Positions 1 through 64,000 of a stretch of DNA of 64,000 nt are shown here, one piece after another. Positions within the stretch are counted from its first letter, which is position 1. The number at the start of each line of letters is the position of its first letter. The stretch lies in contig JALHOO010000001.1 in assembly GCA_022842945.1 (NCBI GenBank), forward strand, positions 24,847 through 88,846, written 5' to 3'. Made by a program: the position numbers and the translations under genes. A model generated the notes under the pieces. It did no database searches, was not told the origin of the DNA, and was given only the letters and a program-made list of their open reading frames with translations. This DNA comes from Minisyncoccota bacterium. GTDB lineage: Bacteria; Patescibacteriota; Minisyncoccia; Phycocordibacterales; Phycocordibacteraceae.

Positions 1-914
1 CGGGACGGGACGCTGACGCTTTCTTGGCGCTTGATCCGGTATCAACAGGATTGCCAACACTTATCGCAAGCAAGCTTCTAAGGAAACCCTTCTTTGTGAA
101 AGTGGTGGGGGACTACGCGTGGGAGCAGGGCACACAACGGTATGGGGTACGGTTGCTCCTTGATGAGTTTGTGCGCACGCATCATGTGCCAACCATGGTG
201 TCCTTCTTTAGAAAGGTGCAGACATATGTTGCATCGTCTGCTACCAAGGTTATTGTCCCAAGCGAATACTTGAAGGGTATCGTCTGTGCGTGGGGCGTAC
301 CGAGCGAGCAGATTTCTGTGGTGTACAACGCAATGCAGACGGAAGAACCCGGCACGCTTCCATTGTCTGTTAATGCCGCTACGCGTCCGCGCGTGGTCTC
401 TGTGGGACGCCTGGTTCCGTGGAAAGGGATGCCTGGGATTATTGACGCGGTTGTTGTGGCGCGTGAGACCCTTCCTGAGGTAACCCTTTCAATCGCGGGA
501 GACGGTCCAGATCGGGACAAGCTCGAGCGGTTTATGCATGCAAGGCTCGGTACGTCAGGAATGATGCTCGGACCTCTTTCGCACGCTGATACGCTCGCGC
601 TTATACAGGATGCGGATGTGTTCATTCTGAACTCAACCTACGAGGGTCTCTCGCATCTTCTTATAGAAGCACTTGCGCAAGGTACGGCCATAATCGCTAC
701 AGACGTGGGTGGAAACCCTGAGCTTATCGAGGACGGGAAGAACGGTCTCTTGGTGCCGCAAGGGGACCGTACCGCACTCTCTGAAGCACTGCTACATCTT
801 TTGAAGACTCCCCTACACCGAGAGAAGCTTGGGAGTCGGGCGCGTGAGTCGGCGAAGCGGTTTAGCACGTCAGTTATGGCGAAGGCTACTGCGGATATAC
901 TTACGGCCGTATGA
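1..914 (+). CDS. Glycosyltransferase family 4/1, 5'-truncated at window edge (the track ORF begins at 24 but the reading frame is open to position 1)
   Basis: The C-terminal GT-B domain has the E-x7-E region (VFILNSTYEGLSHLLIEALAQG...GGNPELIEDGKNGLLVP). The length is too short for a full GT4, so the gene probably starts upstream of the window. Confidence 0.7.
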   Translation, partial: GRDADAFLALDPVSTGLPTLIASKLLRKPFFVKVVGDYAWEQGTQRYGVRLLLDEFVRTHHVPTMVSFFRKVQTYVASSATKVIVPSEYLKGIVCAWGVPSEQISVVYNAMQTEEPGTLPLSVNAATRPRVVSVGRLVPWKGMPGIIDAVVVARETLPEVTLSIAGDGPDRDKLERFMHARLGTSGMMLGPLSHADTLALIQDADVFILNSTYEGLSHLLIEALAQGTAIIATDVGGNPELIEDGKNGLLVPQGDRTALSEALLHLLKTPLHREKLGSRARESAKRFSTSVMAKATADILTAV

Positions 915-2038
915 AAGTCCTCCTCATAACAGATGACCCAACAGTGCTAGACCTTGGAAGCTCAGGTCACACCCGTGCAAAGGAGAATGCGGTTGCGATA
1001 GGGGAGCTGCACGTACTCATTAGTACAGGAAAGACAGAAACACGAGACGAAGGCAGTCTTAGAATTCATACCGTTAAAAAGGGTCTGTTTTCAAAGTATG
1101 CACACCTCAGAAGCGCAGCGCGCACGATAGTAGAGACACACGGTATTCAGGCTATATGGTCTCAGGATCCATTTGAGCTTGGCGATATAGCATCGAAGGT
1201 TGCACACAGATTCTCGCTCCCGTTGTACGTAAACGTGTATACAGACTTTATGTCCCCGTGGTACTCCACGCGTACCGGCATGCTGCGCTCGTCAAAAGTA
1301 GGTGTGCCGAAAGGTAACGCGCGCAGGCTTCGTCTTGCGCATAGCGTGCTTCCAAAGGCAAACGGCATTCGTGTTATGTCTGGGCGGGTTAAGGATGCGC
1401 TTATAAAGAAATACGGTGCCACCATCAAGGAACCTGAGGTTATCCCGGTGTCGGTGAGCATGAGTCCTCCGGAAGCTACGTCCCTTCCGTTTTCTTTCCC
1501 GTTTTCGCTCATTGCTGCTGGACGCCTTGATGCAGGGCGCCGGGTTATCGATATCATCGATGCGCTTGCTCTCATTAAAGACCGGTATCCAGGTGTGGGT
1601 CTGTTTGTTGTTGGGGATGGGCCTGAGCGTGCACGCCTTGAACGCCATGCCGCTCACAAGAAACTCACAGAGCGGGTTATCTTCCTCGGGGACCGCAGAG
1701 ACACCTGGGGACTTATACGGTGCGCGAATGTGTTTATTCAGGCGAGTGCGCATGAGGGTTATGGACGACGAATCCTTCAGGCGGCACTCGCACGCGTCCC
1801 TATCATTACAACCGATGTGGGTATTGTGGGAGAGGTGTTCAAGGGATATGACGATGTCCTGGCCATGCCTCCAGGAGACCCTTCTGCACTCTCGGTACAC
1901 ATCGCGGGCCTTATGGAGGACGGACAATCCAGGCAGCTTCTTGCGATGAATGCTGAAGCTTCCGCAAAGCGCTTCCTGCAGGAGGCGGGGAATGTTCCGG
2001 AGCGTCTTGCGAAGTTTCTCTCGACTACTTCAGTATGA
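911..2038 (+). CDS. Glycosyltransferase family 1 (GT-B fold)
   Basis: Motifs FVVGDGPERARLE...ASAHEGYGRRILQAALARVPIITTDVG. The ATGA start overlaps the upstream stop. Confidence 0.8.
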   Translation: MKVLLITDDPTVLDLGSSGHTRAKENAVAIGELHVLISTGKTETRDEGSLRIHTVKKGLFSKYAHLRSAARTIVETHGIQAIWSQDPFELGDIASKVAHRFSLPLYVNVYTDFMSPWYSTRTGMLRSSKVGVPKGNARRLRLAHSVLPKANGIRVMSGRVKDALIKKYGATIKEPEVIPVSVSMSPPEATSLPFSFPFSLIAAGRLDAGRRVIDIIDALALIKDRYPGVGLFVVGDGPERARLERHAAHKKLTERVIFLGDRRDTWGLIRCANVFIQASAHEGYGRRILQAALARVPIITTDVGIVGEVFKGYDDVLAMPPGDPSALSVHIAGLMEDGQSRQLLAMNAEASAKRFLQEAGNVPERLAKFLSTTSV

Positions 2039-3168
2039 ACATCCTAATGGTTTCACTCGACCGTAAGGTCTTTATAGAAGGAGATCCTACGCGCCTACGT
2101 CTTGCGGGGTACGGCAGAGTTTTCAACGAGCTGCACATCATTGTCTATACGAAGAAGAATCTCGGTTTTGTAGACACTAAGATTGCAGACAACGTATGGC
2201 TGTATCCAACGAATTCTTCGAGTCGCTTTGTATATGTCACTGATGCAATACGTATCGCACGGAAACTCTTCAAAGGAAGAAAGCAAGGAATCTCTCTTGT
2301 GTCTGGACAAGATCTAGCAGAGACAGGGTATGCGGCCTGGCGTATCGCACGCATGTTGAAGACGCCGCTCCAGCTGCAGGACCATGCAGGAGTATTCGAC
2401 CCCTATTTCATGAGTGAAAGTGTGGGAAATAAAGTTCGGGCATTCATAGCGAGCTTTCTTCTGCCGAAGGCCGATTGTGTTCGCGTTGTTCTTCCACAGG
2501 GCAAGGAAGATATTGTTGCTCGTTTCCCGCACCTTGAGGCACGAATAGCAGTACTACCGGTATATACGCCCATTGACCACTTTAGGGACACAAGCCCGGC
2601 ATTTTCTCTGCATGATAGGTACCCGCAGTTCTCCTCGATATTTCTTATGGCGTCGAGACTTGTTCCTGAGAAGGATATTGGTTTTGCATTACGAGCCTTT
2701 AAGGAGGCAGATATAGCCGAGAGCGGACTTATCATTGTTGGGGAAGGACCATGTAAAGAAGTACTTGCAGCGGAAGTCATTGAATTAGATCTTGAAGACC
2801 GCGTGGTCTTTGTTCCGTGGGAAAAGGACCTCGTCTCGTATTACAAAACAGCAGACGTATTCCTCCTATCCTCTACGCACGAGGGGTACTGCCGTACGCT
2901 TGTTGAAACTGTTGCCTCGGGACTACCGTTCGTATCGACTGATGTTGGTGTTGCACAGACACTCATCTCTGCGGGAGCAGACGGAATTCTTGTGTCGCGT
3001 GGCGATCATGTTGGATTTAGAGATGCCATGCGTTCCAAGGTCTTCCGACCTGTAGTTGCAACCAATAGTAGAGGACTTGATCTGATTCAGAAGATGACCG
3101 GAAAAAGCGAGGAGGAGTATCGGGCCCGCTATGCTGCAAGTCTCCAGGTCTGCGCAAAGATTGTATAA
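2035..3168 (+). CDS. Glycosyltransferase family 1
   Basis: Motifs IVGEGPCKEVL...LSSTHEGYCRTLVETVASGLPFVSTDVG. The ATGA overlaps the upstream gene. Confidence 0.8.
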   Translation: MNILMVSLDRKVFIEGDPTRLRLAGYGRVFNELHIIVYTKKNLGFVDTKIADNVWLYPTNSSSRFVYVTDAIRIARKLFKGRKQGISLVSGQDLAETGYAAWRIARMLKTPLQLQDHAGVFDPYFMSESVGNKVRAFIASFLLPKADCVRVVLPQGKEDIVARFPHLEARIAVLPVYTPIDHFRDTSPAFSLHDRYPQFSSIFLMASRLVPEKDIGFALRAFKEADIAESGLIIVGEGPCKEVLAAEVIELDLEDRVVFVPWEKDLVSYYKTADVFLLSSTHEGYCRTLVETVASGLPFVSTDVGVAQTLISAGADGILVSRGDHVGFRDAMRSKVFRPVVATNSRGLDLIQKMTGKSEEEYRARYAASLQVCAKIV

Positions 3169-3176
3169 ATGCTTGT

Positions 3177-4223
3177 ATGAGACTCCTTGTTATTACTCAG
3201 GCACTCGACCTCGATGATCCAGTTCTCAGTGTTTATCATGACTGGGTAGCAGCACTCGCTAGTGTCTCGCAGAGTGTTGAGGCAGTGTGCCTTAAGGAGG
3301 GAAGGCGCGCATTGCCGGAGAACGTAACCGTGCACTCTCTGGGGAAGGAGACAGGACCGAAGTCACGTCTTGGGTATGCATGGAAATTCCTTGCTCTCGT
3401 GTGGAATAGACGCAGTCAATATGACGCGGTGTTCGTGCACATGAATCAGGAGTACGTGCTCCTGGCAGGACCTCTCTGGAGGCTTCTCGGGAAGAAGGTG
3501 TATCTCTGGCGCAACCATTACGCGGGGTCCTTGCTCACGGACCTCGCCGTGTTCTGGTGCACGGCAGTGTTCTGTACCTCGAAGCGCTCATATACGGCGA
3601 AGTATGCAAAGACTGTGCGCATGCCCGTAGGTGTGAACACGGATCGCTTCGTACAAGAGGCTGGCGAGCGTGTTCCGCGATCTCTCTTGTTATTCTCTCG
3701 CATCGCACCATCGAAGCATGTGGATCTCTTTGTTGAAGCACTTGGCCTGCTCAAGGAGAGAGGAGTAGTGTTCGTAGCTTCTATAGTCGGATCTGCTCCG
3801 CCAGAGTTCGAAGCATATGCTGCAGAAGTGAAAGAGCGTTCGAGTGAGCTCGGGCTCTCAGAGCAGCTCAGATTCTTGCCCGGCGTACTGAACGAGGATG
3901 CGCCACTGGTATACCGTCTGCACGAGATATACGTCAACTGCTCTCCGTCTGGCATGCTCGACAAGATGATTTTCGAGGCAGCAGCGTCCGGATGCCTTCT
4001 CCTAACAGAGAGCGAGGACATGCAGAGCTTCGGTTTCGAGGACGTTACGTATGACGCAGGGGATGTAGAGTCTCTTGCCAACCACATGGAGCATTTACTT
4101 AATTGCACTGACGAAGAGCGTGCTGCACTACGTGTACGGTTCGAGGCACTAGTTAAAGCACATAGCCTTACAGGCCTCGCACGAACTATTGTGGCGCACA
4201 TGGAATCAGCGGGCTCGCGGTAG
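3177..4223 (+). CDS. Glycosyltransferase family 1
   Basis: The C-terminal GT-B domain is present (KMIFEAAASGCLLL...). It lies in the glycan cluster. Confidence 0.7.
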   Translation: MRLLVITQALDLDDPVLSVYHDWVAALASVSQSVEAVCLKEGRRALPENVTVHSLGKETGPKSRLGYAWKFLALVWNRRSQYDAVFVHMNQEYVLLAGPLWRLLGKKVYLWRNHYAGSLLTDLAVFWCTAVFCTSKRSYTAKYAKTVRMPVGVNTDRFVQEAGERVPRSLLLFSRIAPSKHVDLFVEALGLLKERGVVFVASIVGSAPPEFEAYAAEVKERSSELGLSEQLRFLPGVLNEDAPLVYRLHEIYVNCSPSGMLDKMIFEAAASGCLLLTESEDMQSFGFEDVTYDAGDVESLANHMEHLLNCTDEERAALRVRFEALVKAHSLTGLARTIVAHMESAGSR

Positions 4224-4235
4224 AATCAAGGACAC

Positions 4236-4682
4236 ATGAGGTACTATCTTGATTTTGAGGGAACGTGCTTCGATTCAGATGCTTTTTCGGCGTACATGGC
4301 TGGAAAGACTGAAGACGATTTAATACCAGGAGAACTCTCACAATTCCTGTATCCCGATGCTGCCCAGTTTCTTCGTGATAAGGAGAACGCTGTAACCATC
4401 ATAACTACAGGCAGTCGCGCTACGCACGAGGCAAAGACTAAAAGTGCTCTCCATGGCATTCCACGTATGTCGGTTATGTATACGGATGGTGTAGCGAAAG
4501 GTCAGTATCTTGCTCCTCATACCCATCTCCATGTTGATGCGGTACTTGCAGACGATTCCGTTGAGGAGCTTGAGGTGCTCGCTAAAGAGTGCCCACAGCT
4601 AGGTCTGTACGAGATGCGCAGAGGCAATAGGGAAGGGGATGGTTCCTGGCCGGTTATACGCTCGCTCGCTGAGTTGCCGTAA
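4236..4682 (+). CDS. Hypothetical protein, possibly a HAD-like phosphatase
   Basis: Loose HAD motif pattern: LDFEGT (motif I-like), ITTGS, a Lys, and LADDSVEE. Assignment is weak. Confidence 0.35.
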   Translation: MRYYLDFEGTCFDSDAFSAYMAGKTEDDLIPGELSQFLYPDAAQFLRDKENAVTIITTGSRATHEAKTKSALHGIPRMSVMYTDGVAKGQYLAPHTHLHVDAVLADDSVEELEVLAKECPQLGLYEMRRGNREGDGSWPVIRSLAELP

Positions 4683-4701
4683 TGTGAGAGAATATAGGCA
4701 C

Positions 4702-5358
4702 ATGGCTTCGACGCGCATATATCGGAATAAGGCAGAGCTCATACGCTCTTCGGCGGGGCCTGAGGACACTGTTCTTGATGTGGGGTTCCTCGGACAAGGC
4801 ATACGACTTGGGGAGGAGAACTGGCCCCATGGCCTTATGCAGAAGCAAGCAAAGGAAGTGTTCGGTCTCGATCTAGAGATAGATAGGAACGCATTCCCTG
4901 ACACACGCCACTATGTTCAAGCGAGCGCTGAAGACTTCTCATTTACTGATACAAAGTTCGATCTCGTGTTTGCGGGCGACCTTATAGAACACCTTCCGAA
5001 TCCTGGACTCTTTCTCGCAAGTGTTAAAGAACACCTTACAGCCAACGGACGGTTGATACTCACAACACCGAACGCATTCAATCTGTTCAACCTAACAGAG
5101 AAACTTTCTAAGGAAGAGCCTACGGTTAATGCAGACCATACCTGCTATTTCAATTCAAAAACTCTGCGCGTGCTTCTCTCTAAGTGTGGGTTCGAGATTC
5201 AGGAGATAGGGTATGTGTACACCCTTGAATACGGACATCGCGAGAGTCTGAAGAAAAAGATTCTTAATGTGCTGTACCGAGTTCTTTCATGGTTTACTCC
5301 AAAGTTTCTCGAAACGCTTGTTGTTGTCGCGGTGCCTAAGCAAGCACATATCAACTAA
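4702..5358 (+). CDS. Class I SAM-dependent methyltransferase
   Basis: Motifs VLDVGFLGQG (motif I) and DLVFAGDLIEHLPNP...NGRLILTTPN. Start chosen at ATG 4702; the track ORF from 4639 overlaps the upstream gene. Confidence 0.7.
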   Translation: MASTRIYRNKAELIRSSAGPEDTVLDVGFLGQGIRLGEENWPHGLMQKQAKEVFGLDLEIDRNAFPDTRHYVQASAEDFSFTDTKFDLVFAGDLIEHLPNPGLFLASVKEHLTANGRLILTTPNAFNLFNLTEKLSKEEPTVNADHTCYFNSKTLRVLLSKCGFEIQEIGYVYTLEYGHRESLKKKILNVLYRVLSWFTPKFLETLVVVAVPKQAHIN

Positions 5359-5367
5359 CTCATCGAG

Positions 5368-6013
5368 CATGCCTACCCCTGTCCTTGAAAGTATTTACGC
5401 CTCGCACCATACCAAACGACGCGGAGACGGATTCGTGCTCTTGGGAGACCTCCGTGGCGGTTTTCTCAAAGAGCGCATCGGTAACGGGAAGAAGGTGCTC
5501 GATATTGGTTGTCGAGATGGTGCGCTGACGAGTTATTTTGCAGAGAATAACGATGTGCTTGGTATAGATATAGATTCAGCAGCACTAACTCGCGCCGCGG
5601 AAGACTATGGCATCCAAACAAGCCAGATTGATTTAAATGGCGACTGGAACCTTCCGCACGCAGCCTATGACGTGGTTGTGGCAGCTGAGGTTGTGGAGCA
5701 TCTGTATTATCCCGAAACGGTTTTTAAAAAGGTGCATGACGTATTAAAGCCAGGGGGCATGTTCCTCGGTACGGTTCCAAATGCGTTCTCGCTTATACAT
5801 CGCGTCAGGTACCTTATAAAAAGAAAGCGCAGCACGCCCCTCATGGATCCGACGCACATAAACCACTTCGTGGTGCGCGAACTTGAAGAAATGTTGGAAA
5901 AGCAATTCACAGACGTGCGTATCCATGGTCTTGGAAGGTACGGTACGCTTGCGCGGTTGTTTCCTCAGATGTTTGCATATGATCTTGCGTTTGAAGGACG
6001 GAAGAAGTTGTAG
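5368..6013 (+). CDS. Class I SAM-dependent methyltransferase
   Basis: Motifs VLDIGCRDGALT...DVVVAAEVVEHLYYP...LKPGGMFLGTVPN. Start at ATG 5368, after the upstream stop at 5358. Confidence 0.7.
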
Positions 6014-6024
6014 GAGGTATCTGT

Positions 6025-7053
6025 ATGGCGAGCCGGTATTTATATCTGTACGGGGGAGCGATTGGTGATGCGCTGGTCGGTATTCATACTGGCCGACTTC
6101 TAGCTGAGAATATCCCGAGCGCACGTCTCGAACTGATCTCCACTCGACACAATGTCTTTGTGAAAGAGATGGTGGCAAACCTACCGTTCATTGAGTATCG
6201 AGAACTTGATAAGAAGGATTTTGCTGCATGGTTGATACTCCCACGGTACCTCTTTCGATCGTACGCTTCAGTGGCATACGATCCGGTAACATCAGCGGTG
6301 CCATTGTGGTGGCGTCTCATACTATGGTGCGCTCGTCAGGGGAGAGGCGTGCAAGTTCGGTACCAGCGCATAGGACATGAGTCCCCACTGCCGAAAGGAG
6401 TACAGAGACGTACGTACGACTGTCAGAAGGAGAGCTTCTTTACGGATACTCCGTTGAAGATTCTTGCCTCGTGGGGTGTACCGCTTGAGCATGTCACGTT
6501 ACCTTCGTTACCCAGACGATCTTCTCCTGAAGGAAAGCCCTATATTCTGTTTCATTTCTTTGCCGCAAACTATAGTAGGAGTATCCCCACTGATCATGCG
6601 CGCTCCATTCTTCTGGCAGCTCGCACGCAGTTTCCAAACCATCTATTTATCCTGACGTGCGCCGAAAACGAAAGGGCCCGGGCAGAGAGAATGATCGAAG
6701 GGGTTTCTGGAACACGCATTGAGGAGAATCTTCCAGCAACAGAAGTAATCGCACTTCTTTCGGGCGCAGACATTGTTGTGGGAACCTCCTCAGGCATCAT
6801 CTTTATGGCAGTACACCTTGGTGTGTCGGTGGTTGCGATGTCCTGTCTTGTTGATCCGTGTTTCTTGCCGACGTATAGCACCACTACGACTATTCTTGCC
6901 GCACGAGACGAGTGTTGGTGTAATAGTGATAAGACAGGAGGGTGTGTTGAGGAGACGCCAGAGGGCGAAGTGTTTCGATGTCTCTATTACATACCAACAG
7001 AAGCTGTTGTAGAGGCGATGGTCGGTTTCTCCAATCGTTTAGTAAAGAATTAA
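6025..7053 (+). CDS. Glycosyltransferase family 9 (ADP-heptose:LPS heptosyltransferase-like)
   Basis: GT9 pattern: N-terminal GGAIGDAL, mid YILFHFFAANYSRSIP, C-terminal LLSGADIVVGTSSGIIFMAVHLG. Confidence 0.65.
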   Translation: MASRYLYLYGGAIGDALVGIHTGRLLAENIPSARLELISTRHNVFVKEMVANLPFIEYRELDKKDFAAWLILPRYLFRSYASVAYDPVTSAVPLWWRLILWCARQGRGVQVRYQRIGHESPLPKGVQRRTYDCQKESFFTDTPLKILASWGVPLEHVTLPSLPRRSSPEGKPYILFHFFAANYSRSIPTDHARSILLAARTQFPNHLFILTCAENERARAERMIEGVSGTRIEENLPATEVIALLSGADIVVGTSSGIIFMAVHLGVSVVAMSCLVDPCFLPTYSTTTTILAARDECWCNSDKTGGCVEETPEGEVFRCLYYIPTEAVVEAMVGFSNRLVKN

Positions 7054-7073
7054 CTGTTCGCCACTCTTCAATT

Positions 7074-8099
7074 ATGAGGATAAGGAAAGCACTCGTATTC
7101 AAAGCATCATCAATCGGTGATGCGCTTATGGCAAAGCACCTTCTCGAGAATGTACACGCAGCGTATCCAGAAGCACGCTGCGGTCTCTTAGTTGCAGGCA
7201 GAGGTGCCATGGTGCGCAGCCTCCTTGCTTCGTATCCGTGGATTGAGGTTCTTGAGGTGAATCGGAGGAATCCTGCGGCATTGTGGAAGTTATGGCGAAC
7301 ATATCAAGGAAGTGATCTGGTGGTTACCTCGTACGTTAAGCCCGGAGGACGCTTCGGTTTCTTTAGTAAGGTAGCTGCACGAATATTGGCACGACCTGGA
7401 TGCCTTTTTGGATTTACGGATGCGTCATGGTGGAACAGGTACGTGTATGATCATCTTCTCGAATCCAGCATGGTTCGCGCTCCACGTTTGCTTGAGGAAG
7501 ATGTTCTTAGAGTCGCAGGCATATCTATAGCGCATGAGTCGATGACGCTAAATTACCTGCCTCAACCAAAACTTCTCTCGAGACTCGAGCTAGAAGGGGC
7601 GCCGTATGTGGCAGTTCATCTCTTCGCTGGCTCTGACGGAAGAGCTATGTCGCAGAGTAAGCGTCAGGCATTGCTCGACGCTCTGTTCGCTGAGCTTCCC
7701 GGCATGACCTTCGTCCTAACCGGCACTACGTCTGAACGCCCATTCCTCGAGGAACTTACTCTTCCTGAGCGCGCCCGCATTGTCGCAGGGGATCTTACTG
7801 TGCAAGAGCTTGCGGCGCTTCTTGATGGAAGCACGTGTGTGGTTTCGGTGGGGACTGGCCCCTCCCACATGACGTCTCATCTCGGCAAGCCGCTTGTAGT
7901 TCTTGTGGTGTGTATCGGGATCCCGTGGTGTGGCAAGGAACAGTTTGGAGAAGCTGCGCCAGTGCAAATATTCTCTGATACGAGTGCTTGTGCATCAGGA
8001 CACCGGATGACAGAACAGTCCCCGGCGTGTATTGAGGGGATTGATGTCGGGAGCGTTGCTCGTGCTATGGCGACCTACGTCGAGGAGTGTTCTCGTTAG
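7074..8099 (+). CDS. Glycosyltransferase family 9 (heptosyltransferase-like), second paralog
   Basis: Motifs SSIGDALMAKHLL, YVAVHLFAGSDGRAMSQSKRQAL and LLDGSTCVVSVGTGPSHMTSHLGKPLVVL. Confidence 0.65.
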   Translation: MRIRKALVFKASSIGDALMAKHLLENVHAAYPEARCGLLVAGRGAMVRSLLASYPWIEVLEVNRRNPAALWKLWRTYQGSDLVVTSYVKPGGRFGFFSKVAARILARPGCLFGFTDASWWNRYVYDHLLESSMVRAPRLLEEDVLRVAGISIAHESMTLNYLPQPKLLSRLELEGAPYVAVHLFAGSDGRAMSQSKRQALLDALFAELPGMTFVLTGTTSERPFLEELTLPERARIVAGDLTVQELAALLDGSTCVVSVGTGPSHMTSHLGKPLVVLVVCIGIPWCGKEQFGEAAPVQIFSDTSACASGHRMTEQSPACIEGIDVGSVARAMATYVEECSR

Positions 8100-8133
8100 A
8101 CAGGACCCGGTTCTCCTATATAATCTGACTATT

Positions 8134-9165
8134 ATGAAGGCGGCTATTCTCCATACTATTGACGCTCCACTCGTCATTGCAGAGGTCGGTTTAACACCGC
8201 TTCAGGTGGGTCAGGTGCTCGTAAAGGTCCTGGTATCTGGTATTTGCGGCGCTCAGCTGCAGGAGATTGCAGGGAACAAAGGGAATGCTAAGTTCGTACC
8301 TCACCTCCTTGGACACGAGGGGTGCGGCATTGTTGAGGAAGTGGGACCGGGTGTTACTACGGTTCAAAAAGGAGACAAGGTGGTTATGCATTGGCGCCAG
8401 GGCGAAGGCATCGAATCACCGTTTCCGAAGTACGTGTACGAAGGAAAAGAAATATCTAGTGGAAGGGTAACTACCTTCAGTGAGTACGCGATTGTTTCTG
8501 AGAATCGGGTAACTACCGTGCCTTCAGATACACCCGTTGAGCTTGCGGCGCTTCTTGGTTGTGGACTCTCAACCGCGCTAGGTACTATCGAGAACGAAGC
8601 AAAGGCCCGCTTCGGGGAAAGTGTCATGATTATTGGTGTTGGGGGGCTTGGCGTAAACCTCATAACTGCGGCAAAGCTTGCAAGTGCGTACCCGATTATT
8701 GCGGTTGATATTCATGACAGTAAGAAGGAGCTCGCGCTTTCCATGGGTGCTCACATTTTTATAAACGCAAAGACCGAATCGATTGCTGATGTGCTTGCGG
8801 AGCATGGTCTCAAGAAAGTGGATGTAATTATTGACACTGCGGCTAACAAGAAAGGTACCGAGGCGGCCACCCCGCTTCTTTCTGGGACCGGTCGTTACAT
8901 TATGGTTGGTCAGCCAAAGCCTGGAGAGTCAATAGAACTCCTGGATGCGCATCATTTCTTCGAAGGCATCGGAAAGACCTTCTCGGCCACTCAAGGTGGG
9001 CGCTTTATGCCGCATGTCGATATCGCGCGCTACATCCGCCTTGCGAAAGGAAACATTCTCTCGACCGAAGGCATCATTACGCATCGTGTGAAGTTAGAAG
9101 ACGTGAATGAGGCTATTGAACTTGTGCGCAGTGGAGGAGCCAGTCGTATTCTTATAGAACTATGA
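8134..9165 (+). CDS. Zn-dependent alcohol/polyol dehydrogenase (MDR family)
   Basis: Motifs VSGICGAQLQEI, GHEGCGIVEEVGPGV and the Rossmann segment IIGVGGLGVN. The stop overlaps the downstream start (ATGA). Confidence 0.8.
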   Translation: MKAAILHTIDAPLVIAEVGLTPLQVGQVLVKVLVSGICGAQLQEIAGNKGNAKFVPHLLGHEGCGIVEEVGPGVTTVQKGDKVVMHWRQGEGIESPFPKYVYEGKEISSGRVTTFSEYAIVSENRVTTVPSDTPVELAALLGCGLSTALGTIENEAKARFGESVMIIGVGGLGVNLITAAKLASAYPIIAVDIHDSKKELALSMGAHIFINAKTESIADVLAEHGLKKVDVIIDTAANKKGTEAATPLLSGTGRYIMVGQPKPGESIELLDAHHFFEGIGKTFSATQGGRFMPHVDIARYIRLAKGNILSTEGIITHRVKLEDVNEAIELVRSGGASRILIEL

Positions 9166-10115
9166 GCACGAGACTAGATGCATTTCGTCGGATGACGCTT
9201 CTGCGTATTGCAGAAGAGGAAACCGCTAACCTCTACCTTCGTGACAAGATTATGAGCTTCGTACATTTTTATGTAGGACAGGAGGCTGTTGCTGTCGGGG
9301 TCTCAGACTCTCTTATGTCTAACGACCGCGCTATGGGGAACCATCGCTCGCATGGCCACTATCTCGCAAAGGGAGGTGATCTCCGTCGGATGCTCTGCGA
9401 ACTTCTTGGGAAGGCTGAAGGCTCGTCTCATGGAAAGGGAGGTTCTATGCATATGATTGATCGGTCTGCTGGCTTTACAGGGTCCACGCCGATACTCGGA
9501 AGTATCGTAGCTATTGCTGCAGGGTCAGCGTTCGAGCAGAAGCACAATGCTACTGGTGATGTAACCGTTGCGTACGTGGGTGACGGAGGTTCGGAAGAGG
9601 GAGGGGTATACGAGACGATGAATCTTGCCGCTCTTTTCAAACTTCCGCTCCTTATTGTGGTTGAGAATAATCTGTACTCGGTCAACTCAAAGCTGCTCGA
9701 CAGACGGTCGAAAGAGTACAGTGTGGAAGGGGTTGTGCGGAATCTCGGACTTGCGTATGCGAAAGCCGACGGCAACAACTACGACGACGTGCGCTCTAAG
9801 GCAACGGCTCTCCTTGAAGGAGTGCGCGCAGGAAAGCCTGCGGTGCTCGAGTGTCTCGCGTATCGACACATGGCGCACAGCGCGCCTATCTTTGACGACG
9901 CTCAGGGCTATAGGGAGGAGGATGTGCTTGAGCGTCGACTCGCTGAGGATTGTTTAAAGAAGATGAAAGCGCGTCTCCTTGAGGAGGGAAGTAGCGAGGA
10001 AGTGTTCAGTGATATCGAGAATGAGATACGCACGCACGTACTCGAGGAGATTGCGTACGCGGTTGCAGCACCCTATCCATCTCCTGAGACTCTCTATACA
10101 GACGTGTATGCATAA
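9162..10115 (+). CDS. TPP-dependent dehydrogenase E1 component, alpha subunit (pyruvate/acetoin dehydrogenase E1-alpha family)
   Basis: Motifs FYVGQEAVAVGV, HRSHGHYLAKGGD, GKGGSMHM and the TPP motif VGDGGSEEGGVYETMNLAALFKLPLLIVVENNLYS. Confidence 0.85.
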   Translation: MSTRLDAFRRMTLLRIAEEETANLYLRDKIMSFVHFYVGQEAVAVGVSDSLMSNDRAMGNHRSHGHYLAKGGDLRRMLCELLGKAEGSSHGKGGSMHMIDRSAGFTGSTPILGSIVAIAAGSAFEQKHNATGDVTVAYVGDGGSEEGGVYETMNLAALFKLPLLIVVENNLYSVNSKLLDRRSKEYSVEGVVRNLGLAYAKADGNNYDDVRSKATALLEGVRAGKPAVLECLAYRHMAHSAPIFDDAQGYREEDVLERRLAEDCLKKMKARLLEEGSSEEVFSDIENEIRTHVLEEIAYAVAAPYPSPETLYTDVYA

Positions 10116-11154
10116 CGAACCTCGTATTCTTAAATATACTGAAGCCTTGAGAGAGGCTACGGAGCAAGCAATGGCAGAGGACCCGTCCGTGTTCGTCATC
10201 GGTCTTGGTGTGTCATACAAGAACGGGGCAGACGGTACTACTGCAGGTTTGAAGGAGCTGTACCCAGAGCGCGTTCTCGACGTGCCTGTTTCAGAGGATG
10301 CGTTTACGGGTATGGCGGTAGGAGCTGCGATACATGGCATGCGTCCTATCGTGCACCACGGACGTGTGGAGTTTGCGCTCTTCGCAGCTGATCATATTTG
10401 TACGCAGGCGGCTAAGTGGAACTACATGTTTGGAGGGAACAATCCGGTACCTGTGGTGTTTCGTATCAATGTTGGACGTCAGTGGGGTAACGGTCCTCAG
10501 CACACCCAGTCGCTCTTCGGTCTCTTTGGAAGCGTGCTAGGACTTAAAGTGGTCATCCCGTCATCTCCGTACATGGCGAAGGGCCTCCTCAGAGCAGCGA
10601 TTAAGGATAATAATCCCGTCGTGCTTCTCGAGTCTCGGTGGGTATTTCCGGTAAAGCAGGAGGTGCCAGAAGAAGCATACGAGCTTCCGCTCGATAAGGC
10701 GCATGTGGTGCAATCGGGTAACGACCTTACCGTGGTGGCGTATGGCGACGGTGTTATTGCGGCCCGCGAAGCGATCGAACTTATTGGCGATCAAGTTGAC
10801 GTGGAGCTTATCGATCTTGTGAGCATTAACCCAATTGACGAAGAGACGATACATGCCTCCCTCAAGAAAACGGGGAGACTCCTTACGGTTGATACGACTA
10901 GTGCATCGTTCAGTATTGGTTCTGAGGTTGCTGCTCGCGCGCTGCGCATGAGTGATGTTACGTTCCGTACAACACCGGGTATGCTCTCGTGTCCTGATGT
11001 CCCGTGCCCGACGTCCACTGCCCTTAGTGAGGCGTACTACCCAACTAAGGTAGATATTGCCAATGCCATACTTGCGCAGTGCGGAAAGGACCAGATAACA
11101 AAGGAGCTTACGTTTGAGGAACTGCACCTGCCCCCTACACACACCATCGTATGA
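10108..11154 (+). CDS. TPP-dependent dehydrogenase E1 component, beta subunit
   Basis: Transketolase-like Pyr and C-terminal domains (FRINVGRQWGNGPQHTQSLFGLFGSVLGLKVVIPSSPYMAKGLL). The start ATG overlaps the alpha-subunit stop (ATGCATAA). Confidence 0.85.
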   Translation: MHNEPRILKYTEALREATEQAMAEDPSVFVIGLGVSYKNGADGTTAGLKELYPERVLDVPVSEDAFTGMAVGAAIHGMRPIVHHGRVEFALFAADHICTQAAKWNYMFGGNNPVPVVFRINVGRQWGNGPQHTQSLFGLFGSVLGLKVVIPSSPYMAKGLLRAAIKDNNPVVLLESRWVFPVKQEVPEEAYELPLDKAHVVQSGNDLTVVAYGDGVIAAREAIELIGDQVDVELIDLVSINPIDEETIHASLKKTGRLLTVDTTSASFSIGSEVAARALRMSDVTFRTTPGMLSCPDVPCPTSTALSEAYYPTKVDIANAILAQCGKDQITKELTFEELHLPPTHTIV

Positions 11155-11894
11155 AGAAGATTCTCGTTGTAGGAGAGAGCTGTAAGGACGTGTTTGTGTA
11201 CTGTCATGCACAGCGTCTGGCGCCTGATTTGCCGATACCTATCCTTGACGTTATTGATGAGAGCGAGAACCCTGGTATGGCCGCAAACGTTGAGCGGAAC
11301 ATAAAGAATATCTACCCTCATTGCGACCTTGCTACAAATGACGGGTGGGAGAGTGTTACGAAGACCAGGTACATGCACGGGAAGACTAACCATGCGTTCA
11401 TACGCATTGACTCGAAGCACCCGATTGCTGCTGCTGACATTCACGCGCTCCCGCTTGTAGACTACGACATTGTCGCTATCTCAGACTACAACAAGGGGTA
11501 CCTTTCTGAAGATGATATTGAGTATATCTGTAAGAACCACTCGTGTGTCTTTATCGATACGAAGAAGGTGCTCGGACCCTGGGTAGACGAAGCAACGTTC
11601 ATCAAGATCAATGATTTCGAGTACGAACGCTCCAAAGCAACTATTACACCCGTACTAGCAACGAAGATCATCCGTACTGAAGGAGAGAACGGTGCGTTTT
11701 TTAACGATACCCACTATCCGGTTTCGGAAAAAGTGGAAGTGCAGGACACGAGTGGCGCGGGCGACAGTTTCTTTGCAGCGCTTGTGGTTAGGTATGCAGA
11801 GACGGGGTCTATTAACGAAGCTATTGAGTTTGCGAATGACTGTGCGCGAAGGGCTGTTGCACAACGTGGCGTAACGGTTATTGAACGTCCGTAG
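11151..11894 (+). CDS. PfkB-family sugar kinase, probable D-glycero-beta-D-manno-heptose-7-phosphate kinase (RfaE domain I/HldA-like)
   Basis: PfkB C-terminal signature DTSGAGDSFFAALVV and N-terminal KILVVGESCKDVFV. Overlaps E1-beta (ATGA) and sits next to the HldC-like gene. Confidence 0.65.
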   Translation: MKKILVVGESCKDVFVYCHAQRLAPDLPIPILDVIDESENPGMAANVERNIKNIYPHCDLATNDGWESVTKTRYMHGKTNHAFIRIDSKHPIAAADIHALPLVDYDIVAISDYNKGYLSEDDIEYICKNHSCVFIDTKKVLGPWVDEATFIKINDFEYERSKATITPVLATKIIRTEGENGAFFNDTHYPVSEKVEVQDTSGAGDSFFAALVVRYAETGSINEAIEFANDCARRAVAQRGVTVIERP

Positions 11895-11897
11895 CGT

Positions 11898-12380
11898 ATG
11901 GGAAAGATTCTTCCATTCGAGCGCTTACTAGAAGAGGTTGAGCAATTGAGGAAGGCCGGGAAGACTATCGTTGCAACCAATGGTTGCTTCGATCTTCTGC
12001 ATGTGGGACATGTTCGTAATCTAGAAGCCACAAAGGCGCTGGGCGACGTGCTCGTGGTTGGTCTCAATTCCGATAAGTCAGTGCGCGAAGGAAAGGGAGA
12101 TGCGCGTCCTATCGTTCCAGAAGCAGAACGTGCTGAAATGCTCGCAGCGCTCTCATCTGTTGACTACGTATTTATATATTCTGAGCGAACGCCGTTTTCT
12201 TGGATTACTGTGCTCCGACCTGATATCCATACCAAAGGGGGAGGGGAAGACATTCGCTCCCACCCCGATCTTCAGGCGCAAATTGATGTTGTTGAGGCGG
12301 CTGGAGGAAGATTCGTGTTAGTTGAGCATCATGATGGGCGGTCCAGTTCTCACATGGTCGAAAAGATACGAAGTAAATAA
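11898..12380 (+). CDS. Cytidylyltransferase-like nucleotidyltransferase, probable D-beta-D-heptose-1-phosphate adenylyltransferase (RfaE domain II/HldC-like)
   Basis: Motifs VATNGCFDLLHVGHVRNLE...VVGLNSDKSVREGKGDARPIV...VDYVFIY. Confidence 0.8.
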   Translation: MGKILPFERLLEEVEQLRKAGKTIVATNGCFDLLHVGHVRNLEATKALGDVLVVGLNSDKSVREGKGDARPIVPEAERAEMLAALSSVDYVFIYSERTPFSWITVLRPDIHTKGGGEDIRSHPDLQAQIDVVEAAGGRFVLVEHHDGRSSSHMVEKIRSK

Positions 12381-12383
12381 AGG

Positions 12384-12413
12384 AAAGCGGACGACCGAAG
12401 GTCGTCCGCTTTG
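12384..12413. terminator. Bidirectional intrinsic terminator between convergent genes
   Basis: Hairpin AAAGCGGACGACC-GAAG-GTCGTCCGCTTT. Confidence 0.6.
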
Positions 12414-12432
12414 TAGTTCTTGCTTACTCTAG

Positions 12433-13071
12433 CTACAGAAGAATGCGCATCAGGCGCACGATTCCTGCGAGCGTGAGTGCATCAGCCGAGAGAAGGACCG
12501 ATTCCTTCCATGGCATGAAGTAGAGGTCACTTTCTTTTGCGTGATGAATCAGGTGCGCGCGAGGTCTCCATCGCGTTTCCGAAATTTGCACGAGGTCCTT
12601 AATCGGGCATTCAAGAGCAAATGTCGGCATGCCCTCGCCCTCGTGAGGATTCTGAACGAAGTACATACGATCAGAATTTACCGGAAGTCCTGGAAGCAGG
12701 CGAGCACCTGAAGTGTTGATGCCCCCTTCTTCTTGGCTTTCGCGGCATTGGGCTTCCTCGGGAGATTCATCGACTTCGACAAAACCACCGAGTAAGCACC
12801 ACACCTTTTCCGGCCCCATATTAGGCCGAGATTCGTGTACGAGACCGATGAGTATCTCGCCTGCAGGTGTCCTTGACCAAGTTACGGTCGTGGCGCCACC
12901 TTTTCCAGGTTTAAATGCCCAGCCGTTAAAATTCTCAGGACGCCATCCGAAGACAAAGACCCCATACTCAGAACTTATTTCCAGATGGCGCGGATAGATG
13001 TTTTCGCCATCTGCCCGAATAGTCCATGTAAGTGGTTTTTCTGGTGGAACAGGCGCTATAGCAAATGTCAC
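12433..13071 (-). CDS. NUDIX hydrolase
   Basis: Complete Nudix box GGFVEVDESPEEAQCRESQEEGGI (G-x5-E-x7-REUxEExGU). Confidence 0.7.
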   Translation of the reverse strand: MTFAIAPVPPEKPLTWTIRADGENIYPRHLEISSEYGVFVFGWRPENFNGWAFKPGKGGATTVTWSRTPAGEILIGLVHESRPNMGPEKVWCLLGGFVEVDESPEEAQCRESQEEGGINTSGARLLPGLPVNSDRMYFVQNPHEGEGMPTFALECPIKDLVQISETRWRPRAHLIHHAKESDLYFMPWKESVLLSADALTLAGIVRLMRILL

Positions 13072-13175
13072 GTGTGTAACTCCACTGTGTGAATATGAAC
13101 GTCAATCTTATTGCATTTAATCACATTTAGCTTAATAAGTCAATATGTAGGTACCTATCCCCTAATACCAAGTAT

Positions 13176-13781
13176 ATGAAGAAAAGGAGTATAATACGGG
13201 AAATGAGGAAAACCATCATGATGTGGGATGTGTTGAAATCCCTTAATGAAGAACATCAGTCTGCAGCAAGAAAAGACTTGAGGCTTACTTTTGAGTCCGA
13301 AACTGGTTTCGTTAAAAGAGATCAGCTCATCTATCTTTACGCGATACAACATGAAGGGTTTCTCCTTTGGAGAAAAGCAAGACACCTGTGGTGGCGCTAT
13401 TTCCACAAGCATAGGTTCCAAGGAGTTTGCTTGCATTGCAAGCTAGAAGATCTTGAACTTTCAAACTACAAAGAGGTTGGTAGAAAGCAGCGAGAGCTGA
13501 TGGGAAAGATAGATAGGGTCTTAAAAAAGGCGGAAAACTGTACACCCAAACTTGTTGAGGTTAAGGATTTGCATGACGGCTTCTATGAAGATGGCAAGAA
13601 GAAAATGGAGCGGAACATAAGGCTTACTCAGGCAGGAGAGGACTTCGTCGAGTTTGAAGGTCTTTTAAAGAAATTATGGGACGAAGATTGGAAGGTCATG
13701 ACAGGAATTGTGAGCACAATTATTGCTCTGATAACCAGCTTAACTTTATTGATCATTAAAGTTATCGAATTAGCTTCTTAG
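13176..13781 (+). CDS. Hypothetical tail-anchored membrane protein (passenger of the IS element)
   Basis: Soluble N-terminal region of about 175 aa and a single C-terminal TM helix (IVSTIIALITSLTLLIIKVI). AT-rich codon usage differs from the neighbours. Confidence 0.45.
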   Translation: MKKRSIIREMRKTIMMWDVLKSLNEEHQSAARKDLRLTFESETGFVKRDQLIYLYAIQHEGFLLWRKARHLWWRYFHKHRFQGVCLHCKLEDLELSNYKEVGRKQRELMGKIDRVLKKAENCTPKLVEVKDLHDGFYEDGKKKMERNIRLTQAGEDFVEFEGLLKKLWDEDWKVMTGIVSTIIALITSLTLLIIKVIELAS

Positions 13782-13930
13782 CTTTTGGTTTAATTTGGTT
13801 ATCCACAATATTAAATATGGTCTATGTAGGCCATATTTACCTGATTATCGTTGACGCTGTCGCTGTCGCGTGTATACTACTAGTACATATGGCTTCGGCC
13901 TCGCCCCGCCTCGTGTGGGGCAAAATTCGT

Positions 13931-14344
13931 TTATGGGAAAAGAGTGGTTTTTAAAGAAGCCACGACTTTATTAAAAGTTGGCTCATCCAGTGTTGCCATT
14001 TTCTTTACGAGCCTTCTGGCATCAATTGTTCTGACCTGTGACAGTATTACAGATCCGTCTCCCTCGTCGCCGATTTCACCTAAGTAAACGTGCCACTTAC
14101 TATTCTCCCTTTTCCTCCCAGTCAGGGCGACGCCAAAGAATTGAGATTTGTTAAATCCCCGAATTATTAAGACTGGTCGATCAAAGTTCTCTCCCGTACC
14201 GTCTTGCTCTGTACCAATGTTAACTCCTAGGGCACACCACCAAATCTCACGTTCATTGTAGAAAGGATGGTCTTCTTTAGAGTGCAGACCCTTCTTGGTT
14301 GGATGCCATGCCTCAAAATCCTTAGTATAGGGTTCCTCGTTCAT
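13931..14344 (-). CDS. MazF/PemK(Kid)-family endoribonuclease toxin-like protein with N-terminal extension
   Basis: Aligns with Kid/PemK: EIWWCALGVNIGTEQDG...RPVLIIRGFN...FFGVALTGR...VILSQVRTIDARRL...NKVVASLKTTL, versus the Kid pattern EIWLV.LDPT.G.EQ.G.RPVLIV...FN...V.VT...Q.RTID...N.VL.RL.TIL. Confidence 0.55.
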   Translation of the reverse strand: MNEEPYTKDFEAWHPTKKGLHSKEDHPFYNEREIWWCALGVNIGTEQDGTGENFDRPVLIIRGFNKSQFFGVALTGRKRENSKWHVYLGEIGDEGDGSVILSQVRTIDARRLVKKMATLDEPTFNKVVASLKTTLFP

Positions 14345-14431
14345 TTGCAGATTATTCTACGCCTTTTTGCGCGGTGCGCTATACTTTCTACATGTCCGAA
14401 CGCAACAACTTCTTCGACCTCTTAAAGAAAG

Positions 14432-15253
14432 CTATCGGCTCGCCCGTTCCAACAGGTGGGCAAACACCGGAACCGGAGAGTTCCGAAGGTTATAACGATA
14501 CGCAAACTCGTCCAAGTACGCCTGAAGGTGCTGGGGAGACACGAACGCGTACGTCCCCCGAACAGACTTCTTAAACTGGCCCCAGAAGCCTTCAATGGTG
14601 TTGGTGTGCGTATCGCCCCAGGTGTAGTGATTCTTGCCGTGCTTCACGTTGGTATGGCTGTAGCCGTACGCGCGGTATGAGAGCTTATCGTAGCCACGGT
14701 ACTCATCCGTCATAACGCGGGTACCGCGCTCTACGTTCTCTTTAACCATAGGCAGGATAACTTCTGCACGGCGGTTAGGGGCCTTCTTCACACGTACGCG
14801 TCCCTGACGCTCAACCATACCGATAACCGCGTCCTTGTTCTTGAACTTCATCGAGTTCTTGCCCTGCTTTCCGTAGTACGTCTCGTCTATCTCAACTACG
14901 CCGGACAACGGATCGCCGCCCTGCTCCATGAGGGCGCGAATCTGGTGTCCCATGCGCCACGCGCACTTGTACGTCACGCCAAGCTGACGCTGTAGCTCCT
15001 TGGCCGAAACCCCGTTCTTCGAGGACGCAAAGAGGAATATCGCATGGAACCAGAGCGTGAGGGGTGTAGAGGACTTCTCAAAGATAGTCCCTGCAAGGGG
15101 GTGTATCTGCTTTCCCTGAGGGTTAGCGTATGCCTTGCGCTTACTCATACGGCAAAACTGCTTCGCGTCAGGGTATTTCTGGCGGAATATGTAATCTAGG
15201 CACGCTTCATCTGTAGGAAACTCTTTGTGGAGGTCTTTAATCGTGTACTTCAT
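14432..15253 (-). CDS. IS1595-family (ISXO2-like) DDE transposase
   Basis: Motifs VVEIDETYYG, MTDEYRGY and HTNTIEGFWGQFKKSVRGTYAFVSPQHLQAYLDEFAYRYNLRN, which are the characteristic IS1595 C-terminus. An N-terminal zinc-ribbon-like region is present. Confidence 0.8.
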   Translation of the reverse strand: MKYTIKDLHKEFPTDEACLDYIFRQKYPDAKQFCRMSKRKAYANPQGKQIHPLAGTIFEKSSTPLTLWFHAIFLFASSKNGVSAKELQRQLGVTYKCAWRMGHQIRALMEQGGDPLSGVVEIDETYYGKQGKNSMKFKNKDAVIGMVERQGRVRVKKAPNRRAEVILPMVKENVERGTRVMTDEYRGYDKLSYRAYGYSHTNVKHGKNHYTWGDTHTNTIEGFWGQFKKSVRGTYAFVSPQHLQAYLDEFAYRYNLRNSPVPVFAHLLERASR

Positions 15254-15319
15254 TACCTATATCCTATACCAAGAGCTACTTGGCATCAAGGGATAGGTAC
15301 CAATATGTATTCCTTTTGG

Positions 15320-16567
15320 CTATTTTGCTCTCCAATATAGGAAGACTCCAAATCCAAGAACGAAGAAGCTGGTAAGTACACGTCCGGCGATAAGTCCTGC
15401 TAGGCCGAAGAGGAGGATACCCGATACCTGAAACAGTATCTGCATGATGGGGTTAACCGTATTGAAGAGATAGAGCGTCTTAACGTGTGCGTGTGCGATA
15501 AGGGCATTCGTAAGAACTCCTCCCATAGTTGCGGCAAGCGTAAGTGCGTACCATTGTGAATATGGAACCGCTTCCATGTAGGCAGGGAAGAAGATCGAGA
15601 AGAGTGGAAACGTAATAAGCATGTAGGCACCTGCAAGGAGCGCGGAAAGAAACGTGCCAACCAGGAGACGATACCCAAGACCCTGTCTAATCTCATGAGG
15701 CTTCTTGCCAACAAACTTCGGGAAGGCGGCCGCCGGGATGAATTTAAAGAGCGCACCAATGCGATCGGGGATGGCAGTTGAGAAACTGTAAATAGCGAGT
15801 GCTGCGGGACCGAGAAGGTGGAAGGTAAGAATATTGTCGATCTGCGAAGCAAGGCTTCCAAGGAGCCCCATGATGCTTAGGTGCCCACCATACCGTAAGG
15901 CCTTCGGGTCTACCGCTGTATTTGGCTTATAGGTAATGAGCGTATGCCGATAGGCAATGAATAGACCAATTGCCTGAGCGATAAGGTTTGCTCCAAGCAG
16001 AATCAATGCGGCGTCATAGAACACCGCAGCAACGCCCACACAAAGATAGTAGGGAATGTTCCACCAGAGACTGTAGAAGAACCCTCGTTTGAAATCCCTC
16101 TTTGCCTGTAGGTATGAGCCATAGGTGCTGAACGCATTGTTCAAAGGAACAAATACGCCAATGAGTATCAGACCCCACCCAATAGTCTGGTCTCCGGTGT
16201 AGAGAAAGTACGCGCCACCTACCCATGCGCCAATGAGGGGAAATATGCCCCAGCGCAACTGAGCCATAAGTGCAGAGTGTACGGACCCTTCAAACCCAAG
16301 TGCGACTGATCGCGTTACAGCACTCTTCATGCCCGTTAGAGTAAAAGCACCCACAACAGCACCGAGAGAGAGTAGGTACTGATATGTGCCGTAGGTTTCC
16401 TTTGTGAGGAAGTGACTGAAGGCGACGTAGAGAAGGAAGGAAGCGACAGATACGAAGATGGTCCCGGCATTTGACCAGAAGCCAGTCGTGGCGAGGTAGA
16501 CCATGTCGGTCTTCGTAAACCGCTCAGCGGAGCGGAGGAGGCGATGGGTTCGGCCACGGAGGTCCAT
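15320..16567 (-). CDS. Polysaccharide/oligosaccharide flippase (Wzx-like, MOP superfamily)
   Basis: About 12 predicted TM helices. The N-terminus is typical of Polysacc_synt proteins (FTKTDMVYLATTGFWSNAGTIFVSVASFLLYVAFSHFLTKETYGTYQYLLSL). Confidence 0.65.
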   Translation of the reverse strand: MDLRGRTHRLLRSAERFTKTDMVYLATTGFWSNAGTIFVSVASFLLYVAFSHFLTKETYGTYQYLLSLGAVVGAFTLTGMKSAVTRSVALGFEGSVHSALMAQLRWGIFPLIGAWVGGAYFLYTGDQTIGWGLILIGVFVPLNNAFSTYGSYLQAKRDFKRGFFYSLWWNIPYYLCVGVAAVFYDAALILLGANLIAQAIGLFIAYRHTLITYKPNTAVDPKALRYGGHLSIMGLLGSLASQIDNILTFHLLGPAALAIYSFSTAIPDRIGALFKFIPAAAFPKFVGKKPHEIRQGLGYRLLVGTFLSALLAGAYMLITFPLFSIFFPAYMEAVPYSQWYALTLAATMGGVLTNALIAHAHVKTLYLFNTVNPIMQILFQVSGILLFGLAGLIAGRVLTSFFVLGFGVFLYWRAK

Positions 16568-16643
16568 TACTAGGTAATACTAGCCTGGAACCGACTAAGG
16601 TTACAGGAACACGTTGTCTAGGATATGTGTCGGTCGTATCATA

Positions 16644-17243
16644 ATGATTATGAAGAATCCAATCTCGGTTGATATTTCAAACGCATTCGATGAACTGGCA
16701 TTGCTCTTATCAACCCTGAAAGAGGACCAAGCATTACAGGTCTCAGTACAGAGCGCCGCCGACCTGCTCTACGAAAAGCTTTTAGAGGGTGGTGTGCTTT
16801 ACACTGCTGGCAACGGAGGAAGTGCTGCAGAGGCCCAGCACCTTACCGCAGAGTTCATTGGACGTTTTCGACGGGAGCGTCGCCCTTTTCCTGCTATGGC
16901 GCTTACCGCTGAAAGCTCTGCCGTAACGGCGATTGGAAATGATTATTCCTTTGACGAAATATTCGCACGTCAGATTACGGCACTCGGGAAGCCCAATGAT
17001 GTGTTCATTGCCTTAACAACCAGTGGCAACTCGCCGAATATTATTCAGGCACTTCATGCTGCAAAGAAGAAAGGAGTAGCAACTATTAGTCTCCTTGGAA
17101 AGGGGGGCGGGATGGCAAAGGGTATTGCTGATATAGATATTATTATTCCCTCAGATACGACCGCTCGGATTCAAGAGGTGCACCTTTTGGTTATTCACGC
17201 CGTGTGCGAGGCTTTTGATACGCGTCTCCTTGGGTCTGATTGA
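16644..17243 (+). CDS. gmhA: Phosphoheptose isomerase (sedoheptulose-7-phosphate isomerase) GmhA, SIS domain
   Basis: Motifs YTAGNGGSAAEAQHLTAEFIGRF, VFIALTTSGNSPNII and ISLLGKGGG. Start chosen at ATG 16644; the track ORF begins at TTG 16614. Confidence 0.8.
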   Translation: MIMKNPISVDISNAFDELALLLSTLKEDQALQVSVQSAADLLYEKLLEGGVLYTAGNGGSAAEAQHLTAEFIGRFRRERRPFPAMALTAESSAVTAIGNDYSFDEIFARQITALGKPNDVFIALTTSGNSPNIIQALHAAKKKGVATISLLGKGGGMAKGIADIDIIIPSDTTARIQEVHLLVIHAVCEAFDTRLLGSD

Positions 17244-17285
17244 TAAAGAGCGTAAGGGTGTGGCGCATAGTATACTGGCCCTATC

Positions 17286-19460
17286 ATGAAAAACGTTGCT
17301 CGCTGGACCGCCATTATCGCGCTCTTTACCATCCCGTTCCTTCCTTTATATGTAGCTGGAGAGCTATTCTTCCCGTTTATAACTGGGAAGAACTTTGCGT
17401 TCCGTATCCTTATTGAGATTGCCATAGCGAGCTACGCAGTCCTTGCCATTGTCGACAGGCGGTACCGTCCCCGCTTCTCCTGGATCCTCGTCCTGTTTAC
17501 GGCATTCGTTGCCTGGATGGCCATTGCGAACTTCCTGGGTGTGCACCCGCACAAAGCATTCTGGAGCAACTTCGAGCGTATGGATGGTTGGATAATGCTT
17601 ATCCATGTGTACGGGCTCTTCATTGTTGCAACGTCTGTACTTACGGTTGAGAAGCTTTGGAGGCGCTGGTGGATGTTCTTCCTCTCCGTGGGTGCGTTTG
17701 TATGTCTGTATGGTCTTATTCAGACCGTTGGAGGTGCTCAAATCCATCAGAGCGGTACTCGCATCGATGCGTCGTTTGGAAACGCTATCTACATGGCGGT
17801 GTACCTCATGTTCTCCATCCTTATAGCAGGATGGCTTGCGGTTACCTCAAAGGGCTGGGTACGCTACGCGCTCGCTGGATCTGCAATTCTTTCACTCCTC
17901 CTTCTCCTCTTAACCGCATCTCGCGGTCCGCTCATTGGTCTTGCGGCAGGTATTGGTGCGGCAAGCGTACTGTGGCTTGGTCTCAGTCTTCGTTCAAAGG
18001 AGACCAGGAACTCTGTTGGACTTAAGTGGGCAGCAGGAGGCCTTCTTGGACTCCTCATTCTTATCGGAGGCTTCTACCTCGTTCGCGACTCTGCGTTTGT
18101 CGAACAGACTCCAAGCCTTTCTCGTCTCTCGAGCGTGTTCACTCTGAGCGAGGAACTCGAGGTGCGCTCTACCATTTGGGGCATTGCGCTTCAGGGTGTA
18201 CAGGAAGATCCGTTAACTGGATGGGGCCAGGAAGGATTCAATCAGGTATTCAACAAGTACTACGAGCCATCTCTCTATGCTCAGGAGGCGTGGTTCGATA
18301 GGGCACACAACATGTACATCGATTGGCTCGTAGCAGGAGGTATTCCAGCGCTACTCCTATTCGTGTCACTACTCGCGCTCGCATTCTTTGCTCTTCTGCG
18401 CGCACCTGAGTACACCCGCGCAGAGCGTGCTCTCCTTATAGGAGCACTTGCTGCATACGCCGTGCAGGCACTCGTAGTGTTCGATAACCTCTTCAGCTAT
18501 GTGCCGCTCGCTATTCTGCTTGCTATGGCACATGCGTCAGCGTCCCGAACTATTCCCGCTCTTGAAGCATTGCCTGAAGTGCGCTCGGAGAACAATCGAA
18601 CAATCGTTGGTGTAGTTGCGGTACTCGTGGCGGGGGCAGCGGTATGGATGGTTAACGTGCCAAGTATTAATGCCGCAAATCATTTGGTGTATGCAGTGTC
18701 GCCCTCACAGGCAGGGATTGCAACAAACCTTGAGCTCTTCAAGATGGCGCTCAAGGACGGATCTTTCGCTAATCAGGAGATACGCGAGCAGCTCTCCATG
18801 TTTTCAAAGAGAGTTTCAGAGGAGGCAAATGTGCCAGACGAGTTAAAGTCTGCACTTGTTGCGCTTGCGATTGAAGAGATGGCTAAGGAAATAGCGTTCT
18901 CGCCAAGCGATGCTCGTTTGCGTGCTCAGTATGCACAAGCCCTTGAAACAGCAGGGAAGTCCGAAGAGAGCATTGCCGAGTTCGAGAGTGCGATCGAGCT
19001 TTCTCCAAGAAAGCAGGCTCTGTACATAACGTATGGATTTAGCCTATATAGACTTGGACGTCTTGAGGAGGCACAGGAGGCGTTTAGAATAGCGTATGAG
19101 CTCGACCCTTCTTTTGAGGAGGTTGCGATAACAAGTGCGTCTGGCTACATTCTCACGGGTAGCGTTGCCGAAGGAAAGGCACTCCTTATGGAAGCTCTTG
19201 GTACTACCACTCCGGATCACGACATACTGTTCTATGCGTACTATCAGACACAGCAGTGGAATGAACTCATTGGTGTTGCAGAGGCGCGCGTAACAGCAGA
19301 GAGCGGTTCTGCTGCTAGTAGACTGCGTCTCGCACAGGCATACGCTGTTGCCAATCGCTTTGCAGAAGCTCGTGCCGAGATTGAAGCTACGATTGCTGCT
19401 CATCCAGGGAGCCGCACGGAAGCAGAGGTTCTTCTTGCAAAGATCTTGCAAGCTCAGTAA
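17286..19460 (+). CDS. O-antigen ligase/polymerase-like (Wzy_C-type) polytopic membrane protein with C-terminal TPR repeats
   Basis: About 10 N-terminal TM helices with an LTASRGPLIGL motif. The C-terminal roughly 250 aa are TPR-like (AQYAQALETAGKSEESIAEFESAIELSP...). Confidence 0.55.
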   Translation: MKNVARWTAIIALFTIPFLPLYVAGELFFPFITGKNFAFRILIEIAIASYAVLAIVDRRYRPRFSWILVLFTAFVAWMAIANFLGVHPHKAFWSNFERMDGWIMLIHVYGLFIVATSVLTVEKLWRRWWMFFLSVGAFVCLYGLIQTVGGAQIHQSGTRIDASFGNAIYMAVYLMFSILIAGWLAVTSKGWVRYALAGSAILSLLLLLLTASRGPLIGLAAGIGAASVLWLGLSLRSKETRNSVGLKWAAGGLLGLLILIGGFYLVRDSAFVEQTPSLSRLSSVFTLSEELEVRSTIWGIALQGVQEDPLTGWGQEGFNQVFNKYYEPSLYAQEAWFDRAHNMYIDWLVAGGIPALLLFVSLLALAFFALLRAPEYTRAERALLIGALAAYAVQALVVFDNLFSYVPLAILLAMAHASASRTIPALEALPEVRSENNRTIVGVVAVLVAGAAVWMVNVPSINAANHLVYAVSPSQAGIATNLELFKMALKDGSFANQEIREQLSMFSKRVSEEANVPDELKSALVALAIEEMAKEIAFSPSDARLRAQYAQALETAGKSEESIAEFESAIELSPRKQALYITYGFSLYRLGRLEEAQEAFRIAYELDPSFEEVAITSASGYILTGSVAEGKALLMEALGTTTPDHDILFYAYYQTQQWNELIGVAEARVTAESGSAASRLRLAQAYAVANRFAEARAEIEATIAAHPGSRTEAEVLLAKILQAQ

Positions 19461-20479
19461 TGATTCTTCGCGAGCACGTACCGCTCTCTTCTCTAACAAC
19501 CCTTAAGGTTGGAGGACTCGTGCGCTATGTAGTTGAGTGCGCAAGCGAGAGTGACGTGCGCGAGGCACTTACGTTTGCACACGCACAGAACCTTCCGTGG
19601 AGTGTGCTTGGGGAAGGGAGCAATGTCCTTGCGAGAGATGAAGGATACGCGGGTGTGTTGTTGCTGATGCGCATGCAGGGGTGTGTGTTCGAGGAAACCG
19701 ATGGCTCTGTTCTTGTAACCGCTGGAGCAGGTGTTCCATGGGACGAGTTTGTGACTCTGTGTGTGGAGCGGGGTTTGTGGGGCGTTGAGAACCTTGCAGG
19801 CATCCCGGGAACCACAGGAGCCTCTCCGGTGCAGAACATTGGTGCGTACGGCACAGAAGCCTGCGACTCACTTGTTGAGGTACGTGTTCTCAATACCAAG
19901 ACTGGAGAAGTAGAACACATAGCAAACAAAGATTGCGCTTTCGGATATCGGGAAAGCAGGTTTAAGCACGACAAGACGCTCATTATCCTGTCCGTTGTTT
20001 TCAGGCTTCAAATAGAGGGCTCGCCTTCACTAGGGTATAAGGATCTTGCGGCATACGAGGCTATGAATGGAGCACTCACAACCCCCAAAGCCATAGCAGG
20101 GGCCGTACGTTCAATACGTGCACAGAAGTTCCCAGACCTCGCTACACACGGGACGGCAGGCTCGTTCTTCAAGAACCCAACTATTTCAAAAGAGAAGTAC
20201 ACAGAACTCGCTGAGAAGTTTGAAGGGCTGCCGGGATTTGCAAATGATACGGGTGTAAAGATCCCGCTCGCGTTCGTTCTCGATCGCGTGCTTAACCTCC
20301 GCGGATACACAGAAGGGAACGTATCGCTGTTTGAACGTCAGCCACTTGTGCTGGTTGCGCACACAGGAGCAACAGCGCACGAGGTTGATGTGTTTGCAAA
20401 AAGTATTGCCGAGCGTGTGCATGACGTCACAACTATTTCAGTTGAACGCGAAGTGCAACCGTTTCCATCAAAGATATGA
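19460..20479 (+). CDS. murB: UDP-N-acetylenolpyruvoylglucosamine reductase
   Basis: FAD-binding N-terminal domain LTTLKVGGLVRYVV...VLGEGSNVL and ENLAGIPGTTGASPVQNIGAYG. Confidence 0.9.
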   Translation: MILREHVPLSSLTTLKVGGLVRYVVECASESDVREALTFAHAQNLPWSVLGEGSNVLARDEGYAGVLLLMRMQGCVFEETDGSVLVTAGAGVPWDEFVTLCVERGLWGVENLAGIPGTTGASPVQNIGAYGTEACDSLVEVRVLNTKTGEVEHIANKDCAFGYRESRFKHDKTLIILSVVFRLQIEGSPSLGYKDLAAYEAMNGALTTPKAIAGAVRSIRAQKFPDLATHGTAGSFFKNPTISKEKYTELAEKFEGLPGFANDTGVKIPLAFVLDRVLNLRGYTEGNVSLFERQPLVLVAHTGATAHEVDVFAKSIAERVHDVTTISVEREVQPFPSKI

Positions 20480-20492
20480 AAACTTTTCTAAC

Positions 20493-20533
20493 AAAAAACA
20501 TTCGCAACAAATTATTTTGTTGCGAATGTTTTT
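20493..20533 (+). terminator. Intrinsic terminator after murB
   Basis: Perfect 17-bp inverted repeat AAAACATTCGCAACAAA-TTAT-TTTGTTGCGAATGTTTT followed by T. Confidence 0.65.
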
Positions 20534-20640
20534 AAAACTTATCCACACATAAAATATTTTGTTGCATTAATTATTATTTTTAACCGCATACTATTCCTTA
20601 GCACGCATCACAAAGAAATTTTTCATACGAAAAGTTTTTT

Positions 20641-20889
20641 ATGATGCGGGTCGACAATATCAGTCATAGAAATTTATCTAGACTTATGGCAGCAAAGAAG
20701 AAGGCAGCGAAGAAGGCAGCTCCAAAGCGTAAGGTCGCTAAGAAAGCAGCTCCAAAGCGCAAGCCAGCAAAGAAGGCAGCTAAGAAAGCAGCTCCAAAGC
20801 GCAAGCCAGCAAAGAAGGTTGCGAAGAAGGCTGTTAAGAAGGCAGCGAAGAAGGCTCCAGCTAAGCGGAAGGCCGCAAAGCGCAAGTAG
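20641..20889 (+). CDS. Lys/Ala-rich histone H1-like basic protein (alternative start ATG 20686)
   Basis: AKKAAPKRK(P/V)AKKAA repeats, encoded by about 42-bp tandem nucleotide repeats. Terminators flank it on both sides. Confidence 0.5.
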   Translation: MMRVDNISHRNLSRLMAAKKKAAKKAAPKRKVAKKAAPKRKPAKKAAKKAAPKRKPAKKVAKKAVKKAAKKAPAKRKAAKRK

Positions 20890-20907
20890 TTTTCAGAACT
20901 CCTTTTT

Positions 20908-20940
20908 GAGAAAACCTCCCACCGGGAGGTTTTCTCGTTT
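20908..20940 (+). terminator. Intrinsic terminator after the Lys-rich gene
   Basis: Hairpin GAGAAAACCTCCC-ACC-GGGAGGTTTTCTC followed by GTTTT. Confidence 0.65.
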
Positions 20941-21005
20941 TACGCGGGCACTGTAAGAGGAGCGCGATGTGCGGTATAGTGCCGATACCTTATATATAGA
21001 TACGT

Positions 21006-23537
21006 ATGGCTACCATCCTTGGAAAACTGTTCTCGAAGAATCAATCAGCAAGCTTTGTTAAGACAGCAGGGCCTGTTGTAGAGCAAGCTAATAAGCTCTC
21101 TGAGAGCTTTGAGGCTCTTGCGGGGAGTGAGCTCATAAGTCGCCTTGCGGCAGTACGAGAGCGGTGCAAGGGTGTGCCAACCGAGACCAATGATGTTGCT
21201 GAGGTGTTTGCGCTCGTACGTGAGGCAGCCAGACGCACGCTGAACGAACGCCATTACGACGTACAGCTTATTGGAGGGCTTGTCCTTGGAAAGGGAAAGA
21301 TTGCCGAGATGCGTACCGGAGAGGGAAAGACACTCGTTGCGACGCTTCCGGTTACCTTGTTTGCGCTTGCAGGAAAGGGTGTGCACGTTGTTACGGTTAA
21401 CGACTATCTCGCACGTCGCGACGCTGCATGGATGGGGCAGGTGTATGCAGCCCTTGGTCTTAGTGTGGGTGTAGTTACATCCGGAGGTGCCTATCTCTAC
21501 GACGCGTCACACACAGAGACGCAAGACGATGAGAAGCGTGACGAAGAAGGATCGTTCCGTGTGTTCTACGACTTCTTGCGTCCGGCTACAAAGCAGGAGG
21601 CATACAAGGCAGACATTACGTACGCAACAAACAACGAACTTGGCTTTGATTACCTGCGTGACAACACGGCGTATGACGCGGGTCAGATAGTACAGCGCGG
21701 ACAGCACTACGCTATCGTGGACGAGATCGACTCCATTCTTATTGATGAGGCACGCACACCACTCATTATCTCGGGACCTGCAGGAGACGCTGAGGGCCTC
21801 TACGAGCGCTTCGCAAGCATTGTGCGCGCCTTTGCACAGGAAGAGGACTATACGGTTGATGAGAAGCAGCGTGCGGTGCAGATAACCGAAGAAGGAATTC
21901 GAAAGGCTGAAGCAGCACTTGGTATTGAGAACCTCTATGCCGAGGGCGGCATGAAGTACGCGCACCATTTGGATACTGCCGTACGTGCAAAAGCATTGTT
22001 CCGTGGCGACAAGGAGTACGTCGTTAAGGAAAACGAGATTGTTATCGTGGACGAGTTTACCGGGCGCCTTCAGCCAGGACGCCGCTGGAGCGAAGGACTG
22101 CATCAGGCTGTTGAAGCTAAGGAAGGTGTACCTATCCAGAAGGAGACACGTACCTATGCCTCGGTTACGTTCCAGAACTTCTTCCGCATGTATACGCAAG
22201 TAGCGGGTATGACCGGAACCGGCCTCTCGTCTGAGGAGGAGTTCTTTACAGTGTATGGCCTTGAGGTTGTGCAGGTACCCACCCACCGGCCAATTGCTCG
22301 AAAGGACTATGACGACCTTATCTTCCAGAACCTGAAGGGGAAGTATGCGGCGCTCGCGAGTCATGTAAAGGAAGTACATGCGAAGGGGCAGCCGGTGCTT
22401 ATTGGTACGGTGTCTATTGAGGACAACGAGGTGGTGAGCGCAGCGCTTACTAAGGCAGGTATTCCACACGAGGTGCTGAACGCAAAGAACCACGAGCGTG
22501 AGGGAGAGATTATTGCGTCAGCGGGACGCAAGGGTGGGGTCACGGTTGCAACAAACCTTGCCGGACGCGGTGTCGACATTAAGCTTGGAGGCATCAACGC
22601 GCGTCCTGAGGACCGCGAGGAAGTGCGCTCCCTTGGAGGACTCCTTGTTATTGGTACCGAGCGTCATGAGGCACGTCGTATTGATGATCAGCTTCGCGGA
22701 CGCTCTGGTCGCCAGGGAGATCCGGGCGAGACTCGCTTCTATGTGTCGCTTGATGACAAGCTTATGCGTGTCTTTGCGTCTGACATGGTTAAGAACGTCA
22801 TGGGAACCTTCAAGATTCCTGAGGACGAGCCGATAGAGAGCTCTCTTATCACGCGTGCTCTTGAGACCGCCCAGAAGCGTATCGAAGGATTCAACTTCGA
22901 TTCTCGCAAGCAGGTGCTCTCATATGACGATGTGCTCAACACCCAGCGCCTTGCGGTATACCGCGAGCGTATGACGGCACTCCTTGGGACTGATGAGGAG
23001 ATTGAGGCTCTCGTGAAGAGCTTTATGGAAGGGAACGCAGAGGCTCTCGCTATATACGAGGCAAAGAAGGAAGAGTTCGGAGCACAAGCGCTGTCTATGC
23101 TCATGCGCCGTTTGGTTCTCCAGGTTACCGACACCTTCTGGCTTGAGCACCTTGAGTCCATGGACTACCTCCGCCGCTCGGTGTCTCTTCGTGCATACGG
23201 CCAGCGCGATCCGTTGATTGAGTACCGCAAGGAGGGTCTAGGAAGGTATAAGGCACTCCAAGAGGGTGTACGTGCTGCGGTTACGGAAGCTATTCCGCGC
23301 ATTCGTCCGGCAGACGACGCTCGCATCCGTGCAGAAGAGGAGAAGGTGCGTGCGAAGCTTGTTGCGGCAGGCGCAAACACTGACGACACAGGAGAGCCGG
23401 CACCGCCTATCAAGAACACGCAAGAATACGGACGCAACGACGAGGTAACGATACGAAAGGGAGATGAGACGCAGACCGTAAAGTACAAGAAGGCAGAGCC
23501 GCTCTTGTCCGAAGGTTGGGAGATTGTAACGAAGTAG
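21006..23537 (+). CDS. secA: Preprotein translocase ATPase SecA
   Basis: 843 aa. DEAD-like motor motifs (MRTGEGKTLVATLP, VTVNDYLARRD, VDEIDSILIDEARTPLIISG, TNLAGRGVDIKLGG, LLVIGTERHEARRIDDQLRGRSGRQGDPGETRF). Confidence 0.95.
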   Translation: MATILGKLFSKNQSASFVKTAGPVVEQANKLSESFEALAGSELISRLAAVRERCKGVPTETNDVAEVFALVREAARRTLNERHYDVQLIGGLVLGKGKIAEMRTGEGKTLVATLPVTLFALAGKGVHVVTVNDYLARRDAAWMGQVYAALGLSVGVVTSGGAYLYDASHTETQDDEKRDEEGSFRVFYDFLRPATKQEAYKADITYATNNELGFDYLRDNTAYDAGQIVQRGQHYAIVDEIDSILIDEARTPLIISGPAGDAEGLYERFASIVRAFAQEEDYTVDEKQRAVQITEEGIRKAEAALGIENLYAEGGMKYAHHLDTAVRAKALFRGDKEYVVKENEIVIVDEFTGRLQPGRRWSEGLHQAVEAKEGVPIQKETRTYASVTFQNFFRMYTQVAGMTGTGLSSEEEFFTVYGLEVVQVPTHRPIARKDYDDLIFQNLKGKYAALASHVKEVHAKGQPVLIGTVSIEDNEVVSAALTKAGIPHEVLNAKNHEREGEIIASAGRKGGVTVATNLAGRGVDIKLGGINARPEDREEVRSLGGLLVIGTERHEARRIDDQLRGRSGRQGDPGETRFYVSLDDKLMRVFASDMVKNVMGTFKIPEDEPIESSLITRALETAQKRIEGFNFDSRKQVLSYDDVLNTQRLAVYRERMTALLGTDEEIEALVKSFMEGNAEALAIYEAKKEEFGAQALSMLMRRLVLQVTDTFWLEHLESMDYLRRSVSLRAYGQRDPLIEYRKEGLGRYKALQEGVRAAVTEAIPRIRPADDARIRAEEEKVRAKLVAAGANTDDTGEPAPPIKNTQEYGRNDEVTIRKGDETQTVKYKKAEPLLSEGWEIVTK

Positions 23538-23549
23538 TTTGGAAAGATG

Positions 23550-23585
23550 AAAGACCGTCCTCGGAATCGAGGACGGTCTTTCGCG
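23550..23585 (+). terminator. Intrinsic terminator after secA
   Basis: Hairpin AAAGACCGTCCTCG-GAAT-CGAGGACGGTCTTT followed by TCG. Confidence 0.65.
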
Positions 23586-23593
23586 TTGTCGTG

Positions 23594-23622
23594 TGCAACC
23601 GTACTCGCACCATGCCTATAAT
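23594..23622 (+). promoter_or_regulatory. Candidate sigma70-like promoter for obg
   Basis: TGCAAC, a 17-nt spacer, then TATAAT (23617-23622), about 40 nt upstream of the obg ATG. Confidence 0.3.
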
Positions 23623-23660
23623 ATTAGGTAAAGTCAACGTTCTGTGGTATCCTCCTACAA

Positions 23661-24653
23661 ATGGCTTTTGTTGATGAGATGCATGTACACGCAGTAGCCG
23701 GTCACGGAGGATCGGGTGTTGTGAGGTGGCTTCATATGAAAGGACTTGAGAAGGGTGGTCCTGCAGGAGGCGACGGAGGACGCGGTGGAGACATCGTGGT
23801 TGAGGCCGTGCGTGACCTTGCGGCTCTTGCTGCATATCGCTACACCAAGCGCATCAAAGCGGAGAATGGGGGTCCTGGAGAGGGGGTGGACCGCCACGGC
23901 AAGAACGGGGAACCAGTGGTACTTCGGGTGCCTGTAGGGAGCACGGTGCGGGTGTCTTCTACGAACGATACCTTCGAGCTTCTGAAGGAAGGAGAGCGCG
24001 TGATTGTGCTTAAGGGAGGTCCTGGGGGCTATGGGAACGCGCACTACAAGGGACCCACAAACCAGAATCCAATGCAGTTTACGCCGGGCAAGAACGGCCA
24101 GACTGGGGATATCCATATCACCCTGAAGCTCATTGCAGACGCCGGGTTCATAGGCTTCCCGAACGCCGGGAAGTCCTCTCTCTTGAACGAGCTTACCCGT
24201 GCTCGCTCTCGTGTGGGTGCCTATCCGTTCACCACCCTCGACCCCCATCTCGGAGACTTCTATGGCCGCATCTTGGCTGATATTCCAGGTCTTATCGAGG
24301 GAGCCTCGGAAGGGCGAGGTCTCGGTTCTCGGTTCCTCAAGCATATAGAACGTACAAGGTTCCTTGTACATCTCGTCTCGGTTGAACAAGAAGACGTTGT
24401 TTCGGCTTATAGGGCCATACGGGACGAGCTCAGGGCGTTCGGGAACGGTCTCGACCAGAAGGACGAGCTCGTGGTGCTTACGAAGGTAGACCTTTTAACC
24501 GAGGAAGAGGCTGAAAACCTCCGGGTATCTCTTGAGAGGGAGGTGGGGAAGCCTGTGCTCGCGCTCTCCATTGCAGACGAGAATCTCGTAAAGCAGTTCT
24601 CAGATACGCTTACCAAAGAGCTCGCCAAGGCCGATTCCGTAGTAGCCGAGTAA
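23661..24653 (+). CDS. obg: GTPase Obg/CgtA
   Basis: Obg fold N-terminus with the Gly-rich region GGDGGRGGDIV, plus G1 GFPNAGKSSL, G3 DIPGLIEGA and G4 TKVD. Confidence 0.9.
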   Translation: MAFVDEMHVHAVAGHGGSGVVRWLHMKGLEKGGPAGGDGGRGGDIVVEAVRDLAALAAYRYTKRIKAENGGPGEGVDRHGKNGEPVVLRVPVGSTVRVSSTNDTFELLKEGERVIVLKGGPGGYGNAHYKGPTNQNPMQFTPGKNGQTGDIHITLKLIADAGFIGFPNAGKSSLLNELTRARSRVGAYPFTTLDPHLGDFYGRILADIPGLIEGASEGRGLGSRFLKHIERTRFLVHLVSVEQEDVVSAYRAIRDELRAFGNGLDQKDELVVLTKVDLLTEEEAENLRVSLEREVGKPVLALSIADENLVKQFSDTLTKELAKADSVVAE

Positions 24654-24678
24654 CCTCCACCCGTGCTAGCATTTTTGT

Positions 24679-26100
24679 ATGAGTGCCTACCGTCCCACCA
24701 TAGGGCTTGAGATCCATGCCGAGCTCGCTACGAGCTCGAAGATGTTCTGTGCTTGCAAGAACGAGCCTGAGGGATCTGCTCCAAACGTGCACGTGTGTCC
24801 AGTCTGTATGGCGCACCCAGGAGCGCTTCCGGTTGCGAACAAGGAGGCAGTGCGACAAGTGCTGCGCGTGGGTACGGCTCTTAAAGCGAAGCTCGCCGAC
24901 TTCACCGAGTTCGATCGCAAGAGCTACTTCTATCCCGACATTCCGAAGGGGTATCAGATCAGTCAGTTCGAACATCCACTCGTTGCAGGAGGAACTCTTG
25001 CGGGCGTTGCGGTTACGCGTGTGCACCTCGAGGAGGACACGGCGCGCTCCTCGCACACTGCGAAGGAGGGTGTGAGTCTCGTCGACTTCAATCGTGCTGG
25101 TGTGCCGCTCATGGAACTTGTCACAGAGCCGGTCATCCATGACGCAGAGACTGCAGGAGTCTTTGCACGCGAGCTCCAGCTCCTCCTTCGTACGATTGGT
25201 GCCTCACATGCAAATCTTGAGAAGGGAGAGATGCGTGTCGAAGCAAATATTTCAGTATCGAAAGATGACACGTTTGGTACAAAAGTTGAGGTGAAGAATT
25301 TGAACTCCTTCCGCTCGGTGGAGCGTGCCATCGCGTTCGAGATTGAGCGTCAGTCCAAGCTTCTGGACGAGGGAGGCGTCGTGCTCCAGGAGACACGCGG
25401 ATGGGATGAGGGAGGACAGCGTACCTTCTCACAGAGACTGAAAGAGGGTAGTGCAGACTACCGGTACTTCCCAGAGCCGGATCTGCCGAAGCTCTATCGT
25501 TCAGAGATCCCTGAGTTCTCGGATGAGGCACTTCGCGCGTCTCTTCCAGAGCTTCCATGGGAACGACGTAGCCGATACGTTTCTCTTGGACTCAAGGAAA
25601 GCGACGCGGTGTTCTTCGCAGGCTCTCATGCACGCAGTACATTTCTTGATGCGGTTATAGAGGAGCTTGGAGGAGACACCAGTCTTTTAACAACAGCCGT
25701 GAACTATCTCAGTTCTGACGTTGCAGGTTGGTATGCGAAGAGCGAGAAGGAAGAGTACGAAGGGTTTCTTCCTGCACAGCTCATAGCGCTCGTACGGCTC
25801 GTGAGCACCGGTGCTCTATCCTCGAGGGGTGCCAAGGACGTGCTACCGCATCTCCTGTCTGGGGGAGGTGATCCTGAGGAGATAGCGAAGCGTGAGGGCC
25901 TTATACAGGTCAGTGACGAAGGTGCTCTTCGTGCAGCTGTTGAAGCAGTCCTAAAGGAGCATGCTGACGTGGCTGCAGAGTACCGTGCAGGCAAAGAGTC
26001 TTCTCTCCAGTTCCTGCTGGGAATGAGCATGAAGGCCATGAAGGGGGCAGGGAACCCAGGTGTGCTGAAGGGTCTCTTGGAGGAGGCGCTCAAGGCATAG
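24679..26100 (+). CDS. gatB: Asp-tRNA(Asn)/Glu-tRNA(Gln) amidotransferase subunit B
   Basis: IGLEIHAELATSSKMFCACKNE...; the GatB N-terminus and the C-terminal GatB_Yqey region are conserved. Confidence 0.9.
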   Translation: MSAYRPTIGLEIHAELATSSKMFCACKNEPEGSAPNVHVCPVCMAHPGALPVANKEAVRQVLRVGTALKAKLADFTEFDRKSYFYPDIPKGYQISQFEHPLVAGGTLAGVAVTRVHLEEDTARSSHTAKEGVSLVDFNRAGVPLMELVTEPVIHDAETAGVFARELQLLLRTIGASHANLEKGEMRVEANISVSKDDTFGTKVEVKNLNSFRSVERAIAFEIERQSKLLDEGGVVLQETRGWDEGGQRTFSQRLKEGSADYRYFPEPDLPKLYRSEIPEFSDEALRASLPELPWERRSRYVSLGLKESDAVFFAGSHARSTFLDAVIEELGGDTSLLTTAVNYLSSDVAGWYAKSEKEEYEGFLPAQLIALVRLVSTGALSSRGAKDVLPHLLSGGGDPEEIAKREGLIQVSDEGALRAAVEAVLKEHADVAAEYRAGKESSLQFLLGMSMKAMKGAGNPGVLKGLLEEALKA

Positions 26101-26116
26101 GTCACAGCGGATTAAA

Positions 26117-26149
26117 GAACACCTCTCCATCTTTTGGAGGGGTGTTTTC
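26117..26149 (+). terminator. Probable intrinsic terminator after gatB
   Basis: Imperfect hairpin AACACCTCTCCA-TCTT-TTGGAGGGGTGTT followed by TTCA. Confidence 0.4.
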
Positions 26150-26221
26150 ATATTTACGCACTCACACTTGTCCTGTTCATAACCTCTTCGTATCGAGGCG
26201 AGAAAGCCTTATACTCAAAGC

Positions 26222-27109
26222 ATGGATGAGATAACTATTGAGGGGAAGGTATACATCTCGTCAAAGCAGGCGGCCAAAATTACTGGATATGCAAAGGATT
26301 ACGTTGGCCAGCTTTGTCGAGAAGGACGTGTTGACGCTCGTCACATAGGGCGTAATTGGTACGTTCTTGAAGATTCGATCCGTGAACATCGCTTTGGAGT
26401 ACCAGAAGAGAAGCCTGTGGAGGCTCCTAGGCAGGTAGAGAGTGCAATGAATACCGTATCTACCTGGCAGAAGCCACAGTATGCGCCTGAAGCACCTGTG
26501 TCTGTGCCAAGTCTGACTCCAAAGGCCCCTGAGGCGCCTGTGAGCACGCCTGCAATAGCAGATATGCAGTCTGCATGGAAGGAGTGGTTCGAAGAAAAGA
26601 AGCCTGTTATGGCGCTTCCAGACGGCTCAGAGGACTTTAAGGAAGAGTATTTGCCTCTCATTGTGCCTGAACCTGCTCTCGAGGAGGTTAAGGCAGAGGC
26701 TCCAGTGGAGGAACCAGAGGAAATGGTTGTTATTTCTCGCATACGCCCTGTGCCTGAAGAGGTTGCAGACGTGATTCCAGAGGAGGAAAAGGTTGAGCTA
26801 CACCGATCGTATACAACTACTACTTCTCCTCGTATGGAATACGACGATGGAATTGTAGAGGTGCCGCAGCCTGCTCACGTCACAGCGCCCGTTATAAAGG
26901 CTCCGTACCAGCCTGTTGAGGAGAAAGCATCAGCAAGTGGAGTCGTGCGCGCCCTGCTTATGGTGCTAGCTGTTGCGTCAGCAATGGTAGCGCTTATAGG
27001 AACAGGGAACGCAGATCAGCTTCTATCGGGTACTAGCCTAGACTTCGGTGCCCAGAAGGAGGTAATCGATTTTCTCGGTGGAAAGAGTACCTACGAAAGT
27101 AGCTTATAG
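26222..27109 (+). CDS. Hypothetical membrane-anchored protein with an N-terminal excisionase-like HTH (HTH_17-type) module, a Pro/Glu-rich linker and one TM helix near the C-terminus
   Basis: The N-terminus YISSKQAAKITGYAKDYVGQLCREGRVDARHIGRNWYV fits the HTH_17 pattern (..EAA..LG.S..T.YRL.R.G.LPA.KIGR.WRI). A TM helix VVRALLMVLAVASAMVALIG follows. The N-terminal module is paralogous to the N-terminus of the downstream giant gene. Confidence 0.5.
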   Translation: MDEITIEGKVYISSKQAAKITGYAKDYVGQLCREGRVDARHIGRNWYVLEDSIREHRFGVPEEKPVEAPRQVESAMNTVSTWQKPQYAPEAPVSVPSLTPKAPEAPVSTPAIADMQSAWKEWFEEKKPVMALPDGSEDFKEEYLPLIVPEPALEEVKAEAPVEEPEEMVVISRIRPVPEEVADVIPEEEKVELHRSYTTTTSPRMEYDDGIVEVPQPAHVTAPVIKAPYQPVEEKASASGVVRALLMVLAVASAMVALIGTGNADQLLSGTSLDFGAQKEVIDFLGGKSTYESSL

Positions 27110-27318
27110 AATATGAATATCTCGTCTCGTATACGCAAGATATGCATATGAGACAGGGGATGATGTAAAGAAAGAAAAAGAAGCAAAACAGCGCCAAATA
27201 AGGCGCTGTTTTGCTATGTATGTGGATCACAGGGTCATATTAAACCAACTGCGGCCTATATTCTGTGTTGCGAGACTCACAATGATCATAAGATAAGGAC
27301 AAATCGTCCTCTACAACC

Positions 27319-27344
27319 CTACATACCTATATATAGGTATGTAG
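27319..27344. promoter_or_regulatory. 26-bp perfect palindrome in the AT-rich leader upstream of the giant gene (candidate operator)
   Basis: CTACATACCTATATATAGGTATGTAG, which is exactly self-complementary, sits within the 590-bp intergenic region. Confidence 0.4.
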
Positions 27345-27701
27345 AAAAAAGTGCAGCGAGTAGAAATTCATCCGACTATCATAAGTATTCATTACTTATT
27401 GCGGCTGAACGACCTACCTATACTAATTAATGTATGAATCTCTTTTTGCATTGCGATCGATGAGTCAAAGAAGATTTGTGAGTGAAGTTGAGAGAGTGCG
27501 GGCACAAGATGTACCGAATTTCATCTTACATTTGCTTCTTAACTTCGACGCGCGAGTAAAAATTTCTTCGCACTTCTTCAATGCCGAACGCTACACAAAT
27601 GTTGATGAAGTATTCCTTACAGCTATCCCCAAAGGAGTATGCACGAATAGCTAAATAACAAGCTAGAATGTAGTTAATTCGGACAACCGACCTACTGAAC
27701 C

Positions 27702-30700
27702 TTGAACGCACTCTTACAGAAAAATTTTATCTCAACTAAGGAAGCATCTTTGCTTTCGGGATACAACGCTGACTACCTGTCGCGTCTTTGTCGCGAGAAG
27801 AGAATCGCAGGTTCACAGATTGGAAGGACGTGGCTCATTGAGCGCGCGTCTCTTGAATCCTTCATGGAGAGCCAGGTTGATAGGAAGATTGAATTTGCAG
27901 AGAGTCTCGCTCGAGAGCGTGGCCTTGAGTACCGAAAGGCAAACTCGCCGAGTGCACGCATCACAAGAGTTACTGACAACCTTGAGGAGAGAATGCGCGT
28001 GGTTGCGGAATCGGTGTTCACTGCGTTGTCTGTGGTGACCATGCCGCGTGAGGTGTCGGTGTTCGGAAGCAGGGCTGTTGCTCTAGGTCTTACGGCTCTC
28101 GTGCTTGCAGGAAGCGTAACGCTCGCGGGAAGCGGAGTTGTTTCTCGCACAGGAGAAGCGCTCCTCGCCTCTGCATTTGATGCACGCTCGTTTGTACTCG
28201 CGCGCGCTTCACACATCGGACTCGTTGCGCAAGAAAAGTCTGAGGCACTTATTCTCGCGTCTAGAGAAGAAGTTCAGAAAGTTGATACGACTCTTGCGTA
28301 CGCACTAGATGAACGTGTAGAAACTCTTCCACTTGAGGTGAGTAAGAATCTTGCACAGGAGCACCCATCTGTTGAAGTGTCCAAGGTCGCATACGGACGT
28401 GCGCACGAAATCTACTCACGCTACCCAGCAGTACTTTCTTCAGCAGAGATCGCTGCGAATGTCTCATACGCGGTTACACACCCAGAAGAGACACTCACAG
28501 CAGTTGCTCACGGAGTACTGCATGGATACCGCACCATCGGTGTATTCGCACTCAACGATATTGAGAGCGTCCTCGCGCTACACCTACGCATGGTTGAAGC
28601 GGGTGGAGAGGGATTGTTCTCAGCGAGTGTTTCTATTCGAGACACCGCATACCGCGCACCACTCGCTGTAGGCAATGTATTTGTTGATGGTTCTGAAACG
28701 GTTATGTCTCTCTACGAAGACGGTGTGTATGCATACGTTGAGACTATTGCCGTGGTGCCAGAGACTATCGTCGGAGCGGTGTACCAGATCGGAAACACGT
28801 CAGGCGCAGTACTTGCTACGGGCATACAGTTGGCTCCAGGTGCATACGAGGAAGGCGTACTCGCGTTTGCAGAGACCTCGTCTTCTGTAGCAACGCTCGT
28901 TGCAAACGGTTCCTATGCGTTTGGAAAGGGAGCGAATGAGCAGGTTTCCGGCCTCACACAGGCGCAGGACCGCGTTATTGGACAGGGAGTAGCGAGTGTC
29001 CGCCTTGCGCTCGCGGGTCTTAGCGGACGCGCTACACAGATGGCGGCGGTTATCGAGTCAGGTCCGAGTGCAGCCTCAAACGAGGCGCTTCGGTTTGCGG
29101 GAGACATCACTCTTCGTATTGAGAACACTGGGACGCAGATGCTCTCAGCGTCACCACTCGCATCGATTGATTTCGATCGCTTCATTCCAGGATTCTTGAA
29201 GAACGTAACAGCGGTTATTGCACATGCCGTTGGAAGCGCCTTCCATGGAGTCTTCGGTCCTCTCGCAGGGTTCTTTGGTGCATCAGAAGAAGTGGGTCTT
29301 GCGGTTATCCCTAACGAAGGCACTCTATCCTCAGGGGACGCTGAAGCAGGTGTACCAGGAGACACGATTAACTACAACGGACCGGTAACTATAATCCGTA
29401 ACGAGTACCCAACCGCAAACTACGGCGGCGTGCCGCAGTCCTATGTTGATGACCGACTCGACTTCCTAAGGCGCACACTCTACAACCGCATCGAAGACGT
29501 TGCAGGAGACCGCACGTTCCGTGGCGACATCAACGACAGCCGAATCGTTGATAGCACTATTAACGATTCAAGTTTCTCAAACGGTGTTATTGAAAACTCA
29601 CAAATTACCGGAGGCACCATCGTTGGTAGTGCACTTAATGTTGCAACCACTACCATCACCGGCTCACTCACGGTTGATGGCGATCTTTCCGTTTCCGGCA
29701 GTGTCTCTCAGAACTCGACCACCACCAACTTCTACGCAACCAACGGCACCATTGAGAACATCCTCGGAACCAATGCAACGATTACGAACGCCACCTCCAC
29801 CAATTTCTATGCGACTCTCGCAACGATTCTGGATGGATTCTTCACGAACCTCACGGCAACCCTCGCAAACATTACGACTGCTGTTATAGCGAACCTCACC
29901 GCCACTGATGCGGTGTTCACCAACGCCACCAGCACGAACGCAACGTCAACGAATCTCTTCGCCTCAAACCTCACGGCAACAAGCGCAACCTCAACCAACC
30001 TCTTCGTTACGAGTGCCCGTATCACGACAGGTATCATTGACGCGCTTACCTCACCGCTCGCAAACATCACCACTGCGATTATCGCGAACCTCACCGCAAC
30101 CAATGCGTCTATCACGAACGCGACCACCACCAACGCAACCAGTACAGGCTCACTTGCGCTGACCTATGTCACTCCGTCGAGACTCCTTTCCGTTGGTGCA
30201 TCGGGCGTTGTGGGATCAGCCGACCTCTCCTCATGGATTGCGGGAACCTTGAATCAGCTCACGGTTACCGACAACGGCATTGGCGGCATAACACTCTCAC
30301 TTCCATCAACCATCGTTATTGGAAGCTCACAGCCAACCACCATCGCAAGCAACGGCGCTACCTCAACCTTTGGCGGAGGACTCCAGGCTACGTTCGTTGA
30401 GGGTGTGCAGTACATCGCAGGCCCGTATGTGCTCGCAACTTCAACAACCGCAACATCTGCGTTCTCAGGAAACATTGCGGTTGGCCGCAATACAACGCTT
30501 GGTACTACCGCCGCTGACTTCCTAACGGTTAACAGCTCCATTAGCTCGAACCTCATTCCGTCTGCAAACAACACGTATGATCTGGGATCGGTAGGGAACA
30601 ACTGGAACCGTATCTATGTGGATGAAGTAGTGGCGAATAACATCTCTGCTGCCTCTAGTTCGATTGCAGGAACTGTCTCCGAGTCATTCACAATTAACTC

Positions 30701-33700
30701 CGATAACGCAACGGCGGATACTGAAGATAGTACGCTCGTTTTCAATCGCGGAAGCGCTTCACCAAATGCGCTTATAACCTGGAACTCAGCTACAGACCGC
30801 TTTGAGCTCAATATGCCAATCTTCTCGGCAGATGGCATATTCACGAACGCCACTACTACGAACCTCGTAGCGACGAACGTCACGGTTAATGGCGAGACCT
30901 TTACCGACTTCACGGGTACGAACCTCACCAACACCGGAGGAGCGCTTGGTCTCTCTGCCTCCTACGCTGGGCAGAGCTCCATTACAACCCTGGGTACCAT
31001 AACCTCAGGAACCTGGAACGGTTCAACGGTCGGGGTGCCATACGGCGGTACCGGTGCAACCTCACTCACCGGTCTCCTTATTGGAAACGGTACGGGAGCA
31101 TTTACCGCAACCACACTCTCCTCCGGTATTGCAGGACAGATCTCAGACGAGACGGGTACCGGCTCGCTCGTGTTCAGCAACAGCCCAACTTTCACTGGTA
31201 CAAGCGTGTTCGCTGACCTTACCGCCACGAACGCCACCACCACCTCATTCTTCACCTCAACACTCGGTCTCGGTTCCGGAAACTACTTCACGTCGCTTCT
31301 TGGCAACGGCCTCACGAACGTAGGCGGCACCCTCACGGTCTCAACTACATCTCTTGCCTCAGGCTTCTTCCAGCAGGGAGGGAACTCGTTTGGCACAACG
31401 GCAACACTCGGTACCAACGATGCAAACAACCTCGCTCTTGAGACGGGAGGATCTACAAGGATGACGATTAATACGAGTGGGAATGTTGGTATAGGCACGA
31501 CTACTCCCGCTGTCAGATTTAGCGTATATGAAGGTAGCTCATCAATTGCTGCAGCGTTCCGTGGTGGTGGTGGACCGACCGTTGGAATCGGATCAACTGT
31601 CGATGGAGGTAGAATCCAGGCTTATACGAATGATTCCTTAGTCTCCGTCGCTAACATCTCACTCCAATCAGCTGGTGGCAACGTGGGTATAGGTACGACC
31701 ACCCCCGCATCCCTGCTCCAGGTAGTCTCTTCCGGTGGGTTCACTACGTCGGCACAGACAATAGCCTCGTTCGTACGTAATGGCAGCACAGCGAGCGATG
31801 CTGTGGTCTCTATCATTGCTGGAAATGCCGCAAAATCTTTCCTTAGATTTGGTGACACTGATACTGAGGCGATGGGTATCATCAAATATGATCATGCACT
31901 GAACGCTCTTACGTTCGGTACTAACGGCGTCCAGGACTTGTTGAACATTACGTCTACAGGCAACGTCGGCATCGGTACAACCTCTCCTTTCTCGCCAGCA
32001 AGTATTGGAAGAGTGCTCAATATCTTCAATACAACTGGACTGAACGCAGGAATTAACCTTTCCTCGGGAGCTGAAGATTTTGAAGTTGCAAATGTCTCAG
32101 GAGATTTGTGGTTCATTGATGACAACTCGACAAGGATGGTTATCAAAAACACCACCGGCAATGTCGGAATCGGGGAGACCGCTCCAGGTTCGCGACTATC
32201 TGTATCTGGCGGGGCAACTATTGGTGCTTCCTACGACACGACGGCCGCACCAACAAACGGCCTTCTTGTGGAAGGTAGTGTCGGTATTGGTACGACGACA
32301 CCAGGAAATTTGTTGACAGTATCTGGTGCAACTCCCAAGATTCAGATAAATTCTGTAACAGGTTTTCCTTCGTTGTTGTTTTCCGATGGTGGAACAACAC
32401 GTTATGAAATTTACAGTGATGCAGCAGGAGTATTGAAGTTTGTTGAGGGTGGTGCAGGGTCAAGGATGGTGATAAATAGTGGCAACGTCGGTATTGGTAC
32501 TACTACTCCCGACACAACCCTCAACGTAGTGAAGGGTGCAGGAAAAACATGGACAACAACCGCAGGAACGGTGGCATTGTTTGAACGTGCAAATAGTTCA
32601 GGAGCAGCAGCGTACATCTCTGTTATCTCAGGAAACACGGGTCTTGCGCGCCTCCAGTTAGGAGATACAGATGCAGAGGCACGAGGATTAGTGCAGTACG
32701 ACAACAGCAGTGATGCGCTTTCTTTGTGGACGGCAGGTACCCAGAAGCTCACTGTTCTTGCTGGAGGCAACGTTGGTATCGGCACCACCACCCCCGGCCA
32801 GACCCTCTCTGTCGCTGGTACCGGCCTCTTCTCCGGCCTCTCCACATTCATGTCCGGTTTCAACATCGGCAGCGAAACCTTCACTTCACTTCTTGGAAAC
32901 GGCCTCACGAACGTAGGCGGCACTCTCACGGTCTCAACCACATCTCTTGCCTCAGGCTTCTTTCAGCAGGGAGGGAACTCATTTGGAACAACCGCAACAC
33001 TTGGCACCAACGACTCAAACAACCTCGCTCTTGAGACGGGAGGATCTACAAGGATGACGATTGATACAAGCGGGAATGTGGGGGTCGGTTTAACGAGCCC
33101 AAGTGACCGCTTTGAAGTAAGGGCGGCAGGAAACGACGACGGTATTCGGCTTCAAAGCAGCAATGGCTCAAATAACCTTGCGTGGCTTCATCAGCAGAAT
33201 ACGGATGCAGCAATACTTCGCATGTATGACGGCGGCACAGAGAACATACGCATAAATTCAGAGACGAGCGGCGCGAGCTTCTTTAATGCGGGCAACGTCG
33301 GTATTGGCACCACAAGTCCACAGGCATCGTTGCATGTTGCAGGTGCAAGTGGTGCGCTCTTTGGTCTTCAGGCAGGTCAGGTTGGAACTCTGGGACTAAC
33401 AACGGCAAGCGCAGGCTCTCCGGTCAGTGGACGCCTAACGTTTGGCTCGGATGGTACAGGGTGGCAGTTCAGGATTGCACAGAATGTTGCAGGAACTGTT
33501 ACAGATCTTTTTACGGTTGAGACAGGAGGTAATGTTGGTATCGGCACCACAACTCCGAGCGCACTCCTCTCGCTTGCAAGTGGCACAACTGCTGCAAGTG
33601 GTATTGCATTTGGTAGTGATGTAAATCTCTATCGTCACTCAGCAAACCTTCTTAAGACAGACGATGACATTACCCTCGGTAGTGGTCTGTATCTTTCAAA

Positions 33701-36700
33701 CACTGGAGAAGTATACGGAACTCAGTTGGTGAACAATGTGACCGGGCTCAATGCGGCAGTTGCGGTTACAACTACAGGCGTAACCATAACGAGGAATATC
33801 GCAGATACGAACCCGGCTCTCATTGTTTCGCAGGCGCATGCAGGTTCAACAGGCGATATAATGCGACTCAACAATAGCGCCGGTACCGTACTAACGGTGC
33901 AACGGGGAGGTAATGTAGGTATTGGTACAACATCCCCACTATCAAAGCTCCATGTGAACGCAGGAGACATAACTGTTACAAATAGCAGTGCCAATCCCGC
34001 GTACTATCTCGGGGAAAGTGATCTGCTTACGGCAGGTACCTATGGCTACATGACCTGGGACCGTACCAGCGATCTTCTACAGCTTGGTACGCAAGCAGCA
34101 GGCCCAACCATAACCATGAGTGAGAGTGGGAATGTTAGTATTGCCACCACTACATCCCTTGGTAGGTTGCAAATTGCAAAGAATTCACTCTACACAAACG
34201 CAGATGGTGACGCTGGTATCCATATACTCTCAAACACGGGAGAATCTGCTCTTGCACTTGGTGCAGATGATACAAACAATCTGGCCTTTATCCAGTCTGT
34301 CCAAAGTGGAGTCTCGTATAGCACTCGACCGCTCTCGTTAAATCCTAATGGTGGCAACGTCGGTATTGGTACTACAGGCCCTGGGTCTAGATTCCATGTA
34401 GAAGGCGGAGGTGTGATCATTAACACTGTCGGAGGTGCAGGAACCTCTATTGGTCGACACATTAATATTGGTACTGCAACACCAACAGACTGGAGGTCAT
34501 ACACAGGCTCCACCGCTGCAGCTATCCAGATGCAGAATAGTGCAACAGAAGGATTCGTTCTTGTTGCGACCGTTGGCGCTACCGTACCAAGAACTCAGTT
34601 CATTACGACAGGAGGGTATGAAATTCAGGTAGGAGCAACTGTTGGCGGGGCGGGTACAACAGCGCTCCAGATACTGTCTTCAGGCAACGTCGGTATTGGC
34701 ACCACCTCACCAACTTCACTCTTGAACGTTTCTGAAACAGGTAGTAACTCAGCGACATTTGGAACAGCTATTCCTTTCAGGGTTTCGAGCACGAACTCTT
34801 TGAACTCGAATGTTCATGTTGGTCTAGGATTCGAGCGAACGAACTTTAGTGGCGAAATGAAACTCTCAGGAGTCATAGATATCATTTCCGGGACAAACTC
34901 AGCAGGCGCGGAGAATTCTTCAATGCGATTTGGCACTCTAAAAGCAGGGACGCTTACACAACACATGATTATTGACTCGACTGGCAACGTCGGTATCGGT
35001 ACCACGTCGCCCGTTTCGAAGCTCTCGGTAGTCGGCGGTGCGTACCTCGGCGGAAACGTATTCATTGGAGATAACCAGCGAGGATACTTCATCGGTGAAG
35101 TAAATGATTTCAGTTATGGTGTTTCGAAAAGCGCATTAGGAAGCTCTGCAAACTTGCAGTTTAGCGCCGGCAGCGCAACTCCTCGGATGTCTATAACGAG
35201 TACGGGCAACGTTGGTATTGGTACAACAACCCCTCTAGGAAGGGTGCATATCCTTGGATCAGAAGGCGTAGTGGCACATCCACCAGTCGGGTTCGCATCG
35301 GTAGCGGACGATCTCATTATTTCCAATAACGGAAGCAGCGGTATTACCCTTCAGGGAAGTAATTCTGGAACAAACTACATCGTCTTTGCAGATGCGGCAC
35401 TGGGAGGAAACAACTGGATTGCGTATGAGCATGCGAATGATGCACTCGCATTCCGTGTGAACAATGCTGAGCGCATGCGCATCAATAGTGCAGGCAACGT
35501 CGGTATCGGTACCTCAACACCATTCTCCAAACTGTCTGTCACCGGAGCAGGTACGGGCACCGGACGAGGCTTCAGTGTTGCAAACTCCAGCAACCTCGAC
35601 AACTTCTACGTGCTTGATAATGGAACCACGTACACAAGAGGAAACATAACCCTCCCATTCCAAACAAATAACTTCATCGGTAGTGCATCCAACAACGGGC
35701 TGTACTTTGATGGGTCAGGAAACTACGGTATGTCCGTTAACAGTAGTATTGGTGGAGGGATTGTCTTTGAAAGTGATGGAGGAAGTACCGGCAGCTTCTT
35801 CATCGGAACAGGAAATGAAGACCCTGACAGTGCAACAAAACTAGTTACCGTTCTTCAGGGTGGCAACGTCGGTATCGGTTCAACAGCACCGCTGTCTGCG
35901 TTTCAGGTTGGGGCAGCACCAACATATAACTTTGCTGTCACTAACCCAAAGGCAAATATTATTAGTACAAATTACGACCCGACAGAGTTAACTAGAGGTA
36001 CGCTTAATCTAGAATCGTCATCGAGGTCAGCAGGAAACAACAGTGGACTTGGTCCCTCACTCACTTTTACTCAAAACACTAGTCAGTATGTAGATGGATA
36101 CGAAAAAGTGATTGGTGCGATTAAGGCATACATTACTACAAATACAAACGCTAGTGCGAATAGTAGTTTAGGCTTCTATACCCATGATGTCGGCTCATCA
36201 TTAACTGAGCAAATGACTATAAATAGTTCTGGTAACGTCGGTATTGGTACTACCAACCCAGCTTCCCATAAGCTGGTTGTGGTGGGAGGTAATGCCAATA
36301 CCTTGCGTATCGATAATGCTGGTGAGCAGTACACTTCTGCTGACTTCTTTAACAATGGCTCATCAAAGGCTACGCAGTATTACGACAACACAGGTTCAGA
36401 GTTCGTGTCCCGCACAACGGTAGCTGCCAACCTTGGGTTTGACACAAACCTGACGCGTCGTATGACCATCCTTTCAAATGGCAACGTCGGTATTGGTACA
36501 GCAAGTCCTAGTTACAAGTTTACTGTGACGGAGTCTACTGCAAACGGTATAGCCGGGCGATTTGCAGCGAGTGGAACAGGTACTCCGTTCGGTGTCTATG
36601 CAACTGCTCTCGGAGCTTCTACACAAAACACTGCAGGATATTTCCAAGCGAGCGGTGCAACGACCAACATTGGCGTGAGTGCAGATGTTGTCTCTGGTGC

Positions 36701-39700
36701 GAATAATTATGCTATTTACGCAGGAAATACTGCAAAGTCATACTTTGCAGGTAGTGTGGGCATTGGCACCAATGCGCCGGTAACGCGCTTGCACGTAAGT
36801 TCTGCAACGTCTGTAGCCACTGTTCCTTCTGCAGGTGCTAGTGCAGGGGCTGGTCTCCTTGTATCGAATGTGGATTCGTCATATGGCCTTGTTGCGGGAT
36901 CGCTTACAAACGGCAACGGCTTCCTGCAATCTCAGAGAGTAGATGGTTTGGGGACCACCTATAATTTGCTGCTCCAGCCGAACGGAGGCAATGTCGGTAT
37001 TGGCGATTCCAACCCTAGTCGTAAGCTCAGTGTCGTAGGGACTGATGTTAACGGTAATTACGCGGACTTCAAGAGTGCAAGTGGAGCGATATTGGCTGTC
37101 GGCTCTACGGCAACTGCCGGCAGGATTCAAGCGTATACTAACGGATATGGAGGTGTCGCTCCGCTTATCTTGAACGACGCGGGAGGCAATGTCGGTATCG
37201 GAGACACCACACCAGACGCAAAGTTCGAAATTCTCCAGGCTAGCGATACGTCCACGCAGGGTCTCCAAATAAGTCGTTCGAATGATTCAGACTTTATGCG
37301 CATGTATATGGCTGCTGGTGTAGGAACGCTCTCAGACACGCTCATTTTTAGCAGTGCGTTTGCGGGAGACGTTGCCGCAATTGGTAGGGATGGTAGTGCG
37401 TATTTCGCAGGGAAGGTCGGTATTGGTACAAGCTCCCCAGACACAAATCTCAGTGTGGTCGGTAATATTACCGGTGGTACAGGTACTACGATGAAGATTA
37501 CAAATCTTATGGCAGGAACTGTTGCGTCGCCTGAGTACGCTACTCTTGCATTTAATGGTTATTTGGCTGGTCCCAAAGCAACCATTCAGGCGCTTGAGCA
37601 AACGGGCAATACGTGGGCTTCCCAGTTGACGTTTACCATTAATGATGGAAGTGGAGCTAGTTCGATGGTTGAACGCATGCGCATAAACGGTGCGACAGGA
37701 AACGTTGGTATTGGTACCTCGACACCAAGTACACTGCTCGAAACGTATCGAGCTGCAGCAAACAACACACTCAAAATAGCTATTGGAGGGGGTACAGGCC
37801 ATACCTATTCCCCAAAGCTCACTCTCTCTCGATATGCAGCAACTGACTGGAGTCTTTCCCAACCGACGGGATCCTATGATTTCACCATTGATCAGGATGG
37901 AGCTCGTAGAGTTACTATACAAACCAGTTCAGGCAACGTCGGTATCGGAACAACCTCCCCGTACGCTAAGCTCTCAATTGTGGATGGTGACGGTTCAGCC
38001 GACACTACTCTCGCGCTCAATAACCGATTCAAGTTTAGGGGGGATGGTGTAATGGGTTGGGGAAGTGCTGCGGCGACTGGAATACTCTCATGGGACGGGT
38101 CCACAGCGATTGTGGGTTCGCAAGCATCGTCCGACTTAGCATTCATAACTAATGGCACATCCCTCTCGAGCGAGAGAATGCGCATAACAACTGGAGGCAA
38201 CGTCGGTATCGGCACCACAACACCTACCTCAGCACTTGATGTTGCCGGAAACGTAACCACGAGAGGCCAGCACGTGTTCTTTGGAAGCACATCAAACAGT
38301 GCTTTTGCGCTTGGTCTTCAATTTGATTCTACGTATCAGGGCGTCTCAAACGTGTTCCGCTTCCGCCAGGGAGGATCAACTGCTGGAGGTGTAGCATTCT
38401 CGGTCTATGATGCTGCGCCAAATCTATTCCTTACGGCTGCCGGTACGGTTGGTATTGGTACCGCAACTGCTGGCTCAGCACTTACGGTTGCAGGAAATAT
38501 CGAAACTACAAACGGCGCCAACCGAAGTTTGATACTGCGCTCCGCATCTAACTATAGCTACTCTCTCCAGGCAACAAGTGACGACTTCCAGATCTTGGAG
38601 GCAGGAGATGCAGCAAAGGTGCGTTTCCATATCGACTATCCAAATGGCAACGTCGGTATTGGTACTACGGCTCCTGGAGCAAAGCTCACTGTAGTCGGCG
38701 ATACGTGGCTAAACGGTATCACGAACGGCGGTACGTTCAACCTTGCCCTAAATGCCGCTAGTGGAAACGGCATCATAGTAAGCAACGGAGCTGATGCGAG
38801 TGTCACGAATAACCGTCGTGTTGTTATTGGGCAATCAGGAACTAATGGTGGACTTGGCTTGTTCTATAACAACGCGGGAACTATCGGAGTGCGTCTTTCA
38901 GGAGTGACAAATGACGCGAGCTACTTCAATAATGGCGGTAATGTCGGTATTGGTACCACCAACCCATTAAATATGCTCGTTGTTGGAGGCACACAAGCAG
39001 GTAACGCAGGATTCGAAATCGTTCCTGGCTCTGGAATCGTAGCGCAGTCGTATAACCGAACATCATCTGCGTACGCGTCACTCAACTTTGACGGGTCTTC
39101 TATCGGATTCCGTCCGAACGGCTCAACCATGCTCACTGCAAACACAACCGGCGTCTTGGTTGCGAATCTCGTCTCCTGTGCTGGTGTCCAGACCAACGGC
39201 TCGGGTCTCATGAGTTGTACATCGGACGCGAACCTGAAGGATGTACAGAGTGCGTTCACCACAGGTCTTAGTGGACTTCGAGGGATTAATCCGCAGACCT
39301 ACACCTGGAAGAGCGGTACTGACTACTTTGATGGTGGTGTCGAGTATTCTGGATTCATTGCACAGAACGTAGGTGCAAACATTCCTGAGGCAATGAATGA
39401 AGGGGCGAATGGTTTCAAGCAGATTAGCACTACCGCTATCCTCGCGGCGTCTATAAATGCTATCAAGGAGCTTGATGTACGCACACTCTCCCTAGCTCCT
39501 GCCGCAGAGAATCAAGCAGCACACACACTCGCTGTATCGAGTGATGCAACGATAGCTGGCATGCTCACCGTTACAGGTATCGGAACCTTCAGCGACTCTC
39601 TCACTGCGGCAAGTATCCTCTCAAATGGTTCTGTAACCGCAACATCGTTCCTTACTGAGACCACTGACACGCTTCCAAGTGAAGTGCTAACCGGAGGAAG

Positions 39701-40313
39701 TGCAGACCTCTACAAGATGGCTAACTACGCTCTAACGGGCATGCAGGCTCTTGCAGAGCGTACGGATCTCATACTGGAACAGCTCGACACTATCGACAGC
39801 CGTCTTGCGGCACTTGAGCTCTCTCAGTCCGCAGAGCCAGGGTTCTTGGGAATCTCTCCTGCTATGTTCACGAGCCTCCTTGCAGGAGTAGGTATTGTGT
39901 TTGAAGAGGGAATGACGTCCATCGAGAAGCTTGTGGCTGAGAGACTCACCGTGGGTAGCGTGGAGAAGCCTACCGGTATTACCCTCTATGACGAGGAAAC
40001 AGGAGAGCCATACTGTCTCTCTATTGGTGGCGGATCTCAGAATATAACGGAGGGCGAGTGTGAGATTGCTACACCAACAACTCCTCAGACACCGCCAACC
40101 CCGCTACCGCCCCCAACAGACCCTGTTGTGGAAGATGAGGAGACGCCAACACCTCCAGAAGGTGAGGAGGGAGGTCTAGACCCGGTGTTCCCAACACCAG
40201 ATCAGACAGATACAGGCTCAGATTCTGAGCCGACTCCTGAGCCAGAACCGGCCCCTGCTCCGGAGCCAGAGCCAGCACCGGCTCCAGAGCCTGCTCCAAC
40301 CCCAACCGTGTAG
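27702..40313 (+). CDS. Giant (4203 aa) fibrous surface protein (TTG start per track)
   Basis: 12.6-kb uninterrupted frame. (i) The N-terminal HTH_17-like module is FISTKEASLLSGYNADYLSRLCREKRIAGSQIGRTWLI. (ii) A TM helix AVALGLTALVLAGSVTLAGSGVV follows. (iii) Short TNAT(S/T)TN tandem repeats are present. (iv) About 30 modules, each centred on GNVGIGTT(S/T)P..(K/R)L.V, follow. (v) The SDANLKDVQS...GFIAQNVGANIPEAM...AILAASINAIKEL domain matches the intramolecular chaperone (peptidase S74) of phage tail fibres and endosialidases. (vi) A coiled-coil segment and then a PEPEPAPA Pro-rich tail close the protein. Confidence 0.85.
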   Translation: MNALLQKNFISTKEASLLSGYNADYLSRLCREKRIAGSQIGRTWLIERASLESFMESQVDRKIEFAESLARERGLEYRKANSPSARITRVTDNLEERMRVVAESVFTALSVVTMPREVSVFGSRAVALGLTALVLAGSVTLAGSGVVSRTGEALLASAFDARSFVLARASHIGLVAQEKSEALILASREEVQKVDTTLAYALDERVETLPLEVSKNLAQEHPSVEVSKVAYGRAHEIYSRYPAVLSSAEIAANVSYAVTHPEETLTAVAHGVLHGYRTIGVFALNDIESVLALHLRMVEAGGEGLFSASVSIRDTAYRAPLAVGNVFVDGSETVMSLYEDGVYAYVETIAVVPETIVGAVYQIGNTSGAVLATGIQLAPGAYEEGVLAFAETSSSVATLVANGSYAFGKGANEQVSGLTQAQDRVIGQGVASVRLALAGLSGRATQMAAVIESGPSAASNEALRFAGDITLRIENTGTQMLSASPLASIDFDRFIPGFLKNVTAVIAHAVGSAFHGVFGPLAGFFGASEEVGLAVIPNEGTLSSGDAEAGVPGDTINYNGPVTIIRNEYPTANYGGVPQSYVDDRLDFLRRTLYNRIEDVAGDRTFRGDINDSRIVDSTINDSSFSNGVIENSQITGGTIVGSALNVATTTITGSLTVDGDLSVSGSVSQNSTTTNFYATNGTIENILGTNATITNATSTNFYATLATILDGFFTNLTATLANITTAVIANLTATDAVFTNATSTNATSTNLFASNLTATSATSTNLFVTSARITTGIIDALTSPLANITTAIIANLTATNASITNATTTNATSTGSLALTYVTPSRLLSVGASGVVGSADLSSWIAGTLNQLTVTDNGIGGITLSLPSTIVIGSSQPTTIASNGATSTFGGGLQATFVEGVQYIAGPYVLATSTTATSAFSGNIAVGRNTTLGTTAADFLTVNSSISSNLIPSANNTYDLGSVGNNWNRIYVDEVVANNISAASSSIAGTVSESFTINSDNATADTEDSTLVFNRGSASPNALITWNSATDRFELNMPIFSADGIFTNATTTNLVATNVTVNGETFTDFTGTNLTNTGGALGLSASYAGQSSITTLGTITSGTWNGSTVGVPYGGTGATSLTGLLIGNGTGAFTATTLSSGIAGQISDETGTGSLVFSNSPTFTGTSVFADLTATNATTTSFFTSTLGLGSGNYFTSLLGNGLTNVGGTLTVSTTSLASGFFQQGGNSFGTTATLGTNDANNLALETGGSTRMTINTSGNVGIGTTTPAVRFSVYEGSSSIAAAFRGGGGPTVGIGSTVDGGRIQAYTNDSLVSVANISLQSAGGNVGIGTTTPASLLQVVSSGGFTTSAQTIASFVRNGSTASDAVVSIIAGNAAKSFLRFGDTDTEAMGIIKYDHALNALTFGTNGVQDLLNITSTGNVGIGTTSPFSPASIGRVLNIFNTTGLNAGINLSSGAEDFEVANVSGDLWFIDDNSTRMVIKNTTGNVGIGETAPGSRLSVSGGATIGASYDTTAAPTNGLLVEGSVGIGTTTPGNLLTVSGATPKIQINSVTGFPSLLFSDGGTTRYEIYSDAAGVLKFVEGGAGSRMVINSGNVGIGTTTPDTTLNVVKGAGKTWTTTAGTVALFERANSSGAAAYISVISGNTGLARLQLGDTDAEARGLVQYDNSSDALSLWTAGTQKLTVLAGGNVGIGTTTPGQTLSVAGTGLFSGLSTFMSGFNIGSETFTSLLGNGLTNVGGTLTVSTTSLASGFFQQGGNSFGTTATLGTNDSNNLALETGGSTRMTIDTSGNVGVGLTSPSDRFEVRAAGNDDGIRLQSSNGSNNLAWLHQQNTDAAILRMYDGGTENIRINSETSGASFFNAGNVGIGTTSPQASLHVAGASGALFGLQAGQVGTLGLTTASAGSPVSGRLTFGSDGTGWQFRIAQNVAGTVTDLFTVETGGNVGIGTTTPSALLSLASGTTAASGIAFGSDVNLYRHSANLLKTDDDITLGSGLYLSNTGEVYGTQLVNNVTGLNAAVAVTTTGVTITRNIADTNPALIVSQAHAGSTGDIMRLNNSAGTVLTVQRGGNVGIGTTSPLSKLHVNAGDITVTNSSANPAYYLGESDLLTAGTYGYMTWDRTSDLLQLGTQAAGPTITMSESGNVSIATTTSLGRLQIAKNSLYTNADGDAGIHILSNTGESALALGADDTNNLAFIQSVQSGVSYSTRPLSLNPNGGNVGIGTTGPGSRFHVEGGGVIINTVGGAGTSIGRHINIGTATPTDWRSYTGSTAAAIQMQNSATEGFVLVATVGATVPRTQFITTGGYEIQVGATVGGAGTTALQILSSGNVGIGTTSPTSLLNVSETGSNSATFGTAIPFRVSSTNSLNSNVHVGLGFERTNFSGEMKLSGVIDIISGTNSAGAENSSMRFGTLKAGTLTQHMIIDSTGNVGIGTTSPVSKLSVVGGAYLGGNVFIGDNQRGYFIGEVNDFSYGVSKSALGSSANLQFSAGSATPRMSITSTGNVGIGTTTPLGRVHILGSEGVVAHPPVGFASVADDLIISNNGSSGITLQGSNSGTNYIVFADAALGGNNWIAYEHANDALAFRVNNAERMRINSAGNVGIGTSTPFSKLSVTGAGTGTGRGFSVANSSNLDNFYVLDNGTTYTRGNITLPFQTNNFIGSASNNGLYFDGSGNYGMSVNSSIGGGIVFESDGGSTGSFFIGTGNEDPDSATKLVTVLQGGNVGIGSTAPLSAFQVGAAPTYNFAVTNPKANIISTNYDPTELTRGTLNLESSSRSAGNNSGLGPSLTFTQNTSQYVDGYEKVIGAIKAYITTNTNASANSSLGFYTHDVGSSLTEQMTINSSGNVGIGTTNPASHKLVVVGGNANTLRIDNAGEQYTSADFFNNGSSKATQYYDNTGSEFVSRTTVAANLGFDTNLTRRMTILSNGNVGIGTASPSYKFTVTESTANGIAGRFAASGTGTPFGVYATALGASTQNTAGYFQASGATTNIGVSADVVSGANNYAIYAGNTAKSYFAGSVGIGTNAPVTRLHVSSATSVATVPSAGASAGAGLLVSNVDSSYGLVAGSLTNGNGFLQSQRVDGLGTTYNLLLQPNGGNVGIGDSNPSRKLSVVGTDVNGNYADFKSASGAILAVGSTATAGRIQAYTNGYGGVAPLILNDAGGNVGIGDTTPDAKFEILQASDTSTQGLQISRSNDSDFMRMYMAAGVGTLSDTLIFSSAFAGDVAAIGRDGSAYFAGKVGIGTSSPDTNLSVVGNITGGTGTTMKITNLMAGTVASPEYATLAFNGYLAGPKATIQALEQTGNTWASQLTFTINDGSGASSMVERMRINGATGNVGIGTSTPSTLLETYRAAANNTLKIAIGGGTGHTYSPKLTLSRYAATDWSLSQPTGSYDFTIDQDGARRVTIQTSSGNVGIGTTSPYAKLSIVDGDGSADTTLALNNRFKFRGDGVMGWGSAAATGILSWDGSTAIVGSQASSDLAFITNGTSLSSERMRITTGGNVGIGTTTPTSALDVAGNVTTRGQHVFFGSTSNSAFALGLQFDSTYQGVSNVFRFRQGGSTAGGVAFSVYDAAPNLFLTAAGTVGIGTATAGSALTVAGNIETTNGANRSLILRSASNYSYSLQATSDDFQILEAGDAAKVRFHIDYPNGNVGIGTTAPGAKLTVVGDTWLNGITNGGTFNLALNAASGNGIIVSNGADASVTNNRRVVIGQSGTNGGLGLFYNNAGTIGVRLSGVTNDASYFNNGGNVGIGTTNPLNMLVVGGTQAGNAGFEIVPGSGIVAQSYNRTSSAYASLNFDGSSIGFRPNGSTMLTANTTGVLVANLVSCAGVQTNGSGLMSCTSDANLKDVQSAFTTGLSGLRGINPQTYTWKSGTDYFDGGVEYSGFIAQNVGANIPEAMNEGANGFKQISTTAILAASINAIKELDVRTLSLAPAAENQAAHTLAVSSDATIAGMLTVTGIGTFSDSLTAASILSNGSVTATSFLTETTDTLPSEVLTGGSADLYKMANYALTGMQALAERTDLILEQLDTIDSRLAALELSQSAEPGFLGISPAMFTSLLAGVGIVFEEGMTSIEKLVAERLTVGSVEKPTGITLYDEETGEPYCLSIGGGSQNITEGECEIATPTTPQTPPTPLPPPTDPVVEDEETPTPPEGEEGGLDPVFPTPDQTDTGSDSEPTPEPEPAPAPEPEPAPAPEPAPTPTV
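29700..30150 (+). repeat. Tandem short Thr/Asn/Ala repeats (TNAT-S/T-TN-LFA...) inside the giant gene
   Basis: Protein-level periodicity ...ATNATSTNFYA...TNATSTNATSTNLFASNLTATSATSTNLFV...ANLTATNASITNATTTNATSTG, suggesting a beta-helix or shaft-like segment. Confidence 0.5.
31287..31500 (+). repeat. Intragenic direct repeat, copy 1 (about 215 bp), in the giant gene
   Basis: About 93% nucleotide identity to 32900-33113. It encodes FTSLLGNGLTNVGGTLTVSTTSLASGFFQQGGNSFGTTATLGTND(A/S)NNLALETGGSTRMTI. Confidence 0.75.
32900..33113 (+). repeat. Intragenic direct repeat, copy 2
   Basis: Near-identical to 31287-31500 and 1.6 kb downstream of it. Confidence 0.75.
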
Positions 40314-40384
40314 GTATGGCCAGAAGGGATGCACCCTTCCTGGAGGTGGTAAACTCATAGCTATATAAGGTAGCGCATATAGTC

Positions 40385-41392
40385 ATGGCCATTCGGGTAG
40401 CAATCAACGGGTTCGGAAGGATAGGAAGAGCATTTGTGCGTCAGACCTGGGACAACCCGGAGATTGAGCTCGTGGCAGTGAATGATCTTGGTTCTGCAGA
40501 GAATCTTGCATACCTTCTTCAGTTCGACACGGTATACGGACGCGCACCGTTTCCGGTTGCGTGGAAGGAGGGCGCACTCAACGTGAACGGAAAGGAGGTA
40601 CGGTTCCTCTCAGAGAGAGACCCAAGCTTGCTTCCATGGAAAGAGATTGGCGTGGATGTGGTTATTGAGGCAACGGGCTTCTTCACCAACTATGAGAAAG
40701 CGAATGCGCACATAGTGGCAGGTGCACGTCGTGTGGTTATAACAGGTCCCGTGAAAGAGGAGCATCCTCTGGGCGCCACTATCCTTATGGGACTCGACGA
40801 GTCGAAGATGGCAACGTGCCCAATTACGAGCAATGCGTCATGCACCACGAACTCCGCGTCTCCGGTTATTGCTATCCTTGACGAGACTATTGGTATTGAG
40901 AAGGCTATTCTCTCAACAACCCACGCGTACACTGGTACCCAGTCTATTGTGGACGGTCCGTCCAAAGACATGAAGGAGGGGAGGGCAGCTGCACAGAACA
41001 TCATTCCAACCTCAACAGGTTCTGCTATTGCCGTAACAAAAGCGTACCCTCTACTGACAGGAAAGTTCGACGGTATCTCTTTGCGTGTGCCCGTTCCTGC
41101 GGGCTCTATTGCGGATATTACGTTCATCGCAAAGCGTCCCACAACCGCTGAAGAGGTTAACGAGATCCTTCGAAAGGCTGCGAAAGAAGAGCGCTGGCAG
41201 GGCTTGTTCCAGGCTTCGGACGAGGAGTATGTATCAAGTGACATTGTGGGGCAGCGCTTTGCGTCTATTGCAGACCTTGGCATGACGCGCGTAGTTGATG
41301 GCACTCTTGTGAAAGTACTCGCCTGGTACGACAACGAGGCTGGGTATACCGCAACCCTTGTGCGTCACGCACTAAAGGCAGGATCCTTCTAG
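40385..41392 (+). CDS. gap: Type I glyceraldehyde-3-phosphate dehydrogenase
   Basis: Motifs IRVAINGFGRIGR and SNASCTTN (catalytic Cys). Confidence 0.9.
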   Translation: MAIRVAINGFGRIGRAFVRQTWDNPEIELVAVNDLGSAENLAYLLQFDTVYGRAPFPVAWKEGALNVNGKEVRFLSERDPSLLPWKEIGVDVVIEATGFFTNYEKANAHIVAGARRVVITGPVKEEHPLGATILMGLDESKMATCPITSNASCTTNSASPVIAILDETIGIEKAILSTTHAYTGTQSIVDGPSKDMKEGRAAAQNIIPTSTGSAIAVTKAYPLLTGKFDGISLRVPVPAGSIADITFIAKRPTTAEEVNEILRKAAKEERWQGLFQASDEEYVSSDIVGQRFASIADLGMTRVVDGTLVKVLAWYDNEAGYTATLVRHALKAGSF

Positions 41393-41397
41393 TGTCT

Positions 41398-41886
41398 ATG
41401 AAGATCTTCATCGCAACTGATCACGCAGGGTTCCTTCTGAAGGAAGTGCTTGTAGCGTACATACGCGATGCACTTTCGTATGAGGTTGAGGACCTTGGTG
41501 CGTACACCCTTGAGCCCTCTGACGACTACCCGGACCTCATTAGGCCGTGCGCACTTAAGGTAGCGAACACACCCGGATCGCTCGGTATCGTTCTTGGAGC
41601 TTCAGGACAGGGTGAGGCAATAGCTGCCAATCGTGTGCCCCATGTGCGCGCCGCACTCTACTACGGACAGGCACACGCGGTAGGTGCCATTGACGCAGCC
41701 GGAGCCCCATCGCTTGATGGATACGACATCATACGACTTGCACGGGAGCACAACGACGCGAACATACTCGCGCTTGGGGCACGGTTCCTCACCGAAGAAG
41801 ATGCAAAAGAGGCTACACGCATATTCATTGAAGCTACCTTTACTGGGGACGAGCGACATGTGCGTCGGATTGCAAAACTGGCGTAG
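41398..41886 (+). CDS. rpiB: Ribose-5-phosphate isomerase B (RpiB/LacAB family)
   Basis: Motifs MKIFIATDHAGFLLKE and GIVLGASGQGEAIAANRVPHVRAAL. The track starts at GTG 41392; ATG 41398 is preferred. Confidence 0.8.
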   Translation: MKIFIATDHAGFLLKEVLVAYIRDALSYEVEDLGAYTLEPSDDYPDLIRPCALKVANTPGSLGIVLGASGQGEAIAANRVPHVRAALYYGQAHAVGAIDAAGAPSLDGYDIIRLAREHNDANILALGARFLTEEDAKEATRIFIEATFTGDERHVRRIAKLA

Positions 41887-41909
41887 AGAAGGGGCTATAC
41901 TAGGAGGTA

Positions 41910-42632
41910 ATGGGAATCATCGTTCCGGCCATCATCCCAACCTCCCGTGAAGACCTTGAGAGAAAAGTCTCTCAGCTCCGGGGACTCTGCGAAGAGGTGC
42001 AGGTTGATATTGTAGACGGGAAGTATGCGAGGCCTGCGAGTTGGCCATACGCTACAGAAGCGGCAGAGCCGTCACGCATGCTCGCAGAAGGCGAGATGCT
42101 GCCGTATGCAGGCGAGATTGGGTTTGAGATAGATCTCATGAGTGCAGACCCGGAATCAGTTGCGGGTGTGTGGATTGAGCTTGGTGCAAAGCGTCTCACC
42201 ATTCATGCAGAGAGCACCCGGTATCTATCACGGTTCCTTGAAAGTGCCCGCACTATGTTTGGGCATGACGCAGGCTTCGCCTCGAACCTCCTGTCTCTCG
42301 GGCTTGCTATAGGTACGGAGACTGACCTCTCACTCATCGATCCTTTTATAGAGAAGATAGACTACGTACAGTTCATGGGAGTCCGCACCATAGGGCACCA
42401 AGGAGAACCCTTCTCTCCAGGAGTACTGTCCCGGATAGCGGTGTTTAGGAAGAAGTATCCGAACACACCCGTGCAGGTTGATGGCGGGGTTACGCTCGGG
42501 AATGCCCCCGCTCTTTTAGAGGCAGGGGTCTCGCGACTTGTTGTAGGGTCTGCTTTATGGAAAGCTCCTGATCTGGGTGCCCAGTACCGTGCGTTCGATG
42601 CGCTAACTGAGCAGTACGGTATCTACGGATAA
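41910..42632 (+). CDS. Ribulose-phosphate 3-epimerase-like (ribulose-phosphate binding barrel), divergent
   Basis: VQVDIVDGKYA (compare HVDVMDGHFV) and C-terminal VQVDGGVTLGNAPALLEAGVSRLVVGSALW (compare IEVDGGV...AGAD..VAGSAIF). A strong AGGAGG Shine-Dalgarno sits at 41903. Confidence 0.55.
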   Translation: MGIIVPAIIPTSREDLERKVSQLRGLCEEVQVDIVDGKYARPASWPYATEAAEPSRMLAEGEMLPYAGEIGFEIDLMSADPESVAGVWIELGAKRLTIHAESTRYLSRFLESARTMFGHDAGFASNLLSLGLAIGTETDLSLIDPFIEKIDYVQFMGVRTIGHQGEPFSPGVLSRIAVFRKKYPNTPVQVDGGVTLGNAPALLEAGVSRLVVGSALWKAPDLGAQYRAFDALTEQYGIYG

Positions 42633-42686
42633 GTAATACGATATACTGTCTACAATGATTCGCGCATGGTGTGGGATAGAGAAGCT

Positions 42687-43220
42687 ATGAACCGTGGATT
42701 CACGCTCATCGAGCTCCTGGTCGTAATAGCCATAATCGGCGTACTGTCGTCAGTGGTTCTGGCCTCTTTGAATACCGCACGTATGAAGGCACGTGATACA
42801 TCTCGCATCTCCCAGCTCGCACAGATACGTACAGCGCTCGAACTGTATTACTTGGATAATGGTTCCTATCCTCCTTCTGAATGCGGCCATGACTGCAACG
42901 GATACCGCTACAGCTACAACGCGACATCATGGAATACTCTTGCCGGGCAGCTTGCGCCGTATATGGGGCAACTACCTGTTGATCCTATAAACACGGGATG
43001 TGCTCCGTGGGGAGCAAACTGCTTCTCCTATGCGTACGGGAATGTTGGCAACAGTTCAGTTACTCCCCAGTATGACCTCACGGCACAGCTTGAGGACCCC
43101 GGCAGTGCCTATCGTTGCGGTGTACGGAACTACAGGTTTTATTTCAATGCGAGCCAGGCTTGGTGCACTGCGTTTGGGGGCTCGTACTCAAACCAAATAT
43201 ACGAAGCATCGCCTCTCTAA
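42687..43220 (+). CDS. Type IV pilin / pseudopilin (prepilin-type N-terminal cleavage/methylation domain)
   Basis: MNRG^FTLIELLVVIAIIGVLSSVVLASL is a class III signal peptide with the G-1/F+1/E+5 motif. The C-terminal domain is Cys-containing. Start chosen at ATG 42687 rather than 42666. Confidence 0.8.
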   Translation: MNRGFTLIELLVVIAIIGVLSSVVLASLNTARMKARDTSRISQLAQIRTALELYYLDNGSYPPSECGHDCNGYRYSYNATSWNTLAGQLAPYMGQLPVDPINTGCAPWGANCFSYAYGNVGNSSVTPQYDLTAQLEDPGSAYRCGVRNYRFYFNASQAWCTAFGGSYSNQIYEASPL

Positions 43221-43229
43221 CATATCCGT

Positions 43230-43475
43230 ATGACAAACGTTTCATTTAATGAAGAGCCTGTTTCGAACGCGTCGTATACAAGCATAAAGGAGTCTGTGTT
43301 TATACGCTCGGTGCTTGCAACGGGTATCGTGCGTACTCCGAAGCAGGCAGAGTATGTTCTGGTGGGGGTTGTGGTGCTTGCGATTATTCTGACCTTCGTG
43401 CTGTGGCCAAAGGGAAGACCAGCGCCAGATCTTAATGTGAATCCCGTGGCAGGACCTTCCGGAGCGGTGCGGTAG
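43230..43475 (+). CDS. Small single-TM membrane protein, FNEEP family member A
   Basis: MTNVSFNEEP N-terminus with one TM helix (YVLVGVVVLAIILTFVLW). It lies 9 bp after the pilin stop and is paralogous to 49447-49698 and 50183-50434. Confidence 0.5.
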   Translation: MTNVSFNEEPVSNASYTSIKESVFIRSVLATGIVRTPKQAEYVLVGVVVLAIILTFVLWPKGRPAPDLNVNPVAGPSGAVR

Positions 43476-43495
43476 CACATGCTATCTTTAGAGTA

Positions 43496-44353
43496 ATGGC
43501 TCTTACAGACACCGAGATACAGGCAATTGCCGCTACAGCAGAAGAGATACGCGAGACCATTCTCGACATGCTTGTGCAGGCTGGGAGCGGACACACTGCA
43601 GGTCCTCTCGGCATGAGCGACCTCATGGCCGCCCTCTATTTTCATGTTCTGAAGCACGACCCCAAGAATCCTTCCTGGGAGGAGCGGGACCGGTTCCTTC
43701 TTTCAAATGGACACACTGTGCCGGTGCAGTATGCCGCTATGGCGCATGCAGGGTATTTCCCCATTGAAGAGTGCCTAACACTCCGCACCTTCGGGTCCCG
43801 TCTTCAGGGACACCCCGAACGAGACCGTCTTCCGGGTCTTGAGACAACCTCAGGTCCTTTAGGATCAGGTTTGTCGCAGGCTGCCGGTATGGCGCTCGCG
43901 CTTCGTATGGACGGAAAGAAGAATCGTACGTTCGTTATGATGAGTGACGGAGAACAACAGGAAGGGAATATCTGGGAGGCCGTTATGTTTGCGGCAAAGT
44001 ATGAGCTGGGGAACCTTACGGCTCTCATGGACCGCAACTTCATTCAGATAGATGGCATGACCGAAGACGTGATGCCTCTTGATTCGCTCAAGGACAAGTA
44101 CGAGGCATTTGGCTGGCACGTTATAGAAGTGGATGGGCACAACATCGAAGCCATTATTGATGCCTGCGACCATGCACGTGCTATTGCGGAGAAGCCCACA
44201 CTTATCATTGCGCACACTATTCCGGGAAAGGGAGTGCCTGAGATTGAGTACGATTATCGTTGGCACGGAAAGCCGCCAACCAAAGAAGAGGCGGTACGGT
44301 TTATGAAGGAACTCAGAAATGGCGCAGGAAGAGTGCCAAATGAATACGCATAG
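43496..44353 (+). CDS. Transketolase, N-terminal (TPP-binding) subunit of a split transketolase
   Basis: Motifs GSGHTAGPLGMSDLMAALYF, RDRFLLSNGHTVPVQYA and the GDG-type TPP motif (MSDGEQQEGNIWEA). Confidence 0.85.
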   Translation: MALTDTEIQAIAATAEEIRETILDMLVQAGSGHTAGPLGMSDLMAALYFHVLKHDPKNPSWEERDRFLLSNGHTVPVQYAAMAHAGYFPIEECLTLRTFGSRLQGHPERDRLPGLETTSGPLGSGLSQAAGMALALRMDGKKNRTFVMMSDGEQQEGNIWEAVMFAAKYELGNLTALMDRNFIQIDGMTEDVMPLDSLKDKYEAFGWHVIEVDGHNIEAIIDACDHARAIAEKPTLIIAHTIPGKGVPEIEYDYRWHGKPPTKEEAVRFMKELRNGAGRVPNEYA

Positions 44354-44424
44354 AGACGGAAGCTGAATTCCTCTCATTACACTCGAGTTCATAGTCTACG
44401 TAAGACTTAAAAGCCCTCTGTGCA

Positions 44425-44464
44425 CAAAATGTTAATTACCTAGAACCCAAAATGTTAATTACCT
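44425..44464 (+). promoter_or_regulatory. Two 17-bp direct repeats upstream of the Fic gene (candidate regulator binding sites)
   Basis: CAAAATGTTAATTACCT occurs at 44425-44441 and 44448-44464, in the AT-rich leader. Confidence 0.35.
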
Positions 44465-44525
44465 GAAATTAGAATATCCACAGTACCCTTTATTTACAGG
44501 TTTATATTTGATACAATGTTAAATA

Positions 44526-45725
44526 ATGGATTCAGAAACGGCAAATAAGCAAGCATTTAAGCCAATTGAACTCAGGCTTTACGAGCCTGATTGGGGCTCA
44601 GAACTGGCCACTATAATCCTTGAATTAGAGCAGTTGCGAGTTAAGCGGCTGGGTGGGCCCGTTCCTCCGTATATCTTTTTCCAGCTTAAGAATATTTTTC
44701 AGATGCTTGAGAGTCTCGGCTCAGCACGTATCGAGGGGAATAGAACTACGCTCTCGGAACTTGTTGAGAAAGCAATTGAAGAAAAAGGTGAACCGAAGGA
44801 TGGAGATTCTCAAATGAGAGAAATCGGGAATATTGAGGAGGCCATTACCTCCATAGAGAAGAATGTAGAACAGGGAACGCAGATAAATCGTGCTCTTATT
44901 TCTGAACTACATCGAATAGTTGTATCCAATCTTCCGTTACCTCCTAGCGGGGAAGGTTCTCAAAGTCCAGGAGAGTACCGGTCGATTCCGGTGACGATTC
45001 AAAAGTCAGAACATACACCCCCTGAACCAACCCAGGTTAATGACTATATGGAGGAACTGTACTCTTTTGTTAACACTCCCGTGGAGTCAAAGAATGATCT
45101 CTTGCTTACTGCTCTTGCTCACCATCGTGCCGCTTGGGTTCATCCATTCGATAATGGTAATGGGCGTGTTATCCGCATGTTTACCTACGCTCTTCTTATT
45201 AAGCAAGGCTTTGCGGTAGCTACCGGTCGAATCCTCAATCCTACAGCCATTTTCTGTAATGATCGTCAGCGATATTACGACATGCTTGCAAAGGCAGATA
45301 GTGGGGAGCGTGAAGGAGTACTTGAATGGTGTGAGTACGTGCTTAGCGGACTTCGAGATGAAATCAAGAAAATCGACCGATTGCTTGACCACAGTTATAT
45401 GATGGAGGAGATTCTTATCCCTGCCTTGAATTTTTCTTTGGACAGAAAGTTGATTACTGATCGTGAATACTCAATTCTTCTCGAGGTCATCACTAGCAAA
45501 GACATGGCTATCAAGTCTCAGGATTTGAAAGACACCATAGGTGACGTCTCTACCACGCACCGGTCTCGAATAATTCGTGACCTGAGGAATAAGGGTATGC
45601 TTATGCCGCTTAAAGAAAAGGGTCGGGTTTATACCATTGGTTTTATGAATAACTACTTGCTCCGAGGCGTTATGAAAGTGCTTGAGCAGGAAGGATTCGT
45701 TCCTCACTCACTCACTCAAAAGTAA
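44526..45725 (+). CDS. Fic/Doc family protein (probable AMPylator-type)
   Basis: Canonical Fic motif HPFDNGNGRVIR (HxFx[DE]GNGRxxR). The gene is AT-rich relative to its neighbours. Confidence 0.85.
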   Translation: MDSETANKQAFKPIELRLYEPDWGSELATIILELEQLRVKRLGGPVPPYIFFQLKNIFQMLESLGSARIEGNRTTLSELVEKAIEEKGEPKDGDSQMREIGNIEEAITSIEKNVEQGTQINRALISELHRIVVSNLPLPPSGEGSQSPGEYRSIPVTIQKSEHTPPEPTQVNDYMEELYSFVNTPVESKNDLLLTALAHHRAAWVHPFDNGNGRVIRMFTYALLIKQGFAVATGRILNPTAIFCNDRQRYYDMLAKADSGEREGVLEWCEYVLSGLRDEIKKIDRLLDHSYMMEEILIPALNFSLDRKLITDREYSILLEVITSKDMAIKSQDLKDTIGDVSTTHRSRIIRDLRNKGMLMPLKEKGRVYTIGFMNNYLLRGVMKVLEQEGFVPHSLTQK

Positions 45726-45820
45726 TCTCATACACACTTCGGATGCCCTATTCACGTTCTGTAGTTCGTGGACTGTTGGGTGCCAGTGGATGCATAGCGT
45801 ATACGATATACTTAGAATAT

Positions 45821-46099
45821 ATGAAACTGGTACGTAACGCAGATCTCCAGAAGAAGCTCCTCAGGAAGCCAGGCTTTAAGGAATCGTACGAAGGACTTGA
45901 GCTTGAATTCGCTCTTATCGATGCTCTTATACATGCGCGTACCGTGCAGGGAGTTACACAGGCACAGCTTGCCAAGAAGATAGGCACAAAACAGTCTGCG
46001 ATTGCACGCTTTGAGGCCGGAAATTCCAATCCCACGCTCGCGTTCATTCAGCGTCTTTCAGACGCTCTAAATATCCGGGTACAGGTGAGTGTGCGGTAG
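45821..46099 (+). CDS. XRE-family helix-turn-helix transcriptional regulator
   Basis: HTH_3 (XRE) pattern QGVTQAQLAKKIGTKQSAIARFEAGNSNPTLAFIQRLSDAL. ATG 45821 chosen; the track ORF starts at 45743. Confidence 0.7.
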   Translation: MKLVRNADLQKKLLRKPGFKESYEGLELEFALIDALIHARTVQGVTQAQLAKKIGTKQSAIARFEAGNSNPTLAFIQRLSDALNIRVQVSVR

Positions 46100-46108
46100 T
46101 ATCTATGT

Positions 46109-47098
46109 ATGCTTAACAAGAACGCACATCTGCACGACGCAGTCTTTTCCAAAGACATTGCTGAGAAGCCAACACGCGACGGGTTTGGACTTGGTACGGT
46201 TGAAGCCGGGAAGAAGAATCCAAACGTTGTTGTACTGTGTGCCGATCTCAAAGAGTCTACGCGTGCGGAATGGTTCGAGAATGAGTTCCCGGACCGCTTC
46301 ATTGAAGTAGGTGTCGCAGAACAGAATATGGCAACCGTTGCGAGCGGTATGGCAGCGGTTGGGAAGCGTCCGTTCATTGCGTCGTATGCTGCCTTTTCTC
46401 CAGGACGTAACTATGAGCAAATTCGCACAACTATCGCACTCAACCAACAGCCGGTTGTTGTGTGCGGTATGCATGCAGGAGTGTCGGTAGGGCCGGACGG
46501 CGCTACGCACCAGATGCTCGAAGACATTGGCATGATGCGCATGCTTCCCAACATGAACGTTATCGTTCCGGGGGATGCTGAAGAAGCAAAGAAGGCTGTT
46601 ATGGCGGCCGCTGAATGCGAGGGACCTAGCTACATACGCTTTGGACGCACTGCAACTCCCGTGTTTACGACGCCTGATACGCCCTTTGCCATAGGGAAGG
46701 CGCTAGAGCTCTGGAGCTCAGAGAAGCCAAAGGTTGCTGTTATGTCTACCGGAGCGCTCTCGTATGAGGCGTTGCTTGCAGCGCGTGCGCTTGCGACAGA
46801 AGGGGTTGAGGTTTCAGTACTACACGTCCCGTCTGTTAAGCCACTCGACGAACAGGCAGTGCTCGCAGCTGCTAAGAAAGCAGGTCGGGTTATAACCATC
46901 GAAGAGCACCAGGCAGCGGGAGGTTTTGGAAGCGCTATTGCCGAGTTTCTTTCGGGAGCGTATCCCGTACCTATTACTCGCCTTGGGGTGCAGGACCAGT
47001 TTGGACAGTCCGGAACACCGTCTGAGCTACTTATACACTACGGCCTTTCAAGTGCCGCAATACGCAGTGCCGTACATGCTATCGTAAAGGGTACATAA
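46109..47098 (+). CDS. Transketolase, C-terminal (Pyr + C-terminal domain) subunit
   Basis: Motifs FIEVGVAEQNMATVASGMA, GPDGATHQMLEDIGMMRMLPNMNVIVPGD and the C-terminal domain. Confidence 0.85.
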   Translation: MLNKNAHLHDAVFSKDIAEKPTRDGFGLGTVEAGKKNPNVVVLCADLKESTRAEWFENEFPDRFIEVGVAEQNMATVASGMAAVGKRPFIASYAAFSPGRNYEQIRTTIALNQQPVVVCGMHAGVSVGPDGATHQMLEDIGMMRMLPNMNVIVPGDAEEAKKAVMAAAECEGPSYIRFGRTATPVFTTPDTPFAIGKALELWSSEKPKVAVMSTGALSYEALLAARALATEGVEVSVLHVPSVKPLDEQAVLAAAKKAGRVITIEEHQAAGGFGSAIAEFLSGAYPVPITRLGVQDQFGQSGTPSELLIHYGLSSAAIRSAVHAIVKGT

Positions 47099-47103
47099 TA
47101 CTT

Positions 47104-47274
47104 ATGCGCGGAAAGAAGCTTTCAACCTACGTAGCAGTGCTTGCAATTACAGTATTTGGCGGCATGGCCACTCTGCTCATTGTTAATGCGGCACACTCTG
47201 TTGAAGACGAGGGGGTGTACGCAGGCATGGATCCCTTTGCTCCAGAGCACGAGCCTGACGCTATTCACGAATAG
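47104..47274 (+). CDS. Possible small membrane protein (56 aa)
   Basis: An ATG-to-TAG ORF with one TM helix (VAVLAITVFGGMATLLIV), lying between tkt-C and the terminator. It is below the track's size cut-off. Confidence 0.25.
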   Translation: MRGKKLSTYVAVLAITVFGGMATLLIVNAAHSVEDEGVYAGMDPFAPEHEPDAIHE

Positions 47275-47278
47275 TGCA

Positions 47279-47312
47279 CAAAAAACACTCCCGCAATGCG
47301 GGAGTGTTTTTG
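47279..47312. terminator. Bidirectional intrinsic terminator
   Basis: Hairpin AAAAACACTCCCGC-AAT-GCGGGAGTGTTTTT. Confidence 0.65.
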
Positions 47313-47313
47313 T

Positions 47314-48309
47314 TTACGCAATGTCTGTGATCTTGTATTCCGGGGGTGCGTAAGCGAGATACTGTTCGAGCTTTTCGCGCGTAAGAAGTCCTGCCTGAGC
47401 ACCTACTTCCTGCACTACGGACATGGAGTTAATAGGTCCCCACAGAAGAGCCTCTTCAAGGGTCTTTCCAAGAGAGAGTGCCGCGGCAACCGTTGAGGCG
47501 AAGGAATCTCCAGCACCCGTGCGCTCAAATGGTGCACGCGCGTCTGGGTACATGGGTACGTGCATCTTTCGGATACCGTCGTATGCGTACGCACCCTCAC
47601 GTCCGTCGGTTATAACCACCGTCTCAGGTCCAAGCGCCCGCATGTCCTCAAGAAGAGAACCCATGTCAGTACTCTTGGTGCCAAGAATACGCATAGCCTC
47701 CTCTTTGTTGCAGAAGAAGAGTGCGCTTCTCGTGTAGAGTGCAGAAAGTTTCTCCTTGCCCAGCTTCATCTGGAAGGTCCCCGGCTGGAAGGCGAGCTTT
47801 GTGGTTGGGTGCTTCTCGAGGAAGCTAACCAGTGCCTCGTGATAGGGAAGCGAGTTCTCTGAAAGAGATGAGAGGTACACCCACGCAGGACTCTCCGATA
47901 GCTCAGGAACGGTATAGGTGTAGTCCTCATGCTTTACGAGAATAGTACGCTCGCTTCCGTACCAGAGTACGTAATGGTAGTTAGTGTTCTTACCCGGCTC
48001 TGTAACCATAAGAGAGGTGTCCACGCCTTCCTCGACAAGCTTCGCAATGCATTCAGGTCCGTACCGGTCGTCTCCTACATAGGCACGAAGAGAACTAGAG
48101 AGACCAAGTCTACTTGCGGACACGGCCGCGTTTGACGCGTTGCCCACAGCTACCGCTAACACGGCGTATTCATAGGGTATTTTGTCCCCAAAGCGCATGC
48201 ACAGCTGCTTGCCCTCAGCGTCTTTCATCTCTTCTACGTGTGCGTCCGTAAGGCGAATAAAGGGTTCTGTAACAATGTCGCCGATGGCGAGGAAATCAAT
48301 AGGCTTCAT
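47314..48309 (-). CDS. PfkB-family carbohydrate kinase (ribokinase/fructokinase-like)
   Basis: C-terminal GAGDSFASTVAAAL and N-terminal FLAIGDIVTEPFI. The start is uncertain: the track ORF extends to 48348. Confidence 0.65.
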   Translation of the reverse strand: MKPIDFLAIGDIVTEPFIRLTDAHVEEMKDAEGKQLCMRFGDKIPYEYAVLAVAVGNASNAAVSASRLGLSSSLRAYVGDDRYGPECIAKLVEEGVDTSLMVTEPGKNTNYHYVLWYGSERTILVKHEDYTYTVPELSESPAWVYLSSLSENSLPYHEALVSFLEKHPTTKLAFQPGTFQMKLGKEKLSALYTRSALFFCNKEEAMRILGTKSTDMGSLLEDMRALGPETVVITDGREGAYAYDGIRKMHVPMYPDARAPFERTGAGDSFASTVAAALSLGKTLEEALLWGPINSMSVVQEVGAQAGLLTREKLEQYLAYAPPEYKITDIA

Positions 48310-48391
48310 AGGGCGAGTATACCGCATTTGGTGTTTGCGTAATCCCAATACACGAAGAGAAAGACTTCACCGTATCCGCTATACTAAAGGT

Positions 48392-49417
48392 ATGACTGAT
48401 CTCTCATCACTTGCGCGTTCCTTAGTAGTTCCGGGTAAGGGCATCCTCGCTGCAGACGAAAGCGAGGGCACTGCAGACGAGAAGCGTCTTGCGGCATTCG
48501 GTATTGAAACAGGTCCAGAGATGCGTCGGAAGTTCCGCGATCTCTTGCTTGCGACACCAGGCATCGAGGAATATTTGAGCGGCGTGATTTTGTACAAGGA
48601 GACGCTTTCTCAGAAAGATACGTCAGACGGTATTCCTTCCAAAGAGGTAGACGGTCTTCCGTTCTCCGAGCTTCTCGCGCGCCGCGGCATTATTCCTGGC
48701 ATCAAGGTGGATGAAGGTCTTGAGCCAATTGCTGAAGGCTCTAAGGAAACCATAACCAAGGGACTTCTCGGACTTCCTGAGAGACTTGCCGAGTATCATG
48801 CAGAGCACGGCACCCAGTTCACAAAGTGGCGGGCGGCGCTACGTATTGAAGGAGACACCCTTCCAAGTGCTGCAGCACTCGTAGAGAATGCAAAGCGCCT
48901 TGCCTCATATGCCTGCGAGGTGCAGCGGGCCGGTATGGTGCCTATCCTTGAGCCAGAGGTTCTCTTGGATGGGGCACACGGGCGTTTGCGCTCACGTGCG
49001 GTGCTTGAACAGACCATGCGTGTTCTCTTTGAGACACTGAACGAACAGTGTGCTGACATCTCCGGCATCATCATAAAGACCTCCATGGTGCTTTCTGGAA
49101 GCGAGACTGGGAAGAAGGACACCCCCGAAGAAGTGGCAGAGGATACGGTGGGGGCGCTTATGGAAAGCGTGCCACGAGAGGTTGCAGGAATTGTATTCCT
49201 TTCAGGAGGCCAGACTCCGGACCAGGCAACGGAGAACCTTGCGGCTATAACCGTAGCCGCACGCGCAAAGAACGCACCGTGGCCTCTAACCTTTAGCTAC
49301 GGACGCGCTCTTCAGGAAGAGGCGCTCAGCGTATGGAAGGGAAAGGATGAGAACGTAACAGAGGCACGTGCAGTCTTCCTTGCGCGCCTTGCGAAAGTTG
49401 CAGGGGCCATTACGTAG
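48392..49417 (+). CDS. Fructose-bisphosphate aldolase, class I
   Basis: GKGILAADESEGTADEKRLAAFGIE... with the Schiff-base Lys region (GIIIKTSMV). ATG 48392 chosen; the long upstream extension in the track is non-coding-like. Confidence 0.8.
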   Translation: MTDLSSLARSLVVPGKGILAADESEGTADEKRLAAFGIETGPEMRRKFRDLLLATPGIEEYLSGVILYKETLSQKDTSDGIPSKEVDGLPFSELLARRGIIPGIKVDEGLEPIAEGSKETITKGLLGLPERLAEYHAEHGTQFTKWRAALRIEGDTLPSAAALVENAKRLASYACEVQRAGMVPILEPEVLLDGAHGRLRSRAVLEQTMRVLFETLNEQCADISGIIIKTSMVLSGSETGKKDTPEEVAEDTVGALMESVPREVAGIVFLSGGQTPDQATENLAAITVAARAKNAPWPLTFSYGRALQEEALSVWKGKDENVTEARAVFLARLAKVAGAIT

Positions 49418-49446
49418 CATTAATACCAAGAGCTAAGAGTATCTAT

Positions 49447-49698
49447 ATGAACGTACAGTTTAACGAGCCTGAGTATGCAGCAGCGCCAGCCGCTCTAGCC
49501 TCTAATAAGAGGGGACCCCTTATGGGCTTTATCATTGGGCAGAAATGGGCGAAAGATGAAGCGGGAGCGCAGCGCATCCTTCTGTACATTCTCATTGTTG
49601 TTGTGGCTGTTACCGGTATGATCCTTGTATCAGGATTAAACTTCTCAAGTCCTCCTCCACCCATTATTCCTGCAACACCAGGAGCTGGTGCGCCCTAG
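49447..49698 (+). CDS. Small single-TM membrane protein, FNEEP family member C
   Basis: MNVQFNEPEY N-terminus, KWAKDEAGAQ, and a TM helix ILLYILIVVVAVTGMILV. Paralogous to members A and B. Confidence 0.5.
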   Translation: MNVQFNEPEYAAAPAALASNKRGPLMGFIIGQKWAKDEAGAQRILLYILIVVVAVTGMILVSGLNFSSPPPPIIPATPGAGAP

Positions 49699-49719
49699 TG
49701 CATCAAGAGATACTGAAAT

Positions 49720-50181
49720 CTAATAGGGATTACAGATGCAGTAGTAGGTATTCGACGATGTGTCGCACCAATTCTGCCCCGGTGCCCACGGACGACACGA
49801 ACCTGCATATCCGGTTGAGGCAGCGGTGCCGGAAAATTGACTTACGACAAGACCTCCAATGGCTCCTCCATAGTCGTAGTAGTAGTACGGATACGAGGGA
49901 TTAGGAGAGGTGGGGAGCGAAGCAATAAATCCTTCAGTAACTAGTGGTGTAAGTACGTTTGGAAGGAGCGATCCACAGCATGATTGGGGGTTTGCTGGAT
50001 AGGCACCGTACTTGCCGAAGTACAGCTGCAGCGCTGTAGACACTTGTCTGAGATCGGTACGAATTTTCGCATCATTTGCCTTTGCGCGGGCAGTGCCAAG
50101 AGAAGCGAGTACCACACTTGAAAGCACGCCAATGATGGCGATTACCACGAGAAGTTCAATAAGGGTGAAGCCGCGTTTCAT
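49720..50181 (-). CDS. Type IV pilin / pseudopilin, second paralog
   Basis: MKRG^FTLIELLVVIAIIGVLSSVVLASL. Residues 5-31 are identical to the first pilin, while the C-terminal domain diverges and contains a YPYYYYDYGG segment. Start at ATG 50181; the track ORF extends to 50304. Confidence 0.8.
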   Translation of the reverse strand: MKRGFTLIELLVVIAIIGVLSSVVLASLGTARAKANDAKIRTDLRQVSTALQLYFGKYGAYPANPQSCCGSLLPNVLTPLVTEGFIASLPTSPNPSYPYYYYDYGGAIGGLVVSQFSGTAASTGYAGSCRPWAPGQNWCDTSSNTYYCICNPY

Positions 50182-50182
50182 A

Positions 50183-50434
50183 TTATCGGGGGACCGTCTG
50201 TTGAGACTGTGCTCGTTCAGTGTATTCGTTTGGAGACACGGTAGTGGTGCTGTTTCCGTTGAGTAACGCAATACCGGCAAGGACGAGGCATCCAGCTGCC
50301 ACAACTAGTAATACAATAAGAGCTTGTTTTTCATCCTTGGCGAATCCCCAGCGCATCACAAGCGCATAGAGGCCTGTGGGTGCGGAGCTCACCGTCCGTG
50401 CCATCTGCGGCTCTTCATTAAAGGTAACGCTCAT
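50183..50434 (-). CDS. Small single-TM membrane protein, FNEEP family member B
   Basis: MSVTFNEEPQ N-terminus, WGFAKDEKQA, and a TM helix LIVLLVVAAGCLVLAGIAL. Its stop abuts the pilin-2 start, so the two are probably co-transcribed. Confidence 0.5.
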   Translation of the reverse strand: MSVTFNEEPQMARTVSSAPTGLYALVMRWGFAKDEKQALIVLLVVAAGCLVLAGIALLNGNSTTTVSPNEYTERAQSQQTVPR

Positions 50435-50543
50435 ACCTAGTACTATAGCTAATTGTAGAGCATTGTAGATAGAGTCCGGGGACAGTGGTCACCAGGGCTA
50501 CGCACTTGTGCCTAACAGCCTTTTCAGGCATACTCCATGCACT

Positions 50544-51179
50544 ATGCAGCACAGCCTAACCGTTTCCCCCCGCACTATTGTGGGCAAGAGTTCTGAGAGC
50601 CTTAACAAAGAGGGCGCATTGCCTGCGGTCGTATACGGCCCAAAGCAGGAGGCAATCTCTCTAACCGTACCCCTCGCTGAGTTTGAGGCGCTCCTTCGCC
50701 GTGGTGGTGAGTCTGCGCTTATTACCCTCACAGGACTCGAGAAGCCTCTCCAGGTGCTTATCCATGATCTTGATCGCGACCCGGTTACCCACGTACCCCG
50801 TCACGCTGATTTCTATGCGGTAGAGAAGGGAGCAAAGGTTACGGTATCGGTACCGCTCGCATTCGTTGGTGACTCTCTTGCCATGAAGGCAGGCGCAAAC
50901 CTCGTTAAGGTGCTTCATGAAGTTGAGATCGAGTCTGACCCTTCAAAGCTCCCCTCTGAGATCGAGGTGGACATCTCCGCGCTCGCTGAGATGGGCGACC
51001 AGATCCACGTATCCAGCCTCAAGGCCCCTGCAGGTGTCGAGATTCTCACTCCTGGAGACGAAGTAGTAGCGCTCGCGCAGGCTGTAGAAGAAGAGCCTGA
51101 GGAGACTGCAACGCTTGATATGGATGCTATTCAGGTTGAGAAGAAGGGCAAGGCAGAGACAGAAGAGGAAGCAGCGTAA
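50544..51179 (+). CDS. rplY: Ribosomal protein L25 / general stress protein Ctc form
   Basis: TVSPRTIVGKSSESLNKEGALPAVVYG... plus the C-terminal Ctc extension. The track starts at GTG 50508. Confidence 0.8.
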   Translation: MQHSLTVSPRTIVGKSSESLNKEGALPAVVYGPKQEAISLTVPLAEFEALLRRGGESALITLTGLEKPLQVLIHDLDRDPVTHVPRHADFYAVEKGAKVTVSVPLAFVGDSLAMKAGANLVKVLHEVEIESDPSKLPSEIEVDISALAEMGDQIHVSSLKAPAGVEILTPGDEVVALAQAVEEEPEETATLDMDAIQVEKKGKAETEEEAA

Positions 51180-51253
51180 CGCACTCGAATTGAACAAACG
51201 CCTGCACGTACGTGCAGGCGTTTGTCGTACGTCATCTGGTATACTAGTCCTCT

Positions 51254-52585
51254 ATGAAGCGCTCGTTCATTGTTGCTGCTCTCTTTCTTTCCGTTCTCGT
51301 CCTTCCTGGCGTTCTTGTTGCGCAGGAGCTTTCTGGCGAGGAGCGTGCGGCGCTTGAGCGACAGCTCGCGAATCTCGAGCGCGAGATGCAGCGCACACAA
51401 GCAACCATTGATTCTCTTTCAGCTGAAGGCGCGTCCCTTCAGCGCGACATTGCTATTCTTGATGGCGAGATTAAGAAAGCAAAGCTCCAGGTGCGCACTA
51501 CCGAAACAGAGATCCAGGCGCTTTCTGCCGGCATAACCATACACAGCAGAACTATCGGTACGCTCTCAGAGAAGATGATACGTGAGCAGGAGTCTCTTGC
51601 GCAGATTCTGCGCCGTACTGACGCTATAGATGACACGTCTCTAGTTGAAGCGGTCCTTTCAAACGGCGACCTCTCTGACGTATTTGGAGACCTTGATGCG
51701 TTTGCATCCGTGAAGCAGGCGATGCGTGTTTCCTTTGAAGAACTGCGTGATACCCGCATTGAGACTGAGAGGGAGAAGATGGGTCTTGAAGACCAGCGTA
51801 CAGACCAGCAGATATTGCGTTCTGCACTCATCCTGGACCAACAGAAGGTGCAGGCAAAGGAAGCAGAAAAGAGAAAACTCCTTAACGAGACCAAGGGACA
51901 GGAGAGCCAGTACCGCCAACTCAAGAGCTCCCAGGAACAGACGGCGGCACAGATTCGCGCAAAGCTATTCCCGCTTCGCGACACGAGCGGTATTCAGTTC
52001 GGAGACGCCGTGAAGTATGCACAATCTGCCTCGAGAGTAACTGGCGTACGTCCCGCACTTATTCTTGCGATCCTTTCGCAGGAATCAGACCTTGGAAAGA
52101 ATGTGGGCCAGTGTCTCATAACGGACCTCACTACCGGAGACGGAAAGGGAAAGAACACGGGTACCCCGTTCCCGGGCACCATGAAAGTCCCGCGCGACAC
52201 CGTGCCGTTTGAGCGTCTTATGAAGGCAGCAGGACGTGATTGGCGCGCAACACCAATCTCCTGTCCTCTCCCTGGAGGGTATGGAGGTGCTATGGGACCA
52301 ACGCAGTTCATCCCAAGTACCTGGGAGATGTACGAGGCACGTATTAAGTCTGCGCTTGGTGTGGGGGCAGCTGATCCATGGAATGCGCTTCATGCCATAA
52401 CCGCAACCGGTCTCTATCTGTCAGACGGGGGAGCTGCAGGAGGATCCTATATTGCTGAGCACACCTCAGCAGCCAAATACTACGCAGGAGGGAACTGGGC
52501 GACGTCTGGCCAGGGATACGCCAACAGTGTTATGTCGAAGGCAGCAGCGTTCCAGAAAGACATTGATTTCTTGAACGCAAACTAG
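51254..52585 (+). CDS. Secreted coiled-coil protein with a C-terminal lytic-transglycosylase (SLT-like) domain
   Basis: Signal peptide MKRSFIVAALFLSVLVLPGVLVAQ, about 250 aa of coiled coil, then AILSQESDLG...GAMGPTQFIPSTWEMY resembling the SLT catalytic motifs. Confidence 0.5.
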   Translation: MKRSFIVAALFLSVLVLPGVLVAQELSGEERAALERQLANLEREMQRTQATIDSLSAEGASLQRDIAILDGEIKKAKLQVRTTETEIQALSAGITIHSRTIGTLSEKMIREQESLAQILRRTDAIDDTSLVEAVLSNGDLSDVFGDLDAFASVKQAMRVSFEELRDTRIETEREKMGLEDQRTDQQILRSALILDQQKVQAKEAEKRKLLNETKGQESQYRQLKSSQEQTAAQIRAKLFPLRDTSGIQFGDAVKYAQSASRVTGVRPALILAILSQESDLGKNVGQCLITDLTTGDGKGKNTGTPFPGTMKVPRDTVPFERLMKAAGRDWRATPISCPLPGGYGGAMGPTQFIPSTWEMYEARIKSALGVGAADPWNALHAITATGLYLSDGGAAGGSYIAEHTSAAKYYAGGNWATSGQGYANSVMSKAAAFQKDIDFLNAN

Positions 52586-52662
52586 CCTGTGCATAAGGCG
52601 TAGGATGCTTCGATAAACCGAGGCATACTTAGTACTATCAAGAATAACGTTACCTAGTATCT

Positions 52663-54672
52663 ATGCTCACTCACTCCACCTTGCGATCAGTCGTACCGCT
52701 TCTTCTACTTGCAGCTTCTTTTATCGTTGCGGCAGGGGCCATGGTTGTTGTTCCTGAAACGACGTACGCGCAGTGTGGCGGGATTACACTCGTCTGTACA
52801 AGCGATAGAGGTAGCCAGGGTGATGGTAATTTTTCACATGCCACAAACGGTTGCCTTAGCGGCTTTGGATATATACAACAGGATCAGTGCGACTCGGGCG
52901 GAGGAGGAGGAGGAGATGTGGGAGGCGGCGGTGGTGGTGAAGTAAGTGGTCCAACTGCATTCATTCTTATTAATCCAGACTCACTCGTCGCTGGATCCTC
53001 GGCAGAACTTTCGTGGGGATCATCAAATGTGACCTCGTGCTCCATCAATCAGGGCATTGGAAGTGTTGGTGCAAACACGAACGGATCAAGGACGGTTTCC
53101 CCCACAGTAACAACAACGTACGTACTTACGTGCGCTACTGGCGAGCCACCGTCGGGATCGGTATGGCAGTACCAGTCGAGCGACATTTCAGACCTAAGTT
53201 GCCCACTTACACAGAACTCGAGCGTATACAATAACGTTCCTGATTGCCCGGGCTCTGCACAGGGTCCTCAAGGTCAGCAGTGCAACCCTGCAGCAAATGA
53301 TAGCTGCAAGATAAATTACGCAAACCAGTCCACATGTAATATCGAGACAAGTCTTTACACCTGCTCGCCGTCAGGCTCCTCTGGCTCAGGCACGGTAAGT
53401 AGTGCCGTTACGGTCACGGTTAACCAGGTACCAGATCTTATCGGTCAGGTTGGAGGTGCTGCAACAACGAATGCAAATCAGCCTGTGACACTTTATGGCG
53501 GTGTGGCGAATGAGGGAGTTGGTGCTGCGGAATACTTCCCGAATCTTATTCAGGTGTGTGACACCAACTGCGCAACAATTAATCAGACAATAGCAGCGAC
53601 TGCGGCAGATTCATTAGCACCTGAGGCTTGGCAGCAAGTATCAGCTTCGTATACGCCGTCTACTCAGGGTCAACAGTTCTATCGTGTGTGTGCAAACAAC
53701 AACACGAGCTGGGTGAATGTGCATACGGAGAGTAACTATGGGAACAACTGTAGTGGCTGGCAGCATCTTACAGTTGGTACTCCTGCACCAGATCTTACGG
53801 CGGGTGCCATAACACCTAATACGGCTTCCTTGGGACAGACACGAACTCTCTCTGCAACCATTACTAATGTGGGGGCTGTAGCTGCTGGCGCGAGTACAGG
53901 ATACTTCCAGCTCACGGCACCGGTAGCAAAGCAGTCAACAAACGCATCGGTATCAATCCCAACGATTTCGCCAAGTGGAGCGACGCCTGCAAGCTTTAGT
54001 TACACGTTCCTAACGTCAGGTACGTATAGTGTCCGCTTGTGTGCAGATTGGGCCAATACAGTTGCCGAATCAAACGAAGGCAATAATTGCGGTCCGTGGA
54101 CTGATGTGTCAGTGAGTGAAACGCCTGTTAATTCAAGTGTCTCGTGCTCGGTTAATACCCAATCTGCGCTTGTTGGGGGAAGTGTGACCTATACGGCAAG
54201 TCCTGTCGCGGGTGCCACATCACCCTATAGCTGGCTCGGTTCAGATGGTGCAACCGGCTTTGGTTCAGGAAGCACGGTAACGCGCACCTTCACAGGTACT
54301 GGAAGTTACGGTATGCAGGTAACGGCAACCAATGCTGCGACGCCCGCACAGTGTCCTCTGGTTACCGTTGGTGCAAGCTGGTGTACTGCCGGTTCCCCAA
54401 CACTCACCATAACGGCAACACCAAACCGTGTTCGTGCAGGGCAGTCCTCGGTAGTTACGTGGAGTGCCTCTGGAGTAAACGGAGAGGGCGCGAGCTGTAC
54501 GGTAACGGGCCTTACCACGCCATGGAGCTCAGCAGTCTCTGCAGCTCCTGTGTGTAGCGCTGGAAGTAGTGCAACAGAGACTATTAACACTCAGCGCACC
54601 TTTACGCTTACGTGTGGAGGGCAGAGTCAGTCCGTAACCGTAAACGTTATTCCGGGCATCATTGAGTTCTAG
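52663..54672 (+). CDS. Secreted Cys-rich protein with CARDB-like repeat domains
   Basis: A signal peptide, then a poly-Gly linker GGGGGGDVGGGGGGEV. Two domains end in the CARDB signature ESN(Y/E)GNNC (..VHTESNYGNNCSGW and ..VAESNEGNNCGPW). Confidence 0.5.
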   Translation: MLTHSTLRSVVPLLLLAASFIVAAGAMVVVPETTYAQCGGITLVCTSDRGSQGDGNFSHATNGCLSGFGYIQQDQCDSGGGGGGDVGGGGGGEVSGPTAFILINPDSLVAGSSAELSWGSSNVTSCSINQGIGSVGANTNGSRTVSPTVTTTYVLTCATGEPPSGSVWQYQSSDISDLSCPLTQNSSVYNNVPDCPGSAQGPQGQQCNPAANDSCKINYANQSTCNIETSLYTCSPSGSSGSGTVSSAVTVTVNQVPDLIGQVGGAATTNANQPVTLYGGVANEGVGAAEYFPNLIQVCDTNCATINQTIAATAADSLAPEAWQQVSASYTPSTQGQQFYRVCANNNTSWVNVHTESNYGNNCSGWQHLTVGTPAPDLTAGAITPNTASLGQTRTLSATITNVGAVAAGASTGYFQLTAPVAKQSTNASVSIPTISPSGATPASFSYTFLTSGTYSVRLCADWANTVAESNEGNNCGPWTDVSVSETPVNSSVSCSVNTQSALVGGSVTYTASPVAGATSPYSWLGSDGATGFGSGSTVTRTFTGTGSYGMQVTATNAATPAQCPLVTVGASWCTAGSPTLTITATPNRVRAGQSSVVTWSASGVNGEGASCTVTGLTTPWSSAVSAAPVCSAGSSATETINTQRTFTLTCGGQSQSVTVNVIPGIIEF

Positions 54673-54699
54673 TCTTTTCTAGGTTCAGGGTAGGTACGA

Positions 54700-54725
54700 G
54701 AACCGCTCCCTGGGGGGCGGTTGCT
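54700..54725 (+). terminator. Possible intrinsic terminator
   Basis: Imperfect hairpin GAACCGCTCCC-TG-GGGGGCGGTTGC. Confidence 0.3.
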
Positions 54726-54758
54726 CGCTTTACGGTGCTCTGGTATAGTTTCGAAGCA

Positions 54759-55016
54759 ATGAAGAAAGACATCCACCCAGCAGATTACCGTCAGGTCCTC
54801 TTTGAGGATATGTCCTCTGGCGCCCAGTTCTTGGTTGGTTCAACTATCCGTACGTCGGAGACAGGAACCTTCGAAGGCAAGGAGTACCCAAAGTACGTTA
54901 TCGAGATCTCAAGCGCCTCTCACCCGTTCTACACCGGTGAGGACCGCTCTCTTGATAAGACGGGACGCGTTGAGCGCTTCAAGCAGCGCCAGGCAGTCGC
55001 AAAAGCAGGCAAGTAA
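54759..55016 (+). CDS. rpmE: Ribosomal protein L31
   Basis: MKKDIHPADYRQVLFEDMSSGAQFLVGSTI...HPFYTG. Confidence 0.85.
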   Translation: MKKDIHPADYRQVLFEDMSSGAQFLVGSTIRTSETGTFEGKEYPKYVIEISSASHPFYTGEDRSLDKTGRVERFKQRQAVAKAGK

Positions 55017-55027
55017 CGATCGTATAC

Positions 55028-55056
55028 GAGCGCTCCGCCAAAAGGCGGGGCGCTCT
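55028..55056 (+). terminator. Intrinsic terminator after rpmE
   Basis: Hairpin GAGCGCTCCGCC-AAAA-GGCGGGGCGCTC followed by TTG. Confidence 0.5.
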
Positions 55057-55073
55057 TGCGGTATCATCTCACT

Positions 55074-56027
55074 ATGGAATATTCCTCAGAATTTAAACAG
55101 AACCACCAGACCGCCTATTTGGCGGAGGAATACGAGCGCCTCGCGAAGGAGCGCATTGACGCTACGGAAGCCGCCGGCAACGACGCCGTGTTGCTTGAGA
55201 TGCTTGCAGAGGACGAGGACCGTATCGATGCACGTCAGAAGGAGATTTTGGAGGAGATCGAGCGGATTATAGACAAGGACAGGGAGGAGGCGGTTCGTCC
55301 GAAAGCCATTGTGCTTGAGTTCCGTGCGGGTGCCGGGGGGGACGAGGCGACACTCTTCGCTCAGGAGCTTCGCGATATGTATCAGAAGTACGCAGAGGGG
55401 AAGCACTGGAGACTCCGCGTTATTGACGAGCTCACGCTTGAGATTGATGGCGTTGCGGCCTATGACGCGCTTCGGTATGAGACCGGCGTGCATCGTGTAC
55501 AGAGGGTTCCTATAACAGAGAAGTCCGGACGCATCCACACCTCAACAGCTTCTGTAGCGGCGCTTCCTATCCGTGCCAAGCCAAAGTTCGAGGTTGATAT
55601 GGCGGACATCGATATGGAGTTCTCTCGGAGTGGGGGAGCAGGAGGTCAGAACGTGAACAAGGTGGAGAGTGCGGTGCGCCTCATACACCGCCCAACCGGT
55701 ATTGATGTGCGCTCAACCAGTGAGCGCTCCCAGTTGAATAACCGCATAAAGGCACTCGAGATTCTCTCGGCGAAGCTCGAAGCTCTTCATGACGAAGAGG
55801 AGGCAAAGAAGCATGCAGACCTTCGTGCGGGGCAAATTGGTACTGGAGACCGTTCTGAGAAGATTCGTACCTACAATTTCCTTCAGGATAGGGTTACGGA
55901 CCACCGTTTAAAGGAGAGTTGGCACAACCTGCCCAAGATTATGCTGGGTGCCATAGATCCCATAATTGAGGCGCTCCAGGCAGCTAGTGAAGCTGGGGGA
56001 GTGGGCCCCGCGGGCGAGGAGGATTGA
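55074..56027 (+). CDS. prfA: Peptide chain release factor 1 (RF1-type, PxT motif)
   Basis: [17 protein letters not shown] (PxT tripeptide region) and the GGQ motif [25 protein letters not shown]. Start at ATG 55074. Confidence 0.8.
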
Positions 56028-56061
56028 AAGCCTGAACGGCCTGTGATATCCTAGGAAAATC

Positions 56062-56775
56062 ATGACTGAAGCAACCCAGACCGCAGAACAGAGCGGCCCA
56101 GGCGTCGAGCGTCTTTTTGGCGCTGGCGCTCATTTCGCACAGGTAAAGAGCCGCCGCCACCCAACTATGCGTGGGTTTGTACTAGGTGCTAAATCAAACC
56201 TTGAGATCTTCGATCTTGAGAAGACTAACGAGCAGCTTGCTAAGGCGAAGAGCGTTATGGCGACGCTTGCTCGCGACGGCAAGGTAGTACTTGTGGTTGG
56301 AGGGAAGCGCGAGGCACAGGACTCGGTTAAGGCTATCGGAAACCGCCTCGGTGTTCCGTTTGTTGCTGGCCGCTGGCTCGGAGGAACACTCTCGAACTTC
56401 ACCGAGATCAAGAAGCGCATTGACCGTCTTGCGGACCTTTCCGCTAAGCGCGAAACAGGCGAGCTCGCTAAGCTCTACACCAAGCTTGAGCGCGTGAAGA
56501 TTGATCGCGAGATCGACAAGCTTACGCTCCGCCTTTCAGGCGCAACTGCGCTTACACGCCGCCCTGACGTGATGATCATCGTTGATACCAAGCACGAAGC
56601 ACACGCATCTCGCGAGGCAAAGGCACTCGGTATCCCGGTTATCGGTATCATGAGCTCGGACTGCGACCTTAAGGACGCGGCATACCCAATCGTCGTGAAC
56701 GACGCATCACGTAGCGTGCTTGCGCTCGTACTCGATGAGCTCGCAAGCGCATACGAGGCTGGTCTCAAGGGCTAA
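56062..56775 (+). CDS. rpsB: Ribosomal protein S2
   Basis: VVLVVGGKREAQDSVKAIGNRLGVPFVAGRWLGGTLSNF...IIVDTKHEAHASREAKALGIPVIGI. Confidence 0.9.
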   Translation: MTEATQTAEQSGPGVERLFGAGAHFAQVKSRRHPTMRGFVLGAKSNLEIFDLEKTNEQLAKAKSVMATLARDGKVVLVVGGKREAQDSVKAIGNRLGVPFVAGRWLGGTLSNFTEIKKRIDRLADLSAKRETGELAKLYTKLERVKIDREIDKLTLRLSGATALTRRPDVMIIVDTKHEAHASREAKALGIPVIGIMSSDCDLKDAAYPIVVNDASRSVLALVLDELASAYEAGLKG

Positions 56776-56839
56776 GTGCTTTTACAGATTCTAGGCAGCG
56801 CACCCGCTTCTAGATTGGTACGTATATAACTTCATACAC

Positions 56840-57421
56840 ATGGCAATATCTCTCGACACCGTTAAGATTCTCCGCGACAAGACTGGCGTTTCAATCATGC
56901 AGTGCCAGAAGGCACTTGAAGAGGCTGAGGGCGACATGGACAAGGCTGAGGTTATCCTCAAGAAGCGTTCAGGTGCCGCTGCAGACAAGAAGGCAGACCG
57001 CGAACTCGCGGCTGGTGCTATTGGAAGCTATGTCCATGACGGCGCGGTTGGCGCTATGGTGCTTCTGTCGTCTGAGACTGATTTCGTATCAAAGAACGAA
57101 GAGTTTGGAGAGCTCGCTCGTGCTCTTGCTATGCACATCGCTGCCTCTAACCCGTCCGTGCTCTCAAGTAGCGAGATTTCAGAGGAGGCAAAGACTGCCG
57201 CTATGTCGGTGTTCAAGGAGGAGGTTAAGGACAAGCCCGCTGAGATGCAGGAGAAGATTCTTGAGGGCAAGATGGCATCCTACTTCAAGGACCAGGTACT
57301 TCTCGAGCAGTCCTACATTCGTGACGACTCGAAGACTATCCAGGACCTTCTAAACGAAGCGTCGCAGAAGTTTGGCGAGCGCGTAGAGATCTCGAAGTTC
57401 GCGCGCTTCTCCGCTCGCTAG
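56840..57421 (+). CDS. tsf: Elongation factor Ts
   Basis: The N-terminal UBA-like motif KILRDKTGVSIMQCQKALEEAEGDMDKAEVILKK. The gene follows rpsB in the conserved rpsB-tsf arrangement. Confidence 0.9.
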   Translation: MAISLDTVKILRDKTGVSIMQCQKALEEAEGDMDKAEVILKKRSGAAADKKADRELAAGAIGSYVHDGAVGAMVLLSSETDFVSKNEEFGELARALAMHIAASNPSVLSSSEISEEAKTAAMSVFKEEVKDKPAEMQEKILEGKMASYFKDQVLLEQSYIRDDSKTIQDLLNEASQKFGERVEISKFARFSAR

Positions 57422-57426
57422 TACCG

Positions 57427-57452
57427 AAGGCCGAAGTAGACTTCGGCCTTCT
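57427..57452 (+). terminator. Intrinsic terminator after tsf
   Basis: Hairpin GAAGGCCGAAG-TAGA-CTTCGGCCTTC. Confidence 0.55.
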
Positions 57453-57462
57453 ACCGTATCCC

Positions 57463-57888
57463 ATGCTGTATATCATTCTCATCGGTATCGCACTCGTCCT
57501 CTTTGGAGGATTCCTCATGCTCGTGTCTTTTGAGCGAAAAAGGGGGCTACGGGTTGCCGGCGCTCTGCGCAATGCGCTTGATGCGCGTATTGCCCGGGTG
57601 TCCTTCATTGTTACTCACGTAGACTGGGGTGCCTTCACCAAACACCTCCTGGGCACGGTATTTGAGCGTGTACTACACGATACCGCGCATGTGGTGCTCC
57701 AGATTGTCCGCACCGTTGAGCGTGTCCTTACGAAGGCCGTTAAGACCCTCAGAGAGCGTAGAGGTTTTGCGCCCCTTGAGAACACAGAAGAGGAGGGTGC
57801 ATTTCAGGTTGGTATGCGGAAGGTGCGTACGGCCCTGAGGAGTGCTCGGAGGGTGTCCCGGAAGACCTTGAAGACTCCAAAGTCCTAG
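57463..57888 (+). CDS. Hypothetical membrane-anchored protein (N-terminal TM helix, basic C-terminal region)
   Basis: MLYIILIGIALVLFGGFLMLVSF, then an Arg/Lys-rich soluble region. Confidence 0.4.
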   Translation: MLYIILIGIALVLFGGFLMLVSFERKRGLRVAGALRNALDARIARVSFIVTHVDWGAFTKHLLGTVFERVLHDTAHVVLQIVRTVERVLTKAVKTLRERRGFAPLENTEEEGAFQVGMRKVRTALRSARRVSRKTLKTPKS

Positions 57889-57940
57889 GACTTGCGAATC
57901 GCCCCCTCGTGCCCGTATACTCTGGAGACCGAAGATCCCC

Positions 57941-58013
57941 GCCGGGATAGCTCAGTTGGTAGAGCAACTGTTTTGTAAACAGTAGGTCGCCGGTTCAAGC
58001 CCGGCTCCCGGCT
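57941..58013 (+). tRNA. tRNA-Thr (anticodon TGT)
   Basis: Cloverleaf traced by hand: acceptor GCCGGGA/TCCCGGC, D-arm GCTC-AGTTGGTA-GAGC, anticodon arm ACTGT-TTTGTAA-ACAGT (anticodon TGT), variable loop AGGTC, T-arm GCCGG-TTCAAGC-CCGGC, discriminator T. CCA is not encoded. Confidence 0.85.
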
Positions 58014-58023
58014 CCGTGTAAAA

Positions 58024-58056
58024 GAAAAGACCCACAGCATATGCCGTGGGTCTTTT
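58024..58056. terminator. Bidirectional terminator between the tRNA and the convergent gene
   Basis: Hairpin AAGACCCAC-AGCATATGCC-GTGGGTCTT followed by TTCT. Confidence 0.5.
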
Positions 58057-58068
58057 CTGTAGGGAGCA

Positions 58069-58749
58069 CTAGCGAACGGGCGTGCTGCTTGTGCTTGTTG
58101 TTGCAAACAGGTCCTCAGGGAACAGTTCCTGGAAGGACTCTACGTCCGTGAAGCCGTAGGAGCGCTCGCCTTCAATAACGAAGGCCGGGAAGCGCTCTTC
58201 AACCTTCTCAACCGCAATAAGGGTCTTGAGTGCTCCAAGATCAAGGTTGTAGTCGAAGGTGTACACGCGAAGCTGTGGGTAGGTCTGGCGGAGGTAGGAA
58301 AGGGCGTAGCTTGCGCGGTCGCAGCTGTCGCACGCACCCGCTTCGTTAGAGTAGAAGTAGAGTGCGGTAACCGGCTCTACGTCACAGGTGTCAGCGATGC
58401 GCTGTGCGAGGATGTAGTCACGAATCTGCAGAAGGGTGTACTGCTTCTTAAGGCGCAGCACCTCAGGGTTGTCGTTCCCAAGACGAGACTCTGCAACGTT
58501 CAGACGGTCTCCAAGAGAAGACACCTCGTTCGTGAGGTCAGTACCAACCGTAAGGTCTGCACAGGGAGCGTTCTCAAGGAGTGCGAACTGGGTCTCTATG
58601 GAAAGGGTGTCGGTTGCAAGCTGTGCCTGAATAGCATCAAGCTCCGCGATGCGCTGGCGATCGAGTTGGTTTATGGCGGCTATGATGGTGCCGATAATGG
58701 CAACGGTTATAGCGAGCGCGAGGAGGGCATTGCGGGTAGCGAGCGACAT
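58069..58749 (-). CDS. Hypothetical membrane-anchored protein, possibly thioredoxin-like (CxxC)
   Basis: An N-terminal TM helix (LLALAITVAIIGTIIAAI) and a CDSC motif in FYSNEAGACDSCDRASYAL. Assignment is weak. Confidence 0.35.
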   Translation of the reverse strand: MSLATRNALLALAITVAIIGTIIAAINQLDRQRIAELDAIQAQLATDTLSIETQFALLENAPCADLTVGTDLTNEVSSLGDRLNVAESRLGNDNPEVLRLKKQYTLLQIRDYILAQRIADTCDVEPVTALYFYSNEAGACDSCDRASYALSYLRQTYPQLRVYTFDYNLDLGALKTLIAVEKVEERFPAFVIEGERSYGFTDVESFQELFPEDLFATTSTSSTPVR

Positions 58750-58777
58750 AGGGTACGTATCTAAGAATAATGAGGGA

Positions 58778-60043
58778 TTAGCGCCACGCTCGGCGCTTCC
58801 CAGTTAGTACATCATACATGGAGCGCATGAGCCAGAAGGGTGCGATGAAGGCGTAGATAAACGTGTAGCCGATGATACCGATAACAATCGATGCCGGTGT
58901 GTTTGAGACATGGCGGCCGATAAGTACCAAGGATACAGACAGGATACCCACCACAAGACTCGTAAGGAGGAGAAAGGTTGCCGGCAGGTAGAACCACTCA
59001 AGAGAGAAGCGCGGGAGAAGGGTGTACGAAAGGGGAATGCCGTCCGTTAAGGTGTAGGTGCGAACGAGGTTCAGTACGAGCGAGGACATTGCAACAATGA
59101 AGAGAAACGCACCTCCCACAATTGCCACAAACCCGAGTGGAAGCACCATAAGACCAAGGATGCCGTACTTTGGGTTTCCTACGAGATCGCGATAGTCGGT
59201 CATAACGTTCCGGAGGAATCCGCTCGTCCAGCGGGTACGCTGCTTTATGAGCTTCGGAACTGAGCGCGGCACCTTCGTATACACGCGTGCACGAGGTGCG
59301 TTCTCAATCTCGTAGCCTGCCCGCTGAATGCGCAGCGCCATCTCCATATCCTCTGCCTGGTGTGCATGCTTGAAGCCGCCTAAAGACTCGATAATAGAAC
59401 GGCGGTAGAACGAGAAGGGTCCAGGCGTCACGTAAATACCGTTTACGGCCGAGAGCGCATGGCGCGCAGCGATACCGATGATGTACTCAGCGTTCTGCAT
59501 CTTCTCGAGCATGTTCTTTGGCTGGAACACAGACATGGCGGGAGTTGCTGCTGCAACTTCTGGCTTGTCAAAGCACGGGATCATCTCGCGCAGTGCGTCG
59601 GCTGCCACAAAAGAATCTGCATCAAGACAGCCAACAAACTCCGCGTCTTCCGCAATCTCGATGCCGTGGTTAATAGCGGTGTGCTTGCCGCCGTTCTCTT
59701 GGTGCACCACCGTAATTTGCGGGTTCCCGATATAGGAATCCATAACCGCCTTGGTGTTGTCGGTAGAGCCGTCGTTCACGAGCACAATCTGGAGCTTGTC
59801 CGCAGGATAGTCGAGGGCTAGAAGAGACGCTACGGTCCCTCCTATAGTGTCCTGCTCGTTCCAGCAGGGAACGATAATGGCAACCTTGGGAGTATGAAGT
59901 GCAGCAGACCGCATGCGTCGCTCTTTGGCCGGGGCTGAGAGGAAGGTGAGCAACATGAACACCTCGAAATAGAGACCGAGAAATAAGAACGGATACGCGA
60001 GTATCTCAAGTGACATATATAGGGCCGGTGTTCTCGTAAGCAT
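58778..60043 (-). CDS. Processive family-2 glycosyltransferase (membrane-integrated, QxxRW type)
   Basis: Motifs VAIIVPCWNEQDTI, the DGS(T)D region and LDADS (D,D,D). The QRTRW motif (KQRTRWTSGFL) and flanking TM helices suggest a PgaC/IcaA- or chitin/cellulose-synthase-like polymerising synthase. Confidence 0.75.
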   Translation of the reverse strand: MLTRTPALYMSLEILAYPFLFLGLYFEVFMLLTFLSAPAKERRMRSAALHTPKVAIIVPCWNEQDTIGGTVASLLALDYPADKLQIVLVNDGSTDNTKAVMDSYIGNPQITVVHQENGGKHTAINHGIEIAEDAEFVGCLDADSFVAADALREMIPCFDKPEVAAATPAMSVFQPKNMLEKMQNAEYIIGIAARHALSAVNGIYVTPGPFSFYRRSIIESLGGFKHAHQAEDMEMALRIQRAGYEIENAPRARVYTKVPRSVPKLIKQRTRWTSGFLRNVMTDYRDLVGNPKYGILGLMVLPLGFVAIVGGAFLFIVAMSSLVLNLVRTYTLTDGIPLSYTLLPRFSLEWFYLPATFLLLTSLVVGILSVSLVLIGRHVSNTPASIVIGIIGYTFIYAFIAPFWLMRSMYDVLTGKRRAWR

Positions 60044-60075
60044 AGCAAATACGCCTGTTTTTTCTAGGTTGCCCC

Positions 60076-60825
60076 GTGTATACTCTCTCCTATATGGCGT
60101 ACGGCCGTCTGCATCCTATCTCAGCGTCAATACGCTCCATTGCGAACTCGTTCGGGCGCATGGGCTTTGCTATTGCGTATGGTCCTGAGCTTGAGGACGA
60201 ACACTACAACTTCAACGTACTCAACATCCCTGCAGATCACCCTGCACGCGATATGCAGGACACCTTCTGGACGAAGGAAGATCCTGCACGCGTACCCCGT
60301 ACCCAAACAAGTCCGGTGCAGGTGCGCTACATCGAAGAGCAACTCGCACTCGGCACACCGCCTCCGTACCGCGTTATTGTTCCGGGAAAAGTATTTCGCA
60401 ACGAAGCAACAGACGCGACCCATGAGGCACAGTTCTACCAGAACGAAGGACTCGTTGTTGGCGAAGGGATAACACTCGCGCACTTGAAGGGAACCCTCGA
60501 GCAGTTCTTCAAGGACTACCTCGCGGAGGACGCGAAGGTGCGATTCCGTCCGAGCTTCTTCCCCTTCACCGAGCCTTCGGTTGAAGTTGACGTGTGGTTT
60601 GAGCCAGCCGGCAAAGAAGGACGCTGGCTTGAAGTTATGGGAGCGGGCATGGTGCACCCGTCAGTACTTAAGAATGCGGGTCTTGATCCTGAGGTGTATC
60701 AGGGCTTTGCGTTCGGCGGCGGCATAGAGCGCCTCATTATGGTGAAGCACGGAGTGAATGATATTCGTGGCTTCCATGGCGGAGACATTCGGTTTGTGTA
60801 CGGATTCGATCAGACACATCAATAG
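60076..60825 (+). CDS. pheS: Phenylalanine--tRNA ligase alpha subunit (short, catalytic core only)
   Basis: Class II aaRS motifs: PADHPARDMQDTFW, FRNEATDATHEAQFYQNEG and GFAFGGGIERLIMV. Starts at GTG 60076; at 249 aa it lacks the usual N-terminal extension. Confidence 0.85.
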   Translation: MYTLSYMAYGRLHPISASIRSIANSFGRMGFAIAYGPELEDEHYNFNVLNIPADHPARDMQDTFWTKEDPARVPRTQTSPVQVRYIEEQLALGTPPPYRVIVPGKVFRNEATDATHEAQFYQNEGLVVGEGITLAHLKGTLEQFFKDYLAEDAKVRFRPSFFPFTEPSVEVDVWFEPAGKEGRWLEVMGAGMVHPSVLKNAGLDPEVYQGFAFGGGIERLIMVKHGVNDIRGFHGGDIRFVYGFDQTHQ

Positions 60826-60828
60826 ACT

Positions 60829-62736
60829 ATGAAAGTTTCTCTGAAATGGCTCCAGTCCTACTTCGACGCTCCACTTCCTTCGGTGGAGGCTCTTGCGGAC
60901 TCGCTCACCTTCCACACCGCTGAGATTGAAGAAGCAGAAGGCGACCTTTTGGATGTGAACGTACTTCCAGACCGTGCAGCCTACATGCTGAGCCACCGGG
61001 GTGTTGCAAAGGAAGTGTCTGCAGTGCTTAACGTGCCCCTTCTACGCGATCCGTTGAAGGAAGACCTCCCGGAGTATCCAGAGGGATCTAGTCTTTCTGT
61101 GACGCTCGACGAAGAGGGCATGTGCATGCGGTACACGGGTGCTGTCCTTACAGGAGTAACCGTTGGTCCGTCTCCAGACTGGCTCAAAGAAGCACTTGAG
61201 GCGGTTGGCCAGCGCTCTATTAACAATGTGGTGGACGCAACGAACTACGTCATGCTTGATGTGGGGCAGCCACTGCATGCCTTTGATGCGGCGAAGCTTG
61301 TAGCGCGTGAAGGCCGATACGCAATTGCCGTTCGTGCTGCGACTGAAGGCGAGTCCATAACCACCCTTACGGGAGAAACCTACAAACTTCCAGAAGGTAC
61401 GCTCCTTATAACTGACGGCAACAACGAGGGACTTCCTTTGGGTCTTGCGGGTGTTAAGGGCGGGAACCATGCAGGTGTTACAACTGAAACTACGGACCTC
61501 GTTATTGAGGCTGCAAACTTTGATGGGGCGCGTGTTCGCAAGACGGCCCAAGCCCTGAAGCTCTTCACAGACGCCTCAAGTCGTTTCCAGAACAAGCCCT
61601 CTCCCGCACTCGTAAGCTACGGCATGCGTGACGTTATTGCCCTCATACAGAAGGTTGCGGGAGGAACACTCGTTGACGTGGTTGATGTGTTCCCGAATCC
61701 GCCTGAGGCACAGACCGTCTCTGTGTCGCTTCAGCGCATCAACGGCATACTCGGTCCGAGCTTCTCTCTGGAAGAGGTTCGCGGTGCGTTTAATCGTCTG
61801 GGCTTTTCATACACCGAAGTAGAGGACTCGTTCGTAGTGCGTGCTCCTTTCGAGCGTCGCGACCTTGTTATTCCCCAAGACCTCGTTGAAGAGGTGGGAC
61901 GCATTCTCGGGTACGACACTATTAGTGGAGAAGCACTACCGGTTCTGCAAGGTGTGCCGGACCAGGCGAAGTACCGCGGTATTGAAGCGGTGCGCGACTT
62001 CCTCGTTGAGCGTGGCTTTACAGAGATCTCCACGCCCTCCTTTGCAGAAGAAGGAGAGATAGAACTTGCGAACCCACTTCAGGAAGACCGTCCGTATTTG
62101 CGTGCGTCTCTTCTCGCAAACCTGAAGGACGCCCTTACGCGTGCCGCACATGTCGCTCCTCGCGTACTTGGACCAGAGCCATTCATAAAACTGTTTGAGG
62201 TTGGTACCGTATTCCAGAAGGGAGGCGAAGCACTCGTGCTCTCTATGGGTGTTGTAGCGACGAACGGAAAGCCAGCCGACTCTGCTGAGGTGCTGAAGCA
62301 GAACATAGCAACACTAGAACAGGAGCTGCTCGGGACACCTGCTCATACGCATCTAAGCATTGAAGGTCAGATGGCAGAGATTAATCTCGACAAGGTTAAC
62401 CTTGAGAAGATTGGCGAAGACTACGCGCCTATAACGGTTGTGCAGGGCATGTTCCGTCCGTATACGTCGTATCCGTTCGCGCTCCGAGATATTGCCGTAT
62501 GGACGCCAGGCGGCACCGCGGAGAGCGAGGTTATTAACGCCATTATCTCCGAAGCGGGAGACTATCTTGCGCGCATCGACCTCTTTGATCGCTTTGAAAA
62601 GGAAGGCCGTATCTCGTATGCATTCCGCCTCGTGTTTGAGTCTAAGGAGCGTACTCTTGCCGACACCGACCTTGATCCCGCTATGGAGGCCATAACAAAG
62701 AAGCTGAACGCGCACGAGGGATGGGAAGTGCGTTAG
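60829..62736 (+). CDS. pheT: Phenylalanine--tRNA ligase beta subunit (reduced length, 635 aa)
   Basis: MKVSLKWLQSYFDAPLP N-terminus, a B3/B4 domain and a C-terminal FDRFEKEGRISYAFRLVFES (FDX-ACB-like) region. Confidence 0.85.
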   Translation: MKVSLKWLQSYFDAPLPSVEALADSLTFHTAEIEEAEGDLLDVNVLPDRAAYMLSHRGVAKEVSAVLNVPLLRDPLKEDLPEYPEGSSLSVTLDEEGMCMRYTGAVLTGVTVGPSPDWLKEALEAVGQRSINNVVDATNYVMLDVGQPLHAFDAAKLVAREGRYAIAVRAATEGESITTLTGETYKLPEGTLLITDGNNEGLPLGLAGVKGGNHAGVTTETTDLVIEAANFDGARVRKTAQALKLFTDASSRFQNKPSPALVSYGMRDVIALIQKVAGGTLVDVVDVFPNPPEAQTVSVSLQRINGILGPSFSLEEVRGAFNRLGFSYTEVEDSFVVRAPFERRDLVIPQDLVEEVGRILGYDTISGEALPVLQGVPDQAKYRGIEAVRDFLVERGFTEISTPSFAEEGEIELANPLQEDRPYLRASLLANLKDALTRAAHVAPRVLGPEPFIKLFEVGTVFQKGGEALVLSMGVVATNGKPADSAEVLKQNIATLEQELLGTPAHTHLSIEGQMAEINLDKVNLEKIGEDYAPITVVQGMFRPYTSYPFALRDIAVWTPGGTAESEVINAIISEAGDYLARIDLFDRFEKEGRISYAFRLVFESKERTLADTDLDPAMEAITKKLNAHEGWEVR

Positions 62737-62831
62737 TCGCATACCACACCTTTACATACGTAGGCTTGCGCGCTAGCGTGTACCGCACTCGATACGATTG
62801 GCGTATCGAGCTATTCATTGAGGGTAGAAGC

Positions 62832-63017
62832 ATGTCGGGTAAGTCTTCTCGGGGAAATGGAAACGGCCTCAACAAGGAGAAGTCCAGAAAAGCCAAAGGG
62901 GGGCGAGGTCTGTCTGCGGGAAAGAGGGCAGGAATCGCTGCTCGGAAGCAGCGCATCGCTGAACTCGACCGGCCGAAGTCGAGGGCCAAGCACAGCCCCG
63001 AAGCGCCTATCCAGTAA
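62832..63017 (+). CDS. Small Lys/Arg/Gly-rich basic protein (61 aa; the track ORF starts at 62721, overlapping pheT)
   Basis: MSGKSSRGNGNGLNKEKSRKAKGGRGLSAGKRAGIAARKQRIAEL..., followed by a strong terminator. Confidence 0.35.
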   Translation: MSGKSSRGNGNGLNKEKSRKAKGGRGLSAGKRAGIAARKQRIAELDRPKSRAKHSPEAPIQ

Positions 63018-63037
63018 CAGCCATCAAGGCCACAGAA

Positions 63038-63065
63038 GTCCGCGGACGTGTTCCGCGGGCTTTTT
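63038..63065 (+). terminator. Intrinsic terminator
   Basis: Hairpin GTCCGCGGA-CGTGT-TCCGCGGGC followed by TTTTT. Confidence 0.6.
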
Positions 63066-63159
63066 CCTTATCCGGGCCGTAGACCCTCTAGGTACGCCCT
63101 AAAGTACCGGGAACACAGCATGATTCTACAGGTGCTCCGTGGTATACTTAGGGGAACAT

Positions 63160-64000
63160 ATGGCGAAGGACGAAGACCAGAAACCAAAGAAAACGGCCGC
63201 ACCTGCGGCCGCTAAAAGTGCATCCAAAGCGAAAGAGTACGACGCGTCGTCTATCTCAGTGCTTGAGGGTCTTGAGCCGGTGCGTAAGCGCCCGGGCATG
63301 TACATCGGTACTACCGGTCCCGATGGTTTGCACCACCTCATCTGGGAGATCTTCGACAACTCACGTGACGAGGCCATGGGCGGGTTCGCGAACGATATTG
63401 AAGTAGCGCTTCTTCCAGGCGGGTATGTGCGTGTGATTGATAACGGTCGCGGTATTCCGGTTGGCATCCATCCAAAGACCAAAGTCTCAGCCCTTGAGAC
63501 CATCATGACCACCCTCCATGCCGGAGGAAAGTTCGGTGGCGAGGACTCAGGATACAAAGTGTCTGGAGGTCTCCATGGTGTGGGTGCGTCGGTGGTGAAC
63601 GCACTCTCAGAACACACCAAAGTAATCGTGCACAAGGACGGCGCGGTCCACATGCAGGAGTATGAGATCGGAAAAGCTAAGGCGAAGGTTAAGCAGATAG
63701 GCAAGACCACGCATAACGGTACTATCGTTATCTTCAAGCCAGACGTAACCATCTTCAAGGACGGCATCAACTGGAACTGGGAGAAGATTGTTGCGCATTT
63801 GCGCCAGCAGGCATACCTCGTAAAGGGAACCCGTATTACGGTGCTTGATGCACGTGACGAGCCAACCGTTGATAGCGAAGGCGCTACCTACCTCCGCACG
63901 AGTGGTGTGGACTGCCCGAGCATGTCCTTCTACTTCGAGGGAGGTCTTCGTTCCCTCATCAGTTTCTATAACAAGCACCAGACTGCAGTGCACAAGAATG
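63160..64000 (+). CDS. gyrB: DNA gyrase subunit B, 5' portion (continues beyond the window)
   Basis: Hand translation from ATG 63160: ...YDASSISVLEGLEPVRKRPGMYIGTTGPDGLHHLIWEIFDNSRDEAMGG...GGKFGGEDSGYKVSGGLHGVGASVVNALSE (GHKL ATPase motifs). The frame has no stop before the window end. Confidence 0.85.
   Translation, partial: MAKDEDQKPKKTAAPAAAKSASKAKEYDASSISVLEGLEPVRKRPGMYIGTTGPDGLHHLIWEIFDNSRDEAMGGFANDIEVALLPGGYVRVIDNGRGIPVGIHPKTKVSALETIMTTLHAGGKFGGEDSGYKVSGGLHGVGASVVNALSEHTKVIVHKDGAVHMQEYEIGKAKAKVKQIGKTTHNGTIVIFKPDVTIFKDGINWNWEKIVAHLRQQAYLVKGTRITVLDARDEPTVDSEGATYLRTSGVDCPSMSFYFEGGLRSLISFYNKHQTAVHKN

Follow-up and report, generated by a model that had tools for sequence, protein, structure and literature searches.

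A predicted antisense small RNA as the probable antidote of an orphan MazF-type toxin carried by an IS1595-family element in a CPR bacterium

We propose, with a probability of roughly 0.6, that a MazF-type toxin gene without a protein partner, located in the 64,000-nucleotide stretch of DNA analysed here (hereafter the window), belongs to a two-gene toxin-antitoxin module of the type I kind, with an RNA as antitoxin. A gene for a small antisense RNA, unannotated and situated just downstream of the toxin gene, is most likely the missing antidote and, as far as comparative sequence analysis indicates, toxin and RNA are kept together in hundreds of bacteria, the majority of them ultra-small (CPR). 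In the textbook view, MazF toxins are of type II and held in check by MazE proteins; copies found alone, the "orphans", are commonly dismissed as remnants or annotation gaps. The orphan gene studied here, however, is real and looks active. The coordinates of all features are collected in Table 1.

Table 1. Features of the toxin/small-RNA locus and of the mobile element that carries it (positions within the window).
Feature	Position	Strand	Remarks
Target-site duplication AATATGTA, left copy	13142..13149	.	8 bp
Whole IS1595-family element	13150..15301	.	2152 bp; passengers are the toxin/small-RNA module and an ORFan; cargo part low-GC
Left terminal inverted repeat, GGTACCTATCCCCTAATACCAAGTA	13150..13174	(+)	25 nt
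ORFan with C-terminal hydrophobic tail	13176..13781	(+)	201 aa; second passenger ORF of the IS
Sigma70-type promoter of the convergent small RNA	13851..13878	(+)	motif, TTGACG-16 nt-TATACT
Conserved RNA core	13884..13924	(+)	leader ACAUAUG, P1, linker UCG, P2, AAA
Predicted full small RNA	13885..13972	(+)	~88 nt (~85-90); ends predicted
Hairpin P1	13891-13900	(+)	GGC-UUCG-GCC; UUCG-capped
Hairpin P2	13903-13921	(+)	GC-rich, covarying, GNRA-capped
MazF/PemK-fold toxin gene	13931..14344	(-)	137 aa; N-terminal extension residues 1-31; catalytic equivalents R56/T75
Terminator-like hairpin P3	13944-13963	(+)	inside last toxin codons; U-rich tail after it
IS1595-family DDE transposase	14432..15253	(-)	273 aa; upstream of toxin, same strand
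Right terminal inverted repeat, GGTACCTATCCCTTGATGCCAAGTA read inward	15277..15301	(-)	22/25 identical to left
Target-site duplication AATATGTA, right copy	15302..15309	.	8 bp

The initial annotation had assigned the 137-aa protein to the PemK/MazF family, and profile searches confirmed this. Indeed, the Pfam family PF02452 (PemK_toxin) matched residues 32-133 with an E-value of 2.9e-13 and 50.4 bits, above the curated cut-off of 23.1 bits, and PemK was the only Pfam family matched, not ToxN. The relatives found with phmmer were B. subtilis EndoA/MazF, MoxT, S. aureus MazF and Kid. Similarly, the best Foldseek matches of the AF2 model (pLDDT 82.5) were MoxT, B. subtilis MazF and S. aureus MazF (E 6e-8), and comparison with MazF structures gave TM-scores of 0.73-0.80 (normalised to target length), such that the modelled protein displays the SH3-like barrel fold of MazF/Kid. 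R25 and T48 are the catalytic residues of B. subtilis/B. cereus MazF (PMC7354611). The residues R56 and T75 of the window protein line up with this pair in B. subtilis MazF and, across the family, R56 is invariant while T75 is either invariant or at least 90% conserved. This comparison, which had been suggested as a check, speaks against an inactivated toxin, one of the options raised initially, as does the intact ORF. The N-terminal extension that had been noticed was likewise found: about 31 residues fall outside the PF02452 domain, and they are conserved family-wide (K8, F10, W13, K17). Given that both the extension and R56/T75 are kept throughout the family, the toxin is neither a fragment nor visibly inactivated. 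We propose that the protein acts as an endoribonuclease of the MazF fold whose catalytic Arg/Thr pair is intact and which would presumably be toxic.

The conservation of the extension could also mean, in line with another initial suggestion, that it serves as an intramolecular antitoxin, plugging the RNA groove and keeping the enzyme self-inhibited until triggered, with the RNA being merely a regulator or terminator. The Trp-containing C-terminus of MazE plugs the RNA groove of MazF, and the acidic-aromatic motif DFDxW recalls MazE C-termini; moreover, the AF2 model places a short helix in the extension, at moderate confidence. This scenario nevertheless gives no reason for the strict association of every copy with a structured RNA that has its own promoter, and we consider it quite improbable.

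We found no MazE/PemI/Kis-like ORF upstream of the toxin gene, either in the window, as had been stated initially, or in 79 related loci. The distance of 87 bp between the transposase gene and the toxin start was correct as well (the originally highlighted span, 13931-14431, corresponds to the toxin gene plus this gap), and the gap contains no MazE/PemI-like ORF. All-against-all clustering of the ORFs within 2.5 kb revealed no recurrent protein neighbour in the 79 loci, the sole recurrent "ORFs" being translations of the conserved RNA element described below. Furthermore, when 66 small upstream ORFs were scanned against Pfam, none matched a MazE, AbrB or RHH family and no Pfam family recurred, and the genes upstream of the family's toxin copies are unrelated housekeeping genes. 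The cognate upstream protein antitoxin gene of type II mazEF/pemIK systems is therefore missing here. The family resembles the type II systems MazEF, PemIK and Kis-Kid in its toxin fold, its catalytic Arg/Thr pair and its membership in a dimer-type RNase family, but it differs from them by the lack of an upstream MazE/PemI/Kis gene in any of the 79 loci, by the additional conserved N-terminal extension of ~30 residues and by a convergent RNA gene that takes the place of the protein antitoxin.

The tail-anchored neighbour had been put forward as an unrecognised antitoxin. This ORF is adjacent and convergent to the toxin gene within the same IS, and its C-terminus consists of a hydrophobic stretch of ~20 residues. 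However, it matched nothing but itself among 5.8 billion proteins, had no match in Pfam, NCBIfam, PADLOC or PHROG, and was missing from all 79 other loci; it is hence not a conserved partner of the toxin. That this ORFan might be the antitoxin, or that the toxin gene might instead be a decayed remnant in spite of its intact ORF and conserved catalytic residues, strikes us as a negligible prospect.

The suggestion that the toxin resides on a mobile element was supported by the terminal inverted repeats and the flanking 8-bp duplication. A target duplication of 8 bp is typical of the IS1595 family (ISfinder), and the transposase matched both NF033547 (E 4e-58) and PF12762 (E 1e-38); the element thus belongs to this family by its transposase, its inverted repeats and its duplication. 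The unoccupied insertion site would read ...TCAATATGTATTCC... Several IS1595 subgroups, marked '+' in ISfinder, carry passenger genes. The element in the window is similar to those in combining a DDE_Tnp_IS1595 transposase, inverted repeats and an 8-bp duplication with extra non-transposase genes, and is different in that its passengers are a toxin/RNA module and an ORFan. The terminal repeats recur in a sister IS, whose transposase is 82% identical and whose cargo is different, namely an unrelated 312-aa ORF, to which the ORFan of the window is not related either. Scanning metagenome contigs for the inverted-repeat pattern revealed no further copies of the IS, and the contigs with an identical transposase all represented the same locus.

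Downstream of the toxin gene, a sigma70-type promoter lies ~55-80 nt beyond the stop codon and is directed back at the toxin gene; it is the only promoter-like site within positions 13100-15350, with a -10 box that carries no TG extension. The covariance model built for the conserved RNA (R1) gave one match only in the 64-kb window, covering the RNA core (E 1.4e-13). The predicted RNA of the window folds as P1/P2/P3 (z -2.5), has a terminator tail that is just moderately U-rich and, over the ~40 nt at the 3' end of the predicted transcript, is antisense to the last codons and the stop codon of the toxin gene. The window is thus predicted to hold a separate small-RNA gene with its own promoter and an antisense overlap with the toxin gene. 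This convergent gene, the likeliest antidote, was overlooked in the initial annotation, and no annotation pipeline reports it. Among the 4227 covariance models of Rfam 15, none matched over the element at its gathering threshold or, in the window, at E<=10, and a scan of 10 related loci gave no family at E<=1. A known RNA family, including the pemK motif, was consequently rejected, given that the Rfam scans returned just a chance match to RAGATH-7 (E 3).

Nearly all loci of the family carry a conserved non-coding element directly after the toxin stop codon. R1 produced one match per toxin gene (E<1e-3 at about 60 loci), including beside the closest homologues P0002 and P0005, and no significant match unlinked to a toxin gene in 749 kb; one stray match proved to follow a second toxin copy. 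Each tandem paralogue possesses its own RNA, with differing stem sequences. RNA and toxin gene are hence strictly co-inherited. In the alignment, 95% of the stem cells were paired, compared to 25-56% in slid controls, and 117 cells with double changes were observed versus 32 in shuffles, with 0/500 shuffles reaching 117; these changes were counted on real matches only, yet in an alignment fitted to a model whose seed included two synthetic chimeric sequences. A promoter at the fixed position scored at least 9/12 in 59/67 loci but at only 16/1340 control positions (1.2%), and in 55 loci the -10 box ended exactly 5 nt ahead of the start of the R1 model. Terminator-like hairpins at or near the stop codon were detected in 36/68 loci under strict criteria and are visible in more.

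This element could be envisaged as no more than the 3' UTR and terminator of the toxin mRNA, read on the toxin strand and involving no antisense RNA, as the hairpins lie directly after the stop codon and some subgroups have flanking A and U runs resembling those of bidirectional terminators. Yet the sigma70 promoter is kept at its fixed distance on the opposite strand, and P1, when read on the toxin strand, is followed only by AUUUGUA. The strand signal likewise points to the antisense strand, on which 30 G-U pairs compare to 11 A-C pairs and the loops are UUCG in 64/81 cases and GNRA in 39. We therefore judge a plain 3' UTR to be highly improbable.

Other roles of the element were considered and dropped. 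A small peptide encoded by the RNA does not fit, as 15/67 loci have AGG, ACG or TGG in place of the apparent ATG of the leader, the ORFs range from 2 to 65 aa in length and the covariation in P1 alters residues. Pairing in trans of the RNA motifs CAAA(A/U)U with the conserved GAUUUUGAU (Asp-Phe-Asp) codons near the mRNA start was discarded since, by inspection, loci with UUC as the Phe codon show no compensating change in the RNA. An integron attC or other recombination site was also rejected by inspection: the element comprises two local hairpins and a consensus promoter rather than one long imperfect palindrome with core sites.

According to the type I reading that we favour, the sigma70-type promoter would fire from beyond the stop codon towards the toxin gene and yield a transcript of ~85-90 nt composed of a short 5' leader, the UUCG hairpin, a second GC-rich hairpin and the terminator hairpin. 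Because the latter lies within the last toxin codons, the predicted RNA would be complementary, without a mismatch, to the 3' end of the toxin mRNA. It would presumably be made continuously, pair with this mRNA and prevent toxin production, whether by cleavage of the duplex, by destabilisation or by a block of translation. Were the locus or the RNA to be lost, the toxin would then be produced and arrest growth and, as a passenger of the IS1595-family element, the module may stabilise the insertion sequence. The overlap may be short in one subgroup, in which P2 itself resembles a terminator.

This mechanism is modelled on 3'-overlapping type I systems and, apparently, on CjrA/CjpT of C. jejuni (see below). 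In the Firmicutes systems txpA/RatA, bsrG/SR4 and par (fst RNA I/RNA II), toxin mRNA and antitoxin RNA are convergent and overlap at their 3' ends. The family studied here shares the convergent, 3'-overlapping layout and, in part of its members, a bidirectional terminator common to both RNAs. The Firmicutes toxins are, in contrast, small hydrophobic membrane peptides, whereas the proteins of this family are soluble RNases of 130-140 aa; indeed, the small hydrophobic peptide typical of type I toxins is replaced in the window by a 137-aa soluble RNase fold. SymE provides a precedent for a non-peptide toxin in type I systems, and we infer that CjpT represents another one.

Although they fall outside the coding overlap, the leader, P1 and the linkers show strong sequence conservation among hosts that are very divergent. 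Antisense action in cis alone would not call for such conservation, which hints at a protein or another partner in trans. The RNA might hence act on the protein in type III fashion, its leader-P1-P2 domain binding the MazF-like dimer, perhaps through the N-terminal extension, and serving as pseudo-substrate or inhibitor, while the antisense overlap would be incidental or merely add regulation. Type III systems (ToxIN, CptIN, TenpIN) likewise oppose an endoribonuclease toxin with a structured RNA, and the fold of ToxN is related to that of Kid/MazF. In line with this idea, the 5' domain (ACAAAUG, GGCUUCGGCC, UCG, CAAA) is near-invariant although the proteins are just 40-60% identical, paralogues with a differing N-terminal extension (KKFLEW...) have a different P1 loop, AUU(U), and the groove of the MazF dimer binds single-stranded RNA (4mdx). 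On the other hand, the RNA gene is downstream and convergent instead of upstream and co-directional, the protein matches PemK_toxin and not ToxN, ToxI-type tandem repeats are absent (nothing beyond a run of 6 nt x 2.5) and the one studied relative was reported to be a type I antisense system (PMC10470494). We regard action on the protein as a minority possibility, and equally tentative is the more specific idea that direct recognition of leader-P1-P2 by the N-terminal extension defines a new class of RNA antitoxins for MazF-fold toxins, operating at the protein level or at both levels. If so, this class would be spread over hundreds of CPR and other species, hitch-hiking behind essential operons, at their 3' ends, and within insertion sequences.

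With respect to the preferred type I reading, the closest parallel comes from the plasmid pVir of C. jejuni 81-176, for which a type I system, CjrA/CjpT, was reportedly described by Shen et al. 2016 (Mol Microbiol 101:909). The family profile aligned end-to-end, including the N-terminal extension, with the PemK-like protein of pVir, WP_011117588.1 (hhalign 98.9%, E 2.8e-17), and the locus of this protein shows the same layout, with a convergent promoter and with hairpins that end at the stop codon. We take CjpT to be this PemK-like ORF, a tentative identification supported by positional evidence together with what Shen et al. 2016 reportedly describe. In both cases a proteic toxin would be placed under an antisense small RNA, the sole annotated toxin of pVir is an orphan of the PemK/MazF family that has this N-terminal extension too, and the pVir copy also sits on a mobile element. 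The two differ in that the pVir protein is just ~25-33% identical to the window family, that the RNAs are not alignable (the pVir hairpins are AT-rich and have no UUCG-capped P1), and that the module of the window is carried by an IS1595 element in a CPR bacterium. R1 gave no match to Campylobacterota RNAs, so that the homology to CjrA at the RNA level is architectural only. Cjpv2, a validated small RNA of pVir, maps elsewhere on the plasmid and is not the equivalent of the convergent RNA. CjrA itself is known from experiments to be an antisense RNA that serves as the antitoxin in a type I system of C. jejuni 81-176 (PMC10470494; PMC7826846).

The MazF subfamily occurs in at least 583 species-level genomes, mostly of Patescibacteria but also of cultured Alpha- and Epsilonproteobacteria; Methylocystis suflitae NLS-7 and C. 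jejuni 81-176 are examples of cultured carriers. Copies are found on plasmids, on prophages and on an IS, and some are arranged in tandem paralogue arrays. A phage origin was dismissed, as just one weak partial IMG/VR match was obtained, and the PADLOC defence-system models gave no match. The protein might, alternatively, not belong to a toxin-antitoxin pair at all and be a processing or regulatory RNase with a non-addictive role, the small RNA being its substrate or cofactor. Such a dedicated function would suit the many copies that immediately adjoin the 3' end of a housekeeping operon, the very wide spread of the family among reduced CPR genomes, its near-absence from viral contigs and its absence from the PADLOC models. 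It agrees poorly, however, with the patchy distribution and variable context of the family, with its tandem arrays and its copies on plasmids, prophages and an IS, which are typical of selfish modules, and with the pVir precedent, a plasmid-maintenance system; we hold it to be improbable.

If the type I reading is confirmed, a single case from a Campylobacter plasmid would become a broad class of RNA-controlled MazF toxins, and many "solo toxins" would find an explanation. The RNA would, moreover, count among the first candidates for a functional small RNA in CPR bacteria, and the element in the window would represent an insertion sequence that has captured an addiction module as cargo.

The protein encoded by the toxin gene had initially been assigned to the PemK/MazF family, and this assignment held, as its residues 32-133 matched the Pfam model PemK_toxin (PF02452) above the curated cut-off (E 2.9e-13). 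PHROG 9567 ("MazF-like growth inhibitor") covered residues 8-114, while a scan of NCBIfam returned no model for this ORF. When searched with phmmer against solved structures, the toxin matched EndoA/MazF of B. subtilis, MoxT of B. anthracis, MazF of S. aureus and Kid, and its AlphaFold2 model (mean pLDDT 82.5, with 115 homologues as input) gave TM-scores of 0.73-0.80 (normalised to target length) when superposed on those MazF structures. By its fold, the toxin is an ordinary-looking MazF. The catalytic residues were also checked: in the alignment with B. subtilis MazF, R56 and T75 of the toxin fall on R25 and T48, which experiments have established as the catalytic pair of the Bacillus enzyme (PMC7354611). 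Both are invariant or nearly so across the toxin family, and nothing supports the earlier suggestion of an inactivated toxin.

We found 566 homologues among 5.8 billion proteins, mostly 130-135 aa long and matching 94-100% of the query, and at least 583 genomes carrying a homologue in a scan of one genome per species. The carriers were overwhelmingly MAGs of Patescibacteria (CPR); a few fell outside this group, among them the cultured Methylocystis suflitae NLS-7. Judged by these sequences, the toxin is a member of a large, coherent subfamily. The extra N-terminal residues noted in the initial annotation are shared by this subfamily: the extension motif KDFDxWNxxKK is among its best-conserved regions (W13 and K17 do not vary, and K8 and F10 are conserved at 90% or more), and the extension is no annotation artefact. 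The module was also present in genomes labelled Alphaproteobacteria, Chitinophagaceae, Bdellovibrionales, Gammaproteobacteria and Bacteroidia; except for the isolate L041, these labels could result from binning contamination by CPR contigs.

As the initial annotation had stated, no antitoxin ORF lies upstream of the toxin, the 87-bp gap to the transposase containing no plausible ORF, and the convergent neighbour does have the features of a tail-anchored protein. ORFs were predicted in 79 related loci, and those within 2.5 kb of the toxin gene were clustered; no protein cluster recurred in this interval. The upstream same-strand genes were unrelated, with GyrB, Pol I, RpoB, DnaX, ATP synthase subunits and pilins among them, and often stopped within a few bases of the toxin start. 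None of the 66 small upstream ORFs matched a MazE, AbrB or RHH family in Pfam, and no Pfam family was matched by more than one of them. The three closest toxin homologues (76%, 73% and 68% identity) occur in three different contexts with neither the IS nor the tail-anchored ORF beside them, and the latter is an ORFan, with no homologue except itself. Across the toxin family, these gene neighbourhoods show no protein antitoxin.

The sole recurrent "ORFs" near the toxins were short frames just past the stop codon (e.g. MASASP...), which are translations of a conserved DNA element. A peptide-coding reading of this element is unlikely, given that the apparent start codon is absent in 15 of 67 loci and that the frames vary from 2 to 65 aa in length. 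On the strand opposite the toxin, the consensus begins with TTGAC(A/T), 16-18 nt and (TG)nTATAnT, followed after 5 nt by (U)ACAAAUG, GGC-UUCG-GCC, UCG, a variable GC-rich hairpin and CAAA, and continues into the stop codon of the toxin. A covariance model of this RNA core, seeded with ten real and two synthetic chimeric sequences, gave one match beside the toxin gene in about 60 loci (E<1e-3) and weaker ones in most others; it also matched beside the closest homologues P0002 and P0005. No significant match unlinked to a toxin occurred in 749 kb, and the one apparently stray match (L086) proved to follow a second MazF-like copy, which had gone uncalled as an ORF because of an in-frame TGA. This copy (L086:3889-4272), which has the TGA at the variable position of KDFxKW (KDF*KWH) and has retained its RNA gene, either became a pseudogene recently or hints at recoding of TGA in that MAG. 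The element had no match in Rfam 15, pemK motif included; the only Rfam gathering-threshold match in the whole 64-kb window was a tRNA at 57941-58013.

Covariation was counted on real covariance-model matches. Standard pairs made up 95% of pair cells, and double changes occurred at all eight pairs of the second hairpin (P2) and at the middle pair of the first (P1), amounting to 117 cells versus 32 ± 4 in shuffles (0/500 shuffles reached 117). In slid controls the paired fraction fell to 25-56%, and the P1 swap from GGC/GCC to GCC/GGC was obvious even in a structure-blind MAFFT alignment. Read on the strand antisense to the toxin, the element showed 30 G-U versus 11 A-C pairs, with UUCG loops in 64 of 81 matches and GNRA in 39. 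A sigma70-type promoter (at least 9/12) lay at a fixed distance in 59 of 67 loci, compared with 16 of 1340 control positions; the end of the -10 box preceded the model start by 5 nt in 55 loci, and a TG extension was present in 42. The RNA is thus predicted to be transcribed from the strand antisense to the toxin. At RNA positions ~43-80, a terminator-like hairpin (P3) that spans or abuts the toxin stop codon was found in 36 of 68 loci under strict criteria and was visible in several more, and the predicted 91-nt window RNA folds into P1, P2 and P3 (z = -2.5). Between the ORFan end and the small-RNA promoter lies a near-perfect AT-rich palindrome (TAAATATGGTCTA / TAGGCCATATTTA, 13812-13839), which could be an ORFan terminator or an operator.

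Features of the toxin locus and of related loci
Feature	Coordinates or loci	Strand	Remarks
Toxin ORF	13931..14344	-	137 aa
RNA core	13884-13924	+	covariance model, E 1.4e-13; exactly one match in the 64-kb window
Small-RNA promoter, sigma70-type	13851-13878		TTGACG-16-TATACT; sole promoter-like site in 13100-15350
Terminator-like hairpin	13944-13963		inside the last ten toxin codons
Convergent neighbour of toxin	13176..13781	+	ends in a ~20-residue hydrophobic tail
IS1595-family transposase	14432..15253	-	same strand as toxin, upstream; PF12762 E 1e-38; NF033547 E 4e-58
Terminal repeat	13150-13174		GGTACCTATCCCCTAATACCAAGTA; 25 nt
Partner terminal repeat	15277-15301		25 nt; 22/25 identical to 13150-13174
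Target duplication	13142-13149 and 15302-15309		AATATGTA; exact, 8 bp; outer flank of each repeat
Toxin close behind upstream gene or -10 box	L021, L025, L047, L024, L055, L012, L090, others
Tandem paralogue arrays	L053:4992-7700; also L020, L047, L058, L066, L086
Non-CPR-labelled module carriers	L041, L062, L071, L082, L088		L041, Methylocystis suflitae NLS-7
pVir slot, 81-176	L100 NC_005012 30630-31034		orphan PemK-like + convergent RNA
pVir slot, IA3902	L102 NC_017284 30375-30924		YafQ-type type II pair

Several genomes contain two to four tandem MazF-like paralogues, each with its own convergent promoter and two-hairpin RNA differing in stem and loop sequences; divergent tandem copies with a KKFLEW-type extension have their own RNA as well. 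One RNA per paralogue is the pattern expected for cognate toxin/antidote pairs. In about one locus in five, the toxin begins 1-20 nt beyond the stop codon of a large housekeeping gene (gyrB, polA, rpoB, dnaX or genes for ATP synthase subunits); many other loci have a -10 box just 6-9 nt ahead of the toxin ATG, which suggests leaderless toxin mRNAs.

The antitoxin is probably an RNA of some kind, and the best-supported reading, to which we give a probability of about 60%, would be an RNA-antitoxin module of type I style. The RNA of ~85-90 nt would be made constitutively, would probably be labile and, being complementary to the 3' end of the toxin mRNA, would prevent toxin synthesis. This fits the position that toxin genes often have, at the end of housekeeping operons or behind promoters that look leaderless, since transcription in such positions cannot be shut off and control must therefore be post-transcriptional. 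Strong conservation of primary sequence across hosts is also seen in the leader (the RNA 5' end), P1 and the linkers, none of which is part of the coding overlap; this is at odds with a purely cis-antisense model and suggests an additional trans partner. The obvious candidate for this partner is the toxin itself, as the main rival explanation would have it: the RNA would act on the toxin protein in type III fashion, perhaps via the N-terminal extension, a possibility we consider rather unlikely.

The module is carried by a mobile element. The terminal repeats came from a repeat scan, with their ends settled by inspection, and the window contains just two copies of their 12-mer core; an 8-bp target duplication is of a size typical of IS1595 elements. 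Repeats and duplication together indicate a 2152-bp element containing the transposase, the toxin/RNA module and the ORFan. GC content is ~40-45% over the ORFan and toxin/RNA cargo (13000-14200), compared with 55% for the transposase and ~52% for the flanking DNA, and the drop over the cargo is consistent with its foreign origin. A sister IS (L097:3453-5405) has a transposase 82% identical and the same terminal repeats 1.95 kb apart, with no clear target duplication visible; its passenger is an unrelated 312-aa ORF without a Pfam match, and DNA similarity to the window ends 42 bp past the transposase stop. In one metagenome contig of the same population (L096, window 13685-15303), the sequence starts 2 nt beyond the right inverted repeat, as if the assembly had broken at the end of the IS, perhaps a sign of insertion polymorphism. 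The initial idea of a toxin used by the mobile element is thus structurally correct as to its carriage inside the IS, while stabilisation of the IS by the toxin is something we only infer.

Using tblastn against annotated plasmids and phages, we also detected N-extended toxin homologues on Campylobacterota replicons. In an hhalign comparison (98.9%, E 2.8e-17), 125 columns of the family profile, among them those of the N-extension, aligned with the PemK-like protein WP_011117588.1 of the C. jejuni 81-176 plasmid pVir. Downstream sequences in Campylobacterota are too different for the covariance model, but the same layout is found 3' of the pVir, Nitratiruptor and Helicobacter homologues, namely a convergent TTGnnn-17-TATAAT promoter and two or three hairpins, the last of which abuts the stop codon. 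Strain 81-176 has a type I system on pVir whose antitoxin, CjrA, is an antisense small RNA (PMC10470494; PMC7826846). On this plasmid no toxin other than the PemK-like gene is annotated. In pVir of IA3902 the slot of this gene holds a YafQ-type two-gene type II pair, an allelic swap between addiction modules. Shen et al. (2016) reportedly describe virA/virT in IA3902 and cjrA/cjpT in 81-176, with which the contents of the slot agree, and we infer that CjpT is WP_011117588.1.

As far as Rfam 15 and literature searches show, the family-wide conserved RNA motif is undescribed, as are its breadth in CPR bacteria and its carriage as IS cargo. Rather than a canonical mazEF, the toxin system represents a variant of both type I toxin-antitoxin systems and MazF toxins, for which a Campylobacter plasmid probably provides one experimental precedent.

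Follow-up and report, generated by a model that had tools for sequence, protein, structure and literature searches.

A shared excisionase-type winged helix-turn-helix at the cytoplasmic ends of a predicted giant surface fibre and its small membrane-anchored neighbour in Patescibacteria

Introduction

ToxR, TcpP, CadC and TfoS/ChiS bind promoters while anchored in the membrane (PMC6320335, PMC11856585). Their layout, an N-terminal cytoplasmic DNA-binding domain followed by a linker, a single transmembrane (TM) helix and an extracytoplasmic C-terminus, is shared by the two proteins described here; however, ToxR/CadC-type regulators use an OmpR-type winged helix-turn-helix (wHTH) and small outside sensor domains, whereas the present proteins combine an HTH_17 domain with a fibre of 4,000 aa in one case and a tail of 31 aa in the other. 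RodZ likewise has a cytoplasmic N-terminal HTH, a single TM and an outside C-terminal part. Its HTH is of the XRE type (HTH_25) and binds MreB, to which its function is linked, and RodZ is a precedent for a membrane-tethered HTH that binds protein.

With respect to the domain itself, the closest solved relative of the giant-type module by sequence is TraN (ORF14) of the Enterococcus plasmid pIP501 (PDB 4P0Y/4PM3/6G1T), an experimentally shown dsDNA-binding repressor with two such excisionase/MerR-like wHTH domains in tandem (PMC6158623, PMC10877727). TraN shares the fold and its conserved contact positions with the proteins of this study, but is a small, soluble, cytosolic repressor of a conjugative type IV secretion operon and has no TM or extracellular part. 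The same fold (HTH_17/TIGR01764; rmsd 1.1-3.8 A) is found in excisionases and small MerR-like proteins, such as Pukovnik Xis, Tn916 Xis, RdfS, BldC and the N-domain of RacA. Xis, RdfS, BldC and RacA bind DNA, in many cases cooperatively where sites are repeated, and members of the group set the direction of recombination, act in development or anchor the chromosome; however, these proteins are soluble and 50-70 aa long (RacA is soluble with a coiled coil), and none is membrane-integrated. Finally, phage tail fibres and endosialidases end in a Peptidase_S74 domain.

Here, we analyse two adjacent genes in a 64-kb stretch of DNA (the window) from an uncultivated Patescibacteria bacterium, which encode proteins of 295 and 4,203 aa (Table 1). 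In the searchable literature, we found no published description of an HTH_17-type module fused to these architectures. The initial annotation of the locus had called the architecture undescribed; this holds for the domain type and its giant-fibre partner, while a membrane-tethered DNA-binding fold as such is known from ToxR/CadC/TcpP, TfoS/ChiS and RodZ.

Results

The two N-termini share a winged helix-turn-helix

Both open reading frames (ORFs) exist as annotated, and the claim that their N-termini align residue for residue was borne out by BLASTP, which returned a gap-free alignment with 18 of 40 identities (45%), 70% positives and an E-value of 9e-15. A six-frame search of the whole window found the module in these two ORFs only (reciprocal phmmer E-values of 1.5e-8 and 8e-10), with no third copy; the next best match had E > 0.4. 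Pfam HTH_17 (PF12728) matches residues 10-58 of the giant's N-terminal 200 aa above its gathering cut-off (GA) of 27 (31.3 bits, E 2.5e-7; 25.9 bits with the full-length giant) and residues 11-55 of the small protein just under it (24.3 bits, E 3.9e-5). TIGR01764 'excise' scores 24.0 bits on the giant module (E 3.6e-5) against a threshold of 28.8, and HTH_17 scores 25-58 bits on related proteins (P0132-P0166), most of them above GA.

AlphaFold2 (AF2) models both modules confidently, at pLDDT 90-95 for the small protein, with beta-beta-alpha-alpha-beta-beta-alpha topology, and 97-98 for the giant. Each comprises a strand, the helix-turn-helix, a beta-hairpin wing and a C-terminal helix, and their best fold matches are Pukovnik Xis, TraN, BldC, RdfS, Tn916 Xis and RacA (probability 0.9-1.0). 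Foldseek superimposed the small module on Pukovnik Xis with an rmsd of 1.1 A over 44 columns, and also retrieved BldC, RdfS and RacA, while the giant module matched TraN first (31% identity, rmsd 2.0 A); TraN is also the nearest solved relative by sequence in a profile search against the PDB (E 1.8e-6). The module is a genuine excisionase/MerR-type wHTH in both proteins, and profile, models and fold matches agree with the HTH_17/excisionase pattern first proposed. Besides HTH_17, the Pfam scan gave only a weak AbiEi_4 match; it found neither the OmpR/PhoB-type winged HTH (Trans_reg_C) nor the HTH_25 and DUF4115 domains of RodZ. We therefore rejected membership in the ToxR/CadC family, to which there is no homology and the resemblance is functional, as well as membership in the RodZ family. 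A TraN-like repressor of a type IV secretion system was also rejected: the domain is homologous, but both proteins have a TM and their genes sit among housekeeping genes.

TraN R23/N24/Q28 align with K25/D26/Q30 of the small protein, H82 aligns with R28 of the giant, and the wing residues G100-K101 align with G43-R44 and G41-R42, respectively (TraN numbering was checked against the profile alignment and PMC10877727). K25, D26, Q30, R33, G43 and R44 are invariant among 72 small-protein sequences, and D24/R28/R31/G41/R42 are 86-99% conserved among 74 giants. Judged by this alignment, the positions matching TraN contacts are conserved in both modules and carry, on recognition helix and wing alike, residues that could make DNA contacts. 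Both HTH cores are basic, with a mean net charge of +5.2 in the small protein and +2.2 in the giant. The module also bears an unusual, invariant GY..DY signature, whose Asp starts the recognition helix.

Architecture of the two proteins

As initially proposed, the module lies on the cytoplasmic side and N-terminal to one TM helix in each protein, on which hydropathy and AF2 agree, and this architecture of cytoplasmic DNA-binding-type domain, single TM and extracytoplasmic C-terminus is kept in the 150 best relatives. In the small protein, the TM is the sole hydrophobic segment. The roughly 160-aa flexible tether between module and membrane contains one predicted helix (AF2), which is Trp-rich and in which M115, Q116, A118, W119, W122 and F123 are invariant. 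We collected 1,573 homologues of this protein, all full-length at about 280-330 aa and all from Patescibacteria/Paceibacterota; their HTH is nearly invariant, while full-length identity is 40-76%.

The giant starts with TTG, the first possible start past an in-frame TGA at 27696, and close relatives likewise begin with TTG there. Its TM does not directly follow the module, as had been thought, but comes after some 60 residues of conserved helix (AF2) with the motif Q..RK.E.A..L...RE.EY. Of the 150 best database relatives, nearly all have a lone TM near residue 100-150; in the giant itself, a weaker hydrophobic segment (residues 4048-4067) lies past the Peptidase_S74 domain. The protein contains 26 GNVGIG-type repeats, 54% G/T/S/A/N, only 5 Cys and a Pro-rich tail, and near the C-terminus of this repetitive fibre PF13884 scores 29.3-31.7 bits (GA 22); an orthologue (P0145) matches the Peptidase_S74 domain of the window with an E-value of 3e-61. 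At the expected cleavage site, which we take to be marked by a Ser/Lys motif, the giant reads S-D-A-N-L-K. The giant is best read as a surface fibre with type II (N-in, C-out) anchoring, and it is probably trimeric because its repeats resemble those of tail fibres and it has a C-terminal intramolecular-chaperone domain. Phage fibres share the arrangement of this domain after Gly/Thr/Ser/Asn-rich repeats typical of trimeric fibres; in contrast, the giant is no virion protein, being chromosomally encoded in conserved housekeeping synteny and having an N-terminal TM anchor and a cytoplasmic HTH.

Giant-type N-termini are found in 8,519 cluster representatives at E <= 1e-3. Among the 150 best-scoring matches, which reach 7,214 aa, the module is carried only by TM-anchored long proteins of the giant family, in which no other Pfam domain was detected; it is not, in this set, the common leader of unrelated proteins that the initial annotation had allowed for. 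Some variants (L071, L075, L077, L081, P0131-P0140) have two tandem wHTH domains, as TraN does.

Table 1. Features of the small gene-giant gene locus, with coordinates in the window
Feature	Residues or codons	Coordinates	Strand	Description
obg-embedded copy of the 11-mer	codons 237-240	24370..24380	+	Same 11-mer as at 27119..27129; held at synonymous sites
Putative small-gene promoter region		26194..26215	+	CGAGGCGAGA at 26194-26203, then -10-like TATACT at 26210-26215, 6 nt before ATG
Small gene		26222..27109	+	295-aa protein, predicted N-in and tail-anchored: wHTH, acidic Pro-rich linker, TM, 31-aa outside tail
wHTH module, small protein	9-58	26246..26395	+	HTH_17, AF2, Foldseek
Trp-rich helix DMQSAWxEWF	110-125	26549..26596	+	Conserved within otherwise disordered acidic linker
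TM helix, small protein	236-264	26927..27013	+	Kyte-Doolittle peak 2.54; AF2 helix 239-260
ATCTCGTCTCG		27119..27129	+	Directly 3' of the small gene's stop codon
Intrinsic terminator, small gene		27182..27215	+	-25.8 kcal/mol, z -8.3; terminator scan; partial Rfam terminator-like matches
26-bp perfect palindrome		27319..27344	.	-15 kcal/mol, z -4.7
Giant control region		27623..27692	+	DnaA-box-like CTATCCCCA at 27623-27631; -10-like TAGAAT at 27664-27669; TAGTTAATTCGGACAACCGAC at 27672-27692
Giant gene		27702..40313	+	4,203-aa protein, predicted N-in/C-out membrane-anchored fibre
wHTH module, giant	9-58	27726..27875	+	HTH_17, TIGR01764, AF2, Foldseek, PDB profile
Helical linker between HTH and TM, giant	48-111	27843..28034	+	AF2 helices 48-80 and 83-111; conserved
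Signal-anchor TM, giant	118-148	28053..28145	+	Kyte-Doolittle 1.96; AF2 helix 122-143
Peptidase_S74 intramolecular-chaperone domain	3841-3898	39222..39395	+	PF13884

Conservation of the gene pair

The pair is a two-gene unit kept in Paceibacteria-type Patescibacteria: the two genes are adjacent on one strand in about 70 of 80 genome (species) loci; orthologues of more than 3,000 aa sit after the small gene in most loci. Independently sampled metagenomes gave the same linkage in 37 of 39 loci, all found via the DNA motif alone. The housekeeping surroundings, secA, obg and gatB upstream and gap and rpiB downstream, are conserved across species.

Conserved DNA elements at both genes

The composite pattern of the giant control region occurs once in the window (0 expected), and 87 unique loci preserve it at a fixed spacing. 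Within this region, TTCGG-N4-CCGA lies about 11 nt before the giant start codon here and 1 nt before it in most relatives. The motif is gene-specific: 52 of its 53 occurrences in 1.3 Mb of loci are 1 to about 30 nt upstream of a giant start codon, and at least 47 of 50 metagenome matches precede the giant gene family. As an RNA hairpin it is no stabler than shuffles (z -0.88). The spacing to the upstream TATCCMCA is 45-46 nt in 67 of 87 loci and 55-56 nt in 12, and since these two classes are one helical turn apart, they point to constraints at the level of DNA. TTATCC[AC]CA equals the DnaA-box consensus, and another regulator (DnaA) may therefore control the giant promoter. Relatives that clearly lack the palindrome TTCGG-N4-CCGA (for example L023, L034_2, L064, L070, L071, L075_1 and L077_1) mostly have non-canonical residues at the predicted contact positions, a co-variation confounded by the overall divergence of these paralogues.

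At the small gene, CGAGRCGAGA and ATCTCGTCTCG flank the ORF and a further copy is embedded in obg, giving three copies of the motif (ATCTYGTCTCG) within 2.8 kb; within the 64-kb window alone, the count of this motif type is not above chance. Most of 82 loci show this arrangement of CGAGGCGAGA and -10-like box, in an unchanged position; the exact 10-mer CGAGACGAGA is in 20 of the 82 and one-base variants are in most others. Because this upstream motif lies between the gatB terminator (26125-26139) and the -10-like box, it is probably not transcribed. The downstream ATCTCGTCTCG 10-mer is found in 50 of 73 intergenic regions, and intergenic 10-mers are common to 36-50 of the 73 regions, with at most 5 in shuffles in either case. 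In many loci a partly inverted copy comes after ATCTCGTCTCG, and the compensatory changes seen there are of the kind known from hairpins in RNA or DNA. Hairpins analogous to the small gene's terminator are present in most loci. In obg, the codons of the 11-mer include a Val that is GTC in 70 of 70 sequences and a Ser that is TCG in 73 of 73, and among 86 conserved 4-6-fold degenerate codon columns of obg (mean 1.71 bits) no others have zero entropy.

We speak of predicted transcription starts because a strict promoter scan found no canonical -35/-10 pair. The candidate operators would coincide with the predicted +1 in the case of the giant gene and fall within the promoter spacer in that of the small gene. 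The initial annotation had instead offered autoregulation through the 26-bp palindrome at 27319 as one possibility. The core of this palindrome, CCTATATATAGG, occurs once in the window. The palindrome is a weak operator candidate: it is present in close relatives only, its flanks covary in a hairpin-like manner, and in two loci (L010, L014) it takes the position that the small gene's terminator has in others. We rejected it as best operator candidate, given that TTCGG-N4-CCGA (27678-27690) is far better conserved.

Discussion

Membrane-tethered DNA binding, probably autoregulatory in analogy to ToxR/CadC, is the reading that we favour. In its specific form, in which both modules are functional wHTHs that bind DNA from the membrane, with the cis-elements of their own genes as likely targets and feedback on their own synthesis, we hold it tentatively and with a little less than even confidence. 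Each single-pass protein would hold DNA through its cytoplasmic excisionase/MerR-type wHTH, which in the tail-anchored small protein would be carried by the long acidic Pro-rich tether. Likely targets would be TTCGG-N4-CCGA, which overlaps the point where transcription of the giant gene is predicted to begin, as well as CGAGRCGAGA between the small-gene promoter elements and the ATCTCGTCTCG copies past the stop codon and inside obg, and each protein would act on its own expression like ToxR, CadC and TcpP. Our data show that the module is shared, what fold and topology it has, that the pair is conserved, and that the motifs are both conserved and gene-specific; we infer DNA binding, the sign of regulation and the assignment of motifs to proteins, the latter by association only. 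The earlier suggestion of a coupling between fibre production and DNA gains indirect support from the contact residues and the nearly invariant cis-elements. A probably trimeric fibre does not match a two-fold symmetric site, which counts against the favoured reading, as do the hairpin-type compensatory changes downstream of the small gene, the possible control of the giant promoter by DnaA, the lack of a canonical -35/-10 pair in the strict scan and the use of HTH folds in other proteins to bind protein.

The modules might instead have lost DNA binding and serve as cytoplasmic protein-binding adaptors, docking fibre and small partner to one another or to a conserved component of the cytoplasm, such as cytoskeleton, division or secretion machinery. 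We regard this as unlikely, though a serious alternative: the extreme conservation of the small-protein module would equally fit a conserved protein partner, the GY..DY signature, in which an Asp begins the recognition helix, is unusual, the fold matches include CbpM (a MerR-like J-domain binder), an HTH fold can be turned to binding protein, as in RodZ-MreB, and the conserved Trp-rich tether helix resembles a partner-binding motif. An adaptor would, however, leave the gene-specific conserved DNA motifs unexplained, and every base and minor-groove contact position of TraN has a conserved DNA-capable residue within a basic core. SecA and cell-envelope genes are syntenic with the pair, but secA, obg and gatB are housekeeping genes whose synteny is no evidence of a functional link.

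DNA binding could also be structural, with the modules tethering the locus to the membrane much as RacA or ParB would, so that a cluster of ATCTYGTCTCG sites within 3 kb creates a fixed site for coupled transcription, translation and secretion of the giant gene. Extreme conservation of both protein and site is known from ParB/parS and from DnaA and its box, three motif copies within so short a distance, one of them kept at synonymous sites, resemble gene-embedded centromere-like sites, RacA is a chromosome anchor and appears among the fold matches, and the length of the small protein's tether would suit nucleoid reach. Yet only three sites were seen, two of which occupy classical operator positions of the small gene, their count in the window is not above chance, and the domain family has no precedent in such a role; we consider structural tethering rather improbable. 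The initial annotation had further suggested a lineage-specific targeting or export module, and a quality-control leader of very large secreted proteins with no DNA role would be of the same kind. Thousands of long TM-anchored proteins do carry the module at their very N-terminus; yet the module is compact, folded and cytoplasmic, a Sec/Tat-type h-region is absent from the first 30 or so residues of both proteins (the first hydrophobic segments start at residues 118 and 236), the following TM alone suffices as signal-anchor, and the small partner has the same module but exports just 31 residues. Our literature search found no export system using this fold and we know of none; such a leader is very improbable.

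Returning to membrane-tethered DNA binding, the giant fibre could act as a contact or load sensor wired to the chromosome, with its wHTH at TTCGG-N4-CCGA and the small partner holding the locus at the membrane via the ATCTYGTCTCG sites, including the one kept inside obg, an extension that we consider speculative and doubtful. Transcription of the 12.6-kb gene would thereby respond to fibre assembly, breakage or host attachment without an intermediate signalling protein. If true, this would amount to a minimal device for signalling from surface to DNA, one that fits the reduced genomes of episymbiotic Patescibacteria. Both the conservation of the pair across many species and the near-invariance of the DNA motifs at its two genes suggest that a surface fibre may be wired directly to DNA.

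A winged helix-turn-helix module on the cytoplasmic side of both proteins

The small protein and the giant start with the same module. Their N-termini align without gaps (18 of 40 positions identical, E 9e-15), which bears out the residue-for-residue match proposed in the initial annotation, and a six-frame search of the whole window revealed no further copies besides these two ORFs. The HTH_17/excisionase assignment made there also holds: Pfam HTH_17 scores 31.3 bits at the giant N-terminus and 24.3 bits in the small protein, the latter slightly below the cut-off of 27, and fold searches group both modules with Pukovnik Xis, TraN, BldC, RdfS, Tn916 Xis, and RacA. TraN of plasmid pIP501 was also matched by sequence when the PDB was searched with a profile of 45 giant-type modules (E 1.8e-6); it was found by profile only, as a direct phmmer search of the PDB with the small module returned nothing meaningful. 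Structure prediction yielded a winged helix-turn-helix (wHTH) in both cases. From 72 homologues, AlphaFold models the small protein with a beta-beta-alpha-alpha-beta-beta-alpha topology over residues 1-60 (pLDDT 90-95) and leaves the rest largely disordered, except for a helix at 110-125 and a transmembrane (TM) helix at 239-260. When residues 1-160 of the giant were modelled, the same wHTH was obtained, with pLDDT 97-98 over residues 10-80, along with two long helices (48-80, 83-111) and the TM helix (122-143). The giant's TM helix had been thought to follow the module directly; instead, about 60 conserved helical residues lie between them.

By hydropathy, the small protein has a single TM segment (236-264), beyond which 31 residues remain, and the giant has one at 118-148 and a second, less hydrophobic stretch at 4048-4067; in neither protein does a hydrophobic segment precede the folded module. 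The C-terminal 4,000 residues of the giant look like an extracellular fibre, with 26 GNVGIG-type repeats, a composition rich in Gly, Thr, Ser, and Asn, and a Peptidase_S74 chaperone domain (residues 3841-3898). Given that no hydrophobic segment lies ahead of the module and that this part of the giant is fibre-like, N-in is the only sensible topology, and the cytoplasmic placement of the module, N-terminal of the TM helix, stands on both hydropathy and models.

Two further features of these proteins deserve mention. Downstream of its Peptidase_S74 domain, the giant carries the second, moderately hydrophobic segment (window 39843-39902) and a Pro/Glu/Thr-rich tail (window 40180-40310); if the chaperone domain, like that of phage fibres, cleaves itself off, the piece C-terminal of it would be released. 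In the small protein, invariant W82, Y87, and E90 (window 26465-26491, residues 82-90) and the Trp-rich helix DMQSAWxEWF (window 26549-26596, residues 110-125) sit in an otherwise disordered, acidic, proline-rich tether and resemble short linear motifs for binding a partner or the membrane.

The two genes are a conserved pair in Patescibacteria

The window comes from the chromosome of a member of the Patescibacteria (Paceibacteria/Parcubacteria-type). Database searches gave 1,573 relatives of the small protein, all from Patescibacteria and all full-length (about 280-330 aa), in which the HTH, a W..P.Y..E motif, DMQSAWxEWF, and the TM end are nearly invariant; a scan of one genome per species located relatives in 225 genomes. 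In the 80 loci kept, the next same-strand ORF starts with the same module wherever downstream DNA exists, and this ORF usually exceeds 3,000 aa or is cut off by the contig end. An independent sample of metagenome contigs, retrieved solely via a 19-nt DNA motif, gave the same picture: in 37 of the 39 loci that extend far enough, a small HTH ORF immediately precedes the giant.

An ordinary homologue search with the giant N-terminus returned only 4 short fragments for the single sequence and 7 for the 45-sequence profile; the collection searched evidently does not return the giants. When 1.84 billion cluster representatives were searched exhaustively by profile, 8,519 matched the giant-type module at E <= 1e-3, 2,032 at E <= 1e-10, and 114 at E <= 1e-30. 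Among the best 150 of the 8,519, the module is N-terminal in every case and followed by one TM segment, at around residue 100-150 or, with a duplicated HTH, at 170-230, in proteins of up to 7,214 aa; ten mid-sized relatives contain no Pfam domain besides HTH_17. These are thus not unrelated proteins with a shared leader: the module belongs to a single large family of TM-anchored long proteins and to their small partner. An export role, which the initial annotation had considered, found no support.

Gene order around the pair, from Wzy_C/TPR through murB, secA, obg, and gatB to the small gene and the giant, is kept (window 17286-26100; relatives' loci L001-L003) across genomes with small proteins only 43-53% identical. 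Because this housekeeping synteny is conserved, a prophage origin of the fibre can be dismissed. Some giant-type proteins carry two tandem HTH modules before the TM segment, mirroring the two-wHTH build of TraN, and some loci contain a third, mid-sized ORF (480-1,555 aa) with a divergent module copy whose wing and recognition-helix residues are altered; upstream of these third ORFs, TATCCACA and -10-like boxes are retained, and the TTCGG-N4-CCGA palindrome is absent.

Features of the locus in the window, and variant module architectures in loci (L) and proteins (P) of relatives
Feature	Position	Sequence or size	Context
Wzy_C-TPR gene, murB			upstream neighbours of the pair
secA	21006-23537
obg	23661-24653
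ATCTCGTCTCG in obg	24370-24380		codons 237-240
gatB	24679-26100
Terminator-like hairpin	26125-26139		after gatB
Region upstream of small gene	26185-26222	contains CGAGGCGAGA
CGAGRCGAGA, TATACT box	26194-26215		CGAGRCGAGA 6 nt upstream of TATACT; inverted ATCTCGTCTCG at 26194-26203
Small HTH gene	26222-27109	295 aa
ATCTCGTCTCG, reverse complement of CGAGRCGAGA	27119-27129		directly past small-gene stop codon
Terminator-like hairpin	27182-27215	-25.8 kcal/mol, z -8.3	after small gene
Region around DnaA-box-like element	27615-27640	contains TATCCCCA
TTATCC[AC]CA	27623-27631	CTATCCCCA	conserved layout
TAnnAT box	27664-27669	TAGAAT	14 nt ahead of TTCGG
TAGTTAATTCGG-N4-CCGAC	27672-27692		conserved layout
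Giant gene	27702-40313	4,203 aa
gap, rpiB, rpe, pilin gene			downstream of both ORFs
Tandem-HTH giant-type proteins	L034 19980-20813; L071 12661-18501; L075 13533-17462; L077 13576-14598; L081 11039-12565; P0131-P0140
Third-ORF loci	L064 10911-12356; L070 11347-16011; L075 11085-12878; L077 11107-12912; L023 11302-12972

Conserved DNA elements at the giant gene

The giant starts at TTG 27702, the earliest start possible after the in-frame stops TAA 27675 and TGA 27696, and TTG at that position is also the start in close relatives; given these two stops, neither a different genetic code nor an ORF extended further upstream was accepted. Transcription is predicted to begin near 27676; the putative leader is about 15-26 nt long and lacks a Shine-Dalgarno sequence. 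The 592-nt region between the small gene and the giant contains a 74-aa ORF (27430-27654) that overlaps conserved elements of the putative promoter and is unlikely to be a gene; its counterpart is called inconsistently in relatives (42 aa on the + strand in L002, 67 aa on the - strand in L003).

Upstream of the giant, the layout of elements is fixed across about 87 unique loci. The leader palindrome, TTCGG-N4-CCGA, lies 1 nt from the ATG in most relatives and ends 9-11 nt ahead of the TTG in the window and close relatives. It is highly specific: 52 of its 53 occurrences in 1.3 Mb of fetched loci lie just 5' of a giant start codon, at a distance of 1 to about 30 nt, and of the 50 metagenome sites that match the 19-mer exactly, 44 lie ahead of an ORF detected by the HTH profile and a further three belong to truncated copies of this gene. 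As RNA, the motif folds weakly (-5.7 kcal/mol, z -0.88; 34 of 200 shuffles fold equally well), which rules out an RNA hairpin as a sufficient explanation. TATCCMCA and TTCGG are separated by 45-46 nt in 67 of the 87 loci and by 55-56 nt in 12, two spacing classes one helical turn apart. Weak RNA folding and helical-turn spacing both point to recognition of the leader motif at the DNA level.

A classical DnaA-box consensus 9-mer, TTATCCACA or TTATCCCCA, is found at these fixed spacings upstream of the leader palindrome, roughly -50 to -42 from the predicted giant start, in the window and in about 70 loci (e.g. L001 around 11385, L016, and L022). This element suggests that the giant gene may be under DnaA or cell-cycle control, or that it may offer a further site for an HTH protein.

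Autoregulation had been proposed to operate through a different element, the 26-bp palindrome at 27319-27344. The inverted repeat is real and stable (-15 kcal/mol, z -4.7), and the window has a single copy of it; only its core, CCTATATATAGG, is common to relatives, and to close relatives only, while its flanks covary over up to 20 bp per arm. Instances exist in L010 (around 6240), L014 (around 10930), L028, and L050; in L010 and L014 the palindrome occupies the position that the small-gene terminator has in other loci, and in L014 it is bordered by A- and T-runs on both sides. Its restriction to close relatives, covarying flanks, and terminator position rule it out as the main operator candidate; it behaves like a hairpin element rather than a conserved operator of the system.

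Conserved DNA elements at the small gene and in obg

Terminator-like hairpins follow gatB and the small gene, and the small and giant genes are separate transcription units. Rfam returned only sub-threshold, terminator-like matches in 26100-27800 and no known RNA family. Since a strict sigma-70 scan found no -35/-10 pair, the putative promoters of both genes are assigned from conserved, fixed-position TAnnnT boxes only. At the small gene (window 26210-26224), the conserved TATACT box ends 6 nt ahead of the ATG and there is no Shine-Dalgarno sequence, which suggests a leaderless mRNA with a predicted start at 26222.

Made up of two tandem TCTCG units, the 11-mer ATCTCGTCTCG has three sites: within obg, inverted in the small-gene promoter, and past the small-gene stop codon, where it is present in 50 of 73 loci vs at most 5 in shuffles. 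Of 86 conserved 4-6-fold degenerate columns in obg (mean entropy 1.71 bits), codon choice is invariant at only two, Val-GTC (70/70) and Ser-TCG (73/73), and both lie in the 11-mer, which is kept at synonymous sites across 73 genomes; within this housekeeping gene, selection on the 11-mer acts at the nucleotide level.

Predicted DNA contacts of the module

TraN is an experimentally characterised dsDNA-binding repressor (PMC6158623), and its DNA contacts R23/N24/Q28, H82/R86, and G100-K101 have been validated by mutagenesis (PMC10877727). In the HMMER alignment, the contact positions correspond to K25, D26, Q30, and wing G43-R44 of the small protein, invariant in 72 sequences, and to residue 23, D24, R28, and wing G41-R42 of the giant, 86-99% conserved in 74 sequences. 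The base-contact positions differ between the subfamilies, K/Q in small proteins vs S/R in giants, as expected if the two modules recognise different sites. Both HTH cores are basic (mean net charge +5.2 for the small protein and +2.2 for the giant), and the tether of the small protein (~160 aa) is strongly acidic (-17) with 11% proline. Relatives with non-canonical residues at the predicted contacts have no leader palindrome (L023, L034_2, L064, L070, L071, L075_1, and L077_1), and several of them retain the TATCCMCA and TAnnAT elements; this co-variation is suggestive, albeit confounded by the overall divergence of these relatives.

Discussion

The best-supported reading of these data is that the small protein and the giant are membrane-tethered DNA-binding proteins that would act at or near their own genes. 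The data show the module and its fold, the topology, the linkage of the two genes, and how conserved and specific the motifs are; from these we infer DNA binding, the pairing of each protein with a motif, the direction of regulation, and the promoter assignments. Their mode of action would resemble that of the transmembrane transcription regulators ToxR, CadC, and TcpP, although they fall outside that family (PMC6320335, PMC11856585). Rival explanations take the module as a protein-binding adaptor, as in RodZ, or as an anchor that ties the locus structurally to the membrane, in the manner of RacA, itself among the fold matches, or ParB.

Single-pass membrane proteins with a DNA-binding domain on the cytoplasmic side are known in principle, and to that extent the architecture is not as undescribed as the initial annotation held. 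What is new is the placement of an excisionase/MerR-type wHTH in a membrane-tethered cytoplasmic position, its fusion to a surface fibre of several thousand residues, the obligate small paralogous partner, and the motif set that goes with the pair. Database records name these proteins hypothetical or 'helix-turn-helix domain-containing protein', and our literature search found no paper on this architecture in a library without most subscription journals, so that absence is not proof.

Much of bacterial diversity falls within the Patescibacteria, most of which are uncultivated and presumably live attached to other cells; to our knowledge, little is known about the sensing and regulation of their surface structures. 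The two-gene unit is present in at least 225 species-level genomes, and its N-terminal module heads thousands of protein clusters. The obg synonymous-site motif and the DnaA-box-like element at the giant promoter provide independent leads into gene regulation in this lineage. Short recombinant domains and oligonucleotides would suffice to test the predictions made here, without cultivation. If the domains bind the motifs described here, they would make the excisionase/MerR fold the basis of a new class of transmembrane DNA-binding proteins, and would provide a direct physical link from a cell-surface fibre to gene expression.

Follow-up and report, generated by a model that had tools for sequence, protein, structure and literature searches.

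The 64,000-nt window, that is, the whole stretch of DNA analysed here, encodes a giant fibre of 4,203 amino acids. It is likely that this protein is a Sec-exported, N-terminally anchored and S74-matured trimeric surface fibre for host recognition, and that it belongs to the chromosomal gene complement of Patescibacteria. By analogy with characterised fibres, the function in host recognition is probable.

Gene and reading frame

The gene lies at 27702..40313 on the + strand, with a TTG start, 4,203 codons and a stop codon. The single 12.6-kb gene described in the initial annotation was borne out by an uninterrupted open reading frame. An in-frame TGA was found two codons upstream of the TTG, and the N-terminus MNALLQKNFISTKEAS lined up with the starts of homologues in an alignment. 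Both observations support the TTG start.

Misjoins are possible for long, repeat-rich genes in metagenome assemblies. Some relatives also look odd: P0001 is a short form of 920 aa, and L004 has a duplicated N-terminal segment. Even so, it is extremely improbable that the frame is a chimeric or repeat-inflated assembly artefact. The DNA copies of the repeats were only 60-79% identical to each other, so the array is not a collapsed or inflated assembly repeat. A single closer pair was found, a 204-nt segmental duplication on the + strand (31286..31489 and 32879-33082, 92% identical), which encodes the junction segment ...FTSLLGNGLTNVGGTLTV...FQQGGNSFGTTATLGTND.... The GC content and the reading frame ran unbroken through the gene. 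Orthologues of 3,239-4,524 aa had the same architecture from end to end. One of them, P0024, recurred with a length of 3,484 aa in several assemblies, its contigs measuring 159-675 kb. The entry P0025 of a public protein collection is identical to the giant fibre from residue 17 on. An exact look-up of P0025 found no independent contigs on record, and support for the assembly came from P0024 and a partial contig that stems from the same source run. The initial annotation had allowed for a broken or chimeric frame. This concern was dispelled by the lack of internal stops and by the divergence of the repeats.

Architecture of the giant fibre

The protein begins with a winged helix-turn-helix (HTH) of the HTH_17 or excisionase-MerR type (aa 9-58), extended by a long helix to aa 80 (27726..27941, + strand) and predicted to be cytoplasmic. 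Pfam HTH_17 matched aa 10-58 with 25.9 bits in a scan of the full-length protein, under the cut-off of 27, and with 29.1 bits, above it, when the N-terminal 640 aa were scanned alone. The same profile matched 15 of 15 members of the anchor family described below. The NCBIfam scan returned nothing apart from TIGR01764 'excise', at 18.9 bits and below its cut-off of 28.8. Judged by these profiles, the domain is an HTH_17 domain and not a confirmed excisionase. In the AF2 model it consists of a strand (9-11), two helices (12-19 and 23-31), a hairpin (37-47) and a further helix from residue 48, with pLDDT values of 86-90. The nearest folds in Foldseek were TraN (31-33% identity, rmsd 2.0), Pukovnik Xis (target TM-score 0.72-0.74), RdfS, BldC (target TM-score 0.78) and RacA. 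All of these are dsDNA binders and they include the MerR family; the match probabilities were ~1, but the E values were weak (0.05-0.7). The description of the N-terminus as excisionase-like thus agrees with the profile score in the N-terminal scan, the model and the Xis/MerR-type folds.

The single transmembrane (TM) anchor that had been noted was also recovered. One strong helix (aa 118-148; 28053..28145, + strand) reached a Kyte-Doolittle value of up to 1.96 over a 19-mer, and AF2 placed a helix at aa 123-142 within it. It is presumed to be a signal-anchor. A hydrophobic peak was present at the equivalent position in 43 of the 45 large anchor-family members. The next segment is an Ala/Val-rich 'base' (aa 149-575; 28146..29426, + strand), which is predicted to be all-helical and extracellular and is conserved across the anchor family. 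AF2 predicted long helices here with low confidence. A conserved neck motif and the proximal fibre follow (aa 576-1245; 29427..31436, + strand), with short repeats rich in Thr, Asn and Ser (NATSTN...), tail-fibre-like segments and a 95-nt internal repeat (29850-29944 and 30045-30139). Outside the HTH and the S74 core the AF2 monomer models were of low confidence (mean pLDDT 47 and 49), and the fibre part stayed below 50.

The array of about 30 predicted beta-helix modules covers aa 1246-3840 (31437..39221, + strand), each module being opened by (R/T)MxIxxxGNVGIGTTxPxxxLxV. From aa 1260 to 3746 the pattern G[NSKT]VG[IV][GA] was present in 29 copies, of which 20 were strict GNVGIGT. One additional, degenerate copy was found at aa 2143, which brings the count close to the 30 or so modules first reported. 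Composition shuffles of the protein gave a mean of 0.05 motifs and a maximum of 2, against the 29 observed. The extended consensus was (R/T)-M-x-I-x-x-x-G-N-V-G-I-G-T-T-x-P-x-x-(K/R)-L-x-V. Module length had been given as 75-110 aa. This held for 16 of the 28 spacings; the others fell outside, over a full range of 39-148 aa (median 85.5). At the DNA level, the recurring box GGCAACGTCGGTATTGGTAC was confirmed by 21 matches at 31677-38956 (<=3 mismatches allowed), all on the + strand inside the array, where 0.01 were expected.

A profile of the motif core matched five crystal structures of Bdellovibrio MATs. The strongest was 8OND (2.1e-17), where the motif occurs three times at intervals of 114 and 72 residues. 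Next came 8OL4 (1.1e-7), 8OJN (2.6e-7), 8OML (1.8e-6) and 8ON4 (0.013); the likeness was limited to the motif core of ~38 residues. In the MATs, which are intertwined trimeric beta-helices, the GNVGIGT-type motif forms capping loops (PMC10769870). These matches are in line with the beta-helical fibre of the initial annotation. From the homology to trimeric crystal structures we infer that the modules of the giant fibre would likewise form an intertwined homotrimer.

The array ends at a Peptidase_S74 domain (aa 3841-3990; 39222..39671, + strand), an intramolecular chaperone that is predicted to be self-cleaving. The presence of this chaperone, recognised earlier from its motifs, was corroborated by several results. 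PF13884 matched aa 3841-3898 with 29.3 bits (gathering cut-off 22, E = 1.1e-6). Two family alignments, of 10 and 15 sequences, showed the S, D and K of SDxxxK to be invariant. The C-terminal family profile matched the S74-type regions of the phage fibres 6F45 (2.7e-13) and 8JOV (1.1e-12) and the ICA domain of MYRF, 7DC3 (1.5e-9). The AF2 model of the S74 core (aa 3844-3934) had pLDDT values of 78-87. Its top Foldseek match was MyRF ICA 7DC3 with a probability of 1.00, a moderate match from a monomer model (target TM-score 0.52-0.56) with a weak E value of 8e-3. In the motif SDANLK, Ser3841 (39222-39224, + strand) is the predicted nucleophile and Lys3846 (39237-39239, + strand) the predicted general base. 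Self-cleavage at the Ser of SDxxxK, the motif as defined in the same work, has been shown for MATs (PMC10769870). The giant fibre would accordingly be expected to cut itself at Ser3841, judging from the conserved motif.

The fragment after the cut would be 363 aa long. It contains a helix with heptad-like spacing (aa 4003-4042; 39708..39827, + strand) within LPSEVLT-G-ADLYKMA...ERTDL...RLAALE. This motif was conserved in the family alignments, its 3-4-3-4 hydrophobic spacing was read from the sequence, and AF2 modelled the helix with a pLDDT of ~60. Further on lies a two-Cys motif, VAERLTVGSxEKPTG(I/V)TxYDExTGEPYC...GEC (aa 4078-4121, with C4105 and C4120; 39933..40064, + strand). AF2 predicted it to be a three-stranded sheet (pLDDT ~64). 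It was kept in P0005, P0006, P0008, P0009, P0013 and P0028, and was replaced by a beta-sandwich and an Ig-like domain in other family members. The protein ends in the Pro-rich tail that had been noted (aa 4136-4203; 40107..40310, + strand), which is acidic, with 34% Pro, 26% Asp+Glu and no Lys or Arg. Comparable Pro-rich C-termini were present in most S74-bearing family members. On these alignments, the family has conserved the post-S74 extension as a module. A chaperone that is simply thrown away would not readily account for the length of the fragment, nor for the beta-sandwich and Ig-like domain of relatives.

Two candidates in this region were rejected. The matches of the tail to 8ZVK, 4L3A and other Pro-rich PDB entries were dismissed as low-complexity. 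A second TM helix after the S74 domain (aa 4048-4067), which would give a MYRF-like topology, was ruled out as homologues are not hydrophobic there.

Genomic setting, anchor family and known relatives

The gene sits between gatB and gap, with secA, obg, rpiB and rpe as further neighbours, and a glycan, Wzy_C and MurB envelope cluster adjoins it. The same slot was syntenic in six loci (L003, L004, L005, L006, L008 and L009), which represent at least five further genomes of Patescibacteria; one locus is on a 674.6-kb contig with the 3,484-aa orthologue.

An S74 domain and modules of the GNVGIGT kind are characteristic of phage fibres. The modules of the giant fibre strongly matched the PHROG tail-fibre families 9942 (3.9e-58) and 18345 (8e-37), and fibre proteins of cyanophages, pelagiphages and roseophages were detectable as relatives. 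It is still highly improbable that the gene is a phage gene, whether a prophage tail fibre, a tailocin or a recently captured fragment. These relatives were only 23-30% identical. The neighbours examined were housekeeping genes and no phage genes flanked the fibre gene, and the slot was filled in the six other loci. The anchor had no relative among 2.9 million viral contigs, on which the S74 core alone matched and the region after it was not found. In addition, an anchor formed by an N-terminal TM helix is no domain for attachment to a virion. This is a cellular gene and does not belong to a prophage, and the earlier view of a host-encoded fibre was upheld. The alternative of a domesticated phage tail fibre survives only as an old shared ancestry, considering the low identity of the relatives and the restriction of viral matches to the S74 core.

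The HTH-TM-helical anchor defined a large family. Searches of the N-terminus in word-indexed collections gave only 3-4 matches, and the family was revealed only by an exhaustive search with a profile of 639 positions, which matched 1,095 clusters at E <= 1e-10, always N-terminally. The best 150 matches contained 144 new proteins; 45 of these had at least 1,500 aa, and 19 carried an S74 domain 350-590 aa from the end. Many members are giants of 2,000-5,800 aa with variable distal parts. All named members were from Patescibacteria or Parcubacteria, and the family is entirely unannotated. In the literature on the GNVGIGT motif, and on Patescibacteria with S74 domains or tail fibres, we found no prior description. 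As far as sequence comparison goes, the family belongs to Patescibacteria and combines a constant HTH-TM-base anchor with distal fibres that are interchangeable. The initial annotation had called the architecture unusual. This did not hold: the post-S74 helical region, the Pro-rich tail and the HTH and TM start are conserved traits of the family.

The constant and variable parts evolve at different rates. Orthologues were 49-69% identical over the first 1,000-1,270 aa, the neck and proximal fibre included, and only 27-30% identical over the modules. Motif counts among orthologues varied from 11 to 29. Such rapid divergence and variable motif numbers are typical of receptor-binding fibres. This pattern bears on whether the protein might be a structural coat or spacer fibril without specific recognition, serving as an envelope or S-layer component, in cell-cell spacing or in protection, for example as a phage decoy. 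The computed architecture shows an anchored fibre only, ligand binding not being among the computed features. The conserved core-genome position beside the envelope cluster and the low-complexity composition, rich in Thr, Ser, Gly and Asn, would also suit a coat. However, divergence is much faster in the distal two-thirds than in the base, as would be expected of a surface that serves recognition and is under diversifying pressure, and not of a scaffold. Among characterised proteins, the closest relatives are phage fibres and Bdellovibrio MATs, and both serve in recognition. We regard a mere coat or spacer as unlikely, and host recognition as the preferred function.

A gene of 295 aa is encoded upstream (26222..27109, + strand). 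Its product comprises an HTH of the same subtype, an MQSAWxEWF patch, an acidic Pro/Glu linker, a C-terminal TM helix and a short external tail. This partner was syntenic, its first ~58 residues being almost invariant in five other genomes, and the two genes were the only ones in the window with this HTH signature. A promoter scan of the 590-bp upstream spacer found no sigma-70-like site; the only feature there was a hairpin just past the partner gene.

The HTH was the best-conserved segment of the anchor family and was modelled with confidence, its nearest folds were all dsDNA binders, and the HTH/TM paralogue with its nearly invariant HTH was always encoded directly upstream. These features could indicate that the protein is primarily a membrane-tethered signalling or DNA device, with the fibre as sensor and the HTH as output, through ToxR/CadC-like regulation or DNA tethering at the fibre base, possibly together with the paralogue. 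However, DNA binding by the HTH is a prediction from the fold. HTH domains of bitopic proteins may bind proteins, as RodZ binds MreB, and the HTH of the fibre could be such a protein-binding module. The same leader also occurs on >1,000 clusters with very different ectodomains, for which generic anchoring or assembly is a better fit. Signalling as the primary role is therefore given a low probability. A signalling role and an adhesin role are compatible with each other.

Among known systems, the MATs come closest. Like the giant fibre, they come from a cellular genome, that of a bacterium living on other bacteria. Both share the capping-loop motif (ERMRIDTSGNLGLGTAAPTSALHV against TRMTINTSGNVGIGTTTPAVRFSV), similarly spaced, and both are beta-helical and end in S74 with SDxxxK. 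In both families the N-terminal attachment is constant, the distal parts are variable and some members lack S74. The S74 subgroup of MATs includes, for example, Bd3182 and Bd2133, with the structures 8OND, 8OL4, 8OJN, 8OML and 8ON4 (Caulton et al. 2024, PMC10769870). MATs act in prey handling on the surface of a diderm predator, are ~1,000 aa long, and in all 21 a signal peptide precedes a conserved N-terminal domain of ~130 aa that is beta-rich (PMC10769870). The survey of other taxa in that paper names no CPR member (PMC10769870). The N-terminus of the giant fibre is instead made up of a cytoplasmic winged HTH, a TM helix and a helical base (~430 aa); the protein is four times longer, carries the 363-aa post-S74 extension and is from Patescibacteria. 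Judged by the published description of the MAT-type N-terminus, the giant fibre lacks it: the protein starts with HTH_17, has its first hydrophobic segment at aa 118 and is predicted to continue in helices, not in beta structure.

The phage S74 fibres compared were the K1F endosialidase 3GW6, the T5 L-shaped fibre 4UW8, the distal subunit of the S16-type long tail fibre 6F45, and 8JOV. They share with the giant fibre the S74 motifs and fold, the Ser/Lys dyad, the C-terminal position of the domain and GNVGIGT-type modules. However, they are usually far shorter and are fixed to the virion by an adaptor at their N-terminus, whereas the giant fibre has a membrane anchor and a housekeeping locus. 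MYRF is likewise a membrane protein with an S74-type domain, which self-cleaves and trimerises, and it also carries a DNA-binding domain, whose counterpart in the giant fibre would be the HTH. When MYRF is cleaved, its DNA-binding part, at the N-terminus, is freed from the membrane anchor at the C-terminus. In the giant fibre, cleavage could not release the HTH, as the HTH and the TM helix are 3,700 residues upstream of S74 and on the same side of the cut. RodZ and the ToxR/CadC-type regulators have an N-terminal cytoplasmic HTH, one TM helix and an extracytoplasmic C-terminal part, and the giant fibre has the same topology. They differ from it in their HTH class and in their small globular sensor ectodomains, compared with HTH_17 and a fibre of 4,000 residues, and no sequence relationship to them was found.

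Proposed mechanism and significance

In our proposal, the winged HTH, whose fold is that of the model, would remain in the cytoplasm. The TM helix would act as a Sec signal-anchor and, export being assumed, the topology would place the other ~4,050 residues outside the cell. The helical base (aa 149-575) would cross or emerge from the envelope. Three chains may join through the S74 chaperone and the following helix, and trimerisation may then spread back along the ~30 modules, each opened by the GNVGIGTTxP capping-loop motif. The conserved Ser3841/Lys3846 dyad would cut off the 363-residue C-terminal fragment and bare the fibre tip. Scaled from 0.4-0.6 A per residue of the Bdellovibrio MAT fibres, the mature fibre would be ~130-195 nm long, which is comparable to the cell size. 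By analogy, it would find and bind the host cell of the episymbiont.

A further reading gives the leader and the C-terminal fragment a more active role, and we consider the whole of it rather unlikely. The HTH-TM-base leader would be a Patescibacteria-specific coupling of giant interchangeable fibres to the cell interior. The HTH would act with the upstream HTH/TM paralogue, bind DNA or a cytoplasmic partner, and relay contact or tension at the fibre. The protein might then be a fibre-tipped one-component sensor like ToxR, or a tether of the nucleoid or DNA at the site of host contact. The post-S74 fragment, released or retained, would be a functional module and not a discarded chaperone.

Every cultivated member of the Patescibacteria is an obligate episymbiont, and host identification and binding are described as largely unknown beyond type IV pili (PMC11623550). 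The giant fibre and its family of >1,000 clusters are strong and testable candidates for host recognition in Patescibacteria. The family would provide a range of anchored proteins resembling phage fibres, in which the base is conserved and the distal parts evolve fast, and it shares its structural vocabulary with phage receptor-binding proteins and with the prey-recognition fibres of Bdellovibrio. Its HTH-TM leader appears to be a new way to anchor giant surface proteins in monoderm-like ultra-small cells, and it poses the question of what a DNA-binding-type fold does at the base of a fibre. The sequences of the fibre tips could let host range be predicted from metagenomes.

The giant ORF and its repeat array

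The ORF at 27702-40313 (+) comprised 4,203 codons without an internal stop. It started with TTG, with an in-frame TGA two codons 5′ of it, and the predicted N-terminus could be aligned position by position with those of its homologues. P0025, a related protein from a public collection, was identical to the giant protein from residue 17 on. There were 29 copies of the motif G[NSKT]VG[IV][GA] in aa 1260-3746 (20 of them strict GNVGIGT), with spacings of 39 to 148 aa (median 85.5), and an additional degenerate copy lay at aa 2143. Shuffling of the protein gave a chance expectation of 0.05 copies on average. The DNA box GGCAACGTCGGTATTGGTAC, with up to three mismatches, had 21 matches against 0.01 expected, all on the + strand and all within the giant gene. 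The intact frame, the modules and the recurring box described in the initial annotation were all recovered.

That annotation had also named collapsed or chimerically assembled repeats as a possible artefact. We found that the repeat copies were only 60-79% identical in DNA; the array is therefore old and diverged, and not a product of collapse or inflation in assembly. The sole exception was a 204-nt segmental duplication (31286-31489 and 32879-33082, 92% identical), which encodes the junction segment FTSLLGNGLTNVGGTLTV…FQQGGNSFGTTATLGTND…RMTI. This segment marks the start of the GNVGIGT fibre in other family members, and two such units may have fused in tandem to give the longer fibre seen here.

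A PHROGs scan of the repeat region matched two tail-fibre families (3.9e-58 and 8e-37). When the 40-residue core of the motif was used as a profile, it matched five crystal structures, each of a Bdellovibrio bacteriovorus fibre protein: 8OND (Bd2133; 2.1e-17, three motif copies), 8OL4 (1.1e-7), 8OJN (2.6e-7), 8OML (1.8e-6) and 8ON4 (0.013). The motif copies in the Bd2133 chain were 114 and 72 residues apart, inside the spacing range of the giant protein. The Bdellovibrio mosaic adhesive trimer (MAT) proteins are intertwined trimeric beta-helices, in which a V-G-x-x-x-x-P-x-x-x-L motif forms capping loops at the beta-helix edges (PMC10769870). They are displayed at the surface of the predator and help it to handle prey; 13 of 21 terminate in an S74 domain with SDxxxK, and Bd3182 cleaves itself at the Ser of this motif (PMC10769870). 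By analogy, each module of the giant protein probably corresponds to a piece of trimeric beta-helix that begins with a capping loop, and the Bd2133 match is the best evidence for this reading. A single-chain model of the fibre part had pLDDT below 50. Scaled from Bd3182 (922 aa, about 550 Å) and the Bd2133 tip (370 aa, about 145 Å; PMC10769870), the segment aa 576-3840 would be roughly 130-195 nm long.

The S74 domain and the C-terminal extension

Pfam Peptidase_S74 matched aa 3841-3898 with 29.3 bits (cut-off 22), in agreement with the S74 domain earlier assigned to the C-terminus. The last 437 residues had homologues, and the S, D and K of SDxxxK were invariant among them. A profile of this C-terminal family matched the S74-type regions of the phage fibres 6F45 (2.7e-13) and 8JOV (1.1e-12) and the MYRF ICA domain 7DC3 (1.5e-9). 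The S74 core was modelled at aa 3844-3934 with pLDDT 78-87, and its best fold match was the MyRF ICA domain, with the endosialidase chaperone 3GW6 lower.

Behind the core came a conserved segment (LPSEVLT-G-ADLYKMA), a helix with hydrophobic spacing of 3-4 (aa 4003-4042), a small two-Cys motif (aa 4078-4121) and, finally, the Pro-rich tail. The helix and the tail had been noted as unusual. Both are present, but they are not singular: the region after S74 measured 363 aa in the giant protein and 350-590 aa in relatives. Where the giant protein has the two-Cys motif, other family members had a beta-sandwich-like segment, then a Pro-rich linker and a DUF5011/Ig-like domain. These variants make the post-S74 extension a conserved, modular trait of the family, and an elaborate one for a fragment predicted to be cut off. 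When viral contigs were searched with the C-terminal region, relatives were found for the S74 core only. A weaker hydrophobic stretch at aa 4048-4067 in the Kyte-Doolittle scan was rejected as a TM helix because the homologues are not hydrophobic there.

Only five of the 4,203 residues were Cys. C3826 and C3839 (window 39177-39221, aa 3826-3840) flank a 12-residue loop (…SCAGVQTNGSGLMSC-T, followed by SD…), which ends one residue ahead of the predicted cleavage Ser. The same pair was present in P0010, P0012 and P0026. A loop closed by a disulphide may form the extreme tip of the mature fibre.

An N-terminal anchor with interchangeable fibres

The N-terminus was the least expected part of the giant protein. 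Pfam HTH_17 (aa 10-58; cut-off 27) scored 25.9 bits in the full-length scan and 29.1 bits when the first 640 aa were scanned alone, and it matched in 15 of 15 family members. AF2 modelled aa 9-80 (pLDDT 86-90) as a strand, two helices, a beta-hairpin and a long helix. Small winged helices that bind dsDNA were the closest solved folds in Foldseek, namely TraN (31-33% identity, rmsd 2.0 Å), BldC (target TM-score 0.78), Pukovnik Xis (0.72-0.74), RdfS, RacA and MerR-family N-domains. Their E-values were weak (0.05-0.7) because about 50 of the 640 residues align. The Kyte-Doolittle scan gave one strong hydrophobic helix, aa 118-148, and the ~430 residues beyond it were predicted, at low confidence, to be helical. 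The excisionase-like HTH and the single TM helix proposed earlier are both supported.

At E <= 1e-3, <= 1e-10 and <= 1e-30, an exhaustive HMMER search with the anchor profile returned 5,500, 1,095 and 111 proteins, respectively, and the match was N-terminal in every case. No relative of the anchor was found in 2.9 million viral contigs. The best 150 matches contained 144 further proteins, among which 45 had at least 1,500 aa (maximum 5,796 aa) and 19 had, besides the anchor, motifs of the GNVGIGT type and an S74 motif located 350-590 aa before the C-terminus. Other C-termini in this set were of the CDVWSFLAT...KIFGTQSANF type or Gly/Asp/Ser-rich tails. In the relatives' loci L003 (GCA_040384025.1) and L004 (GCA_023264415.1), the anchor was fused to another, tail-fibre-like repeat family. 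Thus, the family consists of a constant anchor with interchangeable fibres, the same logic as the split between S74 and non-S74 forms among Bdellovibrio MATs.

Several individual members deserve mention. P0062, P0100, P0117, P0143 and P0146 are anchor giants of 2,369-3,826 aa without S74, and share the C-terminus CDVWSF(L/V)ATxATSTxKIFGxQxxNF. L003 (8822-18543) had three consecutive HTH+TM genes in the slot of the giant gene. They encode 313 aa, 819 aa (the anchor alone, without a fibre) and at least 1,839 aa; the third has another repeat family (...DWTGTFDGQEGSYYLNRANHTGTQLA...). Such an arrangement points to shuffling or splitting of anchor and fibre modules among genomes. In L004 (10001-10950), the first ~130 codons of the giant gene occurred twice in tandem, as P0022 (172 aa) and then a full ORF starting with the P0022 sequence; the second copy could be genuine or could have arisen when the MAG was assembled. 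P0001 (Logan, 920 aa), in which the anchor and proximal fibre are almost directly joined to an S74-like remnant (…GIMPQTYSWKAGTDSYDGGVEYSSGFIAQNVGADLPEA…), could be a natural deletion variant without the module array, or a misassembly.

Genomic setting, origin and proposed assembly

On its 5′ side, the giant gene was preceded by a surface-glycan cluster, a Wzy_C-TPR gene, murB, secA, obg, gatB and a 295-aa ORF. On the 3′ side came gap, rpiB and rpe, then a pilin-like gene, the split transketolase genes, pfkB and a class-I aldolase. This arrangement, including a large HTH/TM gene at the site of the giant gene, recurred in loci from six other assemblies (L003, L004, L005, L006, L008 and L009); L009, a 674.6-kb contig (Ga0181347_1000001), kept both flanks around a 3,484-aa orthologue. 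All named homologues were from Patescibacteria, Parcubacteria or Paceibacterota. The gene lies outside any prophage, and the housekeeping flanks, the shared order and the anchor's absence from viral contigs bear out the proposal that it is host-encoded.

The 295-aa partner gene (26222-27109), directly upstream, encodes an HTH of the giant's subtype; the rest of the protein comprises a conserved patch, MQSAWxEWF, an acidic linker and a C-terminal TM helix. It occupied the equivalent position in five other genomes, with the first ~58 residues almost invariant, and within the window the HTH signature was confined to these two genes. The spacer between them (27110-27701) was AT-rich and, at 590 bp, unusually long; a hairpin with a 14-bp stem lay at 27182-27215, just 3′ of the partner gene, and no match to a sigma-70-like promoter was found in the spacer.

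Compared with the orthologues P0024, P0026, P0027 and P0033, the giant protein was 49-69% identical in the first 1,000-1,270 residues and 27-30% in the modules, and motif counts across orthologues varied from 11 to 29. This difference between base and modules does not fit a fibre recently captured from a phage, nor do the known phage relatives of the modules, in cyanophages, pelagiphages and roseophages, which were only 23-30% identical. The pattern fits an old host-resident fibre with a fast-evolving distal part, as in receptor-binding proteins.

The large glycan cluster (24-20479) contained glycosyltransferase genes of two families (four GT1 and two GT9, the latter heptosyltransferase-like), two methyltransferases, a Zn-ADH, an E1/transketolase-like pair, and PfkB-fragment, cytidylyltransferase and SIS genes, which resemble a heptose pathway, together with a flippase and the Wzy_C-TPR protein. 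An IS1595-family (ISXO2-like) transposase gene (14432-15253, -) lay within it. The order Wzy_C-TPR...murB...secA...gatB...giant was kept in relatives. Since the Wzy_C family includes protein O-oligosaccharyltransferases, the fibre, rich in Ser and Thr, may carry glycans. Other nearby genes were also surface-related: three genes downstream of the fibre gene, one for a type IV pilin-like protein (N_methyl/T2SSG; 42666-43220), and one for a 669-aa CARDB/PKD-domain protein (52663-54672) that adjoined an SLT_2 transglycosylase. A Fic/DOC-family gene (44526-45725), in a low-GC stretch (0.45 vs about 0.52), separated the transketolase halves (43496-44353 and 46109-47098); it looks like an insertion, as the halves are adjacent in L009.

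We propose that the HTH would remain in the cytoplasm, with the TM helix serving as a signal-anchor for Sec export and the helical base emerging from the envelope. The C-terminal S74 chaperone and adjoining helix would nucleate the trimer, which would zip back along the ~30 beta-helix modules. The Ser3841/Lys3846 dyad would then cleave, and the mature fibre would present its distal end to the host. Domain identities, the conserved dyad, topology signals, cellular setting and family structure were all demonstrated here; a trimer, its cleavage, the fibre length, display at the surface and binding to a host are inferred.

In its proposed workings, the giant protein resembles a MAT/S74 fibre, and it qualifies as an S74 member by HMM score, SDxxxK dyad and fold. 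However, it lacks one defining feature of Bdellovibrio MATs, the signal peptide with the conserved beta-rich N-terminal domain. A survey of MATs outside Bdellovibrio listed Micavibrio, Uabimicrobium and one Omnitrophica bacterium, with no CPR member (PMC10769870). We found no literature linking Patescibacteria with S74 fibres or the GNVGIGT motif; coverage was incomplete, and an earlier description is possible. What is new here is that an S74-terminated beta-helical fibre occurs in another phylum, is four times longer, has an anchor of a new type and a longer module after S74, and is accompanied by a small paralogue that is itself conserved. The initial annotation was confirmed in its observation and supported in its interpretation. 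As a fibre, it belongs to a recognisable type; its lineage, its anchor and the extent of the family, which is unannotated, provide a useful, testable lead on host recognition by episymbiotic CPR bacteria.
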